A DNA stretch of 64,000 nucleotides, taken from positions 160,001 to 224,000 of the forward strand of contig CAVYSE010000003.1 of NCBI GenBank assembly GCA_963771075.1, given 5' to 3'. Each line of letters opens with the position of its first letter. The first letter of the stretch is position 1. The position numbers and the translations under genes are program-made. Below the pieces are notes generated by a model. The model saw only the letters and a list, made by a program, of their open reading frames with translations. It made no database searches and was not told where the DNA came from. This document shows positions 1 through 64,000 of the stretch, piece by piece. Source of the stretch: a candidate division FCPU426 bacterium. Its GTDB lineage: Bacteria > Oederibacteriota > Muellerivitia > Muellerivitales > Muellerivitaceae.

Positions 1-73
1 CCGTGATCCCGGAACCAATGACCGGATTTTTCGGCTTGATGTTTTCTTTCTCCATGGGTTTCTCCTTCGGCAT
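1..73 (-). CDS. 5' part of a CDS running off the window start (MPKEKPMEKENIKPK...)
   Basis: ATG at 73 on the minus strand, open frame to base 1; too short to assign. Confidence 0.35.
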   Translation of the reverse strand, partial: MPKEKPMEKENIKPKNPVIGSGIT

Positions 74-597
74 GGGTTCGGCGGGGGGGTGAGGTTAAGT
101 TTTGATTGGAATGAAGAGGCGGCCGGGAGTTCAACCTCGGCCGGGGAAAGCCGGGAGGCCTTCCGGGGATAATTAAATTTTACTCCCCGAGGGGAAAACA
201 ACCCGCCCTTAAAAATAAAATCATTTTCGGCACGGGGAATGTTTGGCACAAAAAATGTCAATTAGGTAAACGCAAACCAAAAAACAACCGGAGGGAAAAC
301 CGCGGGAAATCAGGGGAATAAAAATGGACCTCATCATGCTTTTTGAAACGCGGGGATGCCTCCGTAAAAGTTCCCCGGCGCGTTACAGCAATGAAAATTT
401 TTCGCCCATTCCTCCTCATCATAAATAGAAAGGTCGCGCGGAAAACATGACACCCCTGGTGAAATTTTGATCGGGTAAATGGTTTCCGAAAAATAATTTC
501 CAAACCCCTGGCAGATCCTAACCCATGGGTTCATATTGAATTCGATTGATCCCGCCTCGGATGATTTCCTTTCCACCGCGGGCATAAAGGAGGCTTG

Positions 598-1095
598 ATG
601 GCCCTCGCTCTCAATCCCGATCACCCTCCGATGGGAAAACCGGTGCAGGTCCTCCTGGTGGAGGACAACCCGGCGGATGTATCCCTGCTTGAAAAAATCC
701 TCGAAAACTCCCAATACCCGGTGCGACTCAACGTGGTCCAGGACGGCGAGGAAGCCCTGGCATATCTCCGCCATCAGGGACCTTACCGGGATGCGCCCCA
801 TCCGGGCTTGATCCTGTTAGACCTGAAACTTCCCCGAAAGAGCGGCCACGAAGTTCTCGAGGAAATGCAGCGGTCCACTCACCTAAGATCGATCCCGACC
901 GTGGTCCTGACCCAGTCGAAACAGGGTGGTGACTGGAGGCGGGCCCATGAAGCCCATGTGGGCGCTTATCTGCTGAAACCCAAAGACTGGTTTCACTACG
1001 CGGGTTTGCTGAAATATTTGGAGGAAAACTGGTTTCGGGGCATCCAACAGGCCATGACCTGGGAGAACCTGGAAACGGAGGGGGAACGGTCATGA
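598..1095 (+). CDS. Single-domain response regulator (Rcp1-like receiver)
   Basis: LLVEDNPAD, LILLDLKLP, YLLKP receiver motifs; AAGGAGG RBS before ATG 598. Confidence 0.9.
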   Translation: MALALNPDHPPMGKPVQVLLVEDNPADVSLLEKILENSQYPVRLNVVQDGEEALAYLRHQGPYRDAPHPGLILLDLKLPRKSGHEVLEEMQRSTHLRSIPTVVLTQSKQGGDWRRAHEAHVGAYLLKPKDWFHYAGLLKYLEENWFRGIQQAMTWENLETEGERS

Positions 1096-1535
1096 GAACA
1101 CAACTTAAGGAAGAACAAGCGCTCCAGGTCTTATTGGTGGAGGACAACCCCGGGGATGCGGGTCTCATTCGGCATGCCCTGGACCTTTCCGATCATCCGG
1201 TTCACTTGACCGTTTGTCCGGATGGCCTCAGCGCGTTGGGTTATTTGAGAAGGGGGGACGGGCCTCCCGTCCAAATCATCCTGCTGGACTTAGGTTTGCC
1301 ACTGAAGGACGGGTGGGATGTACTTTCCGAATTGAAAGCGGATATTCGCTTGAAAGATATCCCCGTCCTGATCCTCACCGGTTCTGAGGACGCCGAGGAT
1401 TCCATCCGCGCCACTTTTTCAAGGGCGGACGATTATCTTTTGAAACCCAAGGATTTGATCCGCCTCAGCGCCCTATTGCATTACTTGGAAAAAAATTGGT
1501 TCTCGAAATTTCGACCGAAACGGGACCCTGATTAA
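1092..1535 (+). CDS. Single-domain response regulator (Rcp1-like), paralog of the upstream gene
   Basis: LLVEDNPGD, IILLDLGLP, YLLKP; ATGA overlap with the previous gene. Confidence 0.9.
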   Translation: MRTQLKEEQALQVLLVEDNPGDAGLIRHALDLSDHPVHLTVCPDGLSALGYLRRGDGPPVQIILLDLGLPLKDGWDVLSELKADIRLKDIPVLILTGSEDAEDSIRATFSRADDYLLKPKDLIRLSALLHYLEKNWFSKFRPKRDPD

Positions 1536-1616
1536 AACGCGATTCCTGAAACCCAAAAGTCATCCAGTTCCCCAGTTGGATGCATTCGATCAAAGGGGCC
1601 CCCACCCCTACTTGCC

Positions 1617-1751
1617 TTAGAGGCTCAGCGCCACCCCGCCGTTGAAGGCGTTCAGGTTCTGTCCCCCTCCGAAGTTCCCGGAGTAACCCGCCGACAGGTT
1701 CCAATCGGGCCCGAAGATGAGCTGAAACCCCGCCCCCACGCCGTAAAGCAT
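1617..1751 (-). pseudogene. 44-aa remnant resembling the C-terminal beta-strands of an outer-membrane/autotransporter barrel
   Basis: Manual translation MLYGVGAGFQLIFGPDWNLSAGYSGNFGGGQNLNAFNGGVALSL*; alternating hydrophobic pattern; no upstream part. Confidence 0.35.
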
Positions 1752-2259
1752 GGGGGCGGGTGGGGTAATGCCACGATGGGGTGAGGACTAAAGTGTTAAA
1801 TGCTGGCCAGGCCCCTCGGTTTCGTTAAAAACATAAGTTAAACTTAACGGCACGTTATTCTTTCAAGTGAATATTTTTCGGTTGTTTAAGGAAATGACTT
1901 GAAAAACATCGGACAGAAATTGAAGCTTGGTGTAAAGATGAAAATATCTGAAAAAATAACCCCGGTGATTAATGAGATGATGAATATGCATCAGAGAAAT
2001 AAGGTTTTAGATAAGACCAAACACAAACCAAGTCCAATTAATCAAATTGGCAATAAGTTTAATCAACACATGTAATCTTTGTCGTTTTGCCCTATCTATC
2101 CAAACATTTCTTATTCTGCAAATCGCGCCGGCTGTTAGAAGTTTTTTTCAAATCCACAATGCTCAAGTCAACATTAGATTTCGGGATATCCCCCTCCCCA
2201 ATGGTTTTCCCCGCCCCACCCGTTAAAATGACCCCTCCATTCCCAAGGAGCCTTCCCTC

Positions 2260-4057
2260 ATGGCCGAGATCGTCGTATCCGATAAGGAAGAAATCGACTT
2301 TAAATACAATTTAAAGGTCTATTTCGGCTTCCTGACCAAATATAAATGGGCCGCACTGGTGCTGGTGGGTTTGGCATTCCTCATCGAGCAGTCTCGACCT
2401 GGTGCAAAACTACGCCTTCAAGCTGATCATCGACAAGGCCACCCTCTTCATGGGCCACCAATGGCTTCCGACCCCTTTCAACGGTTTTTGTTGATCGTTT
2501 TCGCCGTGCTTCTGGGGGTTACCGCCACGCGGGTTTTGGGGCGGTGGATCTACCTGCGCAACATCAACCTGCTGGAATCGGACCTCATCACTGACATCAA
2601 GCGTTATTATTTCAACCACCTGCTGACCCTTTCCCACGGGTTTCACACCACCCACAAGACCGGCTCCCTGATCTCCCGGCTTTCCCGGGGGTCAGGCGCG
2701 GTGGAAACCATGACCGACATGATCATCTTCCAGTACGTCCCCCTGCTCTTCCAATTGGGGATGGCTGGAGCTTCTATTTTTCATTACAGCTTTAAGGTAG
2801 GTTTCATCGTTTTCGCCACGGCGGTGGTCTTATATCGCCTTTTCCTACGTCATGAACGAACACCAACGACGGGTGAACGCCCTGTACAACAACATGTCCG
2901 ACCTGGAAAAGGGCAACATCAGCGACGTTTTCACCAACATCGAGTCGATCAAGTATTTCGCCAAGGAAAAGGACGTGCAAAACCGCTACCGCGGCCTTGA
3001 GCGAAAAGACCAAGGAACTTCAACTCGATTTCTGGAACAGCTACAAGCTGATGGAAGCCGGCCAATTGCTGATATTGGGGTTGGGAAGTCTTTTTCCTGA
3101 TTTTATTTTCCCTCCAGGACCTAATCGCGGGCCGCATCGGCATCGGCACTTTCGTCTTTATTTTCACCGTCTTCGGCAGTTTCATGGGCCCCCTTTCGGG
3201 CTTCGTTTTCGGCATCCGCAACATGTACCGAGCCCTGGCGGATTTCGAGGACCTTTTCCAATACGGAAAGGCCGAGAACGACATCCAGGACAAGCCGGGG
3301 GCTTCTTCCTTGAGGGTGAATAAAGGGGCTATCGAGTTTAAGGACGTGATTTTCCAATACAAAAAAAGACACATCCTCAACGGTTTCTCGCTGAAGGTTC
3401 CGGCCCACCAAAAGGTGGCGGTGGTGGGCCCCTCGGGGGCGGGCAAGACCACCCTGATCCGTTTGCTTTTCCGCCTATACGACGTGGAGGGGGGCCGGAT
3501 CAGCATGGACGGCACCGATATCGCGGACGTCACCCAGGGGTCGCTCCGCGAAAGCATGAGCATGGTGCCCCAGGAATGTATCCTCTTTGACGACAGCCTC
3601 TACAACAACATCGCTTTTTCCAACCCCGAAGCCTCCCGGGAAGAGGTTTTCGACGCCATGCGGTTCGCCCAGTTGGAAACATTTATCGCCGGCCTGCCCG
3701 AGAAGGAAAACACAATCGTAGGGGAGCGGGGCGTGAAGCTTTCGGGGGGCGAAAAACAACGGGTTTCCATCGCCCGGGCGCTGCTTGGCCGACAAGCGGA
3801 TATTGATCCTGGACGAGGCCACCTCGTCGCTGGATTCTGAAACCGAGCACGAGATTCAGAAAGGGCTGAAGGACCTGATGAAGGGCCGTACCTCGATCCT
3901 CATCGCCCACCGGCTTTCCACCATCATGAGCGCCGACATCATCGTGGTGCTGGACAAGGGGAAGGTGGTTCAACAGGGCCGCCACCAGGATTTGATCAAG
4001 GAACCGGGCTTATATAAGAAGCTTTGGAACCTTCAAAAGGGCGGGTATATCGAGTAG
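2260..4057 (+). CDS. ABC transporter, fused permease/ATPase (ATM1/MsbA-like), broken by at least five frameshifts
   Basis: Pieces in different frames: TM helices, Walker A GPSGAGKT, signature LSGGEKQR, Walker [21 protein letters not shown]. Confidence 0.85.
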
Positions 4058-4193
4058 GTCCAAAACCCATCCCAAACCACACCTCTCTTTAACGTCAAAC
4101 CCGTCATTTATAAATTCCGACAGTGATTTGTATCAGAAAGATCCGTTGGTTGCCTGGCCTATGATTAAAAAAAAGTATTTCAAGGTTTCGGTC

Positions 4194-4571
4194 ATGGTCG
4201 ATACAGGCAAATCAAGAGAAAAAAGAATCCATCCCCGTTTTCAAGTCAATGTTCCCGTTAGGTACCGGGTGATTGAGCATGAAACGGATTCAACGACCGT
4301 TTCGGACCGGCAAAAAAAAATTCGAACATGTCATACAGGGGACTTGAGCTTGAGTGGCCTTTTCCTTGTCTGCGATCAAGCCCTCGCGGTGGATACCTTA
4401 CTCAAGTTGGACATTTCCATTCCCGAAATCCCACTTAAAATAACGGCCTTTGCAATGGTCGTTTGGACCAACCTGAGGGGAGTGGGCCTCCATTTCGAGG
4501 CCATAAAAAATGAAGACATTATCACTTTGAGGAACTACCTTTCGCAGGCGCCCCCCGAAAATAAGAACTAG
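4194..4571 (+). CDS. PilZ-domain protein
   Basis: RIHPR (RxxxR) and DLSLSG (DxSxxG) c-di-GMP-binding motifs; start could be 4128 or 4161. Confidence 0.8.
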   Translation: MVDTGKSREKRIHPRFQVNVPVRYRVIEHETDSTTVSDRQKKIRTCHTGDLSLSGLFLVCDQALAVDTLLKLDISIPEIPLKITAFAMVVWTNLRGVGLHFEAIKNEDIITLRNYLSQAPPENKN

Positions 4572-4641
4572 CCATGGGTTCTAGGCGTTCGACCGGATTA
4601 TACTAAGTCCCTGAATCCATCCCAATCAAAGGGCTTTCCCG

Positions 4642-5322
4642 GTGATCTCCGAAGTTGAATTAAGAAACGAACTCAACGCAATGATTGATTCCTTCCTGGA
4701 AGATTGTCCCTTTTTCTTGTCGTGGAAGAAGGGTTCCATCGACCGGACTTTGTCCGGGAAATTTCTCGCCACCTTCGACACCTTGGTAAAAAGTTTCCCG
4801 GAGTTGATCGCGGCAGGGGCGTCGCGCATGACGGACGAAGAGGCTCGGACAGTCCTGGCGGTGAACTTGTACCAGGAATGCGGTGAGGGGAATGTCCAAC
4901 GGACCCATTACGCCATCTACCGGAAATTCCTCTCCACCACCGGGTTGGACCTTTCCTCCGTCACCGAAAATGGATTCGCGGAGGAATGGAGAACCAAGAT
5001 GAAGGGTTATATCCAGGACACCGGGTGTGTCGGGGCCGTACTGGGCGCCCTGGCCGCCGGGGAATACCTGGCACAACCCGCCTTGACCCGGATCTATTCG
5101 GTGCTGAAACCCCTCTTTCCCGGGGCGGACCCCGAATATTTCGAGAAACACCTGGTGTTGGAGGAAGACCATGTCAGGGAAATCACCGGGATGATGGTGA
5201 AAGAGGCTGAAAAAAACGACGGACTGGAAGCGGTGCTATCCGGCTTTAAGTTCGGATTATCGGTTTGGGGGGAATACTTTGGCCACCTGGCCGAGTTTGT
5301 GACCTCGGCAAAAAAGGGTTGA
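4642..5322 (+). CDS. Heme-oxygenase-like (TenA/PqqC-type) iron-containing redox protein
   Basis: NLYQECGEG..TH and YFEKHLVLEEDH metal-ligand pattern. Confidence 0.7.
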   Translation: MISEVELRNELNAMIDSFLEDCPFFLSWKKGSIDRTLSGKFLATFDTLVKSFPELIAAGASRMTDEEARTVLAVNLYQECGEGNVQRTHYAIYRKFLSTTGLDLSSVTENGFAEEWRTKMKGYIQDTGCVGAVLGALAAGEYLAQPALTRIYSVLKPLFPGADPEYFEKHLVLEEDHVREITGMMVKEAEKNDGLEAVLSGFKFGLSVWGEYFGHLAEFVTSAKKG

Positions 5323-5324
5323 AG

Positions 5325-6110
5325 TCAATTAAACACCGGCAGGGGGCTGAGCCGGCGGCATCCCAACTTCACGATCTCGGTGACATGAAGCTGCATCATA
5401 TAGTTGAGGTACCTTTCCTGGGCGCCGGCAAGTTTGAGCCTCCGCTCGTAAGTGGCGCAATCCAATAAAATCAAATCCTTTCCATTCGCGATATGGGGGG
5501 GTTCATCCTTTTCGATGTCGTCAATCGCGTTCATCAGTTCGGGATCGAATAATCGCTTGAAAATACTGGTTTCCAGGTCGGTCATGGAGGAGAGCACTAT
5601 TTCCCCGGCAAATTGGTTGGCGGCGGCGATTTCCGAAGCCGTTTCGGCCTCCGTTTGGACCCTTTGCATTTGGACGAGTATTTCGGGCAGCACAAAATCG
5701 CCGATATTGGGCTCCGCGCCATAACGGCGAAGTTGCCGGGCGAAAACGTCATAATGACGCACCTCATCCCTGATTTGCCGGGCGAGCCTTAATTTCAACT
5801 CGACCTGGTCCTCGGGCAAAAGCGTGATTTCCCTTGCCTGGGCAACAGTGCCAAAATACCACTCCGACCAGGCCCGACGCCTTAGATAGGCGACGAGGGC
5901 GGTTTTATAAACTTCCTCATCCAAGGTCATGAATTCGTACTTCCTTGAATCATACAGGTCGTCCCCCACGTTCTTGGCGCGATGATAAAGGGCTTGCATG
6001 AACTCGTTGGGAGTTAACTTCATCAGTTCTTCCGAGCCCCACTTGGAATAGGATGGAACCATAAGAGGCTTATCCCCATCGGATGGATGGGCTTGATCCG
6101 GGTTTTGCAT
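5325..6110 (-). CDS. Ferritin-like diiron-carboxylate protein
   Basis: Two DExxH motifs (DEVRH, DEPPH). Confidence 0.7.
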   Translation of the reverse strand: MQNPDQAHPSDGDKPLMVPSYSKWGSEELMKLTPNEFMQALYHRAKNVGDDLYDSRKYEFMTLDEEVYKTALVAYLRRRAWSEWYFGTVAQAREITLLPEDQVELKLRLARQIRDEVRHYDVFARQLRRYGAEPNIGDFVLPEILVQMQRVQTEAETASEIAAANQFAGEIVLSSMTDLETSIFKRLFDPELMNAIDDIEKDEPPHIANGKDLILLDCATYERRLKLAGAQERYLNYMMQLHVTEIVKLGCRRLSPLPVFN

Positions 6111-6277
6111 GGCTTTTTTCTCCCCTCAAACAAACAGGCAAACCTTCTGGGATTGATCCCACACCAATCTTTATAAGCCCAACGCACCCGCAAAGTGAAT
6201 AGGGTCCAACCCGGACCTTTTTATTTAATGACTGAAAATAACCAGGTGCCTGGCCACCGTTATCCACGATTCATCTT

Positions 6278-6303
6278 GTCCATGTTGGGTCCCCGCAGTG
6301 GCC
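6278..6303. repeat. 26-bp cassette-boundary site R1 (degenerate): GTCCATGTTGGGTCCCCGCAGTGGCC
   Basis: Matches consensus GTCCA-N4-GGGTCCCC-N4-TGGAC with one arm mismatch. Confidence 0.75.
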
Positions 6304-6328
6304 AGCAGCCTTAATGAGGGTGGCAATG

Positions 6329-6601
6329 TTATTTTTTTCCGGCAACAGCCAACAAGGCCTCGTTGATGACGGTTTGGTATCCGATGCCTCTCTGTTTGCC
6401 AATTCTCTTGGCCCATTCTAAGGTTTTCGGATTGAGGCGGATTGAAACCGGCAAATAAAGCTCATGAGGCTCTTTAGTCGGTCGGCCACGCGGACGGCGC
6501 GGCTTGCCCGAGTGATGTTCGATCGCTTGCCGGTTCTTCTCCACTTCTCCGGGAGTTATCCTTCTTGCCTTGTGAAACGGAAATTCATTTGAGTTCTTCA
6601 T
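6329..6601 (-). CDS. brnA: BrnA-family antitoxin
   Basis: RGRP..VSIRL..GYQTVINEAL ribbon-helix-helix C-terminus; overlaps the toxin gene. Confidence 0.85.
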   Translation of the reverse strand: MKNSNEFPFHKARRITPGEVEKNRQAIEHHSGKPRRPRGRPTKEPHELYLPVSIRLNPKTLEWAKRIGKQRGIGYQTVINEALLAVAGKK

Positions 6602-6866
6602 AACGGTTCCTTTCCCGACGGCTTGCCGGCCTTGCGCTGATGATTCGACAGACCTGGCCTTGTAAGCGCTTGGTGAAAACGACCACTAAAATCTTTCCAC
6701 CGTCAGCTTCTCCAATCAACCATTCCCTGGATTCCAGGGTCGAGTGTTTAGGGTCAGCGGCTACCAGGGCAAAAGGATCATCAAATTCCGTAATAGCTGT
6801 TTTGAATGAAACGCCGTGTTTCTTTTGGTTGGCTTCGTCCTTGGCGAGGTTCCAATCAAATCGCAT
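6585..6866 (-). CDS. brnT: BrnT-family ribonuclease toxin (DUF497)
   Basis: FDWNLAKDEANQKKHGVSF...RIISARPASRRER. Confidence 0.9.
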   Translation of the reverse strand: MRFDWNLAKDEANQKKHGVSFKTAITEFDDPFALVAADPKHSTLESREWLIGEADGGKILVVVFTKRLQGQVCRIISARPASRRERNRYEELK

Positions 6867-6946
6867 ATTTTTAGTATATACAATAAATAAAGGTCGTCAA
6901 GGTTCGGTTTCTCATATTCGGACTATCTCTTAATAGGGTTTTAGCT

Positions 6947-6972
6947 GTTCACGATAGGTCCCCGTCGTGGAC
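6947..6972. repeat. 26-bp site R2: GTTCACGATAGGTCCCCGTCGTGGAC
   Basis: Direct match to consensus with two mismatches. Confidence 0.9.
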
Positions 6973-7002
6973 AAAAACTACAAGCCGAATACGGGTGGTC
7001 CG

Positions 7003-7440
7003 CTACCTTTTTAATTCCTCAAGTGGAAGAAGTCGCGAGTCTTCCAAGGCGGCCGTTCGGTGTCCAAGACCTTTCAAATAACCTTCGTTGGACGCAAAAG
7101 AAAGAAATGAATCCACGCTCTGCTGGCGGATAAGCGCAACCATATCCCACCGCTCGGTTTCTGGCCCAATTAGAAATTTACCACCTTTGCCGAGGAACAA
7201 TATATCTCCCCCGGTCTCACGCAAGAATGGCAAGGTATGGTCGATATAGCGTCGAAAGGCATCCGCGCCGCTGATGGGTGTTGGCGGACGAAGATCCGGT
7301 GTCGCTGAATAGTCGGCGGTTTCACGGAATCGCAGTAAGTTCAACATCACGATTTCCCCGAGGATCCTCCGCATGACGAAATCCCGTCCGGCTTCCTGCG
7401 TCACATCAAGATAAGGTTTCGTTCCATTTTTATTTGTCAT
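7003..7440 (-). CDS. DUF1330-family protein
   Basis: VMLNLLRFR..A.Y..LIGP..WD...HRTAALEDSRL. Confidence 0.8.
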   Translation of the reverse strand: MTNKNGTKPYLDVTQEAGRDFVMRRILGEIVMLNLLRFRETADYSATPDLRPPTPISGADAFRRYIDHTLPFLRETGGDILFLGKGGKFLIGPETERWDMVALIRQQSVDSFLSFASNEGYLKGLGHRTAALEDSRLLPLEELKR

Positions 7441-7500
7441 TCAAGCTTGTCCTTTTTTTAGACAGTCATTTCCAACCTAGCAGTTCAGTCTCCAGATATT

Positions 7501-7526
7501 GTCCAATGCGGGTCCCCATCGTGGAC
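7501..7526. repeat. 26-bp site R3: GTCCAATGCGGGTCCCCATCGTGGAC
   Basis: Direct match to consensus. Confidence 0.9.
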
Positions 7527-7573
7527 AGGTAATCGAATCAAATCTCGCTTTCGAGTTTCCAGCAACAAACAGT

Positions 7574-8104
7574 TTAGCGGTTCGGGAATTTTCCTTGGAT
7601 GGTTTTGATCGCCAGAAACAGCGTTTGGGGTTTGTTTGCCAACGGATGGAAACCGTATTTTTGATAAAACCGGACAGCTTGATCATCCTTGGCGTCCACT
7701 ACAACTCCGTAAATTCCAATTTCGTTTGATAAACGTTCAGCTCTCTGTAAAGCGTCTATCAAGAGCGCAATGCCAATTCCACGGCCTTGGTGCCTTTTAT
7801 CCACCGCCAATCTTCCGACCCTAATGGCAGGAGCGGGATAACGGGGGAGGCCTTTTGAATGGGGGGGCGGCAGCATTTGGGAGTCGATTTCTGAAGACAC
7901 GGCCGTGTAAAAACCCAAAACCTTCCCGCTCTCGCTTTTCATCTGCGCAACAAATGTTTTGCCGATGTTTCGTTCATGGTTTTGCCGGGCATATTTTCGC
8001 AAATATTCATTTAGCTCTAATACCCCGCAATCAAAGGAATCAAAATCCAAATGGCAGGTTATGGCTTGAATCTCGAATGCTAAAGGATTCCCTGCGGGGT
8101 TCAA
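7574..8104 (-). CDS. GNAT acetyltransferase toxin (TacT/AtaT-like)
   Basis: FDCG..LN.YL, RLAVDKRHQGRGIG acetyl-CoA motif, FYQKYGF; coupled to DUF1778. Confidence 0.9.
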   Translation of the reverse strand: MNPAGNPLAFEIQAITCHLDFDSFDCGVLELNEYLRKYARQNHERNIGKTFVAQMKSESGKVLGFYTAVSSEIDSQMLPPPHSKGLPRYPAPAIRVGRLAVDKRHQGRGIGIALLIDALQRAERLSNEIGIYGVVVDAKDDQAVRFYQKYGFHPLANKPQTLFLAIKTIQGKFPNR

Positions 8105-8376
8105 GGGCGGCTATATTTCTTGATCGCCGCTGACAAAGCCTTATTGGGACGGGGCGGATTTTCCAGTACTTTCATGAAAGAATTCCACTCATTTTCGGAA
8201 AGAGTGATGCGGCTTTGGGTCGTAAGCCCCTCCTGGGCGGCCCTTAAGGAATTTGAAAGCATGAACGCACTGAGGCTAAGGCCAAAAATCGAGGCGGCCT
8301 TTTCAAGCATGGCCTTGTCTTTCGGGCGGATGCGAATTTCAATTCGTTGTTCCCTGGATTGTGTCGCCGTTGGCAT
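8101..8376 (-). CDS. DUF1778 antitoxin (TacA/AtaR-like)
   Basis: RIEIR..KAA...SLSAF...ITLS...F...LENPPRPN. Confidence 0.9.
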   Translation of the reverse strand: MPTATQSREQRIEIRIRPKDKAMLEKAASIFGLSLSAFMLSNSLRAAQEGLTTQSRITLSENEWNSFMKVLENPPRPNKALSAAIKKYSRP

Positions 8377-8451
8377 AAAGACCTCCTAATTTCTATAAAA
8401 GAAGCATACCTCATCGTACGGATGATGTCCACACACAAGACAAAAATGGTC

Positions 8452-8463
8452 GTCCACGACGGG
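8452..8463. repeat. Left arm of split site R4 (GTCCACGACGGG)
   Basis: Joins 9973-9986 to give a perfect 26-bp site once 8464-9972 is removed. Confidence 0.85.
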
Positions 8464-9462
8464 TAGTTCTGTTCTTTTCTTCATCTTCGGCGTGAACTTC
8501 ACTACCCATTTCCCCCGGCGGTTTATCTCCATCCGGAAGTCAAACCCCAGAAACCCAAAGCTTTCGCCTTTCGTTAAGTCCACTGTCCTCGTTTTGTCCG
8601 TGTTGATTTTCAGGTCAAGTTTAACCAATTCCTCAAGTAGCCTCTGGTAGACCGCCTTCACAAGCCCTTCCCCCTGTGGGTTTCCATCCACGAGGATCAC
8701 CATATCGTCGGCAAACCTCGCATATTCGACAGGGGTGTACATCCCTTGCCGGGTCGCTTCCTTCGCCTTTTCCAGCATCTTGTCCACCTCGTTGAGGTAG
8801 AGATTCGCCAGAAGTGGGGAAACAACTCCGCCTTGGGGAACTCCTCTTTTGCCGCTGGCTTTCAGGATTAGCTTCAGCAATCTCATCACCGTTTTATCCT
8901 CAATCCTCTGCGCTACCTTCTTCAACAGCAGGTCATGCCTTACCGTATCGAAGTACGCCTTCAGATCAAGGTCGATGACTCGGGTTTTCCCCCCGACAAT
9001 TGCTTCGGCTACCCTGTTCACCGCCGCATGAGCAGTCCGCTTGGGCCGGTACCCATAAGACCCGTCTTGAAAATCAGCTTCGAAAATTGGTTCCAGGATG
9101 AGCTTCATCGCTCCCTGGACAACCCTGTCCCGAATGTTGGGTATCCCAAGAGTTCTGACCTTCCCATCTCCCTTGGGTATCTCCTTCTTCCGGTTCCGGG
9201 CCGGTCTATACGTGCCTTGGACTAGTTCACGCTGGATGCTTTCAAGAAACGGCTCTATCCCTGCTTCTTCAATGGCCTCAAATGTCACCCCGTCTATTCC
9301 AGGGGCTCCATTGTTTGACTTCGCCATCTGGTAAGCCTGTTGGAGCGCTTCCATCTTGCAAACATGCGTGTAAAGTCCCCAGAAACGCCAGTTCTTCTCA
9401 GCCTTCGCTTTGACGTATATCTCTCGTCTCAGGTCTTGCAGACTGATGGACGTCTTTTTCAT
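8464..9462 (-). pseudogene. ltrA: Truncated group II intron reverse transcriptase
   Basis: GAPGIDG, RTLGIP..DRVVQ, PQGGVVSPLLANLYL, FADD, FLGFDF; reads into the repeat arm (PVVD) and stops at 8386. Confidence 0.9.
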
Positions 9463-9972
9463 ACCGTCCCTGCCTCCCACTTTTGCCAAGAGATTTCACA
9501 ACAGCAGGGTTACTTCGCTCCACGGGAATTACCCCGCTTCTTAGCTACTTTTAACCCGTCCTACTCCCTCTTGCCTTCGACCGCTTTCCCGCATCGGGTT
9601 ATACGGCCTACCTTTTTCCAAGTATTTCTACCTGGGGCAAGGAGGGTCTCTCCAGTTGCTTGGTATGTCCTTGTCATCATGCCGTGGCTAGCACCCCGCC
9701 AGTGTGTTCCAGCGCATTGGCCATCTGGCCGCTGTTCCATGTTGCCTTCATCCCACGACGGAGGATTCGGCCACTGGGGCTATTGTTTTCGGGGCCACCT
9801 ATGCCTTCACTTTCGTTACGGCCTGACGACTCGCTCACCATCCCGAAGATGGCTTTGTCGATGGGCTTCAGGCATTAAGTTTCCCGCTTGCCTGCCATCC
9901 TAGCTAATGGGTTTTGGCTATTACCCATGCAAGTCTACCTCTTGCTGAACACACCTGCCTTTTCTGGACGCA
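8464..9972 (-). mobile_element. Group II intron, 3'-truncated (5' RNA domains plus RT; no maturase end, no domains V/VI)
   Basis: Starts (A)TGCGTCCAG on the minus strand, ~500 nt of non-coding leader, RT ORF cut off after KKRTEL. Confidence 0.85.
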
Positions 9973-9986
9973 TCCCCGTCGTGGAC
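9973..9986. repeat. Core plus right arm of split site R4 (TCCCCGTCGTGGAC)
   Basis: Complementary to the left arm at 8452-8463. Confidence 0.85.
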
Positions 9987-9990
9987 AAGC

Positions 9991-10534
9991 TTAACCAGAA
10001 CTCGATGAATATTTTTTAAGAATCGTTAATTCTTCAGGTGTAAAAAAATCAGGCCATTTCTTTTTAAATGGCAAAACAAACCCCTTATAGAACCATTTAC
10101 GATCAATTCGGGTTTTTAGCGCATCGGGCAATTCATGTATGGCATCCATATAATCTGTAACTAGACTTAGATTTGTGTTTTTGATTAAAGAAGAAGTCCT
10201 GCTAAATACATGGATGAGTGTGTCATGGTCTAATTTCGTTATGCTTCGAGGCCATGGGTAGTAATAAAGAATTTCCGTTAGTTCTTCCTGGTCTAAAGTT
10301 TGGATTTTTAAAACCCGGCAAAGTATTTTTTCCCCATGTCTCTTGTCCTGCTACACGAGATACTCGGTTATTTCCGTCGGCGAAACCATCATTCGCTTTA
10401 ATCTCTTCCAAAGCTCTCACAATCGCATTTAAATATTTAGTCTCTTCTGGCTTCGCCCTGGCCTGAACAGCCAATCGGTGCAATAGATCCAGAAAACAAA
10501 CAGAAATCATTTTTTGTTCAACTGGAGCACTCAT
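9991..10534 (-). CDS. AT-rich hypothetical protein, probably frameshifted (ORF 10223-10534 continues in other frames to a stop at ~9991)
   Basis: AGGAG RBS before ATG 10534; open frames continue downstream (…ITKLDHDTLIHVF…, …FTPEELTILKKYSSSSG*). Confidence 0.45.
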
Positions 10535-10575
10535 TAAATAATTCTCCTAAAAGAACCTCTTTATCGTTTTTCCTT

Positions 10576-10601
10576 GTCCAATCCGGGTCCCCGTCGTGGA
10601 C
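10576..10601. repeat. 26-bp site R5: GTCCAATCCGGGTCCCCGTCGTGGAC
   Basis: Direct match; followed by AAGCTTAACC, as R4 is. Confidence 0.9.
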
Positions 10602-10613
10602 AAGCTTAACCGC

Positions 10614-10966
10614 TTATTCACGTACCCTCACCCGTCCTTTTTCAATAATCCACAACCGTTTATCTACCTGTTCTTTGGACAACAGATCCAATACGGGGCG
10701 GAAAAGTTCGACCATGGTTGGTTTGTCCTGGCGGTCAGACCGGATCACCATGATTCCAGGATATTTTTCCGGCGGGTAAGCCCGGATATCCGAAAAATCA
10801 AGGTCAGAGGTAATGAAGGCGCGGTTTTCGGCCAAGCAAACGACGGCTAAATTCGTATCAGGATGGCCGGTTAATTCTTGGTCTTTTACCGTAAGGGCGT
10901 CATGACCAGCTTGGATTAAAAGATGTTTGATCTCGAAAGGCAGGTTTTCATCGATTTTGAACTTCA

Positions 10967-10967
<1 letters not shown>
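10614..10967 (-). CDS. DUF5615 PIN-like toxin (VapC45-like)
   Basis: MKFKIDENLP..GHD..ITSDLDF. Confidence 0.85.
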
Positions 10968-11287
<320 letters not shown>

Positions 11288-11335
11288 TTAAACAACCCCT
11301 AAAGGCTAAAACCGGCTCTAATAGCACTATTACCT

Positions 11336-13314
11336 GCAGAGTAGAGCGCTGGCGCGTATGCCTTAGAGTACGGTGGCGAATCCAACCCTTTCGGATTGGG
11401 CCTCAGTCCGGCTCTCATCACCACGTTTCCAGCGCCCCCTCATCAAACCGTACGTGACCTTTTCGATCATACGGCTTTCCGACAACCTTTCAACCGGCAG
11501 CATTCAAGGCAAAAGCTGGAATCCAGTTCAAACCAAGGCGTTTCACTTCCTCGATCGACCATGTTCGTCCTTCCCAGGCGTACTTATGCCTCCGAAACAA
11601 AGTCAGCCTTTCGAGTACGTAAAATTGAAGCTTGGAAAAGTATGGCTGGCTGTCCCCAATTCGGAAATAGTTGGCCCACCCCCTTAACACCGGGTTCAAA
11701 GCCTTCGCTACATCCTCCATTGGAGATAAGAGCCGCTCTCGGCCCGCCGTCATCTGCTTCACTTTCTCGGCGATTTTCTTCATGGCCTTCCGGCTCGGCC
11801 AGCTCAGGCAACAGGTCTTACCCAATCCTACCACCGGCATACCTACTCGAAAGTGGAACCCAAGGAAGTCAAACCCTTCCTTCCCAGGCCCCATTTCCAC
11901 CAGCCGTGTCTTTTCGGGGTGCAGTTCAAGCCCTAGTCGTCCCATCAATTCCTTGATGACTTCCAGGCTCTTTTCCGCATGGGCTTGGCTTCCGCACAAC
12001 ACCACAAAATCGTCGGCGTAGCGCACCAGCCTACCCAGTTTCCTGTGCCTCTTATTCCAAACCTTGTCCAGCAAGTGAAGGTAAACATTGGATAACAGCG
12101 GTGAGATCACCCCGCCTTGCGGTGTCCCTCGGAGAGTCGGCGTAAGCCTTCCTTCCTCAAACACACCCGCCTTCAGCCACCCTCGGATCAGTTTCAAAAC
12201 CTTCCGGTCACTGATCCTCTGGCGCACCAGCACCATCAGTTTGTCGTGGTCGATGGAATCGAAATACTTCCGAATATCTCCATCCACCACCCATCTGTAC
12301 CCGCCATTGATCCACTTCTTGATCTCCCGGTGGGCCTGCTGGGCTCCGCGTTTTGGCCGAAATCCAAACGAGCCTTCCAGAAAGTCCGCCTCAAAGATGG
12401 GTTCCACCACCTTCCGGCAAGCCGCTTGAACTACCCGATCCCGAATTACCGGGATTCCCAACGGTCTCTTGCTTCCATCAGGCTTGGGTATTTCCACTCG
12501 TCTCACAGGTTTAGGCAGATACTTCCCAGCTTTGAGTTCTTCCTGGATGCCCTTCAGGAATGGAATAATTCCCACCTTCTCTTCGATCCATTCCAGCGTT
12601 TCCCCGTCCACTCCTCCTTGGCCTTTATTAGCCTTCACCTGTTTCCATGCCGCTGTCAGGACATCCCATCGGGTCATCCTGTCATGCAGTACATGAAATC
12701 TCCGGCTTGGGCTCCTCTTGGCCGCTCGGTATAGCGCCCTTTGAAGGGTTCGCGCCTTGTCTTCGGAGTTGTTGGCCCTTTGGGGCATGCTCCAGCGCCT
12801 CCCTTTTGAAGGTTGCTTGGTTGAAGCAGGGGTCCTTCCCTCCAGGTGGTTTTGTTGTCCACCCTTCACAGGTATTGTGACCCCCTCCGACTTCCTCCCG
12901 CCCTTGCCCCTTTTCGGTTTTAGCCTTATAGCGGCAAGTCTTTTGGCGGGTAGGATCTCCCAGGTTGCTTGCAAAGCCTTTCCAGCATTCCGTTCCCCAT
13001 ACGCCGGAGGACTTTCCCCGCTTGCTCCAGATTCTTCAGCGGGATCGTGGCCTTCGCCGGTAGACACGCGGCTCGGCATCCTCTTGCACCTTTCGGTGTC
13101 CCATTCACGACGCGGCAGGATTCACTTGATGTTGCGGACTGCTAGATTGTTCCCTCACTGAATGAGGTTTATGACCCCGTTTCGGGCAGAACCTCTCGGT
13201 CCTACGCCGGGGGCTGACTTCCAGGCTCTCTGGCGATTACCTGGTCAGGATTTGGGCTGGCCCTCTTCGGCCTACTCCCTCACCTGCTGGCTCTACAAAC
13301 CTTCGCTGGCACGA
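11336..13314 (-). mobile_element. Complete group II intron
   Basis: Domain V AAGCCGTATGATCGAAAAGGTCACGTACGGTTT (~11446-11478), domain VI ending CCAGCGCTCTACTCTGC, intact RT; ends uncertain by a few nt. Confidence 0.9.
11490..12788 (-). CDS. ltrA: Group II intron RT/maturase without endonuclease domain
   Basis: RPLGIP..DRVVQ, PQGGVISPLLSNVYL, YADD, domain X LNPVLRGWANYF. Confidence 0.95.
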   Translation of the reverse strand: MPQRANNSEDKARTLQRALYRAAKRSPSRRFHVLHDRMTRWDVLTAAWKQVKANKGQGGVDGETLEWIEEKVGIIPFLKGIQEELKAGKYLPKPVRRVEIPKPDGSKRPLGIPVIRDRVVQAACRKVVEPIFEADFLEGSFGFRPKRGAQQAHREIKKWINGGYRWVVDGDIRKYFDSIDHDKLMVLVRQRISDRKVLKLIRGWLKAGVFEEGRLTPTLRGTPQGGVISPLLSNVYLHLLDKVWNKRHRKLGRLVRYADDFVVLCGSQAHAEKSLEVIKELMGRLGLELHPEKTRLVEMGPGKEGFDFLGFHFRVGMPVVGLGKTCCLSWPSRKAMKKIAEKVKQMTAGRERLLSPMEDVAKALNPVLRGWANYFRIGDSQPYFSKLQFYVLERLTLFRRHKYAWEGRTWSIEEVKRLGLNWIPAFALNAAG

Positions 13315-13315
13315 T

Positions 13316-13341
13316 GTCCACGAAGGGTCCCCGTTGTGGAC
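13316..13341. repeat. 26-bp site R6: GTCCACGAAGGGTCCCCGTTGTGGAC
   Basis: Direct match to consensus. Confidence 0.9.
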
Positions 13342-13386
13342 GGCAAATTCACTTCAAAATAGTAATAGTGGCCTGACACCTTTTTC

Positions 13387-13842
13387 TTAGTCTAAAATCT
13401 TTCGCATTTGCCTGCAATCTTCCGCAATCCCGGTAAGCTCATCCGCATCCCAGTCATAAAATTCCCAGCCCAATTTTTTGTAGAATCCCAAAGCCTCAGG
13501 CGCGGCATTCACATATAAAGTCTTAATCCCAAAGTCGCGCGCATACTTTTCCACCAAAGAAGATAATTGGCGTCCGTGACCACTCCTTTGGTAATCATCT
13601 GATATGGCAACCAGTCGTACCGCGCCATAGCCATCTCTAAAATCATCTAAGCGGGTAGTACCAACAGGGATGTTATTGAGCAACAATAGAAGCGGGTGAT
13701 GATTCGGCAGATATTCATCCTCATGCATTTCATCGTAGTCTTGTTTTCCACGATTTTCCCACAGCACTTTATGGCGAATGTCGTGATATGCCTGCCAATG
13801 GTTCAAAGCGGTAACTTTTATGAGTTCATAGTTTTTTTGCAT
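13387..13842 (-). CDS. GNAT N-acetyltransferase
   Basis: VRLVAIS..YQRSGHG, NA..A.GFYKKLGW. Confidence 0.85.
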   Translation of the reverse strand: MQKNYELIKVTALNHWQAYHDIRHKVLWENRGKQDYDEMHEDEYLPNHHPLLLLLNNIPVGTTRLDDFRDGYGAVRLVAISDDYQRSGHGRQLSSLVEKYARDFGIKTLYVNAAPEALGFYKKLGWEFYDWDADELTGIAEDCRQMRKILD

Positions 13843-13915
13843 TTTCGAACCTAACAAACCGTAATTCAAAAGTATTTTTAAAAAAGGGACAGACCAACAT
13901 TAACCATTTTTCCCT

Positions 13916-13941
13916 GTCCAATGCGGCTCCCCATCGTGGAC
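13916..13941. repeat. 26-bp site R7: GTCCAATGCGGCTCCCCATCGTGGAC
   Basis: One difference from R3. Confidence 0.9.
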
Positions 13942-13953
13942 AGGTCCATCCTG

Positions 13954-14376
13954 TTATTGCCCACTCTTGACTACTTTGGTGATCTTAACAGAGTCGATGC
14001 AGACAAATTGCATGACCCCTTTTTGATAGGGCGTACAGGGGCATACCGTGAAGATTCCATAAACCTCAGCGCCCAAATCATCCCTGAAAATCGCATCTAA
14101 ATTTTCTGGAGTGGGAGCTTCACCACGCACACCCAATACCCTCTGGGTTCCAATCATCCAAATCTTCATTGATGTAAGATTGGCGCCAAAACGTGCCCGT
14201 CCCCTAAAAGAAAAGCATTTTCCAACAACCCTGGGGTCGCTATGACAGGGGCCTTTGAATTCCATGTAGGAGTCTACTGTCGGGGTGGCAGTGGCACTAT
14301 CAGCACTGACGGGGTGTTTCAACCCCACGCACAAAAGAAGAAGAGTTATAGAAATAATATTTATTTTTTTCATCAC
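13954..14376 (-). CDS. Secreted Cys-containing hypothetical protein
   Basis: N-terminal signal peptide; C..CF.FRGR..CP.TP...MQFVCI. Confidence 0.7.
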   Translation of the reverse strand: MMKKINIISITLLLLCVGLKHPVSADSATATPTVDSYMEFKGPCHSDPRVVGKCFSFRGRARFGANLTSMKIWMIGTQRVLGVRGEAPTPENLDAIFRDDLGAEVYGIFTVCPCTPYQKGVMQFVCIDSVKITKVVKSGQ

Positions 14377-14399
14377 GTCTCACTTCTCCAATTTTGTCT

Positions 14400-14425
14400 G
14401 TCCACGATGGGTCCCCATCGTGGAC
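14400..14425. repeat. 26-bp site R8 (perfect arms): GTCCACGATGGGTCCCCATCGTGGAC
   Basis: 12-bp perfect inverted arms around TC. Confidence 0.95.
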
Positions 14426-14430
14426 AAGGA

Positions 14431-14787
14431 TTAAGCCCTGCGAACCCGAACCTTTTGATTTGTGGCTACGACATTGCAACCAGCCCAAGTGGAGACATCT
14501 TCACTTTCAAAAATCTCCACAATGCGTTTAAACAGGTCTTCGCGGCTAGGATCAATAAGTCGGATGAGTAGAACGCCATGGTGGGTTCCCGGGGAATGGC
14601 TTCGTATGTCGGAGAAATACAAATCCTGTGATACTAGAAAGCGCTTGGCTTCCTGGGCGGCCTTCCAAACGCTTGGATCGTCCTTGCCCTTCAGGCTCTC
14701 TTGGAGGACGGTATCCACGTCATGGCCGAGCCGGGTAAGGGGTTCACTTAAATCGGCGGGAAGGTTCTCATCCAGCTTTATTTTCAT
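14431..14787 (-). CDS. DUF5615 PIN-like toxin
   Basis: MKIKLDENLP..GHDVDTV; paralog of 10614-10967. Confidence 0.85.
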   Translation of the reverse strand: MKIKLDENLPADLSEPLTRLGHDVDTVLQESLKGKDDPSVWKAAQEAKRFLVSQDLYFSDIRSHSPGTHHGVLLIRLIDPSREDLFKRIVEIFESEDVSTWAGCNVVATNQKVRVRRA

Positions 14788-14796
14788 GTGGTGGAA

Positions 14797-15033
14797 TTAG
14801 ACGGTTGGGACGGCGGGAACGGGCAGGTCTTCCTCAGCAGAAGATGCGGCATAAGAAATGACGGAGGTTACCGCCTCACGTGTTAACGAGGGAAAAGATT
14901 TAAGCACTTGATCCATGCTGTCACCGGCGGCAAGGCTGGCTAAAACAGTCCTAAGAGTTACCCTCGTGCCTTTAATGACGGGTTGGCCGTTACAGATTTT
15001 TGGGTCTCTAACGATAAAGTCCGTGTGATTCAT
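14797..15033 (-). CDS. DUF433 antitoxin
   Basis: DPKICNGQPVIKGTRVT...FPSLT. Confidence 0.9.
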   Translation of the reverse strand: MNHTDFIVRDPKICNGQPVIKGTRVTLRTVLASLAAGDSMDQVLKSFPSLTREAVTSVISYAASSAEEDLPVPAVPTV

Positions 15034-15159
15034 AACCCCTCCTCATCAACTGAAGTTATTTTAGGCATGATGCCATGGGGGAACAAGTGGCTGTGTAGTA
15101 AGTGGCCCTTATGCAATATAACCAGCCCAAAAGGAGGTATATTTACAATCAATTTAGGT

Positions 15160-15185
15160 GTCCACGATGGGTCCCCATCGTGGAC
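15160..15185. repeat. 26-bp site R9 (identical to R8)
   Basis: GTCCACGATGGGTCCCCATCGTGGAC. Confidence 0.95.
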
Positions 15186-15230
15186 TAGCTTCAACGTCAG
15201 GTGTCGGAAATAACTTTCATGGGATCGGGT

Positions 15231-16934
15231 TCAACGGATCACTAGGATCTTCAGGATTTTTGACGACTGGACCGGGCCGGTGACCTGGACCCTCAAGTAA
15301 TAAAGCCCGTTGGCCACGGGTGAGGCCCAAGAGTCTTTCAAATTCCAAGACAAAATCGTATTAGTGCCGGAGACGGATTGGGGATGATCCAGGATTTTGC
15401 GGTAAGCCGTCGTGAAAACGCTCCATTCGATCATGGAATCGGCGGGAAACCACAGGGGAATAAGAACCGGCCCGTTACCGCTGGGGTTGGGATAGGGGTT
15501 GCCGACCATCACGCTCGTAACGACCGGGATTGCCGTGGCGGTGGAAGTGTTAGCTGGCCCCGGCGTGTCCGTGGGTGTACCCAATGGCGTAGCCGTCGAC
15601 GTGTTCGTGGGGCTCGGCGTGGCGGTGGGTGTTCCCGTGGCACTATTGGAAGCCGTTGGCGTCGGACTGTTCGTGGCCGTTTGAGTCGGCGTTTCCGTGG
15701 AGGTAGGAGTACCCGTATCTATGGAAGAAACGGTATAGACCGGAGTGGAAGTCCAGCTGGCGGTGAGGGACGCCGTCCCAGTGGGTGTCATAGAACCTGT
15801 CGGAGTCTGGGAGGTTGTCGCGCTTGGCGTCATCGTACCCGTGGGGGTAAAGGATAAGGTGGAAGTCGATGTGAAGGAGGCGGTGTTGGAAGGCGTGGTG
15901 GGCAGGGTCGCGGCCCAGGTGGGAGTGGGGGTGACCGTGAAGGAAGAAGTTGGCGTTAGGGTGAGGGTCGGGCTGGGTGTCGCGGTGGAGGTAGCGGTCG
16001 GGGTCGAGGTCAGGGTGGGCGAGGGGGTGGGGGTATCCGGTTCGTAGGCCCGCACGTAATCCACCAGCATGGTCTGGGGAAAGGATGTGGTGGCGTCCGG
16101 TTTGCCGGGCCAGTTCCCGCCCACGGCCATGTTCAACAGGAAAAAGAAGGTGTTGTTGAATTCGTAGGTGCCCCCGGCGGAGGCGGCACCGGCGGAAGTC
16201 TGGGTCTCATAAAGCGTATCGTCCACGTAAAACTGCACCTGGTTGGCCTGCCAAAGGATCCCGAAGGTGTGGTAGGCGTTGTGGTAAAGCGCCCCGGCCG
16301 GAAGCGTGTAGATGGCGCTGGGGTTCCAGTTGGGCGCGTGCAGGGAGCCGTGGTTGTTCCCCTGGTCCGCGGGGTTGCCGTTGTAGGTGGCGGGGTTGCC
16401 GATGTTCTCCATGATGTCCATCTCGCCGCAGTTCGGCCAGGCGGTGCCGGAGTTGATGCTGGTGCCCAGCATCCAAAAGGCCGGCCAGATGCCGTCGCCA
16501 TAGGGCATTTGGATTCGCGCCTCCATGTAGCCGTACTGGAAGGTGACGCCCTGGAAACCCGACGCGTTCGACAAGAGGCGCGCGGAAGTGTAACGCCCCA
16601 CCGTGCCGTAGTTGGCGTTGCCGGGAGTGGTATCAATGGCGATGATCGCGAGGGATTTGCCGTCGGTGGCGTTGGGATCGGAGACGATTTGGGCGTTGGC
16701 GGTGCTGTTGGTGTAGTTTTCCAGCTCGTTGTTGCCCCAGCCCGAATCGCCCGTGTTGTAGGTCCAGTTGGAAGAATTGGGGGCGCTTCCCACGGTGCCG
16801 TTGAATTCATCGCTCCAAACCTGGCTGTAACCGGCGGGCGCGGCTGAGCCAAGGCCGGCCATGGCCCAAAAGGCCAGGACCGGTGGAAGCAACAATAACC
16901 TGAGGGAAAATTGATTTTCGGAAGGTTGTTTCAA
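15231..16934 (-). CDS. Secreted GH16 beta-1,3-glucanase with Thr/Pro-rich linker and C-terminal sorting-like domain
   Basis: WSDEF, WPAFWM, catalytic EMDIME, NMAVGGNWPG; TPT repeats; PYPNP...NGLYY..KILVIR. Confidence 0.9.
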   Translation of the reverse strand: MKQPSENQFSLRLLLLPPVLAFWAMAGLGSAAPAGYSQVWSDEFNGTVGSAPNSSNWTYNTGDSGWGNNELENYTNSTANAQIVSDPNATDGKSLAIIAIDTTPGNANYGTVGRYTSARLLSNASGFQGVTFQYGYMEARIQMPYGDGIWPAFWMLGTSINSGTAWPNCGEMDIMENIGNPATYNGNPADQGNNHGSLHAPNWNPSAIYTLPAGALYHNAYHTFGILWQANQVQFYVDDTLYETQTSAGAASAGGTYEFNNTFFFLLNMAVGGNWPGKPDATTSFPQTMLVDYVRAYEPDTPTPSPTLTSTPTATSTATPSPTLTLTPTSSFTVTPTPTWAATLPTTPSNTASFTSTSTLSFTPTGTMTPSATTSQTPTGSMTPTGTASLTASWTSTPVYTVSSIDTGTPTSTETPTQTATNSPTPTASNSATGTPTATPSPTNTSTATPLGTPTDTPGPANTSTATAIPVVTSVMVGNPYPNPSGNGPVLIPLWFPADSMIEWSVFTTAYRKILDHPQSVSGTNTILSWNLKDSWASPVANGLYYLRVQVTGPVQSSKILKILVIR

Positions 16935-17185
16935 CGCTTACCCCGAGCGGGGTTACCACCCATGAAAATAGGGATCAGTCCACCATGACCCTTTTTAAAG
17001 CCACACCCCTGGAGCCGCTCACAGATCAGTATATTTCTTATCGCTTCCCTTCGCCTTTGAATTCCAGTTCCCAGCCCTTCGAGAGCCTCAGAACAAAGGG
17101 CCCGACCCTTTTATTTAAAAGCTATAACAAAACTCGACTTTGGAAAATCTTGAAAGAAACGCCGTGAAGATCAATTTCCCCCTTG

Positions 17186-17207
17186 TTCCCCCTCTTTCAG
17201 AGGGGGA
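17186..17207. repeat. Short intergenic palindrome TCCCCCTCTTTCAGAGGGGGA (second copy at 40252)
   Basis: Near-identical hairpin at two intergenic loci. Confidence 0.5.
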
Positions 17208-17614
17208 GGCATTGTGTGTCCCTACTGAATTTGCCAAAGTTGAGAACAAAACCTAATTTCATCACAGGCCGCCTTTGGCGGCCACAGAGGCACAGAAAAA
17301 AATCTTTCTTCATTCAAGGAATCTTAAACCCATTGTCCGGGTTTACTGTTTCCCCTTTCGCCCAAAAGGCGAAAGAAATCGGGACAATACCGACCCCATT
17401 TAATGTCTCATAGATGGTCGGCATGTGTCTTCGGGTCTCTGTGGCAAATTTGGGTTTTGTTAGAGATTCATAGGAGTGTTGAGCGTTCTTGACCCTTTTG
17501 ATCAATTTGATCCAAATTCGATCCCGATCCCAAAATAATAGGCAGAATTCCCCAAACAATCCCCTATTAACGATTTAAAATAAACCCGTTCACCAACCCA
17601 GCCCGCGGGAAAAC

Positions 17615-20497
17615 ATGACCGATCCAATACCCCTTCACAAAACCCGCCCCTTTTGGGTGGGGATCACCCTCGTCCTCCTCGCCTTTTCGGGGATCTGGAT
17701 CTATACCTTCGTGACCATCAACCGGCACCAGGATTCCTCGATATGGGTGGATCAAACTTACGAAGCCCTCTCGGCGCTCCAGAAAATCCCCGCGGACCTG
17801 CGGTCGATGGAAAGCGGGGAGCGGGGTTTTCTCCTATTACATGACGCCGGTTATCTCTCGTCCTATTCCGCCGGCCAGCGTTCCGTCCAAACCGATCTTC
17901 TCAAGGCGCGCGACCATTCCCCCGACATCCCCGAACTCACGGCGCTCTTTAACCGGCTCAATCCGCTGGTCGGGGAAAAGCTATCCAGTATGAAACAACT
18001 GGTTTCCCTGGGCCGGAAAGGTCGGTATGAGGAGGCCCTCGCCCAGGCCCAAAAAGGCCGGGGAAAGAACATCATGGACCGGCTGGGTATCATCGTCTCG
18101 AATATCCAGTCACTGGAATTCCAGTTCCTCCAAAACCGGAAATCACTGGAATACCAGACCATGGAAAGGGAATTGTGGACCCTGCTCTTCTCGGGGACCA
18201 GCGTGATCCTCCTGCTTTTGGCCGGGAGCGGATTTTTTCTCCGCCAATCGCGCCTTGCCCAAGCCACCGCCCTCAAGCTCCAATCCAGCGAAAAAAGGTT
18301 CAATTCCCTTCTCCAATCCACCACCGACTCCTTCATCACCGCCAACGGTGAAGGGACCATCATGGACGTGAATCCCGCCACCGAAATCCTCTTTGGCTTC
18401 ATGAAAAAGGAACTGGTCGGCCAGCCGATGGAGATCCTCCTGGAAGCGCCTCCCCAGGATGGGAATACCGCCAAGCCTTTTGAGCGATTCCTGTCCTCCG
18501 TGCAAGCTTCCAGCAGCGCGGGCGCCATGGAAATAAGCATGAGGCGCAGGGACCGGACCGTATTTCCGGCCGAGGTTTCCCTGGCCGCCTGGAAAAGCCC
18601 CGAGGAGACCTTCTACACCATCATTTCCAGGGACATCAGCGAGAGGAAATTCTTCACCAAGATGCTCATGAAAAACGAGCACCGCCTATTCCAGTTCCTG
18701 GAGGCCATCCCGGTGGGTATTTTCGTCCTGGACCGGGTCGGGAAACCCTACTACGCGAACCAGGCCGCCAAGGATCTCTTCCCCAAGAGGGTGGACGCGA
18801 GGATACAGCCGGAGCAATTCGCCCAGGCCTACGGGCTTTACCGGGCGGACCAAAAGACTTTTTACCCCTCCCTCCAGCTGCCCCTGATCCGCGCCCTCGA
18901 GGGGGAGAAATCCGCAGTGGACGACCTGGAGCTCCGGGACGGCGAAAGGGAAATTCCCCTGCAAGCCTGGGGCGTGCCGATCCTGGATGAGGCCGGCAAG
19001 GTGAAATATTGCGTGGGGGTATTCCTCGATATCACCCAGCGGCGCCAAAGCATGCGCGCCCTCCAGGAACGGGAGGAATTTTTCCGGACCCTGTTTGACG
19101 AGAGCCCGATCGGCATGACCCTCGCCTTCCCCGATTCCTCCCTGATCAACGTCAACCGGGCCTTCACCCAGCTCACCGGTTATACCTCCGATGAGTTGGT
19201 GGGGCGTTCCTACCGGGAGCTTTCCCATCCCATCGACGCGGCGGCGGAAGCCGATTACGACTTGAAGTTGTTCGAGAGGAGTATCCCGCAATATTCCATC
19301 GAAAAGCGCCTCCTCACGAAAGCGGGGCAGGCCCTGTGGTGCAAAAAATCCTCCTCCGTGATCCTCGACGCCAATGACGAACCCTTGTTCCTCCTGGGCA
19401 TGGTGGAAAACATCAACGACCAGAAGGAAGCCGAGATCGCCCTGAAAAACAGCGAGGAGCAGTTCCGGAAGGTCTTTGAAAAAAGCCCCCTGGGCATGGT
19501 TTTCGCCGACATGAACGGGAACCCCTTGGACGCCAATCAATCCTTCTGCCGGATGCTGGGCTTCACCCGCGAGGAGCTTCTTAAGAAAAACCTGCAGGAC
19601 GTGACCTATCCCGAGGACCGTCCGATCAGCCGGTCCATCCCCCTGCAGGAACCCCATTCCCCCAACCACAGCTTTGAGTTCCGCTCGGTGGCCAAGGACG
19701 GACGGGTGGTTTGGACCAAGGTCGTTCCCCTGGTCATGGAGGATAACGGGAAGGTGAAGGTGCTTAGCATCGTGGAGGATGTCACCGAGCGGAAACAGGT
19801 GGACGAAATGAAGCGCGACCTCCTGGCGGTGGTTTCCCACCAGCTCAAGACCCCGGTGGCGGAGATCAACGGCTACCTGGAAAACCTCCTGGATGGGGTG
19901 GCCGGCCACCTGTCGGAAAAACAGCGCGAGTACCTGACCGACATGCGGGAGATCGGTGTTGAAAACTACCGGCTGATCACGGACCTTCTGAACATGTCCA
20001 AGATCGAGAGGGGCGTGGCCTCGGTCAACCTGCAATCCGCCTCCCTTTGGAGGATATTGGAACTTTCCCTGAGGGATTACGAGGCCTCCATCCAGCGCAA
20101 GGGACTGGACTTGCGCCTGGATAAGGGTCCGGTCGACCTCGAATTATGGGCCGACCAGGACAAGACCTCGGAGGCACTGCGTAACATCATCAACAATGCC
20201 TTGAAATGCACCGACCGCGGCTATATCGCCATTCATGCCCGGGAAGAAGGCGAATTCGGGGTCATCGAGGTGAAAGACACGGGAATCGGCATGAAACCCG
20301 AAGTTTTGAACCGTCTTTTCACCAAGGAAAGGGTCATGGGGACGGAGGCCACCCGTTCGGGCTCCGGCCTAGGCCTTTTTATCGCCCGCAGCTTCCTCCA
20401 GTTGCAAGGCGGGGACATCACCGTGGAATCAAAAGAAGGCCAAGGAAGCCTCTTTAGGATTAAAATACCCAAGTTGAAAAGGAGCGGCCATGCCTAA
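17615..20497 (+). CDS. Sensor histidine kinase, CHASE3 + multiple PAS + HisKA/HATPase
   Basis: MESGERGFLL (CHASE3), repeated DISERK/DITQRR/DVTERK PAC ends, SHQLKTP, N-box NNALK, DTGIG, GSGLGL. Confidence 0.95.
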   Translation: MTDPIPLHKTRPFWVGITLVLLAFSGIWIYTFVTINRHQDSSIWVDQTYEALSALQKIPADLRSMESGERGFLLLHDAGYLSSYSAGQRSVQTDLLKARDHSPDIPELTALFNRLNPLVGEKLSSMKQLVSLGRKGRYEEALAQAQKGRGKNIMDRLGIIVSNIQSLEFQFLQNRKSLEYQTMERELWTLLFSGTSVILLLLAGSGFFLRQSRLAQATALKLQSSEKRFNSLLQSTTDSFITANGEGTIMDVNPATEILFGFMKKELVGQPMEILLEAPPQDGNTAKPFERFLSSVQASSSAGAMEISMRRRDRTVFPAEVSLAAWKSPEETFYTIISRDISERKFFTKMLMKNEHRLFQFLEAIPVGIFVLDRVGKPYYANQAAKDLFPKRVDARIQPEQFAQAYGLYRADQKTFYPSLQLPLIRALEGEKSAVDDLELRDGEREIPLQAWGVPILDEAGKVKYCVGVFLDITQRRQSMRALQEREEFFRTLFDESPIGMTLAFPDSSLINVNRAFTQLTGYTSDELVGRSYRELSHPIDAAAEADYDLKLFERSIPQYSIEKRLLTKAGQALWCKKSSSVILDANDEPLFLLGMVENINDQKEAEIALKNSEEQFRKVFEKSPLGMVFADMNGNPLDANQSFCRMLGFTREELLKKNLQDVTYPEDRPISRSIPLQEPHSPNHSFEFRSVAKDGRVVWTKVVPLVMEDNGKVKVLSIVEDVTERKQVDEMKRDLLAVVSHQLKTPVAEINGYLENLLDGVAGHLSEKQREYLTDMREIGVENYRLITDLLNMSKIERGVASVNLQSASLWRILELSLRDYEASIQRKGLDLRLDKGPVDLELWADQDKTSEALRNIINNALKCTDRGYIAIHAREEGEFGVIEVKDTGIGMKPEVLNRLFTKERVMGTEATRSGSGLGLFIARSFLQLQGGDITVESKEGQGSLFRIKIPKLKRSGHA

Positions 20498-21125
20498 AAA
20501 AATAATTTTGATCGTGGAAGACCAGCCGGGTTTCCGGCGTATTTATCGCGACGTGTTGGAAGCGGATGGATATGAGGTTCTGGAAGCCGAGGACGGGGAA
20601 ACGGGCTGGAACATGGCCAAAGGCCACAAACCCCACCTGATCCTGCTGGATTTGGGGCTCCCCATTCTCGATGGTTTCGCGGTCTTGAAAAAAGTCCGGG
20701 GTGATTCCGAAACACGCTCCATTCCCGTCATCATTTTTTCCGTCCTGGGCGAGCAGAAGGATATCCAGCGGGGAATGGAATTGGGCGCCAACGATTACAC
20801 GGTCAAGGGCTTTTACACTCCCCGGCAGATCCTGGTGAAGATCAAGGACCTGCTGGCAAAGACGCCCGCGCCGGAACAGGAAACTTCCCCCCAGGCCGCG
20901 CCCGCGCACTCCTCTCCCGTTCAGCCCTCTTCTTATAAGGTCCGGATGACCTCCGGCTGGGGCGAGGAATCCCGCTTCTGTTCCGAAGTGGGGCTGAACC
21001 CGGGACATCCCTGCCCCCATTGCAACACCGAGTTGGTCCTGGAATTGATCCCCGACTACCAGCGTACCGATGGACATTGGTTCACAGGCCACTTGACCTG
21101 CACCAGTTGCCATAAAAGCTTTTAA
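20490..21125 (+). CDS. Response regulator with C-terminal Cys-rich (putative zinc-binding) domain
   Basis: Receiver motifs; CPHC...DGHWF...CTSC. Confidence 0.85.
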   Translation: MPKKIILIVEDQPGFRRIYRDVLEADGYEVLEAEDGETGWNMAKGHKPHLILLDLGLPILDGFAVLKKVRGDSETRSIPVIIFSVLGEQKDIQRGMELGANDYTVKGFYTPRQILVKIKDLLAKTPAPEQETSPQAAPAHSSPVQPSSYKVRMTSGWGEESRFCSEVGLNPGHPCPHCNTELVLELIPDYQRTDGHWFTGHLTCTSCHKSF

Positions 21126-21139
21126 GGGGGCCCGGCCTG

Positions 21140-21778
21140 ATGGCGGAACAAAACATTCCCGATATTTCCTCGCCCGAGCCCGTCGGACCCACCAAGGGAC
21201 TCATCCTGATCTGCGATGACCAAAGGGGATTCCGAAGGATCTACCGGGATGTTTTGGAGCAGGATGGCTACCAGGTCCTGGAAGCGTCCACCGGCGAGGA
21301 AGGCTGGGACGCCATCCTGGAGCACAAGCCCGACCTGGTCCTTTTGGACCTCGGCTTGCCGGTGATGGACGGCTTTCAGGTGTTGGAAAAAATGCGCCGC
21401 AGTACCCAGACCCAGGATATTCCGGTCATTATTTTTTCCGTCCTGGGGGAACCCCGGGACGTCCAAAAAGCCATTCAGATGGGCGCCAACGACTATACGG
21501 TCAAGGGTTTTTACACTCCCCGCCAGATCCTCAGCAAGGTCCGGGACCTAATGCACAACCGGCAAAAAAGGTCGGCGGCCAATTCTTACCATCTCCAGAT
21601 CCAAGCCGAATTAATGGACGAACCCATCCTGAGGAACGATTTGGGCCTGGTGGACGGGCTCCAATGCCCTTCCTGCCACTTTCCCCTGGACGCGGAGTTT
21701 TTCCCCGATTACGCGCGGGCGGACGGCCATTGGTTCGCGGCCCGTTTCACCTGCCCCAAGTGCGGGAAGCCTTTTTGA
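21140..21778 (+). CDS. Paralogous response regulator with C-terminal Cys-rich domain
   Basis: Receiver motifs; CPSC...DGHWF...CPKC. Confidence 0.85.
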   Translation: MAEQNIPDISSPEPVGPTKGLILICDDQRGFRRIYRDVLEQDGYQVLEASTGEEGWDAILEHKPDLVLLDLGLPVMDGFQVLEKMRRSTQTQDIPVIIFSVLGEPRDVQKAIQMGANDYTVKGFYTPRQILSKVRDLMHNRQKRSAANSYHLQIQAELMDEPILRNDLGLVDGLQCPSCHFPLDAEFFPDYARADGHWFAARFTCPKCGKPF

Positions 21779-23945
21779 CGTCATCGTAGAGCCGAATGAA
21801 ACGTCCCCGCAAAAGCGTTTCCCGCTACCCCGCCGATCGATTCATCCCCGTGTACGCGGGGAACACACCCCCTCCTGGAAAGCGTACTGCGTGACCATCG
21901 GTTCATCCCCGCGTACGCGGGGAACGTTCAACATCTAAAACAATTTGCTCAACCCAGTCCGGTTCATCCCCGCGTACGCGGGGAACGTTGGCCTGTGCAA
22001 TTGGGGGAAAATGTATCCCTCGGTTCATCCCCGCGTACGCGGGGAACGTAAGCCAAGTTCAGGGCTTTTGTTTTACGGGCACGGTTCATCCCCGCGTACG
22101 CGGGGAACGTGGTCCGGGGACAACCTTCTTTTACGCACAAATCGGTTCATCCCCGCGTACGCGGGGAACGTTTAATTAATTAACCTAACTTTCTCTAAAA
22201 ACCCGGTTCATCCCCGCGTACGCGGGGAACGTTTGCATAGGCCAAAGCCTAAGACTGAAAAGACCGGTTCATCCCCGCGTACGCGGGGAACGTAAGGCCT
22301 TCATCCAGACCAACCCGGGTTGGGGCGGTTCATCCCCGCGTACGCGGGGAACGTAAAGGCATTTGATTGCGCGGGAAATCAATATACGGTTCATCCCCGC
22401 GTACGCGGGGAACGTCATTTCTTCTAAATCGGACAACGGTAAACCATCGGTTCATCCCCGCGTACGCGGGGAACGTTACATCCTCCCGTTAACAACGTAT
22501 TCAAGAGCCGGTTCATCCCCGCGTACGCGGGGAACGTCTAGTAATGAGGCATTAAATGAATTGGTTTTGCGGTTCATCCCCGCGTACGCGGGGAACGTTA
22601 CAATGTGGCAACCGCGGCCTCGATTACCGGCGGTTCATCCCCGCGTACGCGGGGAACGTCGATACTAACTCATGCAAATACCGGCAATCACCGGTTCATC
22701 CCCGCGTACGCGGGGAACGTACTGATTCTGAAATTCCTGTATCGTCTATTTCCGGTTCATCCCCGCGTACGCGGGGAACGTGATGCTTTGGCTGGCCGGA
22801 ACAACTGCTGGACCGGTTCATCCCCGCGTACGCGGGGAACGTAAAAGAGAGAGTTAACCGAAACGTTTTCCATCCGGTTCATCCCCGCGTACGCGGGGAA
22901 CGTAGTCAAGCGCACTCCGAACCGCCGCTCGGTTTCGGTTCATCCCCGCGTACGCGGGGAACGTTGTGAGGGCCGGCGAAAATAGGCCCGCTAAAGCGGT
23001 TCATCCCCGCGTACGCGGGGAACGTGACGCTCAATTTTTCCTAGACAACTTGGATTCCGGTTCATCCCCGCGTACGCGGGGAACGTGTTTTAGCTAAGTC
23101 TGATTTAACATCTTATGCCGGTTCATCCCCGCGTACGCGGGGAACGTGTCTAGGACAAATTGAGGCATCATAATCGCTCACGGTTCATCCCCGCGTACGC
23201 GGGGAACGTTCAGTGGACTCCACCTTGTGCTCCACGGACGCGCGGTTCATCCCCGCGTACGCGGGGAACGTTTGCTGAGTATCGTCTCGATCTCTGTCAC
23301 GAGCGGTTCATCCCCGCGTACGCGGGGAACGCTATCCTTGAGAATTGAGGCGAGGCATCTTGTATCCGGTTCATCCCCGCGTACGCGGGGAACGTTGGGG
23401 TATGCTAGGGTATGACAATTAATCTCGGTTCATCCCCGCGTACGCGGGGAACGTTAGACCCTTTTGAATTCCGACCGGAAAAATTCCGGTTCATCCCCGC
23501 GTACGCGGGGAACGTGACTGATACCCACAAGTTTTATGGCGAAGGACCGGTTCATCCCCGCGTACGCGGGGAACGTCGGTGTTCACACGTTGCAGCTGGA
23601 GCGCTGGACGGTTCATCCCCGCGTACGCGGGGAACGTTCCAATCGACTTTGCCAATTCGCAAATACTTCTCGGTTCATCCCCGCGTACGCGGGGAACGTC
23701 TGTCATTCGGCCATTATGCGTACCATCGAGTCGGTTCATCCCCGCGTACGCGGGGAACGTTTGCCTTGGTTTTGGTGCCATTATCGGCCTACCCGGTTCA
23801 TCCCCGCGTACGCGGGGAACGTTTCACCATCTTCTGCTGGGCCTCGTCCTTGGCCGGTTCATCCCCGCGTACGCGGGGAACGTTAGAAACTCTCTCCCTT
23901 AAATTTAACTACCCCGGTTCATCCCCGCGTACGCGGGGAACGTAA

Positions 23946-25000
23946 CCCGAGTTCCATAAGTAAGTGCAACACTCAGTGCAAGAAGAAAGCCGCCTCCATA
24001 GGATAGGCGGCCATGAAAAAAAACTACAAGCATTTAAGCGTTGAAGAAAGAGATCACTTGGCCGTTTTGAAGGGGAAAGGTCATGGGGTCCGGGATATCG
24101 CCAGAATCCTCAAGCGTTCCCCATCCACCATCTCCCGCGAACTCAAGCGCAACGCCCCAACCATCCGCACGGGTTATTACTTAGCCCACCGTGCCCACCT
24201 ACGATATATCGTCCGTAACCAGCAACGGGCACGCCGTTTACGCCTGAAAACAAAGCGAATTCGTGCCTACGTCCGCCGTCAATTGAAACGAGGTTGGTCT
24301 CCTGAACTCATTTCGGGTCGTTGGAGCTGCCTACATCCCAAGCAAACCATTGGCCCCGAAGCCATCTACCAGTGGATTTACATTGAGGCCACTGATTTGA
24401 TCTCTTACCTCGTTCGACACCACCGGCAACGTCTCTCTTTCGGCCACAGCCGTAAGCACGCCAAAAACCATATTCCAGGCCGTGTTTCCATCGACAAAAG
24501 GCCCAAGGCCGTCAACCAACGCAAGCAGTTCGGCCATTGGGAAACCGACACCATGGTCTCCCGTGAAAGCAAAGTCGCCATGCGGGCTCTCGTCGAACGT
24601 CAAAGCCGTTTTTCCAAGTTGGGAAAGCTCAAACGAAAAACAGCTGCCCAAATGAGTCACAGCCTCAATCGTACTTTAGGCCGCTTCCCTCAAGAAGCTC
24701 GTCTGAGTTTGACCTACGACAATGGAACCGAAAACACCAACCACCTGGAAACCAACCGCGTGCTTGGTACAAAATCCTTTTTCGGTGCGCCTTTCCACAG
24801 TTGGGAAAAAGGCACTGTAGAAAATACCATTGGTCTTGTTCGCCGTTATTTGCCCAAAAAGACTGACCTTGCTAAAGTATCTCTCAAAGAATTCAAAGCC
24901 ATCGAAAGATGGCTCAATCACAGGCCCAGAAAATGTTTGGGTTTTAAAACTCCGGCGGAAGTCTTCCGGCGAAGTGTTGCACTTACTCCGTGAATTCAGC
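23946..25000 (+). mobile_element. IS30-family insertion sequence
   Basis: Imperfect 28-bp terminal IRs sharing AGTAAGTGCAACACT; TAA(C) target duplication. Confidence 0.92.
24013..24993 (+). CDS. IS30-family transposase
   Basis: HLSVEER..STISRELKRN, GHWETDT, YDNGTE, WEKGTVENT, LNHRPRKCLGFKTP. Confidence 0.95.
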   Translation: MKKNYKHLSVEERDHLAVLKGKGHGVRDIARILKRSPSTISRELKRNAPTIRTGYYLAHRAHLRYIVRNQQRARRLRLKTKRIRAYVRRQLKRGWSPELISGRWSCLHPKQTIGPEAIYQWIYIEATDLISYLVRHHRQRLSFGHSRKHAKNHIPGRVSIDKRPKAVNQRKQFGHWETDTMVSRESKVAMRALVERQSRFSKLGKLKRKTAAQMSHSLNRTLGRFPQEARLSLTYDNGTENTNHLETNRVLGTKSFFGAPFHSWEKGTVENTIGLVRRYLPKKTDLAKVSLKEFKAIERWLNHRPRKCLGFKTPAEVFRRSVALTP

Positions 25001-25553
25001 TAACTTCACCTGAGCGATACTGATTTTTTTAAACGGTTCATCCCCGCGTACGCGGGGAACGTTCAGGGGTGACGTTTCCGGAATCAGGGTGACCGGTTCA
25101 TCCCCGCGTACGCGGGGAACGTTCGGTGATCGCCCAATTTCACCATTCCGCCTTCGGTTCATCCCCGCGTACGCGGGGAACGTAGGTCTTATCCTCCTTT
25201 CCCTTGACTCTCTTTCGGTTCATCCCCGCGTACGCGGGGAACGTAGACCAAGATTGAGCCACACCTTCTTCCTAGCCCGGTTCATCCCCGCGTACGCGGG
25301 GAACGCTGGCATGGCAATACGGAAATGGGGACAGATCAAATCGGTTCATCCCCGCGTACGCGGGGAACGTTGTCACACAGGCGGGAGCGGCGACGACATC
25401 TCCGGTTCATCCCCGCGTACGCGGGGAACGTTTCTTCTGTTTCGGCATGAGCAGGTTCCTCCTCGGTTCATCCCCGCGTACGCGGGGAACGTGGCTTGTA
25501 ACTGATTCATTAGTCACGACCTCCCGGTTCATCCCCGCGTACGCGGGGAACGT

Positions 25554-25617
25554 ACTTATAAACGGCCATTTAACGCGTCATTTTTCCGTCAAACGGCTCC
25601 GTAGCCCTAAAAACGCC
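25554..25617 (-). promoter_or_regulatory. Short CRISPR leader
   Basis: 64 bp between the cas2 stop and the first non-degenerate repeat. Confidence 0.6.
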
Positions 25618-26826
<1,209 letters not shown>

Positions 26827-26830
<4 letters not shown>

Positions 26831-27315
26831 TTGGGGCCTTCCTGCGCTTTTGGCAGTTCCTCAAGCTTGTACCGGACATACTTGCCGCCCCCCACCCGCA
26901 CCAGGCGTTTGCCGTGCATCATCCGAAAGACGTGATTTAAGAAGAAATAGTTGTCCCCCCTTCGGGTCACCCCTTGGCAGAGGTCCAAAAGCCGATTCAA
27001 GTTATAAATTAGGGTACTTTTGGGAACGCCCAGTTCACGTGCTAAATCCCCTGGGGCGATTTCCCCCTCACGTTCAATGCAATCTATGATCTTTTTCCAA
27101 TATTCCATGGCATCCTCATGCGGGCGTCTTCCTTTTTTTCTGTTGAGATAGGCTTCTGTTTTAGGTTTGGGCGCCTTGTCTTTGGTGATGGATTGGATGG
27201 GTTGCGCCAAGGGAGGTGATTCAACAGGCGGGTTTGGCTTTGGGTGTGCAGCTTGGGTAGTATTTAAGCCAAAGAGACCCTTGATTAAACTTTTAATAGA
27301 CGGTTCATCTGCCAT
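26827..27315 (-). CDS. Winged-HTH domain protein translationally coupled to cas1
   Basis: GEIAPGDLARELGVPKSTLIYNLNRL; wing LVRVGGGKYVRY; ATGA overlap with cas1. Confidence 0.7.
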
Positions 27316-27337
27316 ACACCCACCATCCTTTCACCTT

Positions 27338-27809
27338 CTCACGTCCAATTTTAGCCGTGTTGTCGCTTTAATTGGACGCGAGGCAGTTTAAATGTCGTTT
27401 AAACGAGCCTTACATTCCCAAGACAAAACAGACCTTTGTCTTATTAGAAAAAATCCAATGTTTTCCGGCCCAGGTTATCCATCCGTCACGTCCAATTTTA
27501 GCCGCGTTACAGTTTTAATTGGACGCGAGACGCGTTTATCAACCCCTACCGTTCCATACGACTCCATCCCTTTGCCATCTCACGTCCAATTAATACCGCA
27601 TTGCGGACAAAATTGGACGCGAGACACCCTGCATAAACCATCTCAAACACCCAACTTGTGCAAGAGGCCCTTGCACAATTGACCGGTTGAGCTAAGCCGA
27701 AACAAAAACCCACATATACTTGAGATTCCGGGGTAAAAACCCCTCATGTCCGGGAAAGCGGCGGATAAACTTGCCAATTAATTCCGAAATACGGAAATAA
27801 TTGGCAAGT
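27338..27809. repeat. Four inverted-repeat boxes CCAATT-N19-AATTGG (27338-27382, 27485-27529, 27579-27623, 27769-27809)
   Basis: Three 45-bp copies (C/G)TCACGTCCAATT-N19-AATTGGACGCGAG; fourth has ACTTG/CAAGT outer arms and the same spacing. Confidence 0.85.
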
Positions 27810-27832
27810 AAGCCCCGGAAAACGACCGTGAC

Positions 27833-28894
27833 TTAAACCCGGTAGGATACACGGCTTTCCATGAGCCGTTGGGTTTTCATGATTTCCCCGGCCAAGGTAT
27901 CCTCATCCGGCAGGGCCATACGGTATTCCGCCGCCATGATCTTGTTGGGTAGACCCTCCAAAGCGTATTTAGCGACTGCCTCGTCCCTTTGGGCGCACAA
28001 GATCAGGCCTACCGGGGGGTTTTCCTCCTCCCGGGCCCAGTGTTCCCGGGCGTAATTGAGGTACATGTGCATCTGGCCCGCGTCGGCGTGGGTGAACTTG
28101 CCGATTTTCAGGTCGATCACCACCAAGCAACGCAGTTTTCGGTGGAAGAAGAGCAAATCCACCCGGTACCATTCGTCGCCGATTCTCAGCCGTTTTTGGC
28201 GGCCCACGAAGGTGAAGTCCCCGCCCAGTTCCATCAGGAAGTATTCCAACTGCCGTATGAGGGCTTCCTCCAGGTCGTTCTCGGAATACTCGTCTTTCAG
28301 CCCCAAAAACTCCAAAACCAGGGGATCTTTCAGTTCCGTCTCGGGCGTTGTTTCCTCTCCCGCTTGTGCCTTTTCGCCCTTGCGGAGCATGGAAGCCTTG
28401 TTTTTGGACATGGACGTGCGCTCGTAAAACAGACTGGAAACCTGCCGGTCCAACTGCCGCACGCTCCATCCGCCCCGCAGGGCCTCGGTTTCATAAAAGG
28501 CCCTGGCCTTTGGTGAACGGCTTTTCCGGACCAACAGAACGTAATGAGACCAAGAAAGGGGAAAAACACCGGCTAATTGGACAGCCTCTAATTTCCGAGA
28601 CAGCGTCTCGGAAATCTTTTCGGATGAATAAGCCATATAGAAAAGCCGCATGGTTTCAAGGTTATCGTGTGAAAACCCCCGCCCAAACTGATTGGTCAAA
28701 TCCTCTCCCAACTGTTTGAGCAAAGCTTCCCCATACCCGGCCCTTTCCTTACCGCCCTGCTCAAATTCCACGATCCGGCGGCCCACCAGCCAATAGGTGG
28801 CGGTCATGACCGAATTGACGGTCCGGGCGGAGGTCCGACGGGCTTCGGCCAGGTAATCGGCGACTTCCTTCAGGAGGACATCATAATTTTTCAT
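27833..28894 (-). CDS. yhcG: YhcG/DUF1016 PD-(D/E)XK nuclease-domain protein
   Basis: YWLVGRRIVE..GYG, LSWSHY, KDPLVLEFLGL, VDLLFFH..IDLK..GQMHMY. Confidence 0.93.
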   Translation of the reverse strand: MKNYDVLLKEVADYLAEARRTSARTVNSVMTATYWLVGRRIVEFEQGGKERAGYGEALLKQLGEDLTNQFGRGFSHDNLETMRLFYMAYSSEKISETLSRKLEAVQLAGVFPLSWSHYVLLVRKSRSPKARAFYETEALRGGWSVRQLDRQVSSLFYERTSMSKNKASMLRKGEKAQAGEETTPETELKDPLVLEFLGLKDEYSENDLEEALIRQLEYFLMELGGDFTFVGRQKRLRIGDEWYRVDLLFFHRKLRCLVVIDLKIGKFTHADAGQMHMYLNYAREHWAREEENPPVGLILCAQRDEAVAKYALEGLPNKIMAAEYRMALPDEDTLAGEIMKTQRLMESRVSYRV

Positions 28895-29526
28895 GCAGGA
28901 ACCACCGAAAAGAGGCCTAATCCCATTGCTTTACCCCTACCAATGCCGGTTTTAACGGCGGTTTTAAACTTCTCCGGTTCCTTTACCGTAAGAATTCCGT
29001 CAAAAAGGACAGAAAATGCGTGAATGGCACCGCCATTACGCCTATCACCATGGGCCATCTTTTCTTCCGAGACATGGATTGATACCAGGGAAAAACCGTG
29101 GTTCTCCCCCTTCCTGGCAAGCCATTTTTCCTGTTCCACCAAGCGCAATAGACCCAGGCGTTTCCCATTGTGGATATCGGTTTTGCTGGGATTGGCCCGC
29201 AATCGGTAACGAAACCTTTGCCCTATTGAAAGGGAACCCAATTTCAACCGACCGGTTAAATCAATCGGAGAATCTGGATCGCGGGCGAACCAATCCTTAA
29301 CCCCGATTCGTGACCAATCAGGTGTTGAACGGCTTTGGACCAAAACCCTTGGATTCCCTTTCGGGTCTGTTTCCGGCTCCAAACGCCAAAGGATCTCCCC
29401 TGGTGGACATTTCTTTTCAGGTGTCGAAAACGCCCGGCAAAGGGTGGAATGCATCTCATAAGGATCGGCCAAATCGCGCCGGGCTTCCTTGCAGCGAAGG
29501 TTGAGGTGCAACCTATGCAGGAGCAT
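28891..29526 (-). CDS. cas6e: Cas6e (Cse3)
   Basis: DPYEMH, YRLRANP, GIGRGKAMGLGL. Confidence 0.95.
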   Translation of the reverse strand: MLLHRLHLNLRCKEARRDLADPYEMHSTLCRAFSTPEKKCPPGEILWRLEPETDPKGNPRVLVQSRSTPDWSRIGVKDWFARDPDSPIDLTGRLKLGSLSIGQRFRYRLRANPSKTDIHNGKRLGLLRLVEQEKWLARKGENHGFSLVSIHVSEEKMAHGDRRNGGAIHAFSVLFDGILTVKEPEKFKTAVKTGIGRGKAMGLGLFSVVPA

Positions 29527-30181
29527 GGACGGCCTCCTTGCCAAAGGGTATCCATTCAGAGTTCACGAAACGGGCCCCAAAACGCCGTTCGGCGAACGAA
29601 GAAAGGGGCTGGTCCATTCGCATGGTCCCGGTGCCATCCTCGGATTCCCACGAGTAAAGCAGTTTTTCTGGTAAATCCCCCGTTCCCAACCAGGGGTAGG
29701 CCATGAGGGCATCCCGAAGGGATTTGTCTTGAATGCCATCAGGTAGCCAGATTGGTTCGGAAGGCACATAAGATTTCCGTCCTAAGGCCAAAGGCCAAGT
29801 GGGATTACACAAGGCCCCATGAATTTCCTCAAGAAAAGTTCGATCTTTTCCTTCTAGGCCCACCAAAAAAGCCGCATCAGCCAGGTATTCACGGGTAGTA
29901 ACTGCCGTTTCATGGATTTTGCTATGGTCAGCCGAAATAATGTGTTGAGCCGTCTGGTAATCACGTTTTGGAATTCCGGACCTGTCATGGCGAATTCCCA
30001 TTTTTAACATCGTTAGGGGCTCCAATTCTTCCCATTTTTCCCGGTCAATTCCCCTTGCCGCCGCCAGCAATCCGATTACGCCGGACTTGCTCGGTTCTTT
30101 GCCAGTATCCCGCTGGTCGAAACGGCTGATGGTTCCCCAGGATTGCATAGGTCCCACCAGCCTTAATAGAAGGGTCGCCAT
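29513..30181 (-). CDS. cas5e: Cas5e (CasD)
   Basis: LRLVGPMQSWG..PSKSGVIGLLAAA, REYLADA, LGRKS. Confidence 0.95.
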   Translation of the reverse strand: MATLLLRLVGPMQSWGTISRFDQRDTGKEPSKSGVIGLLAAARGIDREKWEELEPLTMLKMGIRHDRSGIPKRDYQTAQHIISADHSKIHETAVTTREYLADAAFLVGLEGKDRTFLEEIHGALCNPTWPLALGRKSYVPSEPIWLPDGIQDKSLRDALMAYPWLGTGDLPEKLLYSWESEDGTGTMRMDQPLSSFAERRFGARFVNSEWIPFGKEAVHAPA

Positions 30182-30183
30182 AG

Positions 30184-31341
30184 CTATGCCTCCACGGCAG
30201 CCAAGGTTTTATCCAACAACTCTTGAAGCGACTTAACTTCCGTGGCGTAACCATTTATATCCACGCCAGTTAAGTTAAGCGCATAAGCCGTACTGTCGCC
30301 CCCATAGGCGGCTTGCAGGACCTTGTCCTTCTCAACCAAACGGTTGGCCGATTCCCCGATCAACGATTGATCCTTCTTGACCTTAACTGGAACTTCAAAA
30401 GCGTTAGCGACATTTCGGGGGGAGCAATCCTTGCGGACCTTGGTCACCACGAATTCGGATGGATTATGGGCGGCAAAGGTATTTTGTTTCCCTGTCGGCT
30501 CGGCGACGATGAAACCCTCCAGAAAAGCCCGCAATCCCTTTTTCGCCAACGCCTCGTCTTTTTGAAGATTCTGGGTGAGCTTGGTCCAGTCCACGACGGC
30601 GTAACGGTAAAAACATGCCGAGTTGAACTCCACCGTGCCCATCATGTCGGCGCCGCTAGTGTCCCCCGGCTTGAGATCATCGACGGCTGTGTAGAAATCA
30701 AATTCCCGGTCCACCGCGTGGGTCGAGATGGCATGAGCCACCTGGCAGGCGGCGTCCTGGTTTTTCTCAGGCATATCCGCGAGCATCCGTCCAAAAAGGG
30801 CCACGTCCACCGATTTGCCGCCGTTGAGCGTTTTCTCAAGAGCAGCCTTCAATTCCGGCGATGCACCCTTGGCTGCTTCTTTTTTCGTTTTTCCACCCTT
30901 CTTGTCCTCATCCTTTCCTTCACTCTTTTTTATGCTTTTCCATTGGTCATGAATGACCCCGGCGATTCCCTCAATTTCCCTTTGACCCAAAAATAAAAGG
31001 TACTGGTTTTTGCCATCATCCTTAATCGAAAGCTCAATGGCCGCCAGTGCTTGGCGTACCTTTTCCGCCGACTCTTCCTCACCATGCCCTTTATCCTTAA
31101 GCGATTTCACCAAGGCGTCCGACAGACGTTTGGTGCGGGTCGCCACGTCTTCAGGAGTCAACTTTCCTTGTTCCACCAAACCTTTGAAATACTCCCGCAC
31201 GGCCCGTTTGAGACATTGGCTCGATACCCTCGCACGACGTGTTCCACCGAACAAGGCGTCCTTGGGAGCTCCGGTATCATCACGATTCAAATTTGACGGG
31301 GCGAAATTCTGCAAAACATGGATTTCAATCAACTTTTTCAT
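30184..31341 (-). CDS. cas7e: Cas7e (Cse4/CasC)
   Basis: NLNRDDTGAPK..RARVSSQ, DVALFGRM, DFYTAVDD, PTGKQNTFA. Confidence 0.97.
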   Translation of the reverse strand: MKKLIEIHVLQNFAPSNLNRDDTGAPKDALFGGTRRARVSSQCLKRAVREYFKGLVEQGKLTPEDVATRTKRLSDALVKSLKDKGHGEEESAEKVRQALAAIELSIKDDGKNQYLLFLGQREIEGIAGVIHDQWKSIKKSEGKDEDKKGGKTKKEAAKGASPELKAALEKTLNGGKSVDVALFGRMLADMPEKNQDAACQVAHAISTHAVDREFDFYTAVDDLKPGDTSGADMMGTVEFNSACFYRYAVVDWTKLTQNLQKDEALAKKGLRAFLEGFIVAEPTGKQNTFAAHNPSEFVVTKVRKDCSPRNVANAFEVPVKVKKDQSLIGESANRLVEKDKVLQAAYGGDSTAYALNLTGVDINGYATEVKSLQELLDKTLAAVEA

Positions 31342-31883
31342 TCTACTTCCTCCTTGGATAAACTGGTTTCATGAACTGGTTCGTTCTCATTCTCTTTTTC
31401 GGTTTCCGTCTTCCAATGCCGGTAAAAATCCTGTGCCCAACGGTTCTGAACCCATTTTTTCTCGTGCGTCCAGGATAACAAGTCCTTTAAGAGAAGCTCA
31501 AAATCCAACGGGTATTCCTTTAAAATTCCCACCATTTGACGCAAACGGTAAGGTAACTGGTCGGGGTCGGAATCCAGTAACGTGATAAAGCGGCGTTCCA
31601 CGCTGGGTGATTCCCCCTGAGATAAGTAATATTCAAAGCACGCATTTGCCACCGTTTGCGGATTCCCTGACCGTTCTTGCCGCCAATGAGTGGCCCACAA
31701 GCCCGCAACAAGATAATAAAAGTCGCGCTTCCATGAGCCGTTCTCACCTTTTATAAAAGGTTCGACATAAGGATAGGCTGATGGATATTCACCAGCCTCA
31801 AATGCAAGGCTTCTCCGCAAAACCGCCCGAACACGGGTGTCTTTCCGGTTCAATATCTCCAACCATTCGATAAATCCGTTCAT
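31338..31883 (-). CDS. cse2: Cas11e (Cse2/CasB)
   Basis: RAVLRR, SVERRF..LL, L..DL..W...WAQDFY. Confidence 0.92.
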   Translation of the reverse strand: MNGFIEWLEILNRKDTRVRAVLRRSLAFEAGEYPSAYPYVEPFIKGENGSWKRDFYYLVAGLWATHWRQERSGNPQTVANACFEYYLSQGESPSVERRFITLLDSDPDQLPYRLRQMVGILKEYPLDFELLLKDLLSWTHEKKWVQNRWAQDFYRHWKTETEKENENEPVHETSLSKEEVE

Positions 31884-32159
31884 GCAACCTCCTTTTTGGG
31901 ATTAATTAATTTTTCCAATTCGTTGATCTTCCTACGGATAGGGCCTTCCGCCTTCACCAGTGCCCGGATGGCCCAGGCGTCGCTTAGTGATATCAACGTT
32001 CTTTGTTTCTCCCACGCATTCCTCAAAGCATCGCGAATTGCGGTAAACCATTCCCTTTCTATCTCATCCGGATTACGTTCCACGGTGTAATCCTGAAGCA
32101 TCTCGTGAAAATGGCCTTCAAGAACGGCCCAATACAAAGAAATCGAAGGTAACTGTTTA

Positions 32160-32719
32160 ATGAAGCTCTCCCCGGGCTAAAGCCCGGGGTTTCTGCCCTT
32201 CGGCATACTCTGGTCACGCTGTTGCTCGCGGATATACTTACGAATCATTTCTTCTTGCACCGTCCCAATACTTTCCGCAAAGTAGCCGTCCGCCCAAAAA
32301 CTATCACCCCACAAAAACTCTTCCAGTTCTGGAAACTCCCGCCTTATTTTGATACTCGTCCCACCTTTCAAAACTTGTACTACTTTTGCCACGCTCACCC
32401 TTGGTTCAACTTGAATCAGCATATGGACATGGTCCCGTTGAATATTCAACTCACGAATTACCCACCGGTTGACGTGGGCTGCTTCACGAAATAGTTCGTC
32501 TAAGCGAACAACCACTTTGCCCAGTAGAATTCGTTTCCTATACTTGGGTATCCAAACCAAGTGATACAACAGTCGGTGCTTGGTATGTGCTCCAGTCCAA
32601 TAGTTTCCCATCACCAGAGCATGCCATAACCCCTGGCCTGCGGACCGACAAAATCAGTCGGCCCTCCGGGCAGCCATTCATCCCCAGGCTTAAAAGCCTG
32701 GGGTTTTCTGGCAGTTTTG
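32160..32719 (-). mobile_element. IS200/IS605-family element, tnpA only (560 bp)
   Basis: Subterminal hairpins CCCCAGGCTTTTAAGCCTGGGG and CCCCGGGCTTTAGCCCGGGG; inserted 3' of TTTAT, ends TCAT, no duplication. Confidence 0.9.
32177..32614 (-). CDS. tnpA: Y1 HUH transposase TnpA
   Basis: YHLVWIPKYR, DHVH (HUH), FWADGYF, YIREQ. Confidence 0.95.
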   Translation of the reverse strand: MMGNYWTGAHTKHRLLYHLVWIPKYRKRILLGKVVVRLDELFREAAHVNRWVIRELNIQRDHVHMLIQVEPRVSVAKVVQVLKGGTSIKIRREFPELEEFLWGDSFWADGYFAESIGTVQEEMIRKYIREQQRDQSMPKGRNPGL

Positions 32720-33959
32720 ATAAAATTTTTCACGTCTTCTTCCCTGACTTTTCGGTTGCCATGTGCCAGCGATGCTCGCGCAATAGAACAACAAGCACCC
32801 CAAAGCGACCCTTGGGCATCCTCAGCTAGTTGTAGGTATCTTTGAATATCAGAACGGATGTAAACATTTCCTCTTAACGCCTCTGGCAAAGTGAATCGTT
32901 CCATACGCCAGAATTCCAGGTTGGCGGATGGGGGCTCATTTTTAAGCCCAAGCACCAATACTGTTAATGGATATTTTCCGGACTTTTTGGTTTTGTAAAG
33001 TTGGATTGCATTCTCCATTACGAGCGGCGCTTTTTCACCTTCACCACCAGGTAGCAAAGAATAAAAACTCCTCCAAAAATCCTTCCTTTCAGAAAATTGA
33101 TTTGGAAGCCAACCTTTCTTGTCCGATTTTCGATAAACAACCATTGGATCCCATTGTCCGGATGGATTCTCAAAACCTTCGCCAGCTATAAATCTCACCT
33201 TTGATACACTTTGTGTTGTTTCGGGTTCCAACAACATAATTCTTGGTTGCCAAGTATATAAATCAGCAAAACCGTTGGCCGACCGCTTAGGCCGGGGACG
33301 GTTTTGAAAATATCGAATTTGTCTTTGGGGCCGCTCCCATTGCGGCAAGTCTTCCTCAATCACGCCTTTCTTTTGCCAAATCAAACAAAAGCAAAGAGTT
33401 TCACCGAGATTAATTCCTATTGGGATACACATAACAGCGTTTGGATTTGGGGATGTGTAATATCCACTTCCTCCACTTACTGAGAAACTCATTGTAGAAA
33501 TAATCCATTTGGCACATTCACTCGGTGAACGGCTACTGGGAAATTTTACGTCGGTATGATCAAAAAGGACTTTATTAGACCTCGAATTGAATTCGGCTGT
33601 TAATTTTGTCCATGGTTCGATTTCTTCTATTGAGATTTTAGGGTGTTGACCAAAAGGAAATTTTTCATCGAACAGAAAGAATCGATCTCTCCATTCTTTG
33701 AGATAGGACCGAATCTTTTTTTCTGGAAACCCTTCCTTGAAAAATGCTTTCGCTTGTTCTATGTCCGTCGGTCCCATCAGTGCGCGATAAAGCACCGCCA
33801 ATAAAAAACGGTGAAGGGCCGCCGTCACCGAAGGCGAAGGGTCTTCTATGACCGCAATTTCTTTGGCCCTTAACAAGGTTTCCTGGATTCCGAGTTCGTC
33901 GCGCTTACCATCCAAAAAGCGCACCGGAATCCAGGGTTCATCAATCAGATTAAATTGAC

Positions 33960-34835
33960 TCATGAAACTCCCTCATTCTTTCCCCTTCTCCCCTTCGGCA
34001 ATCCCTTCACTTTCCCCAACTTTTTCTCGTTACCTTTCACCCGCCGCTCTAATTTCTTGACGTCCTCCTCCGGCGGCAAAGCTTCGGGTTGGATGCCCCT
34101 TTTCCCCAGCATTTCCCTGACACTCCGGTTGTTCTGGACATGCTCATCGGTTATGGGCGGCTCACCCCGCAAGTCCTTCTGCTTGACGTTGTGGTTGGTC
34201 ATTTCGGCGGCCAGGTTCTTGGCCGCCAAAGTCACCGTGGGTAGAAAGTCGGCGAGCGGGCGGTTGGAGGGTACGGCCAGCCGGTCTTTCATGTCCTGGG
34301 TGGCATGGCCCCCAAAAAGGGCGGCGTCACCCTTGGAACGGATGCGGCCAAACCCCTGGCCGTCCACGCCCCGCTCATAGATGTTCTTCGAAAGCTCCGT
34401 TTCGGACTCGCTCAGCTTCCTGCGGGCATCCAAGCGTTCGCGCAGATGAATGCGTTCCTCAAGTATTTCTTGTTTGCGAGTCTGGACCGCAAAATAAGCC
34501 TGGGCAAAGGCGATAGATGGTTTGCGCGGATCGCCATTCTGGGCGATCAGGTAACAGGCATAACGGGTGAGCATAATGTCGTCAATCTCACGTTTCGCGC
34601 CAGACCCGACCGGGACCATTTTGCTGACGTCAGCAAAATGGTCGGCCACATTTTGACCGGCCTTGGAACATGAGGTTTTAGCCTTTTCGACAACTTCAAG
34701 AAAATTACGCCATTGGACGTATCCCAGTTCATCCATTAAATCCCTGGCATACCAAAATTCCACATCGGCGTCAGGCAGGGTGTTCGCCATAGCGTCGAAT
34801 TTGCTTTTCAACCGGACAACCAGGCTTCTATCCAT
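33960..34835 (-). CDS. dinD: DinD-like (BRO-N related) DNA-damage-inducible protein
   Basis: EFWYARDL..LGY..W.NF, LTRYACYLIAQNGDPRK, AQAYFAVQTR; ATG 34835 overlaps the cas3 stop. Confidence 0.88.
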   Translation of the reverse strand: MDRSLVVRLKSKFDAMANTLPDADVEFWYARDLMDELGYVQWRNFLEVVEKAKTSCSKAGQNVADHFADVSKMVPVGSGAKREIDDIMLTRYACYLIAQNGDPRKPSIAFAQAYFAVQTRKQEILEERIHLRERLDARRKLSESETELSKNIYERGVDGQGFGRIRSKGDAALFGGHATQDMKDRLAVPSNRPLADFLPTVTLAAKNLAAEMTNHNVKQKDLRGEPPITDEHVQNNRSVREMLGKRGIQPEALPPEEDVKKLERRVKGNEKKLGKVKGLPKGRRGKNEGVS

Positions 34836-37503
34836 TAACTCTCTCCTTTGCTCCATAAACCAACCCCAATTCCCCATCCAACTGAACGGAGGTGTCTTCG
34901 ATCCATCGGTTGTTCTTATCCAAAACCAATGGGATGCAATTTCTTAGTAAAGACGATTTCTTCCACCCGTCCGGCACACCTTTTTCCCGCAGGCACTTTA
35001 AGACTATCGCCCGTGAAAGCGACATGGATCGACCCGTTAAAGCCTTTGCCTTGGCGGTATCGGGCTTTTCCCCGGGCTGAAAATCATCCGCAGGAAAAAC
35101 CGGGATCACTGTCACGGATGGTTTTCCCAGGCGGGTTTGGGCGACAAGGGTTGGGTGCAAACCCGGTTCATCCTCATCGGCCCTGATATAACGCGCCGGA
35201 TCATTCCAAGAGGCATCATCCGGAAAACCGATGAAAGCCTGATGCGCCTGGTTTCTGAGAGCGTAATCATTGCCCTCTCCCTTTTCCTCGGCCGCCAACA
35301 ACCTTTCTCCCAAATCCTCAACATCCGCCAGGCCGTCATAAACGTCCCTGACCAACTTATCAATCTCATCGGGTAGGCTTATTGAATTGCGTCCTTTCAG
35401 CAAGTTCCAAGTGCGAAGCAATAGATCCTCCCGATAAACCGCTTTCCACCAAAGCGGACCCGCGAAGGAAGGCGGCTTCTCGCCTCCAAGCCCGGTCACA
35501 TAAAGAAAAGGCTCAGAAACGGGCCTGTGTTCCCTGGAATGGCGCCAAAGGCGCCCGGCCCGTTGAAGGACAAGATCGATGGGGGCCAAATCCGTGACCA
35601 TAACGTCGAAATCCAGGTCAAGGCTTTGTTCAGCCACCTGGGTAGCGATGAGGAATTTGCGTCCCTCCCGGGTTGCGTTCTTCCCGAATAGTTCCAAGGC
35701 CGATTCCTCCCGTGCCTGCCGCCGGTCGGCGGGATAACGGGCATGGAACAAATAAATTTCGGTGCCATCCGGCAGGCGCTTGCCGACTCGTGCTCCGTTA
35801 CGCATCAAAGGTTCGCCATGTGGAAGGGCATGGTAAAAATCTTGGGACCGTTGGACCGTGTTGGCGAGAAACAATCCCCTTCCCTCTTTCGGCAGTCCTC
35901 TTTCCAGGCATTCCCTGACGGAAGCAATATCAGGGGCAACGCCGCGAACCGCGACATTCCTGCGGCGCGAGGGATCGTTTTCAAAGTGTCGTTGTTTCAT
36001 TGAACTTTGCTTGAAAATGGATAGACGTGGATATTCCGCTTCAATTTCAGGAAAATCCGCGCCGACTTGTTGCGCGAGTTTCCGCCGGAAAGCCGGTGGC
36101 AGGGTGGCGCTAAGCAGGATGACCGATGAACCCATGGCCAAAAGCCATTGGATCAGGTGTAAGAGAAGGGTGCCCGTGTAAGCATCGTAGGCGTGGATTT
36201 CATCGAAAACCACGACGCGGTTGGCCAACCCCCAAAGTCGCATGAAGTAATGCCATACGGGCAGGATGGTCATCAGCGCTTGGTCCACCGTACCCACGCC
36301 GTATTCCGAAAGAAGCGCAGTTTTCTTGTGGGTGAACCATTCCCCGGCCCGCACTGAACCATCCCCTTGTTGGTCATAAACTCGGGACAATCTGAGTTTT
36401 TCAAAAGCTTCGTTTTGCTTGGCCGATCCATGGACAAGCTGGAGGTCCAGGGTTCTTCCCGGATTCATGGAGTTCAGGAAATCCAACGTGCGAAGAAACA
36501 TGGCATTGCCGGTTGCCTTGGTCGGCAAGGCAATATAGAGGCCGCGATGCCCGATGGATCTTTGAAGCTCCAAATGGGCGTAAAACGCCGCTTCGGTCTT
36601 CCCCTCACCCATCGGGGCTTCCACCAACAACACGCAAGGTTCCTTGATCCCCTTGATTTCGTCCGCAACTGCTTCCTGTAAAGGTCTCGGGGCGAATCCT
36701 TGGATATATCCAAAAACATCTCCAAGCGGCCTTCTGGACGCGGCCAAGGGTTGCCGTGAAAACCAACCGATCGAATCCAATACGCCATCTGCCAGTTTTT
36801 TTCGGCTAATCCACCATTTTTCCAAGTCTTCGCAATCCTCCGGTGTCCCGAACTTGAAATGGTTTTCGTCCGATCCGATCCAATCGGTAAAGCTGGTCAA
36901 GCCGGAGAGCAACATGAAATCGGGTCCCGACAAATTGGTTTTGGTGGGTGTTTTTGAGGGTTTCAGGACGGAACATAAGGCCTCAAAAATTTCCCGGCGG
37001 GCTTCGGTCCAATCCGGGCCGCCCAAGGCATGGCGGTTACCCATCAAATTTTCCAAAGTATTCGGGCTTGCACGTAAGCCGTGGTGGCAACCGACGGCAT
37101 CCGCAGCCAAATCGGCTATGTCCTCGGACCAACCACGTTCTTGTAAAAACTCGGTCAAAGCAATTTGGCTTGCAAAGGCGTGATTGAACTTTGAATCCGG
37201 GATTCGTGGAGGGGTCAGTTTATTCTGTGAAAGCAAAGCATTGGCGCCATCCCACTTCGATTGGAAACCAGGGGTGGCCTTTCCCAAATCATGGCATGCA
37301 ATGAGAAGCAGTAGCCAAGGTTTGGCTACCTCCCATGGAAGGCCGGTTATTTCGGCCATACGCAGGCGTGTCGCTTCCGGTTCCCGCTGGAGAACGGCGT
37401 CGGCACATGAAGCCACGTCCAATAAATGCAGAATGAGGGGATGCCAGGAAGGGATGCCTTGGTCAGCCGTTTTGGCCCACAAATGAAAAAAACTCTTAGC
37501 CAT
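34828..37503 (-). CDS. cas3: Cas3 HD nuclease/helicase
   Basis: WAK..HLLD, HDLGKA, APMGEGKTE, DEIH, SAT, QRAGRLWRH. Confidence 0.97.
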   Translation of the reverse strand: MAKSFFHLWAKTADQGIPSWHPLILHLLDVASCADAVLQREPEATRLRMAEITGLPWEVAKPWLLLLIACHDLGKATPGFQSKWDGANALLSQNKLTPPRIPDSKFNHAFASQIALTEFLQERGWSEDIADLAADAVGCHHGLRASPNTLENLMGNRHALGGPDWTEARREIFEALCSVLKPSKTPTKTNLSGPDFMLLSGLTSFTDWIGSDENHFKFGTPEDCEDLEKWWISRKKLADGVLDSIGWFSRQPLAASRRPLGDVFGYIQGFAPRPLQEAVADEIKGIKEPCVLLVEAPMGEGKTEAAFYAHLELQRSIGHRGLYIALPTKATGNAMFLRTLDFLNSMNPGRTLDLQLVHGSAKQNEAFEKLRLSRVYDQQGDGSVRAGEWFTHKKTALLSEYGVGTVDQALMTILPVWHYFMRLWGLANRVVVFDEIHAYDAYTGTLLLHLIQWLLAMGSSVILLSATLPPAFRRKLAQQVGADFPEIEAEYPRLSIFKQSSMKQRHFENDPSRRRNVAVRGVAPDIASVRECLERGLPKEGRGLFLANTVQRSQDFYHALPHGEPLMRNGARVGKRLPDGTEIYLFHARYPADRRQAREESALELFGKNATREGRKFLIATQVAEQSLDLDFDVMVTDLAPIDLVLQRAGRLWRHSREHRPVSEPFLYVTGLGGEKPPSFAGPLWWKAVYREDLLLRTWNLLKGRNSISLPDEIDKLVRDVYDGLADVEDLGERLLAAEEKGEGNDYALRNQAHQAFIGFPDDASWNDPARYIRADEDEPGLHPTLVAQTRLGKPSVTVIPVFPADDFQPGEKPDTAKAKALTGRSMSLSRAIVLKCLREKGVPDGWKKSSLLRNCIPLVLDKNNRWIEDTSVQLDGELGLVYGAKERVNG

Positions 37504-37788
37504 AGTTTGAGACCCTTGAAATATTTTCAGAGTTGTCGGCGGCGGTTAAGCGGATCACATACAGGTCGAGCACGGGCATAAGGGCCTCGCACATAATTCG
37601 GAAGATGAAACACACTACGCCCGGGAGTGATTTTAGGAAAGGTTTTTTTCGCACTTAAAAGAGGGCAAATAGCAGGAGTTAGCGGCTTTTCGCTTGATGG
37701 AACAGATCACTATATTTCCCAGGCAGCTTCACCTGCCCCCGCTGCAAAAAATCCTTCTGACGTTATGGCGGGGAGCCCCATAGAAGTC

Positions 37789-38769
37789 TCACCGGTTCAC
37801 CGTGCTCATGTCCGCGTAGCGGGCGCCCGCCGTCACCCCCGGGGGGAAAACCTCATCCAGCAGGTTCAGGTCTTCCCGGGTCAGGGTCACCTGAAGGGCC
37901 CCCACGTTCTCTTCCAGCCTTTTGCGTTTTTTGGTTCCGGGAATGGGAATGATATCCTCGCCCCGGGCCATGACCCAGGCCAGGGCCAGCTGGGCGGGAG
38001 TGCAGTTTTTCTCCACCGCCATTTCCTCCACGTGCCTTACGAGTTGGAGGTTCTTGGCGAAGTTGTTCCCCTGGAACCGGGGATGCTTCAAGCGCCAATC
38101 ATCCTGCGGAAGGTCCTCCGGCTTTTGAAAGGCGCCGGTCAAAAACCCCCGGCCCAGGGGACTGTAGGCCACAAAGGCGATTCCCAGTTCCCGGGTGACC
38201 CGGAAGATTTCCTGCTCGGGATCGCGGGACCAGAGGGAATATTCGGTCTGGAGCGCGGAAATCGGATGAACCTGGTTCGCCCGGCGCAGGGTGTTCACCC
38301 CCGCCTCGGAAAGCCCCAGGAACCGGACCTTTCCCTCCTTCACCAGTTGGGCCATGGCCCCCACCGTTTCCTCAATGGGCGTTTGGGCGTCCACCCGGTG
38401 TTGGTAATACAAGTCGATCGAGTCCACCTGAAGCCTTTTCAGGGACGCCTCACAGCAGGCTTTCACGTATTCGGGCTTCCCGTTGACGCCCAGGAATTGG
38501 CCGTCCGGCGTCCGCATGTTGCCGAACTTGGTGGCCAGGAACACCTGGTTCCTCTTTCCCTTGAGGAACCGGCCCAGCAACTCCTCGTTCGTAAAGGGAC
38601 CGTACATGTCGGCGGTATCCAGGAAGTCGATCCCCAGGTCCAGGGCCCTTTCCAGGGTAGCGATCGATTCCGCCTCGTTGCGGCCCGAATAAAAATCGGA
38701 CATTCCCATGCAACCTAAACCTATTCGTGAAACGCTCGGACCCTTTTGGCCCAAGGATACTTTTTTCAT
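37789..38769 (-). CDS. Aldo/keto reductase
   Basis: [36 protein letters not shown]. Confidence 0.95.
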
Positions 38770-38944
38770 CTTTCCCTCCCAATATTGGTTTGGCCCAACC
38801 GCCATCTTACCCCGGCTCCGGACATGATAATCAAGGCAGATGAATCGGCGCCTTCGCCCCAAGGACATTTCATGTCAACGCCATGTTAAATCTTTGCGTT
38901 TTTTCCTTTTTCATAACAATTTTAACGACCCTCTCCCGTAACGC

Positions 38945-40195
38945 TTGATAAAATCCGGACGGTTGGCGGTCCATTTTGAAAATCCACGCACCCCGGAGCC
39001 TTTGTTGCGAATCGCCTATTTCACTGAAAGCCTCCCGCCTTTAACGGACGGGGTGGCGAGAACCTACACCCGGCTCGCCGAAACCTTGAACGAAGATGGA
39101 CATGATTTCCTGTTTATTTGTCCCATGACGCCGGCGGAAACCGAGCCCTGGCGGGGCCGGGTAATCCGGGTGCCCTCGGTTCCCTTTCCCCTCTATAAAT
39201 ATTACCGGGTGGGCCTGCCCAATCCATTCAAACTGGACCCGATTTTGGACCGTTTCCAACCCGACTTGATCCAGGTGGCCGCCCCCACTCCCCTTTGCCT
39301 TTACGGGCAAAATTACGCCAACCGCCGGAAAATTCCCACCATCGCCAGCTACCACACGCACTTCGTGGATTACTTTCCCTATTACGGTTACGGATGGGCC
39401 GTCGGCTTGGGATGGGATTGGATGCGCTGGTGTTACAACCGCAGCCGAAAGACCTTCGCCCCGACTCCCGGCGCCATCCAGGAGCTTACCCGGAGGGGTT
39501 TCCGAAATGTGGAAGCATGGCCCAGGGGCATCGACAGTTCCAAGTTCTCCCCCCAATTCCGCAGCCCGGCCCTGCGGCAAAAGCTGGGCCTCGGTCCTGA
39601 ACCTCTTCTTCTCTTCGTCGGACGGATGGTGGGGGAAAAAGACCTGCAAGACCTGGCCGACGCCTCCGTGATCCTGAAGTCGGAGGGATACCGGTTCCGC
39701 CTGGCGTTCGCGGGCGACGGGCCCTTCCGCGCCACCATGGAAAAACAGCTTCCCGGCGATTATTTCGGCGGATTCATCCAAGGCCCGCCCCTCGCCGAAC
39801 TTTACGCATCCAGCGACCTTTTCGTCTTCCCCTCCACGACCGAAACCTTCGGCAACGTCATCCTGGAAGCCTTCGCCTCCGGGCTCCCGGTGGTGGGGGT
39901 GAAAAAAGGCGGGGTCGCGGACCTGGTGGTGGACGGGAAGAACGGATACCTGGCCCGGCCGAAGGATCCGGCCGATTTCGCGGAAAAAATTAAAATCATC
40001 CTGGACAAACCCGCTCTTCAACAAACCCTGGCAGAGGGGGCCCTTCAAACCGCCGCGAATTTCGACTGGCTGGCCATTAACCGTAAACTGATCCAGGAAG
40101 GCGCTCGTTTGGTCCAAGAAAAGGCCCTGACCGGCTCATCCCCCAAGACCCTTCCCCTTTCCGGCGCCGAGGCGGCCAAATTGGCCGATAGTTAA
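38945..40195 (+). CDS. GT4-family glycosyltransferase
   Basis: RIAYFTES..DGV, SYHTHF, FVGR, ETFGNVILEAFASG; true start probably TTG near 39005. Confidence 0.9.
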   Translation: MIKSGRLAVHFENPRTPEPLLRIAYFTESLPPLTDGVARTYTRLAETLNEDGHDFLFICPMTPAETEPWRGRVIRVPSVPFPLYKYYRVGLPNPFKLDPILDRFQPDLIQVAAPTPLCLYGQNYANRRKIPTIASYHTHFVDYFPYYGYGWAVGLGWDWMRWCYNRSRKTFAPTPGAIQELTRRGFRNVEAWPRGIDSSKFSPQFRSPALRQKLGLGPEPLLLFVGRMVGEKDLQDLADASVILKSEGYRFRLAFAGDGPFRATMEKQLPGDYFGGFIQGPPLAELYASSDLFVFPSTTETFGNVILEAFASGLPVVGVKKGGVADLVVDGKNGYLARPKDPADFAEKIKIILDKPALQQTLAEGALQTAANFDWLAINRKLIQEGARLVQEKALTGSSPKTLPLSGAEAAKLADS

Positions 40196-40251
40196 TTTGG
40201 CTCTTTCCCGGATTTGTAGATAACCCTTATCGCCAAGGAAGATAGCCCCCC

Positions 40252-40276
40252 TTCCCCCCTCTTTCAGAGGGGGGAG
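40252..40276. repeat. Intergenic palindrome TCCCCCCTCTTTCAGAGGGGGGA
   Basis: Second copy of the 17186 hairpin. Confidence 0.5.
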
Positions 40277-40416
40277 AAAGCGGTTCGCCTTACTACCTTA
40301 TTGGCCACGCTTAAGCTCCCCAAGGTAATTCAGGGCAACTATCTGCAAATTCGTGAAAGAGCCGTTAATTTCACTGGAGATTCGCCCCCGGCCCCTTTCC
40401 CCGTTAAAATAACCCC

Positions 40417-41076
40417 GTGAAAAAAACCATCTTGATTCTTATTTTCCTGTTCCTGATCCCCCCGCTGGCCCTGCCCAAGGAGGAAAAGGAAATACCCGGC
40501 TTCGGCCTTCTGCTCAACGGGGGGGAAAGTGCCTCCAGCGGGTTCATCAACAGCTTCAATGCGGCCCCTGCCGGGGGGTTGGCCATGAGTTACGGTTTTA
40601 ATAACCGCTGGGACGGGCTTTGGAGCCTGGATTACTACACCATGCCCAACCAACCCTTGACCCTCTCCTTACCCTCGCCCTCCAATCCCGTTTCCCAGTC
40701 TTACATCCAACCCACGGATGACGTGGCCATCTCCGTCAACGCGAGGTATTACTGGAACGACAAATGGGACGATATCCACAAAAAATTTAATGTCGATCCC
40801 TACCTGACGGCGGGGTTGGGCCTGGACCTGGTGGTGGACCTCTATCCCCCCGATCCCAACAGCTTCTTTTGGAGCAAACCGTTCGACATCCTCTTGGGGG
40901 TAAACCTGGGGGCGGGCATCGACGTGCCCCTGACCAACGATTTTATTATTTATGGGGAGGGCCTGGACCACTTCATCTTTTGGCAGGGACTGACCCAGGA
41001 TTATGTGGGAAAGGTGGGCATCAAATTCATGCTCGACACGGAGCATGCCGATCCGTTCCGGGGAACGTTGCAGTAA
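40417..41076 (+). CDS. Putative outer-membrane beta-barrel protein
   Basis: Signal peptide; PYLTAGLG, GVNLGAG, amphipathic strands. Confidence 0.65.
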   Translation: MKKTILILIFLFLIPPLALPKEEKEIPGFGLLLNGGESASSGFINSFNAAPAGGLAMSYGFNNRWDGLWSLDYYTMPNQPLTLSLPSPSNPVSQSYIQPTDDVAISVNARYYWNDKWDDIHKKFNVDPYLTAGLGLDLVVDLYPPDPNSFFWSKPFDILLGVNLGAGIDVPLTNDFIIYGEGLDHFIFWQGLTQDYVGKVGIKFMLDTEHADPFRGTLQ

Positions 41077-41094
41077 ATGATCCAGGAGGGATAT

Positions 41095-41520
41095 TTAATT
41101 GAGGCTCCCCGAATTCCGGGGTTTGTTTTCCGGTATGGGAAGTTTTGTGGCGTGGGGTTGGGCGTTCATCCTGTCTAACAAAAGCGGAACGCTCTTTTCG
41201 GCGGTTGGAAAATCCGGGTAATGGGCGATGAGCCTGCCGAAATCCAGGATCTCAAAAATATTCTCAACTTCGGCGCCCATGCCCACCAAGCCCAAGACCG
41301 CCTGCTGGTCCCGAAGGCGTCGATAGGCCGTCAGGAACAAACTCCAACCTGATGAGCTGATGTAATCCACCTCGGTCATGTCGAAGAGCACGGCTTTTCC
41401 CCGGCAGATGCCGTCCAACGCGTCCAACGCTTTTTCCATCGGAGTCATGGTTTGCAGGTTGAGGGTCCCGGCCAATTTGACGGTGATAAGTTTCTGATGA
41501 TTCGCCGAATGCACGATCAT
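41095..41520 (-). CDS. STAS-domain anti-sigma-factor antagonist
   Basis: DMTEVDYISSSG..IFEILDF. Confidence 0.85.
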   Translation of the reverse strand: MIVHSANHQKLITVKLAGTLNLQTMTPMEKALDALDGICRGKAVLFDMTEVDYISSSGWSLFLTAYRRLRDQQAVLGLVGMGAEVENIFEILDFGRLIAHYPDFPTAEKSVPLLLDRMNAQPHATKLPIPENKPRNSGSLN

Positions 41521-41874
41521 GGCTTCGATTTGTTCCACGGATTGCCTCCCCAGGCCCGCTTGTTCCCGAATGGAATATTCCGATGAGCCTACACGAATCA
41601 GGATGAAAAAGCGCCATCCTAAAAATGATTCAAGAGAAAAGAACCTTCCCCGCATCCGAAGACCCCGCACTTTTGTCACCCCACGACAAATTTGACTTCG
41701 TTGCGGCCTTACCTTTTCTTTTCAACCAGCCGAAACAATTCTTTCCGCGATTCGAAAGCGCTTTTTCAAGGCTTTCCCCTGGAACTCCCTTCATTTTTTA
41801 CACGTTTTCTTTTACTAAAAATCGACTAGAGTGATTTGTCTTTTCCAAGAAAATTTACAAAAAGGATGTATCCG

Positions 41875-44369
41875 ATGAAATACCTTTGGCCATTGGCCTT
41901 TTTAGCCTTGATTTTCCCAGTCTTGGGAATTGCCTCCGATTTGACTCCCGCGGAAACGGATGCGCGGGCCGAAACGATCTTGAAGAAAATGACCCTCGAG
42001 GAAAAGATCGACTACATCGGGGGCTACAACGGTTTCTACGTCCGGGCAATGCCCAAACTGGGTTTGCCAGCCCTCAAGATGTCCGACGGGCCCATCGGGG
42101 TCCGTAATTACGGGCCCTCGACCGCCTATGCCGCCGGAATCGCCCTGGCGGCTTCCTGGAACACGGACTTGGCCCATCGGGTGGGCGGGATGATCGGCCA
42201 TGAAGCCCGGGCCCGGGGCGTTCATTTCATGCTGGGCCCCGGCCTGAACATCTACCGGGCTCCCCTGTGCTCGCGTAATTTCGAATATTTCGGGGAGGAC
42301 CCCTTCCTCGCCTCGCGCATGGCCGTGAATTACGTGGAAGGCATGCAAGAACAGGGCGTCAGCGCCACCGTCAAACATTTCATGGGCAACAACTCCGAAT
42401 ATGACCGCCACAACACCAGCTCCGACATGGACGACCGCACCATGCGTGAGATCTACCTGCCCGCCTTCGAGGCCGCGGTCAAGGAAGCCCACGTGGGGGC
42501 CATCATGAACTCCTACAACCTCATCAACGGCGTCCACGCCACCCAGAACGATTTCCTGAACAACCAGTTGGCCAAGAAAGAATGGGGTTTTGACGGAATC
42601 ATCATGTCGGATTGGAGCGCCACCTATGACGGCGTCGCCGCGGCCAACGCCGGGCTGGACCTGGAAATGCCCTCCGCCAAGTTCATGAACAAGGAAACCC
42701 TGCTACCGGCCATTAAGGACGGTAAGGTCTCGGAAGCCACCCTCGACGACAAGGTGCGCCGGATCCTCCGGACCGCCATTCGATTCGGCTGGCTGGACCG
42801 GGACCAAACCGACCCGGGTTTTCCCCTGTTTAACGAAAAGGGCCGTGACCTGGCCTTGGAATCCGCGGAAGAAAGCATGGTGCTCCTGAAAAACGAGAAC
42901 AGCCTCCTTCCCCTTGCGGCCGATAAGGTCAAAACCCTCGCGGTCATCGGCCCGGACGCCTATCCGGCCATTCCGGTCGGGGGGGGAGCGCCAAGGTGGT
43001 TCCCTTTCAGGCCACCAGCTTTCTGGAAGGACTGAGCCATTGGCTTTCCGGGAAGGGCGTGGTCACCTACAACCGGGGCCTGACCCCCATGGGCGAGATC
43101 TACGACGCGACCCAATTTACGGCCGACGCGAAGGGCAGCCAGCCCGGCCTTAAAGGCGAGTATTTCCCTAACGCCGATTGGGCCGGTGAACCCGCCCTGA
43201 TCCGCCAGGACAATCATGTCAATTTTTCCTGGGATAATTCCAACCGCTGGCCCACCGGCGGTACCTATCCCAATTATTCCGCCCGCTGGACCGGTTACTT
43301 CACCCCCGCCGCCAGCGGCCAATACCGCGTGGCGGTTTCCTCCTTCGGGAACAACCTCTTCCGCCTTTACCTGGACGGAAAGCTCGTGGTGGACCGCGAA
43401 AAGCAAAACCTCCCCTTCGCCCGAAAGGAGGTCACCCTGCGGGGCGGAAAGGCCTGCGCGGTCAAATTGGAATATTCCCAGCGCGATTACAAAGCCATGA
43501 TGAACCTGGGTATCTGCCAGGCCGGCAAGTTGATCGACCCGGCGGTCCGGTCCATCGCCTCATCCGCGGACGCGGTGGTCGTTTGCGTGGGGTTTGACAC
43601 CGGCAGCGAGGCGGAGAGTTTCGACCGGACCTTCCAATTGCCGGAGGGACAAAACGAGCTGATCAACGCCGTCCGGGCGGCGAACCCGAACACGGTCGTG
43701 GTCATCACTTCGGGCGGGGGCGTGGACATGGCGAAATGGATCGACCGGATCCCGGCGGTCCTGGAAGCCTGGTACCCGGGCGAGGAGGGAGGCACGGCCT
43801 TGGCGAAAATATTGTTCGGGGAGGTCAACCCCTCCGGCAAATTGCCCGCCACCTTCGAACGCCGTTGGGAAGACAGCGCGGTTCATGACAGTTATTACGC
43901 GGACGCCGATAAACACGCGCGCTATTCGGAAGGGGTATTCCTCGGCTACCGCCACTTCGATAAAACCGGGTTGAAACCCCTCTTCCCATTTGGTTTTGGC
44001 TTGTCCTACACCCGGTTCAAATATTCGAATCTTTCTTGCACGCCTTCCGAAACAAAGGCGGATGGGCCGGTCACGGTTTCTTTTGATTTAACCAACATCG
44101 GCGACCGGGAGGGCGAAGAAACAGCCGAGGTCTATGTGGGCGACCGCCATTCCCCCCTGCCCCGGCCGGTCAAGGAGTTGAAGGGCTTTGCCAAGGTGGA
44201 CCTGAAGCCGGGCGAGACCAAACGCCTTTCGGTGATCCTCAACCAGCGTTCCTTCGCTTACTACGACGAAAAATCGAAAGGGTGGACGGTCACGCCGGGT
44301 GAATTTAATATCGGGGTCGGATCATCCTCCCAAAACATCGAGCTCAAGGGTAAAGTGTCGCTTAACTAA
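41875..44369 (+). CDS. GH3 beta-glucosidase with PA14 and Fn3 domains; single frameshift in a G8 run at 42979-42986
   Basis: RNFEYFGEDP, KHF, MSDW, AWYPGEEGG, PFGFGLSYT, ELKGF; one extra G restores GGGSAKV. Confidence 0.9.
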
Positions 44370-44373
44370 GCAT

Positions 44374-44424
44374 GTTGTAACCGCTGAAAAAGTCGGCTTT
44401 GCCGCCTTTTTCAGCGGTTACAAC
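44374..44424. terminator. Long hairpin between convergent genes (likely bidirectional terminator)
   Basis: 19-bp perfect stem GTTGTAACCGCTGAAAAAG / CTTTTTCAGCGGTTACAAC. Confidence 0.65.
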
Positions 44425-44432
44425 TGCGGTTT

Positions 44433-46073
44433 TCAGGGTAAGGCCTTTCGTTTCTCGACGAGGGTATAGTGGTTGAACCTTTTATCCTCTTTCGGGAAAT
44501 CTTCCCGGTAATGGCAGGCCCGGCTTTCTTTCCGCAAGAGGGCGCTGTCAATGATGATATTGGCCACTGCGGCCAGGTTGCGCGCTTCCAGGAAATCCTT
44601 CGTGACCTTGTAGTTCCAATAGTCGTTCCGGATGTTCCTCTTCAAGGCTCCCAGCACATCCTTCGCCGCCGCCAGGCGCCCCTCGGTGCGGGCGATACCG
44701 CATAGCAGGGTCATGGTCTTGCGGATGATCTCCCAGTAATAGTCCACGGTCGCGGGATCCTTGTATTCCTTGGCCCGGCCTTCGTCCCAGGGCGGAACCT
44801 GGAAGCGTTTCCGTTTCATTTTTTTCCGGGCGAAGTGTTGGGCGGCCTTGCGGCCAAACAGCAGGCACTCGGGAGCGGAATTGCTTGCCAAACGGGTGGC
44901 TCCGTGCAGTCCGGTGTAAGCGGTCTCCCCCATCACGTAGAGATTTTCCAGCCGGGTCTGGCCGTTCAGGTCGGTTTGGACCCCCCCGTTGGAATAATGC
45001 ACCGCGTAGACCACCGGCACGGGCTCCCGGCAAAGGTCGATTCCCTTTTTCAGGCAGAATTCATAGGCGTTCTTGAAATCGGACTTCAGCCGCTTGGCCG
45101 GGATCATGGTGCAGTCCAGCCAAAGGTGCTTTAGGCCCAGTCGGCGCATTTCCATGTCTTCCGCCCTTGTCACCACGTCGCGCGTGGCCCCCGAACCCAG
45201 CTTGTGGTAACGGCGGACAAAATCCTCACGGTCGTTCTTTTGCAGTTTGAGGTAGGCCCCCTCGCCCCGCAGGGCCTCGGTGAAAAGGTACCGGCGCTCG
45301 GAGGTATTGGCTTTTTCATCATAGAAAACCGTCGGATGGAACTGGATGAACTCCATATTGACCAAGGGCAATCCCGCCCGATAGGCCATCGCGAACCCGT
45401 CCCCGCTGGCCGAGTCGGGATTGGACGTGTAGAGAAAAACCTTGCCCACCCCGCCCGTGGCGAGGAATACCGCCCCGGCGGAGACCGCCTGGACCTTGTC
45501 CTTATCGGTGTCGTAGATATAGGCTCCGATGCACTCATCCCTGCCCTTCATCTTCAGGTATTTGTTCCTCGTGACGATGTCCACCGCGATGTGGCGCTCA
45601 TGGATGCGGATATTGGGATGATTCCCGACCTTTTGGGCAAGCACCCGCATGACATGGGCGCCCGTACCGTCCTCCACGTGGAAAACACGATTGGAGGAGT
45701 GCCCGCCCTCGCGGTGCAGGTGGAATTTTCCCCTGCGGTTGAGGTCAAAACGGACCCCCTGGCGGCCCAGCCAGAGGATGACATCCGGGTAAAAATGCTC
45801 CACGCAATACCGGACCACCTTCACGTCGTTCAGGTATTTCCCAGCCTCCAGGGTATCCTGAATGTGTTTCTCATAGGTGTCGCCCCCCAGGGGCAACCCA
45901 TCCTCCTGGGATACCGCCGCCAGACCGCCCGCGGTGAGGTGGCTGGCGCCGTCATAGACCATCTTTCCCTTCAGGAAAAGATCCACCTTCTTGCCGGCCT
46001 CCGCCGCCTCCAAAGCGGCCGCGAGCCCGGCGAAACCCGCCCCAATGATGGCGCAGTCCGTTTGTAAGTTCAT
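44433..46073 (-). CDS. nadB: L-aspartate oxidase
   Basis: GAGFAG, REGGHS..RVFH, MEFIQFHPT, TEALRGEG, GLHGATRLASNS, ESRACHYR. Confidence 0.9.
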   Translation of the reverse strand: MNLQTDCAIIGAGFAGLAAALEAAEAGKKVDLFLKGKMVYDGASHLTAGGLAAVSQEDGLPLGGDTYEKHIQDTLEAGKYLNDVKVVRYCVEHFYPDVILWLGRQGVRFDLNRRGKFHLHREGGHSSNRVFHVEDGTGAHVMRVLAQKVGNHPNIRIHERHIAVDIVTRNKYLKMKGRDECIGAYIYDTDKDKVQAVSAGAVFLATGGVGKVFLYTSNPDSASGDGFAMAYRAGLPLVNMEFIQFHPTVFYDEKANTSERRYLFTEALRGEGAYLKLQKNDREDFVRRYHKLGSGATRDVVTRAEDMEMRRLGLKHLWLDCTMIPAKRLKSDFKNAYEFCLKKGIDLCREPVPVVYAVHYSNGGVQTDLNGQTRLENLYVMGETAYTGLHGATRLASNSAPECLLFGRKAAQHFARKKMKRKRFQVPPWDEGRAKEYKDPATVDYYWEIIRKTMTLLCGIARTEGRLAAAKDVLGALKRNIRNDYWNYKVTKDFLEARNLAAVANIIIDSALLRKESRACHYREDFPKEDKRFNHYTLVEKRKALP

Positions 46074-46324
46074 TCCTACTCCCCGAAAAAAGCGGTAAAG
46101 GCAAATTGAAAGGGTAACGACCCGATCAAATATTGAACCACAAAGATCACAAAGTACAGGAGGTAAAAACAAAAAACCACGTGCCCCCCTGCTCCCCGGT
46201 TGAATTTCGGAGTGACATCAGTGGTGGGGCCAATACGCTTTGGGATAGCCTGCAAGCTGGCGCGAGCGTTATACTTCCATTCGGATATCCACCCGATTGA
46301 TCCAATCCTTCGAAGGAAAACCGC

Positions 46325-47149
46325 ATGTCCGAACCGCAGATCCACCTCGTCGTCGGCACCCCCTGTTACGGCGGCATTTTGACCGGGGATTTCTTCACCT
46401 CCACCCTTCGGCTTCAGGAAGCCTGCATGAAGGCGGGAATCCAGGTGAGTTTCCTGATGCCGTCCGGGGACGCGGTCATTCCCCGGGCCCGCCAAAACAT
46501 CGTTACTTATTTTATGTCCCAACCCACCGCCACCCACCTGCTTTTCATCGACGCGGATATCAGCTTTGACCCCGACCAGGTCTTCCGCCTCCTGCACTTC
46601 AAGGAAGATGTCACCGCCGCCCTCTATCCCCTGAAAAGGTATGACTGGGAAAGGGCGAAAGCCACGGCCCTTCAGGGCGGGGATATGGAAGCCGGTTCCC
46701 TTTCCTATATTTGCGAGTGGGCCAAGCCCGGTGTGGTCCGCGACAATTTCGCCAAGGCCAAATATGTGGGAAACGGCTTTCTCATGATCCGCCGGGCCGC
46801 GCTGGAAAAGATGATGTTTTCCTATCCCCAGCTGCGTTACACCGCCCAAAATGGAAGCGACGACCCCTTCGCCGGCAGCCCCTACCGCTACGCCTTCTTC
46901 AATTGCATCCTGGACGAGGAAACCAAAAGCTACCTCCCCGAGGATTACAGCTTTTGCAAACGGTGGGTCGACATCGGGGGCGATATCTGGGTGGACCAGC
47001 GCAGCCGCCTGACCCATACCGGGCCGATCGCATTCAAAGGGGACATGTCGCGCCGGACGGGCCTCAGCGTTGCCCGGGTCCGGGCCGCGCAAACGCCCCC
47101 GCCTAGCGCCAAACCCAAAACCAAACCACCCAAGTACAAGAGGAGATAG
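46325..47149 (+). CDS. GT-A fold glycosyltransferase-like protein
   Basis: TPCYGG, RARQNIV, LFIDAD (DxD), EDYSFC..W. Confidence 0.7.
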   Translation: MSEPQIHLVVGTPCYGGILTGDFFTSTLRLQEACMKAGIQVSFLMPSGDAVIPRARQNIVTYFMSQPTATHLLFIDADISFDPDQVFRLLHFKEDVTAALYPLKRYDWERAKATALQGGDMEAGSLSYICEWAKPGVVRDNFAKAKYVGNGFLMIRRAALEKMMFSYPQLRYTAQNGSDDPFAGSPYRYAFFNCILDEETKSYLPEDYSFCKRWVDIGGDIWVDQRSRLTHTGPIAFKGDMSRRTGLSVARVRAAQTPPPSAKPKTKPPKYKRR

Positions 47150-47152
47150 CCC

Positions 47153-47917
47153 ATGTCCCCCCAACGCCCCTACCTCATGATCGGCACCCCCTCCTTCGCC
47201 TCACAACTGACGAACGTCTATGCCACCTCCATGCTTTCCTTCCAAAACGCCTGTTTATCCAGGAACGAGATCGATTTCAACGTGACGGTCCAATGGGGGG
47301 ATTCGCTCATAACCCGCGCCCGTCAGGACATCGTCACGCGTTTCTTGGAAACCCCCGAGGCCACCCACCTGCTTTTCGTGGATGGGGATATAGGTTTTGA
47401 AACCGAGCAGGTTTTCCGGCTATTGAAGTTCGATGTGGATATCGCGGCCGGGGTCTATCCCTACAAAAAGGTGGAATTGGGCAAGATTCGCGCCCTGTCC
47501 CTGGCCGGTCATCCCCATTTGGAATCCGGCTCGCTCGTTTACACCTATGAAGTGGAGGACCCCACCCGGGTCGAGATCAAGGATGGTTTCGCCAAGGTAC
47601 GCTACGCGGGTTTGGGATTCATGATGATCAAGCGGTCGGTTTTTATAAGGATGATGGAAAAATATCCCGAATTGAACTACACCAGCGGGTTTATCCATGC
47701 CGATCCCCTGTCCCAGAGCAAATACCGCTACGCCTTTTTCAATTGCATGGTCGACGAGAAGACCGGGACCTATTTAAGCGAGGATTACAGCTTTTCCCGC
47801 CGCTGGACCGACATGGGCGGGGAGATTTGGGCCGATTTGAACAGCCAGCTCCAGCACGTGGGCCCCATCAACTTTCACGGCAACTTCGCCTCCCAATTCC
47901 AAAATCCAAAAAATTAA
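47153..47917 (+). CDS. Paralogous GT-A glycosyltransferase-like protein
   Basis: SLITRAR, LFVDGD, SEDYSF..W. Confidence 0.7.
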   Translation: MSPQRPYLMIGTPSFASQLTNVYATSMLSFQNACLSRNEIDFNVTVQWGDSLITRARQDIVTRFLETPEATHLLFVDGDIGFETEQVFRLLKFDVDIAAGVYPYKKVELGKIRALSLAGHPHLESGSLVYTYEVEDPTRVEIKDGFAKVRYAGLGFMMIKRSVFIRMMEKYPELNYTSGFIHADPLSQSKYRYAFFNCMVDEKTGTYLSEDYSFSRRWTDMGGEIWADLNSQLQHVGPINFHGNFASQFQNPKN

Positions 47918-48017
47918 CTCGAAGTCATTTCTTACTTTGAATGGCTTCGCGGACTTCGTTCCACATGTCCAAATTTAAAATTTTGGAATTACGCACTTGG
48001 CAAAGTTTGCCAGTAAA

Positions 48018-48111
48018 CCCTCGCCCCTTGAGGGAGAGGGCCGGGGTGAGGGGTGCTTTGCGACAGGAATTCCCCCTCATCCCAACCTTCTCCCTCCCGG
48101 GGAGAAAGGGA
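48018..48111. repeat. Inverted pair of CCCTCACCCC..CTCTCCC-type intergenic palindromic repeats
   Basis: GGGAGAGGGCCGGGGTGAGGGG and CCCCTCATCCCAACCTTCTCCC. Confidence 0.6.
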
Positions 48112-48257
48112 ACCCATGAAAAACTGTCTTTTACCCTTAATGCTTTGCCAAGTGCATAGTCCTGTAAAATTTAATAAGGTCATATGGGATTGGATCACCT
48201 TCTTTAAAATCCTTTAATGATGGTGGCACGAGGGTGAAAGAGGTTTTGAAATAGCTT

Positions 48258-49502
48258 CTATTGGCTTTTGTTCAAGCCGGTGATTTTTAATAATACAACC
48301 CCATGGGCGGGCACATCGGCGGCATAGCGGTCGGCAAAAGAACCCGCATCGGCGTGTTTCCAAAGGTCTCGCACCTTGGCGGTCTTTGACTTAATTCCCA
48401 CAACTTTCCAGACCGCGGTCATGTTTTGGTTGTTTTCCGTGCGATTTAACAAGGCAACTGCCCCCGAATTTTCGCCCGATAGTTCCTTTGAATATACGTC
48501 CAAACCATTTCCATCCTTCCAAACCTCAATACATTGTTTACCCAAGGGGTCCTGATCCACCGCGATGACCTCCTTGTTTAAGAGAATATCTTTTGTCTTT
48601 GCGGACATGCTTCGTAAGTCATTGCCCGCTATCAAAGGTGAGGCCATCATGGCCCACATACTGAAATGGGCCCGGTTTTCCGAATCCGATAAACCCTGCG
48701 ACCCCACCAAATCCGATTGGGTATCAAAGACACGCCCCTGTTGAAGATCAGGAACATAGGAACAACCCACCACGAGCATATCCGGGTCATTCCAGTGATT
48801 GGGCCCCGCATATTGGGCGTATTGTTCGTTTAAATCGATGATTTGGAGAATGGCGCCCCAACTATCCGTGATATCTCCCGTGGTCCGCCAAAGCTGACCC
48901 GTACGAGGCATCCAATCCTTGAATTCCCAGGCGCAAATGCTGAATAGGATGGGTCGGCCTGTCGCCGCGAGGGCATCCCTCATTCGCCGATAATCCCCTG
49001 CCTGGGTTGTGGTGAAAACGGGATTGCAGTTGTCATATTTTAGGTAATCCACCCCCCAAGCCGCGAAATCCTTGGCGTCCGTGGTCTCAAAACCGTAGGA
49101 CCCTGGACATTTCCCAACACAAGTTAATTTTCCCCTGTCTTCATATATCCCGAATTTCAAGCCTTTCGAGTGGAGATAGTCGGAGAGAGCCTTAAATCCG
49201 TTTGGAAACCGTCCGGGATCGGGTACCAAATGACCTTTGTCCCGCCATGGTAAAGCCCAGCCATCGTCCAGGTTAACGTATTGGTAACCCGCGTCCCGCA
49301 TGCCGGATTGGACCATGGCATCGGCCGTTTCCCGAAGCAGGGCCTCGTTCGTTTGGTCTTTAAAAGTATTCCAGGAATTCCACCCCATCGGAGGAGTTCT
49401 CGCAAGGTCTCGAGCCGAAATAGTAGGCGGTTGCTGGCATACACAACCCGTTTCTAAAAGAAGGAGCACAGCAATGATAAGAAAACCTAAAAACTTATTT
49501 AT
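48258..49502 (-). CDS. GH27 alpha-galactosidase with signal/lipoprotein N-terminus
   Basis: TPPMGWNSW, LDDGW, YLKYDNC, WRTTGDI, WNDPDML; frame extends to an ATA at 49502 behind GGAGG (otherwise GTG 49469). Confidence 0.92.
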   Translation of the reverse strand: MNKFLGFLIIAVLLLLETGCVCQQPPTISARDLARTPPMGWNSWNTFKDQTNEALLRETADAMVQSGMRDAGYQYVNLDDGWALPWRDKGHLVPDPGRFPNGFKALSDYLHSKGLKFGIYEDRGKLTCVGKCPGSYGFETTDAKDFAAWGVDYLKYDNCNPVFTTTQAGDYRRMRDALAATGRPILFSICAWEFKDWMPRTGQLWRTTGDITDSWGAILQIIDLNEQYAQYAGPNHWNDPDMLVVGCSYVPDLQQGRVFDTQSDLVGSQGLSDSENRAHFSMWAMMASPLIAGNDLRSMSAKTKDILLNKEVIAVDQDPLGKQCIEVWKDGNGLDVYSKELSGENSGAVALLNRTENNQNMTAVWKVVGIKSKTAKVRDLWKHADAGSFADRYAADVPAHGVVLLKITGLNKSQ

Positions 49503-49543
49503 AAAAGCCTCCCCGTCGGAGACAAGGCTTAGGACTTTTAATT

Positions 49544-49762
49544 TTAGACGGTTATTTTTTTCACCGTATCCGTCTTTAAAATCACTTCCCCGGCTTCGTT
49601 TTTGATTGAAAAGTTATAACCAAATTTGGCGCCGTCGGCGCTTTTGCCTCGGATTACATCCCCCACTTTATAACGTCCGGCCGGATTAGCGACACGGGTG
49701 ACCGTGGCCACCACGTGGACCGGGTCAAATTCCAACGTGATCATTGCCGTTTCGATAATCAT
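49544..49762 (-). CDS. Small hypothetical protein (72 aa)
   Basis: AAGGAGG RBS before ATG 49762. Confidence 0.65.
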   Translation of the reverse strand: MIIETAMITLEFDPVHVVATVTRVANPAGRYKVGDVIRGKSADGAKFGYNFSIKNEAGEVILKTDTVKKITV

Positions 49763-49814
49763 AAAAACCTCCTTTTTCAGATACCCAAATTCGAAGCCAA
49801 TCCTTCTATACGTT

Positions 49815-49840
49815 GTCCGCGAACGGTCCCCAACATGGAC
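49815..49840. repeat. Isolated 26-bp site R10: GTCCGCGAACGGTCCCCAACATGGAC
   Basis: Same length, orientation and T..A flanks as R1-R9; two mismatches at conserved positions. Confidence 0.75.
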
Positions 49841-49882
49841 AAGTAACATTGAATGAATTATACATCCCAGATATACCGGTAT

Positions 49883-49917
49883 AAAAAAAGGGCCGCCCCC
49901 CAAGGGGAACGGCCCTT
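49883..49917 (-). terminator. Rho-independent terminator of glnA
   Basis: AAGGGCCG..CGGCCC stem followed by a T run on the minus strand. Confidence 0.8.
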
Positions 49918-49938
49918 CAAATCACTTCTTTTTGCGGA

Positions 49939-52107
49939 TTAGTACTGGAACAGCATCTCCCGGTACTTCGGCAGAGGCCAAGCTTCGTCATCCACGATCG
50001 CTTCCAGGCCGTCCACGATCTTCCGGACCTTCAACATGCCCGGAATCACGTTGTCCTTAAAGGCCGCGGCGATATGGTGCAGGCTCGATCCGCCATTGGC
50101 CTTCCCCAGGGTGGCATCCAACTCTACGATGGCCTCGTAAAGATCGCTGGCTCCCTTGGCCACCTCGTCCAGCAGGGTGGTCTGCCCCTTCTGGGCGGTC
50201 TTGGAAACCGACTGGGTCAACTGGATGGTCTGGGCCAACTTGTTCTGGTAGGAAAGAACCGCGGGAAGAATCTGGTTCTTGGCGATGTCCACCGTGGCCG
50301 CGGCCTCGATGTTAACGATCTTCACGTACCTTTCCCACATGACTTCCTCGCGGGCGTCATATTCCTTCTCGTTCAGGACCTTGTACTTGGAGAACAATTC
50401 CTTGTATTCCTTCTTCGGCATGGCCTTGAGGGCGTCCACCGTGCTCTTCAGGTTCGGCAAGCCCCGCTTGGCGGCTTCCGCGTGCCAAGCCTCGGAATAG
50501 TTATTGCCGTCGTAGATCACCTTCTTGTGTTCCTTGATCTCCTCTTGCAGAACGGCGGCCAGGGTCTTGTTCAAGTCCCCGCCCTTTTCCAGCTTGGCGG
50601 CAATGCGGTCGATGGACTCGGCCACGATCGTGTTCAAGATGGTGTTGGGCCAGTAGATGGCGGCGGTGGACCCGACCGCGCGGAACTCGAACTTGTTGCC
50701 GGTGAAGGCGAAGGGCGAGGTGCGGTTACGGTCCGTGGCATCCTTGGGCAGGTGCGGAAGGACGGATACGCCCAACTGCATTATTCCGCCCTTTTTGCTC
50801 GAGGAGGCCGAACCCTTCTCCAATTGGGCGACCACATCGGACAACTGCTCGCCCAGGAAGATGGAGAGGATGGCCGGGGGAGCCTCATTGGCGCCCAAAC
50901 GGTGGTCGTTGCCGGGCCCGCAGATGCCGATACGCAGAAGCTCGGCGTACTTGTCGACCGCCGAGATGGTGGCGACCAGGAAGGCCAGGAATTGCGCGTT
51001 GTCATGCGGGGTATTGCCGGGGTTCAACAGGTTTTCGCCCTCGTCGGTGGCCATGGACCAGTTATTGTGCTTGCCGCTTCCATTGATGCCGGCGAAAGGC
51101 TTCTCATGGAGCAGGCACACCAGGCCGTGGCGCAAGGCCACGCGGCGCATCAATTCCATCACGATCATGTTGTGGTCCGCCGCGACCGAGGACTTCTCGA
51201 AGAGGGGCGCCATCTCGAACTGGGCGGGCGCTACCTCGTTGTGGCGGGTCTTGGATGGAATTCCCAAACGCCACAATTCGCGGTCCAGATCCATCATGAA
51301 GGCCAAAATGCGCTCGCGGATGGCCCCGAAATAATGGTCTTCCAGTTCCTGCCCGCGGTAGGGCGGCGCGCCGAAGAGGGTGCGGCCACCGGCGATCAGG
51401 TCCGGGCGTTGTTCGTAATATTTGCGGTCGATGAGGAAATATTCCTGCTCCGGGCCCATGGTCGTGAAAACGTGTTTGGCGGTCTTGTTGCCGAACAGGC
51501 GAAGAAGACGAACCGCTTGGGTGGAGAGGCTTTCCATGGAGCGCAAGAGGGGGGTCTTCAAGTCCAGGGCTTCCTCGGTGTAGCTCACGAAGGCCGTGGG
51601 GATGGTCAGCGTGGCGCCGTTCACTTCCTGCTGAATGAACGCGGGGGAAGTCGGGTCCCAGGCGGTATATCCGCGGGCCTCGAAGGTGGCGCGGGTTCCG
51701 CCCGAGGGGAAGGAGGAAGCGTCCGGCTCGCCCTTAATGAGGGTCTTGCCGTCGAACTCCGCGATCGCCCCGCCGTCGGAGTTTGGCTCCAGGAAGGTGT
51801 CGTGCTTTTCGGCGCCGATGCCGGTCAAGGGGATGAACCAGTGCGTGTAATGGGAAGCGCCGTGCGCCAAGGCCCATTCCTTCATGCCTTGGGCGACCTG
51901 GTCGGCAATGGAAGCGTCCAAAGCCTCGCCCTTCAAGGTCGTGGCGCGGAGCTTCTTATAGACGTCCTTCGAAAGGTAGGCTTTCTGGGCGGTGTCGTTG
52001 AAAACGAGGGACCCGAAAATTTCCTGCGCCGGCTTAGACTTATATTCTTCTGTCGGCTGTTGTTCTCCGCCAAGCATGAGGGCTATTTTTTTACGGGCGT
52101 TTCCCAC
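49939..52107 (-). CDS. glnA: Glutamine synthetase type III
   Basis: [63 protein letters not shown]. Confidence 0.97.
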
Positions 52108-52494
52108 GAATTTCTCCTTAATTTTAATTTACGGCAGGCCCATACACTAAAAGCGTGTTAAGCGAAAGTAAATGAAAAGGATAAAAAAAATTGAAATTTA
52201 GGTTCCCCTCCGACAATTCCGTTTCTCGGACCCTACAGAGATGTAAAAACTTACGTTTATGGGCGGATGGGAAAAATGGAGTTGGCAAATAAGAGCCTAA
52301 TCCCCATTCCCAAACGGGGAGGGATAGCCGGATGAAAGGTCCAGCCGCTCAATGACCAAAAGTAGAAATAAAAACGCCCGAGTCCGGGGCCTGGAAAGCC
52401 ACGAAATCAGGCGTGATCTTCATGATGTGGATTGAAGGCCCCAAAAAACTTGTTGTTCTTGGGGCCTTGGTTGTGAAAAATCCCTTTCCCTTAA

Positions 52495-53769
52495 TTACTT
52501 CGCGAAGGGGTTGCTATAGACCGCCTGCTTGCCCAACTCGGCCTCGATCTCCAGGAGCCGGTTGTACTTGCAGATGCGCTCGCTGCGGCAAGCCGAACCC
52601 GTCTTGATCTGGCCGCCACCCATGGCCACCGCCAAATCGGCGATAAAGGCGTCCTCGGTCTCTCCCGAACGGTGGGAGATGATGTAGCCCCATCCAGCCT
52701 TCTGGCACATCTGGATGGTCTCAATGGTCTCGGTGACCGAACCGATCTGGTTGAGTTTGATCAAGACCGAATTGGCGGCCTTTTCCTTGATGCCCTTGGC
52801 CACGAACTGGGTGTTGGTCACGAATAGATCGTCCCCGACGATCTGGATCTTGTCGCCCATAACCTTCGTCATCTCCTTGAAGCCGGCCCAGTCGTTTTCG
52901 GATAAACCGTCCTCGATCGAGACGATGGGGTACTTGTCAATCCAGGCCTTCCACAGATCGACCATCTGCTGGCTATTTTTCTTGCCCTGGCCCGACTTGG
53001 CCATGTCATAGGCGTTGTTCTCGAAGAAGGAACTGGTGGCCGGGTCCAAGGCGATGGCCACATCCTGGCCGGGCTTGAGGCCGGCGTTCTTGATGGCCTC
53101 GACGATGACCTCGCAGGCTTCCTCATTGCTCTTCAGGTTAGGGGCGAAACCGCCCTCGTCGCCCACGCCTGTGGCGTATTTTTGCTTGTGCAGGATGGCC
53201 TTGAGGGCATGAAACACTTCCGAACCCCAGCGCAGGGCTTCGGCGAAGGTAGGAGCCCCGATCGGCATGGCCATGAATTCCTGGAAGTCCACGCTGTTGT
53301 CGGCGTGAACTCCGCCGTTGATGATATTCATCATGGGTGCGGGCAGGCGCTTGGCGCCGGTGCCACCCAGGTAGGCGTAAAGGGGAACCTTGGCCTCGAT
53401 GGAGGCGGCGCGTGCCACGGCCATGGAGACGCCCAGGATTGCGTTGGCGCCCAGTTTTCCCTTATTGGAGGTTCCGTCCAACTCGATCATGCGGTAGTCC
53501 AAATTGGCCTGCTTGAAGGCGTCCATCCCCTTGACGGCCGGGTTGATGGTTTTGTTCACATTTTCCACCGCTTTCAATACACCTTTGCCGCCAAAACGCT
53601 TTTTGTCGCCATCGCGCAATTCCACGGCCTCATGCTCGCCCGTGGAAGCGCCGGAAGGCACCGAAGCGGAAGCGACCACGCCGCTTTCCAGTTCCGCGAA
53701 GACCCGAACGGTTGGATTTCCCCGCGAATCAAGAATTTCCAAGGCTTTGACGGAAGATATCTTTGACAT
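52495..53769 (-). CDS. eno: Enolase
   Basis: [32 protein letters not shown]. Confidence 0.98.
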
Positions 53770-54017
53770 TTTTCAACTCTCCTTTAAACAGGTGGATGCC
53801 GCTTCCCGACATCTTATTCTTATGCCGTTTCCGGCCAATATGACTTGAGTCTTACAACGATCCGACAAATTTAAGGGTACCTCTAAAAAACGGCTTTAAA
53901 ATTTTGTCGGCATGTGGTGAATATTTATATGTTCCCTTCATGTTTTCAATAATGAATCATCGAAAGGCACCTGATTTTACACAAACTTTTCCCCGACCGA
54001 GGGGGATAAATTGAAAT

Positions 54018-54386
54018 TTAATCCAGTTTCGGGGTTTGGGTATGTTTGCCAGATTCATGATGATAATGAAGAACCTGGATATCCTGTATCGTCACCAAAC
54101 AATGCTTAGGAAGCATTGGCTCAACTGCGTTAAGGGCCTTGTGAATCTCCTTGGGATTGTCCACCACCTCAATAATCATAGGTAGGTTCTCGGTAACTTC
54201 GATGATCCGCCCCGTGTGCATGTGCAGGGAGGATCCAAACCCCTCGATTCCCTTGAAGACCGTCGCTCCCGCCAACTTTAGCTCGATCAGTTTGTCCATG
54301 ATGGCCTTATAAACCAGTTTGCCCTCATATTTCTTGTCTTCGTCCACAAAGATACGAAGGATTTTGCATTTCCCCACGATGGACAT
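54018..54386 (-). CDS. DUF190 (PII-like) protein
   Basis: LRIFVDE..AGATVFKGIEGFG..LPMIIEVVD. Confidence 0.85.
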   Translation of the reverse strand: MSIVGKCKILRIFVDEDKKYEGKLVYKAIMDKLIELKLAGATVFKGIEGFGSSLHMHTGRIIEVTENLPMIIEVVDNPKEIHKALNAVEPMLPKHCLVTIQDIQVLHYHHESGKHTQTPKLD

Positions 54387-54559
54387 AACGGCCTCCCTTT
54401 GGAGTGATAAAGGCTCGTTCAACGGTTCCTACTTTACCACTCCGGTCAAACCGCATTGAAATTATCGGCCTTCCAATTAAGCACCTGAAAACGCTCATTG
54501 AGGTCCCAGCCCCCAAGTGTTAATTTTAAAGGCTGGCGGATTCTTTCAGGAGGCGGTTC

Positions 54560-55498
54560 TTGAAGCGCATCTTTGGCTATCGAATCTTATTCCTTACCCT
54601 AATGGCACTCTTAAGTGGGGCCGGATGCACTTCCCTCTATATGCAAAGCACCTGGCTGAACCGGGACCTTTCCATAAACGGGAGCGCCCAGGACATTCCG
54701 GGGGGAGTCAATACCCTTTACGGGGATAAGATCTACCTGGGTGCCTCCAATAACAGCCTTTACCTCTGGCTCGCCTTGGTCATTAAGGATTCGGAAGGGA
54801 ATGTCTATTCCAACTATTCCCATGCCATCGCCTTGGACGGACTGACCGTTTGGATCGATCCCGAGGGCGAGGTGGCCAAGACCATCGGCATCCGCTTTCG
54901 GGGCTTGAGCGAGGCCGGAAGCCTTCAAACCATCCCCGCACCGCCCGACGCCCCCGACCAGGGCGGGCAACATCCGCTGGCGGTAGACCTCGCCTCCAAT
55001 GACCTGGAGATCATCAACGAAAAAGGATTCAGCACCTCTGCTTCCACCTGGTACCTGCGGCGTTTTGGGTTCGAGGCCAAAACCTATTACTGGGACAAGA
55101 ACTTCGTTTGCCTGATGAAATTGCCCCTGAAACCGGGAAAAGGTTCGCCCTTCCCCGCCGCCCTGGCCCAGAGCAAAACCCTGGGGGTTGATTTTGAGAG
55201 CGGGCATTTGGAAATTCGCAGGCCGAACAATATTACCCGCAGTGTCGTCCACAGCGGAGCCGCCACCCTCCAACAGGGAGCGGACGTGCCCATTTTGACC
55301 CCGATCATGAAGCCCATGCCCGGTGGCGTCGGTGGGATAGCTGGGGCTATGCAGGCCCAAAGCACGCCGGTCCTAGGGAACGTCGTGGGGGGGCCTGGCG
55401 CGGGCGAGGCTAGCGAGGACCCGGATAAATTGAGCTATTGGTTAAGTATCGATTTGGCATCGAAAAATGGGGCGGTCGCCCCGGCGGCCAAACCCTAA
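54560..55498 (+). CDS. Hypothetical lipoprotein
   Basis: Signal peptide with GAGC lipobox-like Cys. Confidence 0.65.
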   Translation: MKRIFGYRILFLTLMALLSGAGCTSLYMQSTWLNRDLSINGSAQDIPGGVNTLYGDKIYLGASNNSLYLWLALVIKDSEGNVYSNYSHAIALDGLTVWIDPEGEVAKTIGIRFRGLSEAGSLQTIPAPPDAPDQGGQHPLAVDLASNDLEIINEKGFSTSASTWYLRRFGFEAKTYYWDKNFVCLMKLPLKPGKGSPFPAALAQSKTLGVDFESGHLEIRRPNNITRSVVHSGAATLQQGADVPILTPIMKPMPGGVGGIAGAMQAQSTPVLGNVVGGPGAGEASEDPDKLSYWLSIDLASKNGAVAPAAKP

Positions 55499-55551
55499 AC
55501 GGGTTATACGATCCCTGAGATTGTTTCTTGTTGATGCGGAACATATCTTCA

Positions 55552-55980
55552 TTAAGTCGAGGAGGTTACGGGATCCTCCAAAAAATCTCCGGCCCAGCCT
55601 GGGTTCAATTCCTCTTTTTGGGGGTTGGTCCCTTGGACCGGGTCTCCATTCTGGTCGGCGGTTCTTGAATCAGGCCTGGTTTTATTTTGGATTTCTTTCG
55701 TTAGGTTCCTGGATGCCTCATCCAGGGCCTTTTTGAGCCTGAAAAACCCTATTCGACCGGCATAACGCTCACCCAGTTCCCTTATCAGCCCCTGCGACCC
55801 TTTCAGGTTCGTTCGGCTCCAGGGCCCGCAATAAAGGGCCGCCGATTTGGACCATTCATTAAATAGCCGGGCCCAATCCATGACCTTATGATTCGGAAGC
55901 GGCTGACTCTTGCCAAATTGTGAGATCAAGGAATGTAGCTCCCTATCCAGGCTCGGGTAAAAATCATTCGGATCATCCAA
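55552..55980 (-). CDS. Hypothetical protein, CGPWS paralog 2
   Basis: GAGGAGG RBS before TTG 55980; DWARLFNEW..CGPWS. Confidence 0.65.
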   Translation of the reverse strand: MDDPNDFYPSLDRELHSLISQFGKSQPLPNHKVMDWARLFNEWSKSAALYCGPWSRTNLKGSQGLIRELGERYAGRIGFFRLKKALDEASRNLTKEIQNKTRPDSRTADQNGDPVQGTNPQKEELNPGWAGDFLEDPVTSST

Positions 55981-56026
55981 TGGATACCTCCTCGTCCAAT
56001 GAAAAAGTGCGGGGATTGTTCCCGGT

Positions 56027-56473
56027 TTATCTCGCAAGGCTTGCTTTTCCCGGGCCTTTACCAGGAGTTTTCGCGAAAGCCTCATCCCAATTGAACCCCA
56101 TTTCATCCTTCCGGGAGACCATCGGATGAGCGGAAACATAACCCAACGCGAAATTTTCCAAATTGGGCTTCAAATCTTTCTTGAGTTCATGGGCGATGTT
56201 CCGGTAAGCCTCGCCCATCGCATTTCCCAGCGACAAATGGCCCGCTCTCCCGGAGGTGGCAATCTCCATTTGGCGGACGATATCGCGCGCGCGCACCAGG
56301 CTCAATTGGCTCCAGGGCCCGCAATGCTTCACGGCCGATTCGGCCCAGCGCAGAAAAAACTTCGCCCAGTCCAGGACCTCCTCGTTGTCGAACCCCTCGC
56401 ACATCCCGAAGTGCATGATCAATACGTTTAATTCATCGTCCAAAACTTCCAGGAAACTCTTCGAGGATTCCAT
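56027..56473 (-). CDS. Hypothetical protein, CGPWS paralog 1
   Basis: GGGGAGG RBS; DWAKFFLRW..CGPWS. Confidence 0.7.
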   Translation of the reverse strand: MESSKSFLEVLDDELNVLIMHFGMCEGFDNEEVLDWAKFFLRWAESAVKHCGPWSQLSLVRARDIVRQMEIATSGRAGHLSLGNAMGEAYRNIAHELKKDLKPNLENFALGYVSAHPMVSRKDEMGFNWDEAFAKTPGKGPGKASLAR

Positions 56474-56921
56474 GCTTCATTCCTCCCCTTTCGGCGACAT
56501 GCCAACCATGACGGGAGATTTTGAAACCGTTTCTTTACCCAGTCCCGTCCGAGGGTATGGGCATCGATAACGCAAACCTCGTGCCACATAAGGGAAGATT
56601 AATTAAAGGGATTCGCGATTGAGACCAACGGGAAACAGGGTAAATCCTACCCAAAAGGACATCACGACCCGTTACGAGGTTCAGGACGGACGAAGGCGAA
56701 CACAAACGGAAACCGGCTATTCGGCTTCCCCATATTATCGGCCTTTACTGCAACCCGATCCTTGAATACCATTTCGATTAGGCAGACGAACACATGTTTT
56801 AAGACCAACGGGTGAGCGGAAGGACAGGAAAAAGGGCGAAAGGGTCTATCTGAAATTGACCTGGATAGAAACCCATAATCGGCTCTGGTGGATTCCAAAC
56901 GGGAAATCATGCCGACATCGA

Positions 56922-57851
56922 TTACCGGTCGATGTCGCCTTCGGATTGGAACCCATCCGCGATCACGGTCGATTTCATGTTATTGACGTCCACCAGCAGG
57001 GGTTCCAACAGGATGCTGGGCACTTCCATTTTGCCGTTGTGAACCCTTTTGGTATCGGTAGGAAGGGGATCCTTATTCCCAAGGGCCACCGCCATTTCAG
57101 CGGCCACATGGGCCAATAAATGGACGGGTTTATAAACGGTCATGCTTTGGGTGCCCGCAGTCATTCGTTTGCAGGCCCCCATCTCAGCGTCCATGCCCGT
57201 GACCAACACCTTTCCGGCCAAGCCACGCTCCGACAATGCGTGGATAGCGCCCTGGGCCAGGTTGTCGTTGGTGGCCAGGACCGCGTCCACTTGGTTTCCG
57301 GCCCCATCCAGGGCCTTTTTCAGGATGGCGTGGGCTTCGGAGGGCAGCCAATCCTTCGCTTCCTGCTCCGCCACGATCTTGATGTCGCCGCGGGTAATAT
57401 AAGGCTGAAGGATATTCATCTGGCCTTGGCGGTAAAAGACGGAATTGTTATCCGCCGCTGGACCCCCGATGATCACGTAATTTCCCCGGGGTTTCCGTTT
57501 CACCAGGAAACCCGCTTGAAGTTCCCCGACCTTCACGTTGTCAAAGGAAACGAACAGATCCAGTGCGCAGTCCCTGATGAGTCGGTCATAGGCGATCACC
57601 CGGATTCCTTCCTTGCGGGCGAATTCCACAAGGGGAGCCGAAGTTCCCGTCAGGGATGAGAGGATGACCAGAACATCCGCGAACTTGGTCACCGCCTGGA
57701 GGGCGGCCGGGTCCAGGCTGTCCGAAGCCTGGTTGCTCGCCTGGAACATCACGTTCACGCCCAGGGACCTCACCTTCTCCACGAACAGCCGCCGGTCGGT
57801 CTGCCACCGCTCTTGCACCTGGCCCAGTGGCACAATGAGTTTGACCCGCAT
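56922..57851 (-). CDS. XylF-like sugar-binding protein lacking a signal peptide
   Basis: ERWQTDR, IAYDRLI, SFDNVKVG, DNNS, TGMDA, QSMTVYKP. Confidence 0.85.
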   Translation of the reverse strand: MRVKLIVPLGQVQERWQTDRRLFVEKVRSLGVNVMFQASNQASDSLDPAALQAVTKFADVLVILSSLTGTSAPLVEFARKEGIRVIAYDRLIRDCALDLFVSFDNVKVGELQAGFLVKRKPRGNYVIIGGPAADNNSVFYRQGQMNILQPYITRGDIKIVAEQEAKDWLPSEAHAILKKALDGAGNQVDAVLATNDNLAQGAIHALSERGLAGKVLVTGMDAEMGACKRMTAGTQSMTVYKPVHLLAHVAAEMAVALGNKDPLPTDTKRVHNGKMEVPSILLEPLLVDVNNMKSTVIADGFQSEGDIDR

Positions 57852-58079
57852 TCGCTTACCCCCGAACCCTTCACGGTTAAATGTATGTTCATTATATAGA
57901 GGAAGGAATATCAGGGGGCCCGCCCAATCGACTTAGACGGTCTTTTTATCCGTTAAATTACCAATTCAATTATTCAAAGAGGGGCCGCTGGAATAAAAAC
58001 GGCGTTAGGAGCCAATTTAAATGGCCGCTAACGCCGTGGAAAATTAAACCAAAATGGAATCAGCCAGTCAGGTCATTCC

Positions 58080-59402
58080 TTAAATACAGTTAAAGTTCAG
58101 GTCCGCGCAGATCTGGTAAACCTCACCCGAATGGGTGCCTACACCCGAAGGGGTGGTCCCGCCTGATTTCAAGATCACGCCCGACGGCATATCGACGATC
58201 ATCTTGGAAGCCGTCACGCAAAGGTGGCCGGAATTCATGGAGAGGTAAGGCTCGGTCAGGTTGTCCGGCCGGGTATCGGAAAGGGCGTAAAAATGCTCTT
58301 CCAGGGAATGGTCCGTGCCCTGGGTGGAGGGCTGGAACAGGAATCTTTTGCGTTCCGGGATGTGCAGGCTGCTACATACCGTTTCGCTAACCTGAATGCC
58401 CCGGCTGTCCAACAGGTAAAGGCATTCCAGGCCCGGATAATCGTCCATGATCAGGCGAAATTCCTTTTCCATCCCGGAAACCGGCACATCCTTCAGCCTT
58501 AAAAATAGGGCGTCCGCGAGTTTCTTGACCTTATTTTTCAAGCCCCACGTCTGGTTCGCCCTGATCTCCAATCGGCGGCGGAAGCGGTGGGCCAAAAAGG
58601 CCATCCGGGCCCTCAAACCCAGGGAGGGGTCACTGTGGTATTTATCCTTTTGGGTGAAATAACTCCCCTGGAGTAGGTCCGAGCCCAATTCCAGGGCGGT
58701 CAAGGCGTCCTCCTCATTGTCCAATCCCCCGGTAACCACCACGATGCCTAATTCATGGGCCAGCTTCACCGCTTCGATAAAATGGGTCCGCTTCTCTGGA
58801 TTGCGGGCCAGGCCCTGTACCATCCCATCCTCCAGCTTGATCAGGTCGGGATTGAACTTCATTAAAAGGTCGCGGTAGGGGGCACCATCCAGCACGTTCT
58901 TCAAGCAGACCAGGTAATGTTCGTTCTGGTGGTCATGGATGAACCGTAGGACCAGGTCGGTGTCCATTTTAGGGGCCAAGGGAATCTCCACCACCAATTG
59001 CTGGGGGGCCAGACCGTGTTCCGTCACCTGCCGGCGCAGGTAGCCCGAACCCACCGTTCCTTCCACCAGGATGGTTGGTTCCACTTCCATGAACAATAGC
59101 AGGTTGGGTTTATTGATGGACAGGCGCTTGAAGCCCTCCAGTCCCCTCTCTCGAAAAAGGCGGTTCAGCTCAAGTTTGACCTGAAAATCATCCACGCCCT
59201 GGCTCCGCAAAAGCCCCTCCGAGCCCACCAGGTCGAAAGTTTTGGGATCGACCCCACGGTAATGGGCTTCCAACCCGACCACGCCCATCTTTTGGACGGA
59301 AAAAATCGGCTCGTAAAAAGAAGCGACGACTTTTTCCGCCAGCATCATGAACGGCTCACTCAGCTTTTTGCCGTCTTTGACCGGCGTCGAATTCGAGTCC
59401 AT
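58080..59402 (-). CDS. YkuI-like protein, degenerate EAL domain plus C-terminal Cache-like domain
   Basis: YEPIFS..GLEAH, IKLE, LLQGSYF; GTDHS...EPYLS.NSG.LCVT. Confidence 0.75.
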   Translation of the reverse strand: MDSNSTPVKDGKKLSEPFMMLAEKVVASFYEPIFSVQKMGVVGLEAHYRGVDPKTFDLVGSEGLLRSQGVDDFQVKLELNRLFRERGLEGFKRLSINKPNLLLFMEVEPTILVEGTVGSGYLRRQVTEHGLAPQQLVVEIPLAPKMDTDLVLRFIHDHQNEHYLVCLKNVLDGAPYRDLLMKFNPDLIKLEDGMVQGLARNPEKRTHFIEAVKLAHELGIVVVTGGLDNEEDALTALELGSDLLQGSYFTQKDKYHSDPSLGLRARMAFLAHRFRRRLEIRANQTWGLKNKVKKLADALFLRLKDVPVSGMEKEFRLIMDDYPGLECLYLLDSRGIQVSETVCSSLHIPERKRFLFQPSTQGTDHSLEEHFYALSDTRPDNLTEPYLSMNSGHLCVTASKMIVDMPSGVILKSGGTTPSGVGTHSGEVYQICADLNFNCI

Positions 59403-59698
59403 GGCACCCTCCCCAGGTGATAAAAATGTTTGATTTCGCGTGAAGTTAAAGCATTTACCATGCCATTGCAAGGGATGGCAGAAATCATCTCAATGGTTTA
59501 AAAAATGGCGGAAATAATCAACTTATGGTTGGGATAAAGAAATATTCAGGGGAAATCGGAACGGAAATTGTTATGAGTCTGAAGTGTTAACGAATGATTG
59601 GTTGCACATTTCTACATATCTGTCGCCCAGAAATGGTTTTGGAATATTGTTCCCGAAGAGGAGCCTACGGCGTGTGTGGCATTCGTCTTTTTGCGTGG

Positions 59699-60076
59699 TT
59701 ATTTTTCGATGGCCGAATAAGTTGATAAAAAATCAGAAGCGGCTTCCCGCTCGGTCTTATAAACTTTAAAAATGTTGGTCAATTCCATTAATTCGAAAAC
59801 ATGAAAGATCTCATGGGTCATGCCCGAAAGTTTGAGGTCCCCCCCGTTCCTTCGAAAATTCTTGAGCTGACTGACCAAAACGCTGATCCCATCGCTGGTC
59901 ATAAAGGTGAGTCTTTCGAGATCCAGGATCACTTTATATTTCTTGAGCAGAAAAAGATTTTCGAGGAAGGAGGTAAGGTCGTCGGACGAATTGCCATCCA
60001 AGGTCCCTGTTAGGGCCACCACCTCGATGGAGGTATTCGACATTGCCTTACGGCGGGTAATCAACAATTGCCCCAT
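59699..60076 (-). CDS. STAS-domain anti-sigma-factor antagonist
   Basis: LDLERLTFMTSDG..GGDLKL..VFELM. Confidence 0.85.
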   Translation of the reverse strand: MGQLLITRRKAMSNTSIEVVALTGTLDGNSSDDLTSFLENLFLLKKYKVILDLERLTFMTSDGISVLVSQLKNFRRNGGDLKLSGMTHEIFHVFELMELTNIFKVYKTEREAASDFLSTYSAIEK

Positions 60077-60362
60077 GGACGTACCCTCTTTCCGCTCCCC
60101 TTAAACGGCAACCTAACCGACGACATGATAACCCAATCCTGGATATTGAAAAGGAGGGATATATCCGATATTTAAGAGAATCGGGGTGGGAACCCCAAAA
60201 TTGCACAATGAATGGCCGAACTTTCGTCCCGATCGAATCGATCCTTCCTAAAAGACCGGCTCAGTCCAGGGAATAGGCCTCATGATGCCCGTGGGGGTGA
60301 CACCGGATTAGACTAACTGGGAAAGGAAAATGCCTTACATTCCTAAAAAAGGAAGGCGGGTT

Positions 60363-60929
60363 TCAACGCGAGGCATCCTGGAAGGCCGGGGTCATATCGG
60401 TGATTTGGATTGTAATTTTTTTATTGGGGTTGGCGTCGGGATGGTCCGTCCCATAGTAAAGGAGCCTCAATATCCTTAAGGGGTGGTCGTCGGGAAGATG
60501 GGGTTCGCCATGCGCGTTCTTAGTGACGGCACCTACCAGTATGCAGCCCTTCGATTCTTCCGTCTTGTCGCCCCAGTGGATCAAAACCCCGCTTTTGGGG
60601 TGATTATCCCTTCCCACGGCATTCGCGATCTCGATCAAGAAATCGCCCTCTTTTCCCAATGCCCCATCAGGCCCCGCGACGATCTTTTTGTCCGCTTTCG
60701 TGCGCAAATATCCCCGGTAGGTCCCGGCTTTCACGCACCAGTCGTTGTTTTCGTAGGTGGCCCCGATTTTGGCTCCGTCCACGTAAAGGGTGCCGACGAT
60801 CAGTTTGCCCACCAGTTCTTCACGGAAAATTTGGATCGCGAATTCGTTCGGTTCGCCCGAATGTACGGGTATTCTCAACGCGAAGAGAGCGCACAAGAAA
60901 AAGGAGAGGGCTAATAATATGTTACGCAT
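60363..60929 (-). CDS. Secreted DUF5675-like protein
   Basis: Signal peptide; G.L...T.EN..GTY; LIHWGD...SKGCILVG. Confidence 0.6.
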   Translation of the reverse strand: MRNILLALSFFLCALFALRIPVHSGEPNEFAIQIFREELVGKLIVGTLYVDGAKIGATYENNDWCVKAGTYRGYLRTKADKKIVAGPDGALGKEGDFLIEIANAVGRDNHPKSGVLIHWGDKTEESKGCILVGAVTKNAHGEPHLPDDHPLRILRLLYYGTDHPDANPNKKITIQITDMTPAFQDASR

Positions 60930-60998
60930 GGTTCTCCCCGATTATTCCGGACCGCCCGGGAACCGATTCCCGGTTCCCTAATTTTACCCCATTTTCCA

Positions 60999-61256
60999 TC
61001 AACCTTTGGGAAACACGCACCGTTCTCTTTGCTGATACACAAAAACCCAGCCCACATTCCATTCCGCGGGTACTTGGGCCGAAATGAAATAAACGCCGGT
61101 CGGGACCGGGTTGCCCGATTGATCGTTCCCATCCCCAGCCAACCTCACTGCGGATGGGGCCGTCACGTTTTGGCTCCACAAGTTTCTGACTACGGCTCCC
61201 GAATCGTTATAAATGCCGACGTTCAAGGGACTCGGAAAATATTGATCCGTCAACAC
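60999..61256 (-). pseudogene. Remnant of a FlgD-Ig/sorting-type C-terminal domain
   Basis: IYNDSGAVVRNL..GNPVPTGVYF resembles repeats in 61556-64000; no clear start. Confidence 0.45.
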
Positions 61257-61555
61257 GATGGTCAGCTGGGAGGGTACACCGGAAAACGTCGCACAGGGTT
61301 TGATGCTGTGCTTGAAAACAGGATCTCATCCCCCCGGGGACCCGCAAGTCACCGGGAGCACTAGGGGCAAATTCAGCCTGGATGGCTAGTTAACCGCTAT
61401 GAATGGTCGTGAACTTCTTAGGGCCCTACCGCCCTGCCAGTTGATCTATCTCGCGACCTATGCCACCGGAAAATGGCTGGCAGGATCCTGAAAAAATCTT
61501 GAAGGGTATTTTGACTTCCCTAACCTTATCCAATTGCATTGGTTTAAATCTCTAT

Positions 61556-64000
61556 TTACCGAACCACGACGATCTTGAGGCTCTTGCGGCCCGCCAAGAC
61601 CCCTTGAGGGTCGCGGGCCTCCAATAGCGCGAAATAAAGCCCACTGGCCACCCCAGAAGCGTCCCAAAAAGCCAGGTTTGAACCTGCCGGGCCGGACAGG
61701 TTTCCCACAACCAACTCACCGGCCGCGTCATAAACCCGCCCCTCCAGGGTGAGACTCAGTGCGGAATCCGAAACGAACTGGATTCGGTAGCCCGATTTCG
61801 GATTCGCCAGGTTTGGCCTTGCCGTCAGGTTCCCCAGCCCCGCGTTCGGGTTGTCCGACAGCACCATCACATGGGCCGACAGCACTGTTTCCCCTCCTTC
61901 GCCGTCCTTCGAACTGACTTGGATGAAATACTGCCCCGATGGCACGATCACCCCGTTGTCCGCGGTCCCATCCCATACGACCGTGGTCCCGCCACCGATC
62001 GTGAGGGTGACTTGGGTCGGGAGGTTCCCTTTCGGTGGTCCGCTTGTGGGCTCAAAACTGGACGTGGATAACTGCAGCTGGGCGTTCGGGGCCGGTCCGG
62101 CGCTTCCCGCATAGGCGTAGAGATTGCGTACCACTTCCCCGGCCTCGTTGAAAATCTTCACCGTCAACCGGGCCACCGTGCGGTTAACCATCACCGACTC
62201 GGTCACGCTCGTCACCGAGCCCAGGCTGCTGATACTTTCCACCTTCACGAAATACTGCCCATTCGGCACCGGAACTCCGGAGGCGTTCATGCCGTTCCAC
62301 ATTTCAATCGGAACCCCCTCGAAATAAACCGTGGTAGAGCTGCCCGGTCCGCTCACCGCCGTGATCGTGTCCGAGCTGAGGGTGAAGCCGTTGATTGGCT
62401 GGGCGTATTGGCTCACCGGCAGGGTCGCCACCCATTCCCCCGCCTCGTTGTAGACATCGATTTTTACCGTGAATTGCCCCGTCGTTCGCAGGCTTGCGCA
62501 GGATGTGACGGGGCCCGATCCCGAATAGGACATCACCGCGCAGTTCTGGATTGCCAGTCCGCCCGGCACCAGGTCCTTCACCTTCACTTGATAAGTCATC
62601 TGGTATTGTCCCGGGAACAGGGGGGATGGCATCTGCCAACTCAACATCGAGACTGCCGGGTCGTAGCTCGCGGCGGCGCCTGTGGGTATGTTCCCGAAGG
62701 ATTGGAATGTCAGGTCGTCCGGCAAGGGGTCGGTGACCAGCAGGTTGGAAAGACCACTTCCCGTCACATTCAAGGTGAGGGAATAAAGCACTTCCCCTCC
62801 TCCCTCAACGCTGGATGCGGAGGACTGCTTGATCAGGGTCGCGCTACCCGGTGGGGTCGCCGTCGCTGTGGAAGTCAAGGTCGCGGTCACGGTCGGGGTC
62901 CAGGTGAAGCTGGAAGTGAGCGTCGAGGTCGGGGTGAAAGTGGAGGTTCGGCTCGGGGTCATCGAGGGGCTCTGGGTCATGGATGGGCTACTCGTGGGAG
63001 TCAAGGTGGCAGTGGAGGTCGGGATCGGTGTGGCCGTGGACGTCACGGTCGACGTGGACGTCACGGTCTCCGTAGACGTTACCGTCGGCGTGGAAGTCAG
63101 GGTCATCGTGTATGAGACTGTCAAGGTGAGGGTGGGGGTAGCCGAGGACGAAGCGGTTCGGGTGACCGTTTCGGTCACGGTGGCCGAAAGCGTCATCGTA
63201 TCCGTCGGGGTCAAGCTGAAGGTGGTGGTTGCGGTCACGGTCGGAGTGAAGGTGGGGCTGGGCGTCGCGGTGAGGGTCGGAGTTGGGGTCACGGAAGGGG
63301 TATTAGGGGGCGTCACGGTCAAGGTCGGAGTAGAGGTCAAGGTATCGGTCGGGGTCGCCGTAGAAGAATCGGTCGCGGTAAGGGTGGAAGTCGGAGTATC
63401 GGTCGGAGTGAGGGTCGGGGTATCCGTAATAGTTGGGGTCAGGGGAAAGGTGTTTGTCCAGGTCGCGGTGAGGGTCAGGGTGGGCGTTTCGGTGACCGTC
63501 GGGGTGACTGAATTGGTGGGTGAATGAGTTGGGGTCATCGTAGGGGTGGATGTAAAAGTGGGTGTTTGGGTGTTGGTGGGAGTCGGGGTGGGTGTCATCG
63601 TTGGGCTAGGAGTCGAAGTATTTGTCGGAGTCACCGTATAAGTATGGGTGGCCGTCAGGGTGTTCGTTACAGTATCGGTGGGGGTCACCGTGGCGGTGTT
63701 GGTCACCGTTGGAGTATTGGTAATCGTTGGGGTTAAAAGGAAAGTTTGGGTCCAGGTCGGGGTAAGGGTCACCGTCGGGCTTAAGGTGGGGCTGGGCGTT
63801 ACCGTCGGGGTATAGGTAGTCGTGGGAGTCGGGGTGCGGGTGAGCGTATTCGTGGGGGTCGGGGTCGGCGTTTGGGAAGGCGTATTTGTCGGTGTAAATG
63901 TAGGTGTATTGGAATTGGTAGGCGTAGGGGTTGGGCTGGGCGTGTTGGTGGGTGTATTGGTTGCGGTGGAGGTAGGGGTGGAGGTGTTCGTCGGGGTGGT
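61556..64000 (-). CDS. Large Thr/Pro-rich surface protein (5' end outside the window) with DUF11-like and FlgD-Ig-like domains
   Basis: Long TPT repeats; [11 protein letters not shown]; repeated YNEAGE..W.G...V..G.YF; ends KIVVVR. Confidence 0.85.

Follow-up and report, generated by a model that had tools for sequence, protein, structure and literature searches.

A probable second integron-like gene-cassette system, with a short serine recombinase as its candidate enzyme

Integrons are the one well-known system that stockpiles and shuffles single-gene cassettes, and they do so with a tyrosine enzyme of an unusual kind, acting on sites that are folded single strands. What, then, delimits and moves the small accessory genes of a row that is organized like an integron array but punctuated by a different site? 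This question was raised by a 64,000-nt stretch of a candidate division FCPU426 genome (contig CAVYSE010000003.1, positions 160,001 to 224,000; hereafter, the window). A first-pass annotation had proposed an undescribed site-specific gene-cassette system, and our analysis supports this proposal. Cassette order and content differed between arrays and genomes. The sites were found genome-wide, yet they were clustered and co-oriented, rather than scattered in both orientations like REP sequences. No description of this cassette system was found in the literature.

The nine co-oriented site copies annotated earlier were all recovered, eight of them whole and scoring best on the plus strand, five without mismatch, and one split by an intron remnant (Table 1). 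Counting both strands, the window had 16 site matches, compared with 0.10 expected in shuffled sequences. The site at 49815 is additional to those annotated before. The eight units between sites measured 0.48-0.95 kb without introns. As previously noted, all cargo genes of the array lie on the minus strand and stop close to the next site, with gaps of 25, 30, 47, 4, 12, 45, 12 and 5 nt. Pfam searches confirmed most of the proposed cargo, namely BrnA/BrnT, GNAT with TacA1 (PF08681), DUF5615/DUF433 twice and a further GNAT, but DUF1330 remained below threshold (E 0.024). Another array of the same genome (C21) holds a cassette 89% identical to the BrnT/BrnA cassette.

Table 1 Features of the cassette arrays in the window. 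Positions are counted from the first nucleotide of the window.
Feature	Positions	Strand	Description
Site 1	6278..6303	+	left end of array; 26 bp = 12-bp arm, TC core, 12-bp arm; 1 mismatch
Cassette 1	6329..6866	-	BrnT toxin 6585-6866, BrnA antitoxin 6329-6601
Site 2	6947..6972	+	2 mismatches
Cassette 2	7003..7440	-	145-aa gene; DUF1330-like, below cut-off only
Site 3	7501..7526	+	exact
Cassette 3	7574..8376	-	GNAT toxin 7574-8104; TacA1-type antitoxin 8101-8376
Site 4, left arm and first core base T	8452..8464	+	
Group II intron remnant	8465..9972	-	reverse transcriptase without maturase end; both junctions at TC core
Site 4, TC core and right arm	9973..9986	+	
Cassette 4	9991..10534	-	orphan gene split over the overlapping frames 10223-10534 and 9991-10350 (either a frameshift or an assembly error)
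Site 5	10576..10601	+	exact
Cassette 5	10614..11200	-	DUF433 and DUF5615 (PIN-like) pair
Complete group II intron	11336..13315	-	reverse transcriptase and maturase; inserted at outer end of site 6
Site 6	13316..13341	+	exact
Cassette 6	13387..13869	-	GNAT acetyltransferase
Site 7	13916..13941	+	1 mismatch
Cassette 7	13954..14376	-	140-aa orphan, N-terminus signal-peptide-like (by eye); no Pfam match
Site 8	14400..14425	+	exact; perfect arms
Cassette 8	14431..15033	-	second DUF433/DUF5615 pair
Site 9	15160..15185	+	exact; right end of array
Second array, one cassette	49498..49840	+	degenerate site 49498-49523 (by eye), site 49815-49840
Small ORF in one-cassette array	49544-49762	-	read by eye

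The site consists of two 12-bp inverted arms flanking an asymmetric TC core (12-2-12). The N4 positions, earlier taken for free spacers, belong to the arms. When the core was left free in the scan, TC/GA was recovered in 344 of 355 sites, and other spacings gave only 3-9 matches each. The central GGGTCCCC was 94-100% conserved per position. Conservation spans only ~30 bp and defines one site type, with the left arm adjacent to the recombinase gene as its only distinctive variant. The earlier statement that attC-type ends are absent agrees with the junctions, 7/328 of which carried the RYYYAAC...GTTRRRY pattern, versus 2/328 control stretches. Arm complementarity across 257 cassettes was 10.04 in the array form and 10.05 in the circle form, compared with 10.05 in shuffles. 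Because the arms thus show no covariation, recognition of the site as a folded single strand or hairpin was rejected. A role as -35 element of cassette promoters was also rejected, as a -10 element was not enriched at 16-18 nt (3, 3 and 2 of 311). The same applies to a role as terminator, the terminator scan having reported none of the sites.

The genome's only resolvase-domain match (PF00239, E 5e-22) was a 277-aa gene on contig C8, which also matched PF07508 (E 3e-11) and ends 15 bp before a site. This short serine recombinase is a strong candidate for the enzyme that the first-pass annotation had placed outside the window. By fold search, it matched SPbeta, Bxb1 and phiC31. Its relatives of similar length form one clade (support 100/100), nested among integrases of 500-540 aa, and they consist of the catalytic domain plus the recombinase domain, the first DNA-binding domain. 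All 20 proteins of the clade terminate after 275-283 aa, short of the zinc ribbon that their relatives carry, and have no coiled coil. The catalytic motifs YVRVSS and DRLYR were invariant, alignment placed the catalytic serine at S20, and dN/dS was 0.04-0.16 where measurable, indicating purifying selection. According to a passage in PMC3783163, the recombinase domain binds half-site positions 1-12; what the short clade has lost are precisely the domains contacting DNA past position 12. Passages in PMC5499577 describe that deletion of the coiled coil turns an integrase promiscuous among its sites, and that LI integrase without it is inefficient in vitro; a partner or accessory site may therefore be needed. 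The PLE integrase was considered as an integrase without zinc ribbon, a notion that proved wrong.

A site or half-site followed the stop codon by 9-37 bp in all seven intact short-clade genes having downstream DNA. None was found at 89 loci of more distant homologues, including five full-length ones in site-bearing genomes. The intact short gene was present in 5/31 family genomes. No recombinase-domain match was found in five genomes rich in arrays, of which three are at least 90% complete, and several arrays are headed by 5'-truncated or frameshifted copies of the gene. The integron integrase model TIGR02249 gave no match above cut-off in the 31 family genomes, and none at E<=1e-20 in the genome itself. 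Beyond the C8 gene, the cassette genes are encoded on the other strand and point toward it, which excludes integron-type Pc read-through. Linkage and site geometry make the C8 recombinase the likely enzyme moving the cassettes.

Evidence for movement came from cassettes common to different genera (100%, 100%, 99.6% and 99.1% identical) with unrelated flanks. Identity between shared cassettes stops inside the sites. The left arm was co-inherited with the left flank (mismatches 0/204 versus 57/252). The right arm was co-inherited with the right flank at p 0.046 for 95% flank identity and 7e-4 for 85%, in pairs that are not independent, and a cassette-level test was not significant (8/101 versus 4/41). 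Three cassette pairs with bodies at least 99% identical differ in the inner right arm. Taken together, the arm variants mapped the crossover to a 4-bp window (between positions 12 and 17) rather than to a dinucleotide, with the left limit set by few cases. In one genome (G004), the first and last sites of an array are the two halves of a site type that is whole after the recombinase gene in L079, and a homologous gene lies further downstream in both. Junctions of single-cassette circles were not found in eight contig sets from sequencing runs. In one contig (X2, side 71), the first intron runs directly into the site at 10576 and cassette 4 is missing between them, which is no more than a weak hint.

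The genome also encodes eight tyrosine recombinases, and one acting in trans, XerC/D-like or of another family-wide type, might move the cassettes via a central 6-8 bp overlap, the serine element merely integrating at or carrying the site. We consider this unlikely, even though the conservation of the central GGGTCCCC is compatible with an 11-8-11 layout, the short serine gene is absent from most site-bearing genomes, and pdif modules offer a precedent (10.1101/2022.01.12.475240). All eight enzymes are encoded at least 25 kb from sites or on contigs without scored sites, leaving sites without any nearby tyrosine recombinase. For pdif and other Xer sites, the 6-8-bp central overlap must match between partners. 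Here, a G000 cassette recurs with 100% identity at a G024 site whose left arm has other bases at positions 11 and 12, and insertion thus did not depend on a match at these two positions; this is one clear case of recent insertion among few. The constant abutment of the serine gene and its site, and the domains that the short proteins lack, also argue for the serine recombinase.

The genome held 105 scored sites, 93 of them in co-oriented clusters. Neighboring sites had the same orientation in 348/355 pairs, and the longest ORF was on one strand relative to the core in 307/328 cassettes. The site was present in 27/30 family genomes and in 0/67 phylum genomes outside the order. Arrays occurred on long contigs amid ordinary genes. 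A conserved array locus was rejected on the basis of 19 homologues of the left-flank gene, none of which had a site within 1.5 kb at the corresponding position; G004 had a degenerate site ~1 kb upstream and G021 a site after the stop codon. Integration at tRNA genes was likewise rejected (1 tRNA in 22 loci). No exact site match was found in viral contigs. In a comparison of recombinase genes alone, none of 26 viral loci matched the short clade over its full length, and all 138 plasmid records were below 60% identity. PADLOC matched 3/76 of the larger cassette proteins (a sigma54-type regulator, a partial PD-T4-6 and Cas1), and therefore no clear defense enrichment was seen beyond toxin-antitoxin pairs.

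The sites are themselves targets of group II introns and an IS110 element, a parallel to attC sites, which group II introns and members of the IS110 family also colonize. The first intron of the array is a 3'-truncated remnant from which 489 nt of the 3' part are gone, and the complete intron has near-identical copies at ~10 other sites of the genome. The IS110 recombinase was rejected as cassette mover: each of its two copies beside a site has no site on the other flank and resembles an insertion adjacent to the site.

Such targeting, together with the genome-wide spread, the position directly after stop codons (80/98 sites) and 20 Y1 transposase matches in the genome, would also suit a REP-like or terminator-like palindrome spread by transposase or gene conversion, with exchange by homologous recombination between copies. 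This reading is very unlikely, as neither the dispersal nor the free orientation of REP/RAYT sequences was found: the 2-bp core gives an otherwise palindromic sequence a strict orientation, and the sites cluster in low-GC accessory arrays (46.7% GC in cassettes versus 53.2% in the genome). Absent compensatory arm changes, the empty terminator scan, the end of shared-cassette identity within the site and the linkage to the serine gene also speak against it. Equally unlikely are tandem accretions of decayed integrative elements left by a full-length serine integrase, with the short gene as an insertion-broken remnant, for which SCC-type tandem islands are a precedent and which would fit the nested clade and the damaged gene copies heading arrays, but not a single clade of twenty short proteins whose ends differ by only a few residues and whose genes evolve under purifying selection, nor cassettes of 1-2 genes with a median of 19 nt from stop codon to site and no integrase of their own, nor the lack of sites near full-length homologues.

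The repeats delimit gene cassettes whose neighbors differ between arrays and genera, and a short serine recombinase from elsewhere in the genome likely cuts at their central TC to excise and insert cassettes. On each double-stranded site, a recombinase dimer would occupy both 12-bp arms. Pairs of sites would synapse, 2-nt staggered cuts would be made at TC, and subunit rotation would swap the halves, matching overhangs keeping all sites co-oriented. Recombination between neighboring sites would yield a circle with one hybrid site, able to re-enter at any site. With zinc ribbon and coiled coil gone, one site would be equivalent to another and the reaction could run in both directions. For arrays that have no gene of their own, such as that in the window, C8 would supply the enzyme in trans, and toxin-antitoxin cassettes may limit cassette loss. 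Points against this model include the scarcity of the short gene among site-bearing genomes, the equivocal right-arm inheritance and the ~100 equivalent sites in both orientations, which would be expected to endanger the chromosome; it also gives no account of how new cassettes are made.

The best reading is an integron analogue with serine chemistry, not an integron. We regard it as probably a second, independently evolved integron-like system, in which a serine integrase, having lost its directionality domains, turned to shuffling cassettes in both directions at one kind of double-stranded site of 26 bp. It would serve a family-wide cassette pool that crosses genera, with ~20 arrays per genome and a guild of introns and IS elements specialized on its sites. 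If this is true, the cassette strategy evolved more than once, whole cassette pools escape attC-based screens, and the open question of cassette origin gains a simpler setting. A natural, presumably bidirectional recombinase of 277 aa, whose site is short and takes its direction from a 2-bp core, would be a model for the loss of integrase directionality and a candidate compact genetic tool.

Among known systems, the Hin/Gin/Cin invertases share the serine chemistry and a 26-bp site in which an asymmetric dinucleotide separates two 12-bp arms, but they have a helix-turn-helix binding domain and two inverted sites bounding one invertible segment. Here, the binding domain is of the recombinase type and the sites form direct-repeat arrays. 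The Ccr recombinases of SCC/SCCmec are serine enzymes of relaxed directionality that build tandem composite islands; they are full-length and are carried by large elements that occupy one locus. By comparison, the units described here are small, enzyme-free and spread over ~20 clusters (a passage in PMC11795197 deals with Ccr). The pdif/dif modules of Acinetobacter plasmids, as described in parts of 10.1101/2022.01.12.475240, are likewise short accessory modules with many toxin-antitoxin pairs, swapped at short sites beside which IS elements insert. Those sites are XerC/XerD tyrosine-recombinase targets on plasmids, whereas ours are linked to a serine recombinase, have near-symmetric arms, are all co-oriented and lie on long contigs amid ordinary genes.

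The large serine integrases (LI, SPbeta, Bxb1, phiC31; passages in PMC3783163, PMC5499577 and PMC11722253) share the catalytic domain, helix E and recombinase domain (PF00239 and PF07508). Their crossover is at a central dinucleotide that sets orientation; in our sites the core is fixed (344/355), with the crossover mapped between positions 12 and 17. In contrast to them, the short clade has neither zinc ribbon nor coiled coil, and their 40-50-bp attP/attB pairs are replaced by sites of 26-30 bp that are all alike. There are ~100 such sites per genome, and the cargo is single-gene cassettes instead of a prophage or island. Integrons and CALINs (passages in PMC4889954) share the co-oriented array of exchangeable cassettes: rows of one- or two-gene units with a recombination site after each, cargo of toxin-antitoxin pairs and orphans, a distinct first site next to a recombinase gene, and many arrays and genomes without the enzyme. 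They differ in that no IntI was found here and the candidate enzyme is a serine recombinase; in the fixed 26-bp double-arm site with its 2-bp core, where attC is a folded single strand; and in cassette genes that point to the recombinase gene, where those of integrons point away from the Pc promoter.

The main cassette array of the window is real. Eight whole sites were confirmed where the first-pass annotation had placed them (16 matches over both strands, compared to 0.10 expected by chance), and the ninth was indeed split, by what proved to be a group II intron remnant. The array comprised the eight units described, 0.48–0.95 kb long without introns, with all genes on the minus strand and 4–47 nt from stop codon to next site. 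Pfam bore out the proposed cargo of BrnT/BrnA, GNAT/TacA1, two DUF433/DUF5615 pairs and one GNAT. The supposed DUF1330 gene matched that family only below threshold. An orphan cassette gene of the array was spread over two reading frames. The GC content of the cassettes was 46.7%, versus 53.2% for the genome. The earlier interpretation as a site-specific cassette system holds and gains a candidate enzyme.

Each site has 12-bp inverted arms flanking TC, with two further, more weakly conserved bases on each side. When the core was left free in the search, 344 of 355 sites had TC/GA, and core lengths of 0, 1, 3 and 4 bases gave 5, 9, 5 and 3 matches, respectively. The arms showed no covariation, neither in the array form nor in the expected excised-circle form (257 cassettes). 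This points to half-sites that are bound by protein on double-stranded DNA. A terminator scan did not pick up the site, and a promoter test ruled it out as a promoter element.

The genome had 105 scored sites in 31 groups, 93 of them in groups of at least two; its reversed sequence, used as control, had one match. The site pattern was found in 27 of the 30 other family genomes and in the single other genome of the order, but was absent from 67 further genomes of the phylum. From the whole source genome and from hand-chosen array-rich stretches of 12 relatives, 446 sites were compiled; the choice of stretches selects for clustering in the relatives, not for orientation. In this set, neighbouring sites at most 5 kb apart shared their orientation in 348 of 355 pairs. 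The longest ORF lay on the same relative strand in 307 of 328 cassettes (17 opposite, 4 none). Part of one array is duplicated in inverted orientation at the end of a contig, probably through misassembly, so a few rows are counted twice. Many toxin-antitoxin components were found among 76 scanned ORFs (74 of 93 from other arrays of the source genome, plus two window orphans), and about half had no Pfam match. The Cas1 locus of one relative (G044) suggests a CRISPR-Cas module as cassette cargo.

Features in the window, in other contigs of the source genome (C) and in extracted loci (L)
Feature	Location	Remarks
Haem-oxygenase-like and ferritin-like (DUF455, sub-threshold) genes	window 4642-6110	convergent; together in 18/20 loci examined
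Main cassette array	window 6278-15185	sites on plus strand
First group II intron, remnant	window 8465-9972	both junctions at TC core; 489 nt of 3' part missing
Second group II intron	window 11336-13315; ~10 other sites of the genome	exactly at outer end of site
Long CRISPR array, then type I-E-like cas operon	window ~21900-37500	from ORF lists, names by eye; array broken by IS30-like ORF (24013-24993), cse1-like gene split by IS200-type transposase (32177-32614)
One-cassette array	window 49498-49840	between glutamine synthetase-like and glycosidase-like genes (names by eye)
5'-truncated recombinase copies	C6:158408-158967; C8:42242-42779; C28:107694-108019	head other arrays; same variant site as C8 gene
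Inverted array duplication	C26:140537-144686	
35-bp hairpin, 10-bp inverted ends	L020 (C26 130147-136845), L013, L008, L009, L016, L019	right arm of ~12 sites
IS110-family element (365 aa)	C5:85584-86976; C9:1839-3231	few bases right of site, two arrays
Intact recombinase locus	L001:390-3476 and 12793-13287	amid ArdC-like, DUF2958 and RadC genes and repeated 500-bp element
Cas1 gene and small neighbours	L200:14777-19292	between sites of an array

The cassettes are almost certainly mobile at these sites. Among the 328 cassettes, there were 67 pairs whose alignment covered 80% or more of the length. Four cross-genus pairs were 99.1–100% identical between unrelated flanks, with identity stopping inside the sites; binning errors could blur the genus labels, not the changed neighbours. 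Arm inheritance was tested on site pairs with one common 60-bp flank (at least 95% identity). The left arm tracked the left flank (0/204 mismatches in 17 pairs) but did not track the right one (57/252 in 21 pairs). Between right arm and right flank the association was weaker (p = 0.046; 7e-4 at 85% flank identity). This right-arm signal was absent in the cassette-level test, and three near-identical cassette pairs differing in the inner right arm count against arm inheritance. Pairs in the mobility tests have members in common. The mismatches placed the exchange point between site positions 12 and 17. In relative G004, the array next to the recombinase starts and ends with sites that carry the two halves of a site type seen whole in locus L079, where a homologous gene lies downstream.

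The recombinase had been predicted to lie outside the window, and a candidate was found on contig C8. This 277-aa serine recombinase (PF00239 and PF07508) was the only resolvase-domain match of the genome. Its stop codon lies 15 bp ahead of a variant site heading a five-site group, and its predicted fold matched serine integrases. All of its 19 homologues with 67–96% identity ended at 275–283 aa, before the zinc ribbon; the next-closest reached no more than 61% identity, most of them being longer or partial. The 20 short recombinases formed one clade (support 100/100) among integrases of 500–540 aa, in a tree with 34 sampled outgroup rows, and their dN/dS was 0.04–0.16 (unsaturated pairs, seven genes). 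All seven intact short genes with downstream DNA had a co-oriented site or half-site 9–37 bp past the stop; of these, one lay at the end of a contig and another was split by an intron. An N-terminal fragment (L077) lay 3.8 kb from the nearest sites. No site was found at 89 more distant homologue loci. Of these, 38 extended 1 kb or more downstream, and five were full-length genes in site-bearing genomes.

Recombinase remnants comparable to the three truncated copies occurred in G002, G004, G021 and G046. The truncated tails, including those of L181, L208 and L063, varied in length, ended in the same first site and stood at the start of arrays in unrelated loci; possibly, new arrays are seeded by this route. 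The neighbourhood of the intact locus L001 is typical of mobile DNA, and a 2-kb segment past its last site recurs on contig C12, beginning at a site.

With the intact short gene found in 5 of the 31 family genomes, and no recombinase-domain match in five array-rich ones, an enzyme unlinked to the sites could, less probably, move the cassettes. However, integrons behave likewise, half of CALINs being reported from genomes without IntI (PMC4889954), and bins lose mobile DNA. No integron integrase scored above cut-off in the 31 genomes, and the eight tyrosine recombinases of the source genome were either 25 kb or more away from any site or on site-free contigs.

A serine mechanism remains the likely mover of the cassettes, all its enzymatic steps being inferred. 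In the solved integrases described in PMC3783163, the recombinase domain binds half-site positions 1–12 and the zinc ribbon farther out. Serine integrase cleavage is described as leaving a 2-nt overhang at the site centre (PMC11722253), and LI integrase without its coiled coil as promiscuous but inefficient (PMC5499577). A protein reduced to the first two domains therefore fits a single-identity 12-2-12 site. Recombination between neighbouring sites would excise a cassette as a circle with one hybrid site, which could re-insert at any site, its orientation fixed by the core. The window array would be served in trans. Because the cassette genes face the recombinase gene, their expression cannot follow the Pc model.

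Other elements also occupied the sites. Intact relatives of the first intron insert 3–4 bases off-centre, unlike the remnant, whose junctions at the TC core may reflect either cleavage there or faulty assembly. The second intron, with three additional bases ahead of its usual 5' start, was found on either side of the site because the site is palindromic. A search for the parent element of the 35-bp hairpin found none.

In the titles and abstract openings of the open-access literature, the system was not described; subscription papers fell mostly outside this search, and the proteins could appear in integrase surveys, in their supplementary tables. If activity is shown, the system would be categorically new. 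It works like an integron, but differs from one in its negative results for IntI, attC and Pc. The short recombinase is a descendant of large serine integrases that has no second binding domain, and paired sites like theirs are missing from the system.

Follow-up and report, generated by a model that had tools for sequence, protein, structure and literature searches.

A 3'-truncated group II intron at the centre of a cassette-array site is probably not a real feature

Bacterial group II introns are known as 3'-truncated remnants, among them FRE652 of Sinorhizobium, a real RmInt1-like remnant that has also lost its first G (PMC4181065). Where subpopulations differ at a locus, a long-read metagenome contig may contain the sequence of each of them, complete or in part (10.1101/2025.04.22.649783), and in one family of polishers alignments are split at simple 4-mers that lie within solid 10-mers (10.1101/048413). 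Here we analysed a group II intron fragment in a 64,000-nucleotide stretch of a bacterial genome (hereafter the window). The fragment has the shape of the common 3'-truncated remnants, and we conclude that the truncated insertion at the centre of its site is probably not a real feature.

The intron fragment and its cassette array

The fragment lies within a cassette array (6947..15185) built on 26-bp palindromic sites that consist of a 12-bp arm, a TC core and a second 12-bp arm, GTCCACGAYGGG-TC-CCCRTCGTGGAC. The cassettes of the array encode BrnT/BrnA, TacA with GNAT, DUF433/DUF5615 and a second GNAT, and the cassette adjoining the fragment carries a TacA-like antitoxin and a GNAT toxin on the minus strand (7574..8376). 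At up to 5 left-arm mismatches, 84 sites were found in the genome, with the core and the right arm nearly invariant and the middle of the left arm variable; an exact 12-bp arm is expected by chance about once per genome. Half-sites combining TC and the right arm with at most 6/12 left-arm matches numbered 11 in array context, including that of the window, among 21 such matches, some of which are shifted or duplicated copies.

Serine recombinases cut DNA to leave 2-nt 3'-OH overhangs (PMC11607074), and the 12-2-12 shape of the site fits such an enzyme. The sole PF00239 match in the genome, located at C8:80038-80478 and about 370 bp from a site, is our candidate for the recombinase acting on these sites. 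Other recombinase types considered as the array enzyme gave 8 matches (tyrosine recombinase) and 20 matches (Y1 transposase). No published serine-recombinase cassette-array system of this kind was found in the portions of the literature searched.

Four places share a repeat that spans the end of the serine recombinase gene and the DNA up to the first site (G000 C8:80318-80878, C6:158408, C8:42242 and C28:107694), which is a candidate array leader. At 12 sites (G000 C3:148695, C5:98249-104260, C11:133981, C26:134361-136854 and others), an extra hairpin of about 37 bp, GCCATGTAGC...GCTACATGGC, lies within the right arm and would be either a longer form of this site or a very small insertion. Two consecutive sites of the window are followed by an identical 10-base stretch, AAGCTTAACC (9987-9996 and 10602-10611), and next to the array (15231-16934, minus strand) lies a GH16 glycoside hydrolase whose tail is long and rich in Thr/Pro. 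The array also contains a second, complete group II intron (11336..13315, minus strand), which sits at the outer edge of one such site and has 10 full-length RT copies in the genome. In the window copy and other G000 copies, ATC (once GTC) stands between the arm GTGGAC and the intron start GTGCC, and A follows the intron end CTCTGC; if the EBS1 of this intron is GUCUAC, the three bases would be a 5' extension of the intron.

The fragment itself is flanked by the left half-site GTCCACGACGGG (8452-8463, plus strand) with a core T at 8464, and by the right half-site TCCCCGTCGTGGAC (9973-9986, plus strand), comprising the TC core and the right arm CCCGTCGTGGAC. Alignment to full-length copies identified the DNA between them (8465-9972, minus strand, 1508 bp) as nt 2-1509 of a 1997-nt group II intron, with 3 substitutions and 0 indels (99.8% identity) relative to the full-length loci L110 and L114. 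A first-pass annotation, made from the letters alone, had described these two half-sites with the 5' part of a group II intron between them, and matches to Rfam RF02003, RVT_1 and TIGR04416 bore this out; its insert length of 1509 bp has to be corrected, as only 8465-9972 is intron. Both T 8464 and T 9973 are non-intron, since full-length copies have G before TGCG and TCTC after AGAACT. The annotation had also held that removing the insert rebuilds a perfect site with no loss or duplication. The two half-sites are indeed there, but one T is duplicated and the intron G1 is missing, so that the fragment reads A-TGCG at the GUGYG 5' end where full-length copies read GTGCG. The core dinucleotide is TC at the right junction and TA at the left. 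Viewed on the intron strand, the left half-site forms the 3' exon and lacks the GGG left by canonical homing, and the 5' exon (9973-9986) has GGA in excess of what canonical homing leaves.

The fragment retains the domain I segment (9811..9947, minus strand; RF02003, 116.8 bits) and the EBS1 hairpin (9750..9766, minus strand), in which EBS1, CGUCGU at 9755-9760, is the complement of ACGACG in the site arm. Codons 1-333 of the 433-codon RT/maturase ORF occupy 8465..9462 (minus strand), and the frame continues beyond the end of the fragment to a stop at 8386. The RVT_1 match covers model positions 1-204 of 205 and TIGR04416 scores 315.9 bits against a cut-off of 300, indicating that RT domains 0-7 are present. 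The ORF is thus cut in codon 333, past the FLGF motif of RT7 and at the start of domain X, rather than in the middle of the RT as had been annotated. Domain X, domain V, domain VI and the AY end, all present in L110 and L114, are missing from the window copy, in agreement with the annotated absence of domains V/VI and of the maturase end (RVT_1 without GIIM). The annotation was likewise right that a fragment lacking domain V cannot home by itself. No second copy of the fragment was found in this assembly, which is 97% complete.

The full-length parent intron and its normal target

The same intron (99.8%) was found at its full length of 1997 nt in public metagenomes (L110 and L114), which allowed the comparison of target sites and EBS pairing that the first-pass annotation had proposed: the full-length copies insert between GTCCACGACG and GG, not at the window position. 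EBS1 pairs 6/6 only at ACGACG, which sets the insertion point there, and 5/6 or 2/6 at the observed junction of the fragment. Among the 37 distinct 5' flanks of the lineage in the loci compared, 27 were canonical, nine lay in other targets and one, that of the window, was shifted; the canonical point was used in 27/27 site junctions other than the window's. The 24 distinct 3' flanks comprised 14 canonical-like flanks, nine in other targets and one ended by a contig edge, and 0/24 started with ACCC. Of 31 genomes of the family, 8 carry the 5' pattern of the lineage. The 26-bp cassette sites are a genuine home of the intron, but its insertion point in them lies 3-4 nt from the junction position in the window.

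Because the window junctions are 3-4 nt off, at the TC core, plain homing followed by deletion fails as an explanation; moreover, the 5' side gained GGA and the 3' side lost GGG, which homing plus one deletion cannot yield together. The annotation had correctly seen that this is not an ordinary homing junction. Its proposal that a full intron homed into the hairpin loop and later lost its 3' part, possibly through CTAC microhomology, is not supported, given the 6/6 pairing only at the canonical point and the location of all 27 other junctions there. The intron reads GAACTTCTC at the break and CCCTAC at its 3' end, so that only 2 nt (CT) are common.

The related loci give no precedent for such a loss. 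The whole ORF and domain V are kept in 76/80 of them, and of the other four, two stop at a contig edge and two retain domain V, leaving internal 3' loss of domain V in 0/80 loci and no hot spot for 3' loss in the intron family. Short or internally deleted derivatives of both intron families, with intact ends and located in sites, were seen at L106, L112 and L115, at loci of G014, G008 and G001, and at G000 C2:57252-58077. At L001, L007, L009 and L022, both intron families occupy one site, the parent's in the arm and the second at the outer edge. Domain V of the full-length L114 has a 5-nt loop, GAAAU. By eye, many distant relatives (L012-L080, 5' flanks) insert directly after domain-V-like hairpins, for example between CACGTACGGTT and GTG, and the site-targeting lineage therefore looks retargeted.

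We examined 8 of 24 matching public runs, all as contigs, with a best share of the stretch in one run of 0.82. In 8/8 runs the contig continues beyond 8465 into letters different from those of the window, and in five of the eight the letters shown are those of the full-length intron. Past 9972, four runs have the canonical G and the site arm. In runs X5 and X6, the 5' flanks open with 28-30 letters that follow sites empty in this assembly, suggesting that insertion varies among close relatives. In runs X2 (presumed to be DNA) and X15 (an RNA run), nt 1997 is joined directly to nt 1 with 489 letters between, which would correspond to an exact circle or a tandem; group II intron circles are known (PMC4770220, PMC3753933). 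Head-to-tail arrangements also occur in loci L086 and L105. Taken with the full-length continuations, these joints indicate that the parent intron is intact and apparently active. Contigs crossing either window junction were found in 0/8 runs, which says nothing on absence since contigs drop rare variants. Contig depth was higher over the intron than over the flanks and, as it sums organisms, was not taken as copy number. Neither the shifted nor the canonical junction pattern was present in viral contigs.

Origin of the truncated copy

Misassembly, which the first-pass annotation had itself named as the case against its reading, is the likeliest origin of the fragment. The likelihoods that we attach to the four readings below are our own judgement. 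We consider it rather probable that the fragment is a consensus chimera, produced by long-read polishing of a mixture of empty-site and whole-intron cells. The assembly is noisy: it contains six fold-back duplications of 2-15 kb with 81-97% identity and many gaps (G000 C10, C17, C18, C22, C24 and C26), which makes findings from those stretches suspect, including the array at the end of C26. Gappy fold-back duplications are typical of noisy long reads. For such a chimera to form, the population would have been mixed at the window site, with some cells bearing the empty site and others the whole intron. Reads from intron copies at other sites would have piled onto the interior and preserved it, and the polishing segment holding a site arm and the last 488 nt of the intron would have been won by empty-site reads.

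The position of the break is close to that expected under this scheme. Such a polisher would also force a cut after 500 bases without a landmark, a figure for which no confirmation was found in the polishing and assembly literature searched. When the rule of solid 10-mers, simple 4-mers and the assumed 500-base cut was applied to the rebuilt filled allele, cuts fell at nt 1511, 1008, 505 and 2 under 120/120 settings in the deposited orientation, and at 490/993/1496/1999 or 500/1003/1506 in the opposite orientation. The observed fragment ends, 1509 and 2, lie at most 2 nt from this grid built on assumed constants, and the junction letters were not reproduced. The cut at nt 2 follows from the intron length and is thus no separate evidence. 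The chance that a random break would lie within 2 nt of the first cut is 0.0025; if all cuts in both orientations are allowed, with a margin of 3 nt, it is 0.03. Among the partial copies inspected in the genome, none was a further repeat with a length of about 503 x k bases.

We also ran a toy polisher of our own writing, from which the actual assembler may differ, with mixes of empty, filled and other-site reads chosen where a hybrid can form. With noise, the 3' part was lost in 384/489 replicates, the break falling at nt 1502-1514 and in 56 cases at 1509; the remaining 105 retained the complete intron. Reads from other sites rescued the interior but mostly stopped before passing the left arm, so that only the 3' segment fell. 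The junction letters behaved differently. Starting from a canonical filled allele, the left end GGGT appeared in 0/384 hybrids, 366 of which ended GGGTCC, and TCC was gained at 0/125 polished right junctions, with 259 right ends left unpolished. When the true allele was already off-register, GGGT appeared in 13/148, 0/136, 9/133 and 10/155 hybrids (0-9%; left-end counts alone were used for these runs), and off-register junctions were found in 0/27 of the other site junctions. To account for the 3-4 nt displacement of the letters, one would have to invoke polishing at a later step, or else a genuine but imprecise 5' junction, with G1 lost and GGGA repeated, beneath an artefactual truncation. 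Polishing into a chimera would explain the position of the break, the lack of decay (3 substitutions only), the absence of a donor and why canonical homing fails; it leaves the last few letters unexplained, hence our restrained preference for it.

The letters that count against a chimera, with both junctions at the TC core and a good fit to a staggered break at TC, lead to a reading that we regard as unlikely, in which the allele is real and the site was patched by reverse transcription. The TC core would have been broken by the candidate serine recombinase or at the hairpin tip, and the break repaired by the intron RNP. EBS1 pairing would hold the RNP 3-4 nt away, a free 3' end would prime on the RNA at nt 1509, and copying would proceed to nt 2 before rejoining to the other half-site; a recombinase cut would leave 2-nt 3'-OH overhangs. 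A single event would yield all the letters: the two ends at the core, GA retained next to one junction and one of two overhang bases next to the other, and the loss of G1. This reading is consistent with the overhangs left by serine recombinases (PMC11607074) and the sole PF00239 match about 370 bp from a site, with the presence of the intron in a metatranscriptome contig (X15), with the shape of FRE652, and with the ability of group II intron RTs and related enzymes to prime from very short homologies and to join breaks (10.1101/2022.03.14.484287). The repair described in the relevant parts of that study is, however, the joining of DNA ends and not the insertion of kilobases of RNA-derived sequence in bacteria. 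The event needed is undescribed, its priming point has no microhomology (the primer T faces an RNA U), the donor copy is absent from this 97%-complete assembly, and the break would fall on the assumed polishing grid by a coincidence of 1 in 35 to 1 in 400 (0.0025-0.03). In the literature searched on intron truncation, RT break repair, assembly errors and serine cut geometry, no intron fragment patched into a recombination site was found. The stricter version, in which the cut was made by the recombinase and an EBS1-docked RNP filled it with cDNA copied from its RNA, is less likely again; the palindrome centre is also the hairpin tip, so that the junction alone would not prove a recombinase cut. 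Capture of the fragment at a core break, one of the two routes that the first-pass annotation had suggested, is a possible reading that accords with the letters (both junctions at the TC core, a 1-nt duplication).

Homing gone wrong and followed by a real 3' loss seems to us a poor prospect as well, and less likely than patching by reverse transcription. Reverse splicing would have occurred 3 nt off, between GGGG and ACCC, or a linear intron RNA would have homed and left an inaccurate 5' junction; in either case the RT would have skipped the final 488 nt, or these would have been deleted afterwards. The +3 register pairs 5/6 with EBS1, second best of nine registers, and gives the observed 3' exon ACCC, and CT is common to the break and the intron 3' end. 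IIE introns splice by hydrolysis in vitro (PMC3753933), and in fly embryos the homing of linear introns produces 5' truncations as well as additional bases that are copies of neighbouring sequence (PMC3280974). The signature of linear-intron homing in the latter source is a precise 3' and an imprecise 5' junction; here the 5' junction fits and the 3' junction is lost. Fragments are common, at 55/135 distinct copies (PMC3522654). The annotation's premise that 3' truncation is unusual is weak, as bacterial group II introns are described as usually decaying by losing their 3' terminus (PMC4181065). This reading nevertheless calls for two or three rare steps, namely the shift, the change of G1 and a loss ending exactly at the exon, and the surveyed loci are against them, with the shift in 0/27 other site 5' junctions and 0/24 distinct 3' flanks, and internal 3' loss of domain V in 0/80 related loci.

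It is very improbable that the recombinase captured intron DNA as a cassette through look-alike sites in the intron. The right junction, with 6/12 left-arm matches, TC and a perfect right arm, resembles other half-site hybrids of the array, and its left arm ranks 144 of 2032 positions. However, the left core is TA instead of TC, and the 3' break, which ranks at 502-1908 of 2032 in the four registers tried, does not qualify as a pseudo-site. Moreover, had the crossover taken place in register at the 5' junction of a normally homed copy, the cut would lie deeper in the intron than nt 2. A serine-recombinase crossover product would keep the core at both junctions and have partner DNA resembling the site; neither was observed. 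A pseudo-site at the break or at the head-to-tail circle junction was also considered and gave no score worth keeping.

Consequences and comparison with described systems

In no case can the junction now serve to map the recombinase cut. If the fragment is a consensus chimera, partial mobile elements in restored targets are possible polishing products in genomes such as this one, of a soil bacterium recovered from a long-read metagenome, and are not to be relied on for the mapping of cut sites. What remains real is that an intron lineage of IIE/IIF type has, across a bacterial family, the arm of a non-attC cassette site as its target, beside a second intron family whose place is the outer edge of that site. 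If the allele were true, it would bear on the first making of gene cassettes and on the cut position of the array recombinase. Were it the product of patching by reverse transcription, it would have caught in nature a cut staggered by 2 nt at the TC core of an undescribed serine-recombinase cassette system. It would also mean that DNA copied from RNA can be placed in a cassette site by a reverse transcriptase, a concrete route to new cassettes.

Our preferred reading, a polishing chimera, resembles the haplotype chimeras of long-read metagenome assemblies, in which part of one subpopulation's sequence is held at a variable locus (10.1101/2025.04.22.649783). The benchmarks treated in that source are PacBio HiFi, whereas the 503-base grid used here comes from the assumed behaviour of one polisher and not from the paper. 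Like the fragment, FRE652 consists of the 5' part of an intron, has lost the 3' terminus and the first G, has intact EBS and lies outside genes (PMC4181065). Unlike the fragment, which is 99.8% like active copies and occurs in one assembly within a nearly restored target, FRE652 is old (89% to RmInt1) and occurs in many strains according to the same source.

The parent intron shares with group IIE/IIF introns a 433-aa ORF ending soon after domain X, a 5-nt domain V loop, an EBS1-defined target and head-to-tail joints (PMC3753933); it differs in that its lineage targets the arm of a cassette site, and its assignment to class E/F is a putative one by features. Assignment to the group IIC-attC introns, which insert between TTGT and T of the attC bottom strand with an EBS1 of 3-4 bp, was considered and rejected in view of the target between GTCCACGACG and GG and the 6-bp EBS1. 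The IIC-attC and IIB/E integron introns nevertheless resemble the parent as mobile introns in a repeated site of a gene-cassette array (PMC7923331). From the IIC-attC introns, as that source describes them, the parent is set apart by its 26-bp palindrome, which is not an attC, by its EBS1 of 6 bp instead of 3-4 bp, and by its orientation in the window, which is that of the cassette genes.

Follow-up and report, generated by a model that had tools for sequence, protein, structure and literature searches.

Integrons and integrase-less clusters, with the integrase IntI and the sites attI and attC, hold co-oriented cassettes of one or two genes, many of which are toxin-antitoxin pairs. How a cassette is born is, to our knowledge, still an open question for integrons. 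Sites with a 12-2-12 geometry are known from the Hin/hix invertases. Among the large serine recombinases (LSRs), the accessible part of a deletion study of the LI integrase (PMC3783163) reports a 13-bp contact area for the recombinase domain, a roughly 25-fold weaker binding after deletion of the zinc domain and, after deletion of the coiled coil, excision between all four site pairs, indifferent to site type, with no intermolecular integration. According to the available part of one LSR survey, candidates were restricted to proteins of 400-650 aa (PMC10083194), so that enzymes of 277 aa would have been passed over in it.

Here, we describe an array of gene cassettes in a 64,000-nucleotide stretch of DNA (the window) from the genome of a bacterium of candidate division FCPU426 (G000). 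We posit, with a probability of roughly 70%, that the array is part of a non-directional cassette system that resembles integrons and stems from a large serine recombinase targeted to tRNA-Asn.

The cassette array and its site

The array spans positions 6278-15185 and contains nine site copies (R1 to R9), between which one or two small genes are encoded on the opposite strand (Table 1). Its cargo comprises four toxin-antitoxin-type pairs, one GNAT, two group II introns and three ORFs that could be assigned to no family; an Rfam search returned group II intron families only. The DUF433 and DUF5615/PIN-like genes between R8 and R9 likely form a toxin-antitoxin pair. The isolated left arm ahead of the truncated intron is probably the other half of R4.

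Table 1. Features of the cassette array in the window and the lone site outside it.
Feature	Position	Strand	Remark
R1 site, left array end	6277..6304	+	5 arm mismatches
R1-R2 cassette: BrnT + BrnA pair	6329..6866	-	Pfam; 89% end-to-end copy with other neighbours on G000 C21
R2 site	6946..6973	+	2 arm mismatches
R2-R3 cassette: 145-aa ORF	7003..7440	-	matches no family
R3 site	7500..7527	+	arm scan; 3 arm mismatches
R3 cassette: TacA-like antitoxin + GNAT toxin	7574..8376	-	Pfam
Isolated left arm + T	8452..8464	+	intron homology from 8465, centre of core
Truncated second group II intron	8465..9972	-	RT 8386-9489 reads out through half-site
R4 core + right arm	9973..9987	+	intron homology stops at 9972, edge of core; R4 has 6 arm mismatches
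R4-R5 cassette: 103-aa ORF	10223..10534	-	matches no family
R5 site	10575..10602	+	arm scan; 3 arm mismatches
R5 cassette: second DUF433 + DUF5615 pair	10614..11278	-	Pfam; 94% copy at G002 locus L143
Complete group II intron (RT/maturase 11490-13079)	11335..13315	-	near-identical copies at other G000 sites
R6 site	13315..13342	+	left edge abutted by group II intron
R6-R7 cassette: GNAT acetyltransferase	13387..13869	-	Pfam
R7 site	13915..13942	+	4 arm mismatches; left arm ends TGGC-like GC
R7-R8 cassette: 140-aa ORF	13954..14376	-	no Pfam/NCBIfam match
R8 site: perfect 13-2-13 (T + 12-bp arm + TC + 12-bp arm + A)	14399..14426	+	
R8-R9 cassette: DUF433 (14797-15033) + DUF5615/PIN-like (14431-14787)	14431..15033	-	Pfam
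R9 site, right array end	15159..15186	+	perfect 12-bp arms; last base T, not A
Lone decayed site outside array	49814..49841	+	

R8 (14400-14425) and R9 (15160-15185) both read GTCCACGATGGG-TC-CCCATCGTGGAC with 12 of 12 arm pairs, a motif for which 100 shuffles gave 0 expected matches; the perfect arms around TC that an initial sequence-only reading had described are thereby confirmed. TC lies on the + strand in all nine array copies (at 6278, 6947, 7501, 9961, 10576, 13316, 13916, 14400 and 15160) and likewise in the lone copy at 49815. The core was also surveyed in 482 non-redundant sites from G000, nine relatives and loci among the matches listed, 410 of which, from ten or more genomes, were kept at no more than four arm mismatches. 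It is TC in 391 of the 410 and one base off in each of the other 19 (TT 9, CC 5, AC 2, GC 2, TA 1). The window copies share a single direction; across the larger set the core is not strictly invariant.

The proposed 12-2-12 layout is right in its inverted arms around a 2-bp core and too short by one base on each side: the T before the site (205/230) and the A after it (211/230) are conserved like arm bases, so that the site is better described as 13-2-13 (28 bp). No conserved flank was found outside 28-30 bp in the site flank frequencies. Sites vary more in their left arm (1.15 mismatches on average) than in their right (0.47), with peaks at position 18 and over positions 6-9 of the left arm. 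This corrects the earlier view that variation is concentrated in a 4-nt internal block. R1 is decayed as had been stated, whereas R2 has fewer mismatches than R4, R7, R3 and R5. A -35-like hexamer coincides with the end of the site arm; a promoter within the site was considered and rejected, as the flank frequencies contain no fixed -10.

Outside the array, to judge by its ORFs, the window holds a Type I-E-like CRISPR-Cas locus (23400-37503), whose repeat array is broken by an IS30-like gene and whose cas genes are interleaved with other ORFs. Long Thr/Pro-rich repeat proteins are encoded at 15231-16934 and 61556-63772. The former, which contains a GH16 domain, has a homologue in G020 that sits between cassette sites.

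Distribution across genomes

An arm-only scan that ignored the core found 93 sites with at most five arm mismatches in G000, against 0 in one shuffled genome. Arrays are present on many G000 contigs, with none at the tRNA-Asn gene (C11:233668). Within an array all sites point the same way; G000 departs from this only in a few loose clusters and at an inverted duplication. The inverted duplication comprises two cassettes (C26:138322-143720), lies near a contig end beside an intron and is possibly an assembly artefact. Within the family, 21 of 30 further genomes carry the site, whose sequence is kept across nine genera; of 68 genomes from families elsewhere in the phylum, none does. Among the matches listed, exact sites were also present in records titled, for example, uncultured proteobacterium and Ca. 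Firestonebacteria.

A short serine recombinase adjoins the site

The sole PF00239 match in G000 (96.7% complete) is a 277-aa serine recombinase that is encoded at C8:80002-80835, outside the window, and consists of the Resolvase (PF00239) and Recombinase (PF07508) domains only. It belongs to a clade of 19 short proteins (275-283 aa), in which S20, R18, D89, R90 and R93 are invariant (19/19), which points to a conserved short form rather than a broken copy. None of the 19 proteins has the zinc ribbon and coiled coil that most longer relatives possess. By its catalytic residues, the enzyme is a predicted serine-nucleophile recombinase, and it likely cuts the site. The top fold matches of its predicted structure, a low-confidence model (pLDDT 65.5), are serine integrases. 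The 13-bp half-site is as long as the contact area published for the LI recombinase domain.

The G000 gene ends 15 bp before a site, and a site lies 9-37 bp downstream of all six scorable intact short genes. These include the gene of G075, which served as a held-out test after the pattern had emerged; on a seventh contig, too little downstream DNA is present for scoring. Within G000, a site lies downstream of 4/4 gene copies or remnants. A site or half-site likewise follows ten 3' remnants, drawn outside G000 from array loci only. At the 78 loci of full-length relatives, no site was found within seven mismatches. To judge by sequence, the gene neighbours in G000 look like conjugative-element genes. 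A degenerate site (C8:80941) is located 90 bp past the recombinase-adjacent site of G000, and in its left part it is similar to the recombinase gene tails of the tRNA-Asn type at L032 and L038. At locus L290 of G075 (C17:5887-12921), the recombinase gene is flanked by two sites of the same orientation at a distance of 7 kb, and the module that carries it may thus be excised as one large cassette.

Probable origin of the site from a tRNA-Asn gene end

In the nearest full-length relatives, at 50-60% identity, the gene terminates in a tRNA 3' end that is read backwards. A tail could be scored at 56 of the 78 relative loci: 12 correspond to tRNA-Asn and 5 to tRNA-Gln(TTG), with TC in the register of the core, and the others to tRNA-Gln(CTG) with TG (12), to other tRNAs (2) or to no called tRNA (25). 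In a midpoint-rooted tree of 33 rows, drawn from groups picked off a quick tree of 108, the short clade forms one group (100/99), and its sister (95/88) consists of four full-length enzymes with WLP tails, one of them at tRNA-Asn.

The tRNA-Asn of the host matches arm and core at 11 of 14 positions, in the exact register that precedes the discriminator and CCA; among the 44 tRNAs, the runner-up scores 8. Compared with viral contigs, the right half of the site gave seven matches, of which four are tRNA-Asn ends, two at 14/14, and one is a detached recombinase-type tail that also has A at position 27. The ancestral crossover was bounded to a 6-bp block that contains the core. According to these tRNA-end matches, TC likely corresponds to the final two bases of the acceptor stem of tRNA-Asn, and the whole site to a mirrored version of this half. 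By its similarity to these gene ends, the site is likely a descendant of the attachment site that the enzyme's full-length ancestor used at tRNA-Asn.

Proposed mechanism

We propose that one subunit of the 277-aa enzyme would bind each 13-bp half via its recombinase domain and that the enzyme would make a double-stranded cut at TC, whose asymmetric overhang would place all cassettes in one orientation. Because zinc ribbon and coiled coil are absent, there would be no attP/attB distinction in this proposal, and any two sites would recombine. Cassettes may thus be excised, reshuffled and reinserted without a fixed entry point, and arrays that carry no recombinase gene, such as that of the window, would be served in trans by the gene on a mobile module that comes and goes. 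The main objection is raised by the LI deletion data; the cassettes described here do move between replicons.

With these data in mind, the sites may be of the serine type and yet be worked by, or dependent on, a full-length large serine recombinase or helper, the short gene being a partner, a regulator or a passenger. As far as the LI study is available, loss of either domain cripples binding or integration, and paired recombinases (CcrA/B, DsiA/B) are described in the part of PMC3146451 considered here. An intact short gene is missing from 17 of the 22 site-bearing genomes of the family, several of which carry full-length relatives, and G003 (99% complete) and G018 have sites and no short-gene match. 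Presence in 5/22 site-bearing against 0/9 other genomes is a weak and non-independent association. We nevertheless consider this reading unlikely, as G000 encodes no other PF00239 match and as the short clade keeps all catalytic residues and the adjoining site, which the full-length relatives lack.

Cassette mobility and point of exchange

Our set contained 336 cassettes with a median length of 798 bp, and the ORF was on the GA strand in 305 of the 323 that bear one. Twenty-five pairs of cassettes were shared end to end. Their neighbours were unrelated in 22 pairs (in one, a single side was visible); the remaining three were accounted for by the inverted duplication (two) and one shared context. 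Some shared cassettes are 99-100% identical between genera. An 82% copy of the R8-R9 cassette is found in G002 between sites with other neighbours.

The point of exchange was located by comparing pairs that share one flank only, after removal of intron and mini-element flanks. Pairs sharing the left flank (at least 95%, 13 families) showed 0 differences at positions 0-16 and 6 at positions 17-22, whereas among pairs sharing the right flank (15 families) the left arm differed 35 times, the core once and the right arm 4 times. The exchange falls between positions 12 and 17, around TC, and each arm moves with its own cassette. One and the same identical cassette was found joined to left arms ending in GG or in CC. 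Perfect half-sites with a degenerate far arm (n=42) retain the core in 30 cases (28 GA, 2 TC), and in 14 of these 30 the match is lost directly after the core, as a 2-bp overlap predicts. A central cut accounts for two observations only if mutation followed: the four right-arm differences in the right-flank pairs, and one left-flank pair with a rare right arm in common. The sequence-only reading of a crossover site with a directional dinucleotide, most likely that of a serine recombinase, is supported, and breakpoints between strains and genomes fall inside the site.

Could the repeats be passive, with homologous or slippage-type recombination acting in the 28-bp repeat and no dedicated recombinase? 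Since the arms are shared, any exchange inside the repeat would yield clean cassette ends, and the short gene is missing in many genomes. Such recombination is very improbable given that the exchanges cluster at positions 12-17 despite very different left arms, that the half-sites end at the core and that the sequence is kept across nine genera.

No excision junction, cassette circle or cassette-skipping joint was seen in the fragmentary contigs of seven runs. An empty-site allele was likewise not found, because the genes flanking the locus are not syntenic in the five relatives searched. The truncated intron of the window is bounded by core junctions on both sides (8452-8465 and 9972-9987). 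It is possible that this 1.5-kb foreign piece was captured between two half-sites and represents a snapshot of cassette birth.

Two further features of the half-sites were observed. In 12 of the 14 that break directly after the core, the next base is G. Many orphan half-sites read arm-GA-GG on the gene strand and so yield a GGAGG ribosome-binding motif (G000 C9:3679, L127, L152 and L153).

Introns and mini-elements at the sites

In G000, the complete group II intron of the window (11335-13315) and 11 further 5' ends of this intron are located on the TC side of the site in eight cases and on the GA side in four; by adjoining either edge, the intron ignores the direction of the core. A second intron lineage inserts within the right arm. 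A 33-base hairpin mini-element occupies a fixed right-arm position, with a 4-base duplication, in 13/13 copies found (G000 C3:148679, C5:98265, C11:133965, C26:73647 and nine more). IS110 matches are also present in G000.

Independence of the arms and absence of polarity

The proposed covariation of the arms was not borne out, either pair by pair or over the whole arm. Mean arm pairing was 10.139, compared with 10.135 when right arms were shuffled within genomes (p=0.46), and perfect palindromes numbered 73 observed and 73.3 shuffled. Counts for CGAC/GTCG against CGAT/ATCG (position 9 x 18) were 168, 47, 96 and 32 (Fisher p=0.51), and a single one of the 14 arm pairs reached p=0.026, uncorrected. 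The compensatory CGAC/GTCG pair ascribed to R4 is present in no intact window copy; it appears only on joining the left arm at 8452-8463 to 9973-9986, which are split by the group II intron fragment. R8 and R9 are perfect through the assortment of common arms.

Independent arms are predicted by sequence-specific binding with half-site exchange and not by a hairpin substrate, which bears on whether an integron-type or HUH enzyme acts on a single-stranded, attC- or REP-like site. R8 and R9 do fold at -13 kcal/mol, the sites are targeted by group II introns and the hairpin mini-element, and G000 has 20 Y1 transposase matches. The other seven window copies fold weakly (z above -2), however, and of 596 arm substitutions all but 24 abolish Watson-Crick pairing. 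The best TIGR02249 (IntI) match of G000 reached 41.8 bits against a cut-off of 265, the attC boxes RYYYAAC and GTTRRRY occurred together at 2 of 403 sites, and 12 of the 16 long Y1 genes are more than 20 kb from a site or on site-less contigs, with four within 6 kb. With no covariation in the arms either, we regard a hairpin site as very improbable as well.

Also very improbable, and already largely refuted, is a tyrosine-recombinase (Xer/dif-like) site as in the pdif modules of Acinetobacter: the 28 bp with T/A flanks can be parsed as 11-6-11, as the sequence-only reading had noted, and toxin-antitoxin pairs also occur in pdif modules (PMC13141974, in the part considered), but the GG and CC arm ends on one identical cassette fall inside the would-be spacer, the spacer is lost after the core in 14/30 half-sites, all eight tyrosine recombinase matches are more than 26 kb from a site or on site-less contigs, the dif-like palindrome of G000 beside a tyrosine recombinase is a different sequence, and the sites are direct, not alternating. 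This palindrome, a perfect 11-6-11 unrelated to the cassette site, is located at G000 C6:114166, just upstream of the tyrosine recombinase gene.

A further part of the earlier interpretation was that arrays are polar and that cassettes enter near R9. Across 41 arrays with at least four sites each (279 sites), mismatches do not follow position: the pooled rho is -0.04 (p=0.53), with a negative sign in 22 arrays and a positive one in 18. The recombinase gene, where present, lies to the left of the site next to it, on the side that corresponds to R1. Both results speak against entry near R9. Weak hints in its favour are the window array alone (rho -0.58, p=0.052) and the mean position of 0.69 (p=0.16) of seven recently shared cassettes, which were scored in longer arrays, four more being in arrays too short to score. 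A contig of run X1, from a near-identical strain, corresponds to 14447-15185 with one difference and continues into other DNA right of R9, which has no match in G000 or the other array loci compared. This breakpoint could reflect the same cassette sitting in another array.

Comparison with known systems

If our reading of a serine-integrase-derived cassette system is true, an integron-like gene collection has arisen independently from a serine integrase, with parts unrelated to those of the integron, and by a traceable route: from a tRNA-targeting island, via loss of the zinc-ribbon and coiled-coil half, to a mirrored tRNA half-site. The clade would also provide a direct test of the standing model, because engineered enzymes that lack these domains bind poorly and cannot integrate, and the clade seems to manage. 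The half-sites offer a handle on cassette birth, and the 277-aa recombinase, the 28-bp site and the 2-bp core of programmable type may together form a candidate tool. In the literature searched (mostly open journals and main texts), no description of this cassette system was found, and the sections of PMC12884075 and PMC11795197 consulted mention no natural enzyme without a zinc ribbon.

The arrays resemble integrons in their small co-oriented cassettes, their toxin-antitoxin pairs, the recombinase gene with an adjacent odd site, the dispersed arrays that lack the gene and the group II introns in sites. They differ in the absence of IntI, attC boxes and hairpin covariation, in having one conserved 28-bp site with exchange at its centre, in genes that point to the 3' end of the recombinase gene and in the lack of an age gradient. 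Unlike in REP/RAYT systems, the repeats do not flank the Y1 genes, most of which are far from any site.

With the LI/A118 serine integrases, as far as the published parts considered here describe them, the system shares the catalytic and recombinase domains, the central dinucleotide and a half-site of footprint length. It departs from them in the 277-aa enzyme without zinc ribbon or coiled coil, in about 90 sites per genome and in a single symmetric 28-bp site type with independently assorting arms in place of distinct attP and attB of 40-50 bp. Tandem islands, some of them without an enzyme, are also described for the ssrA islands of Dehalococcoides with DsiB and for SCC/Ccr (PMC3146451, available part). 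In the sister enzymes, as for DsiB in the ssrA islands of that account, the 3' end of the gene overlaps the attachment site at the 3' end of an RNA gene. Compared with the ssrA islands as presented there, the sites are off the tRNA locus and symmetric, the units have a median of 0.8 kb and the enzyme is shortened; the anchoring of ssrA-GI and SCC at a single chromosomal target gene is absent.

The pdif modules, in the portion of PMC13141974 considered, are likewise small, shuffled at short sites and loaded with toxin-antitoxin cargo; their distinct XerC/XerD arms, 6-bp spacer and alternating orientation have no counterpart here. With hix, the site shares short inverted arms around an asymmetric dinucleotide, and it differs from Hin/hix in its direct repeats, its 13-2-13 layout and an LSR recombinase domain in place of the small helix-turn-helix tail. 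We lean, if only slightly, towards regarding the arrays as a third natural cassette system beside integrons and dif modules, in which the direction-control half of the enzyme was shed, the tRNA half-site was mirrored, cassettes are shuffled across genera by a Cre-like synapsis free of coiled coils, and the joining of a half-site to foreign DNA at GA may create new cassettes.
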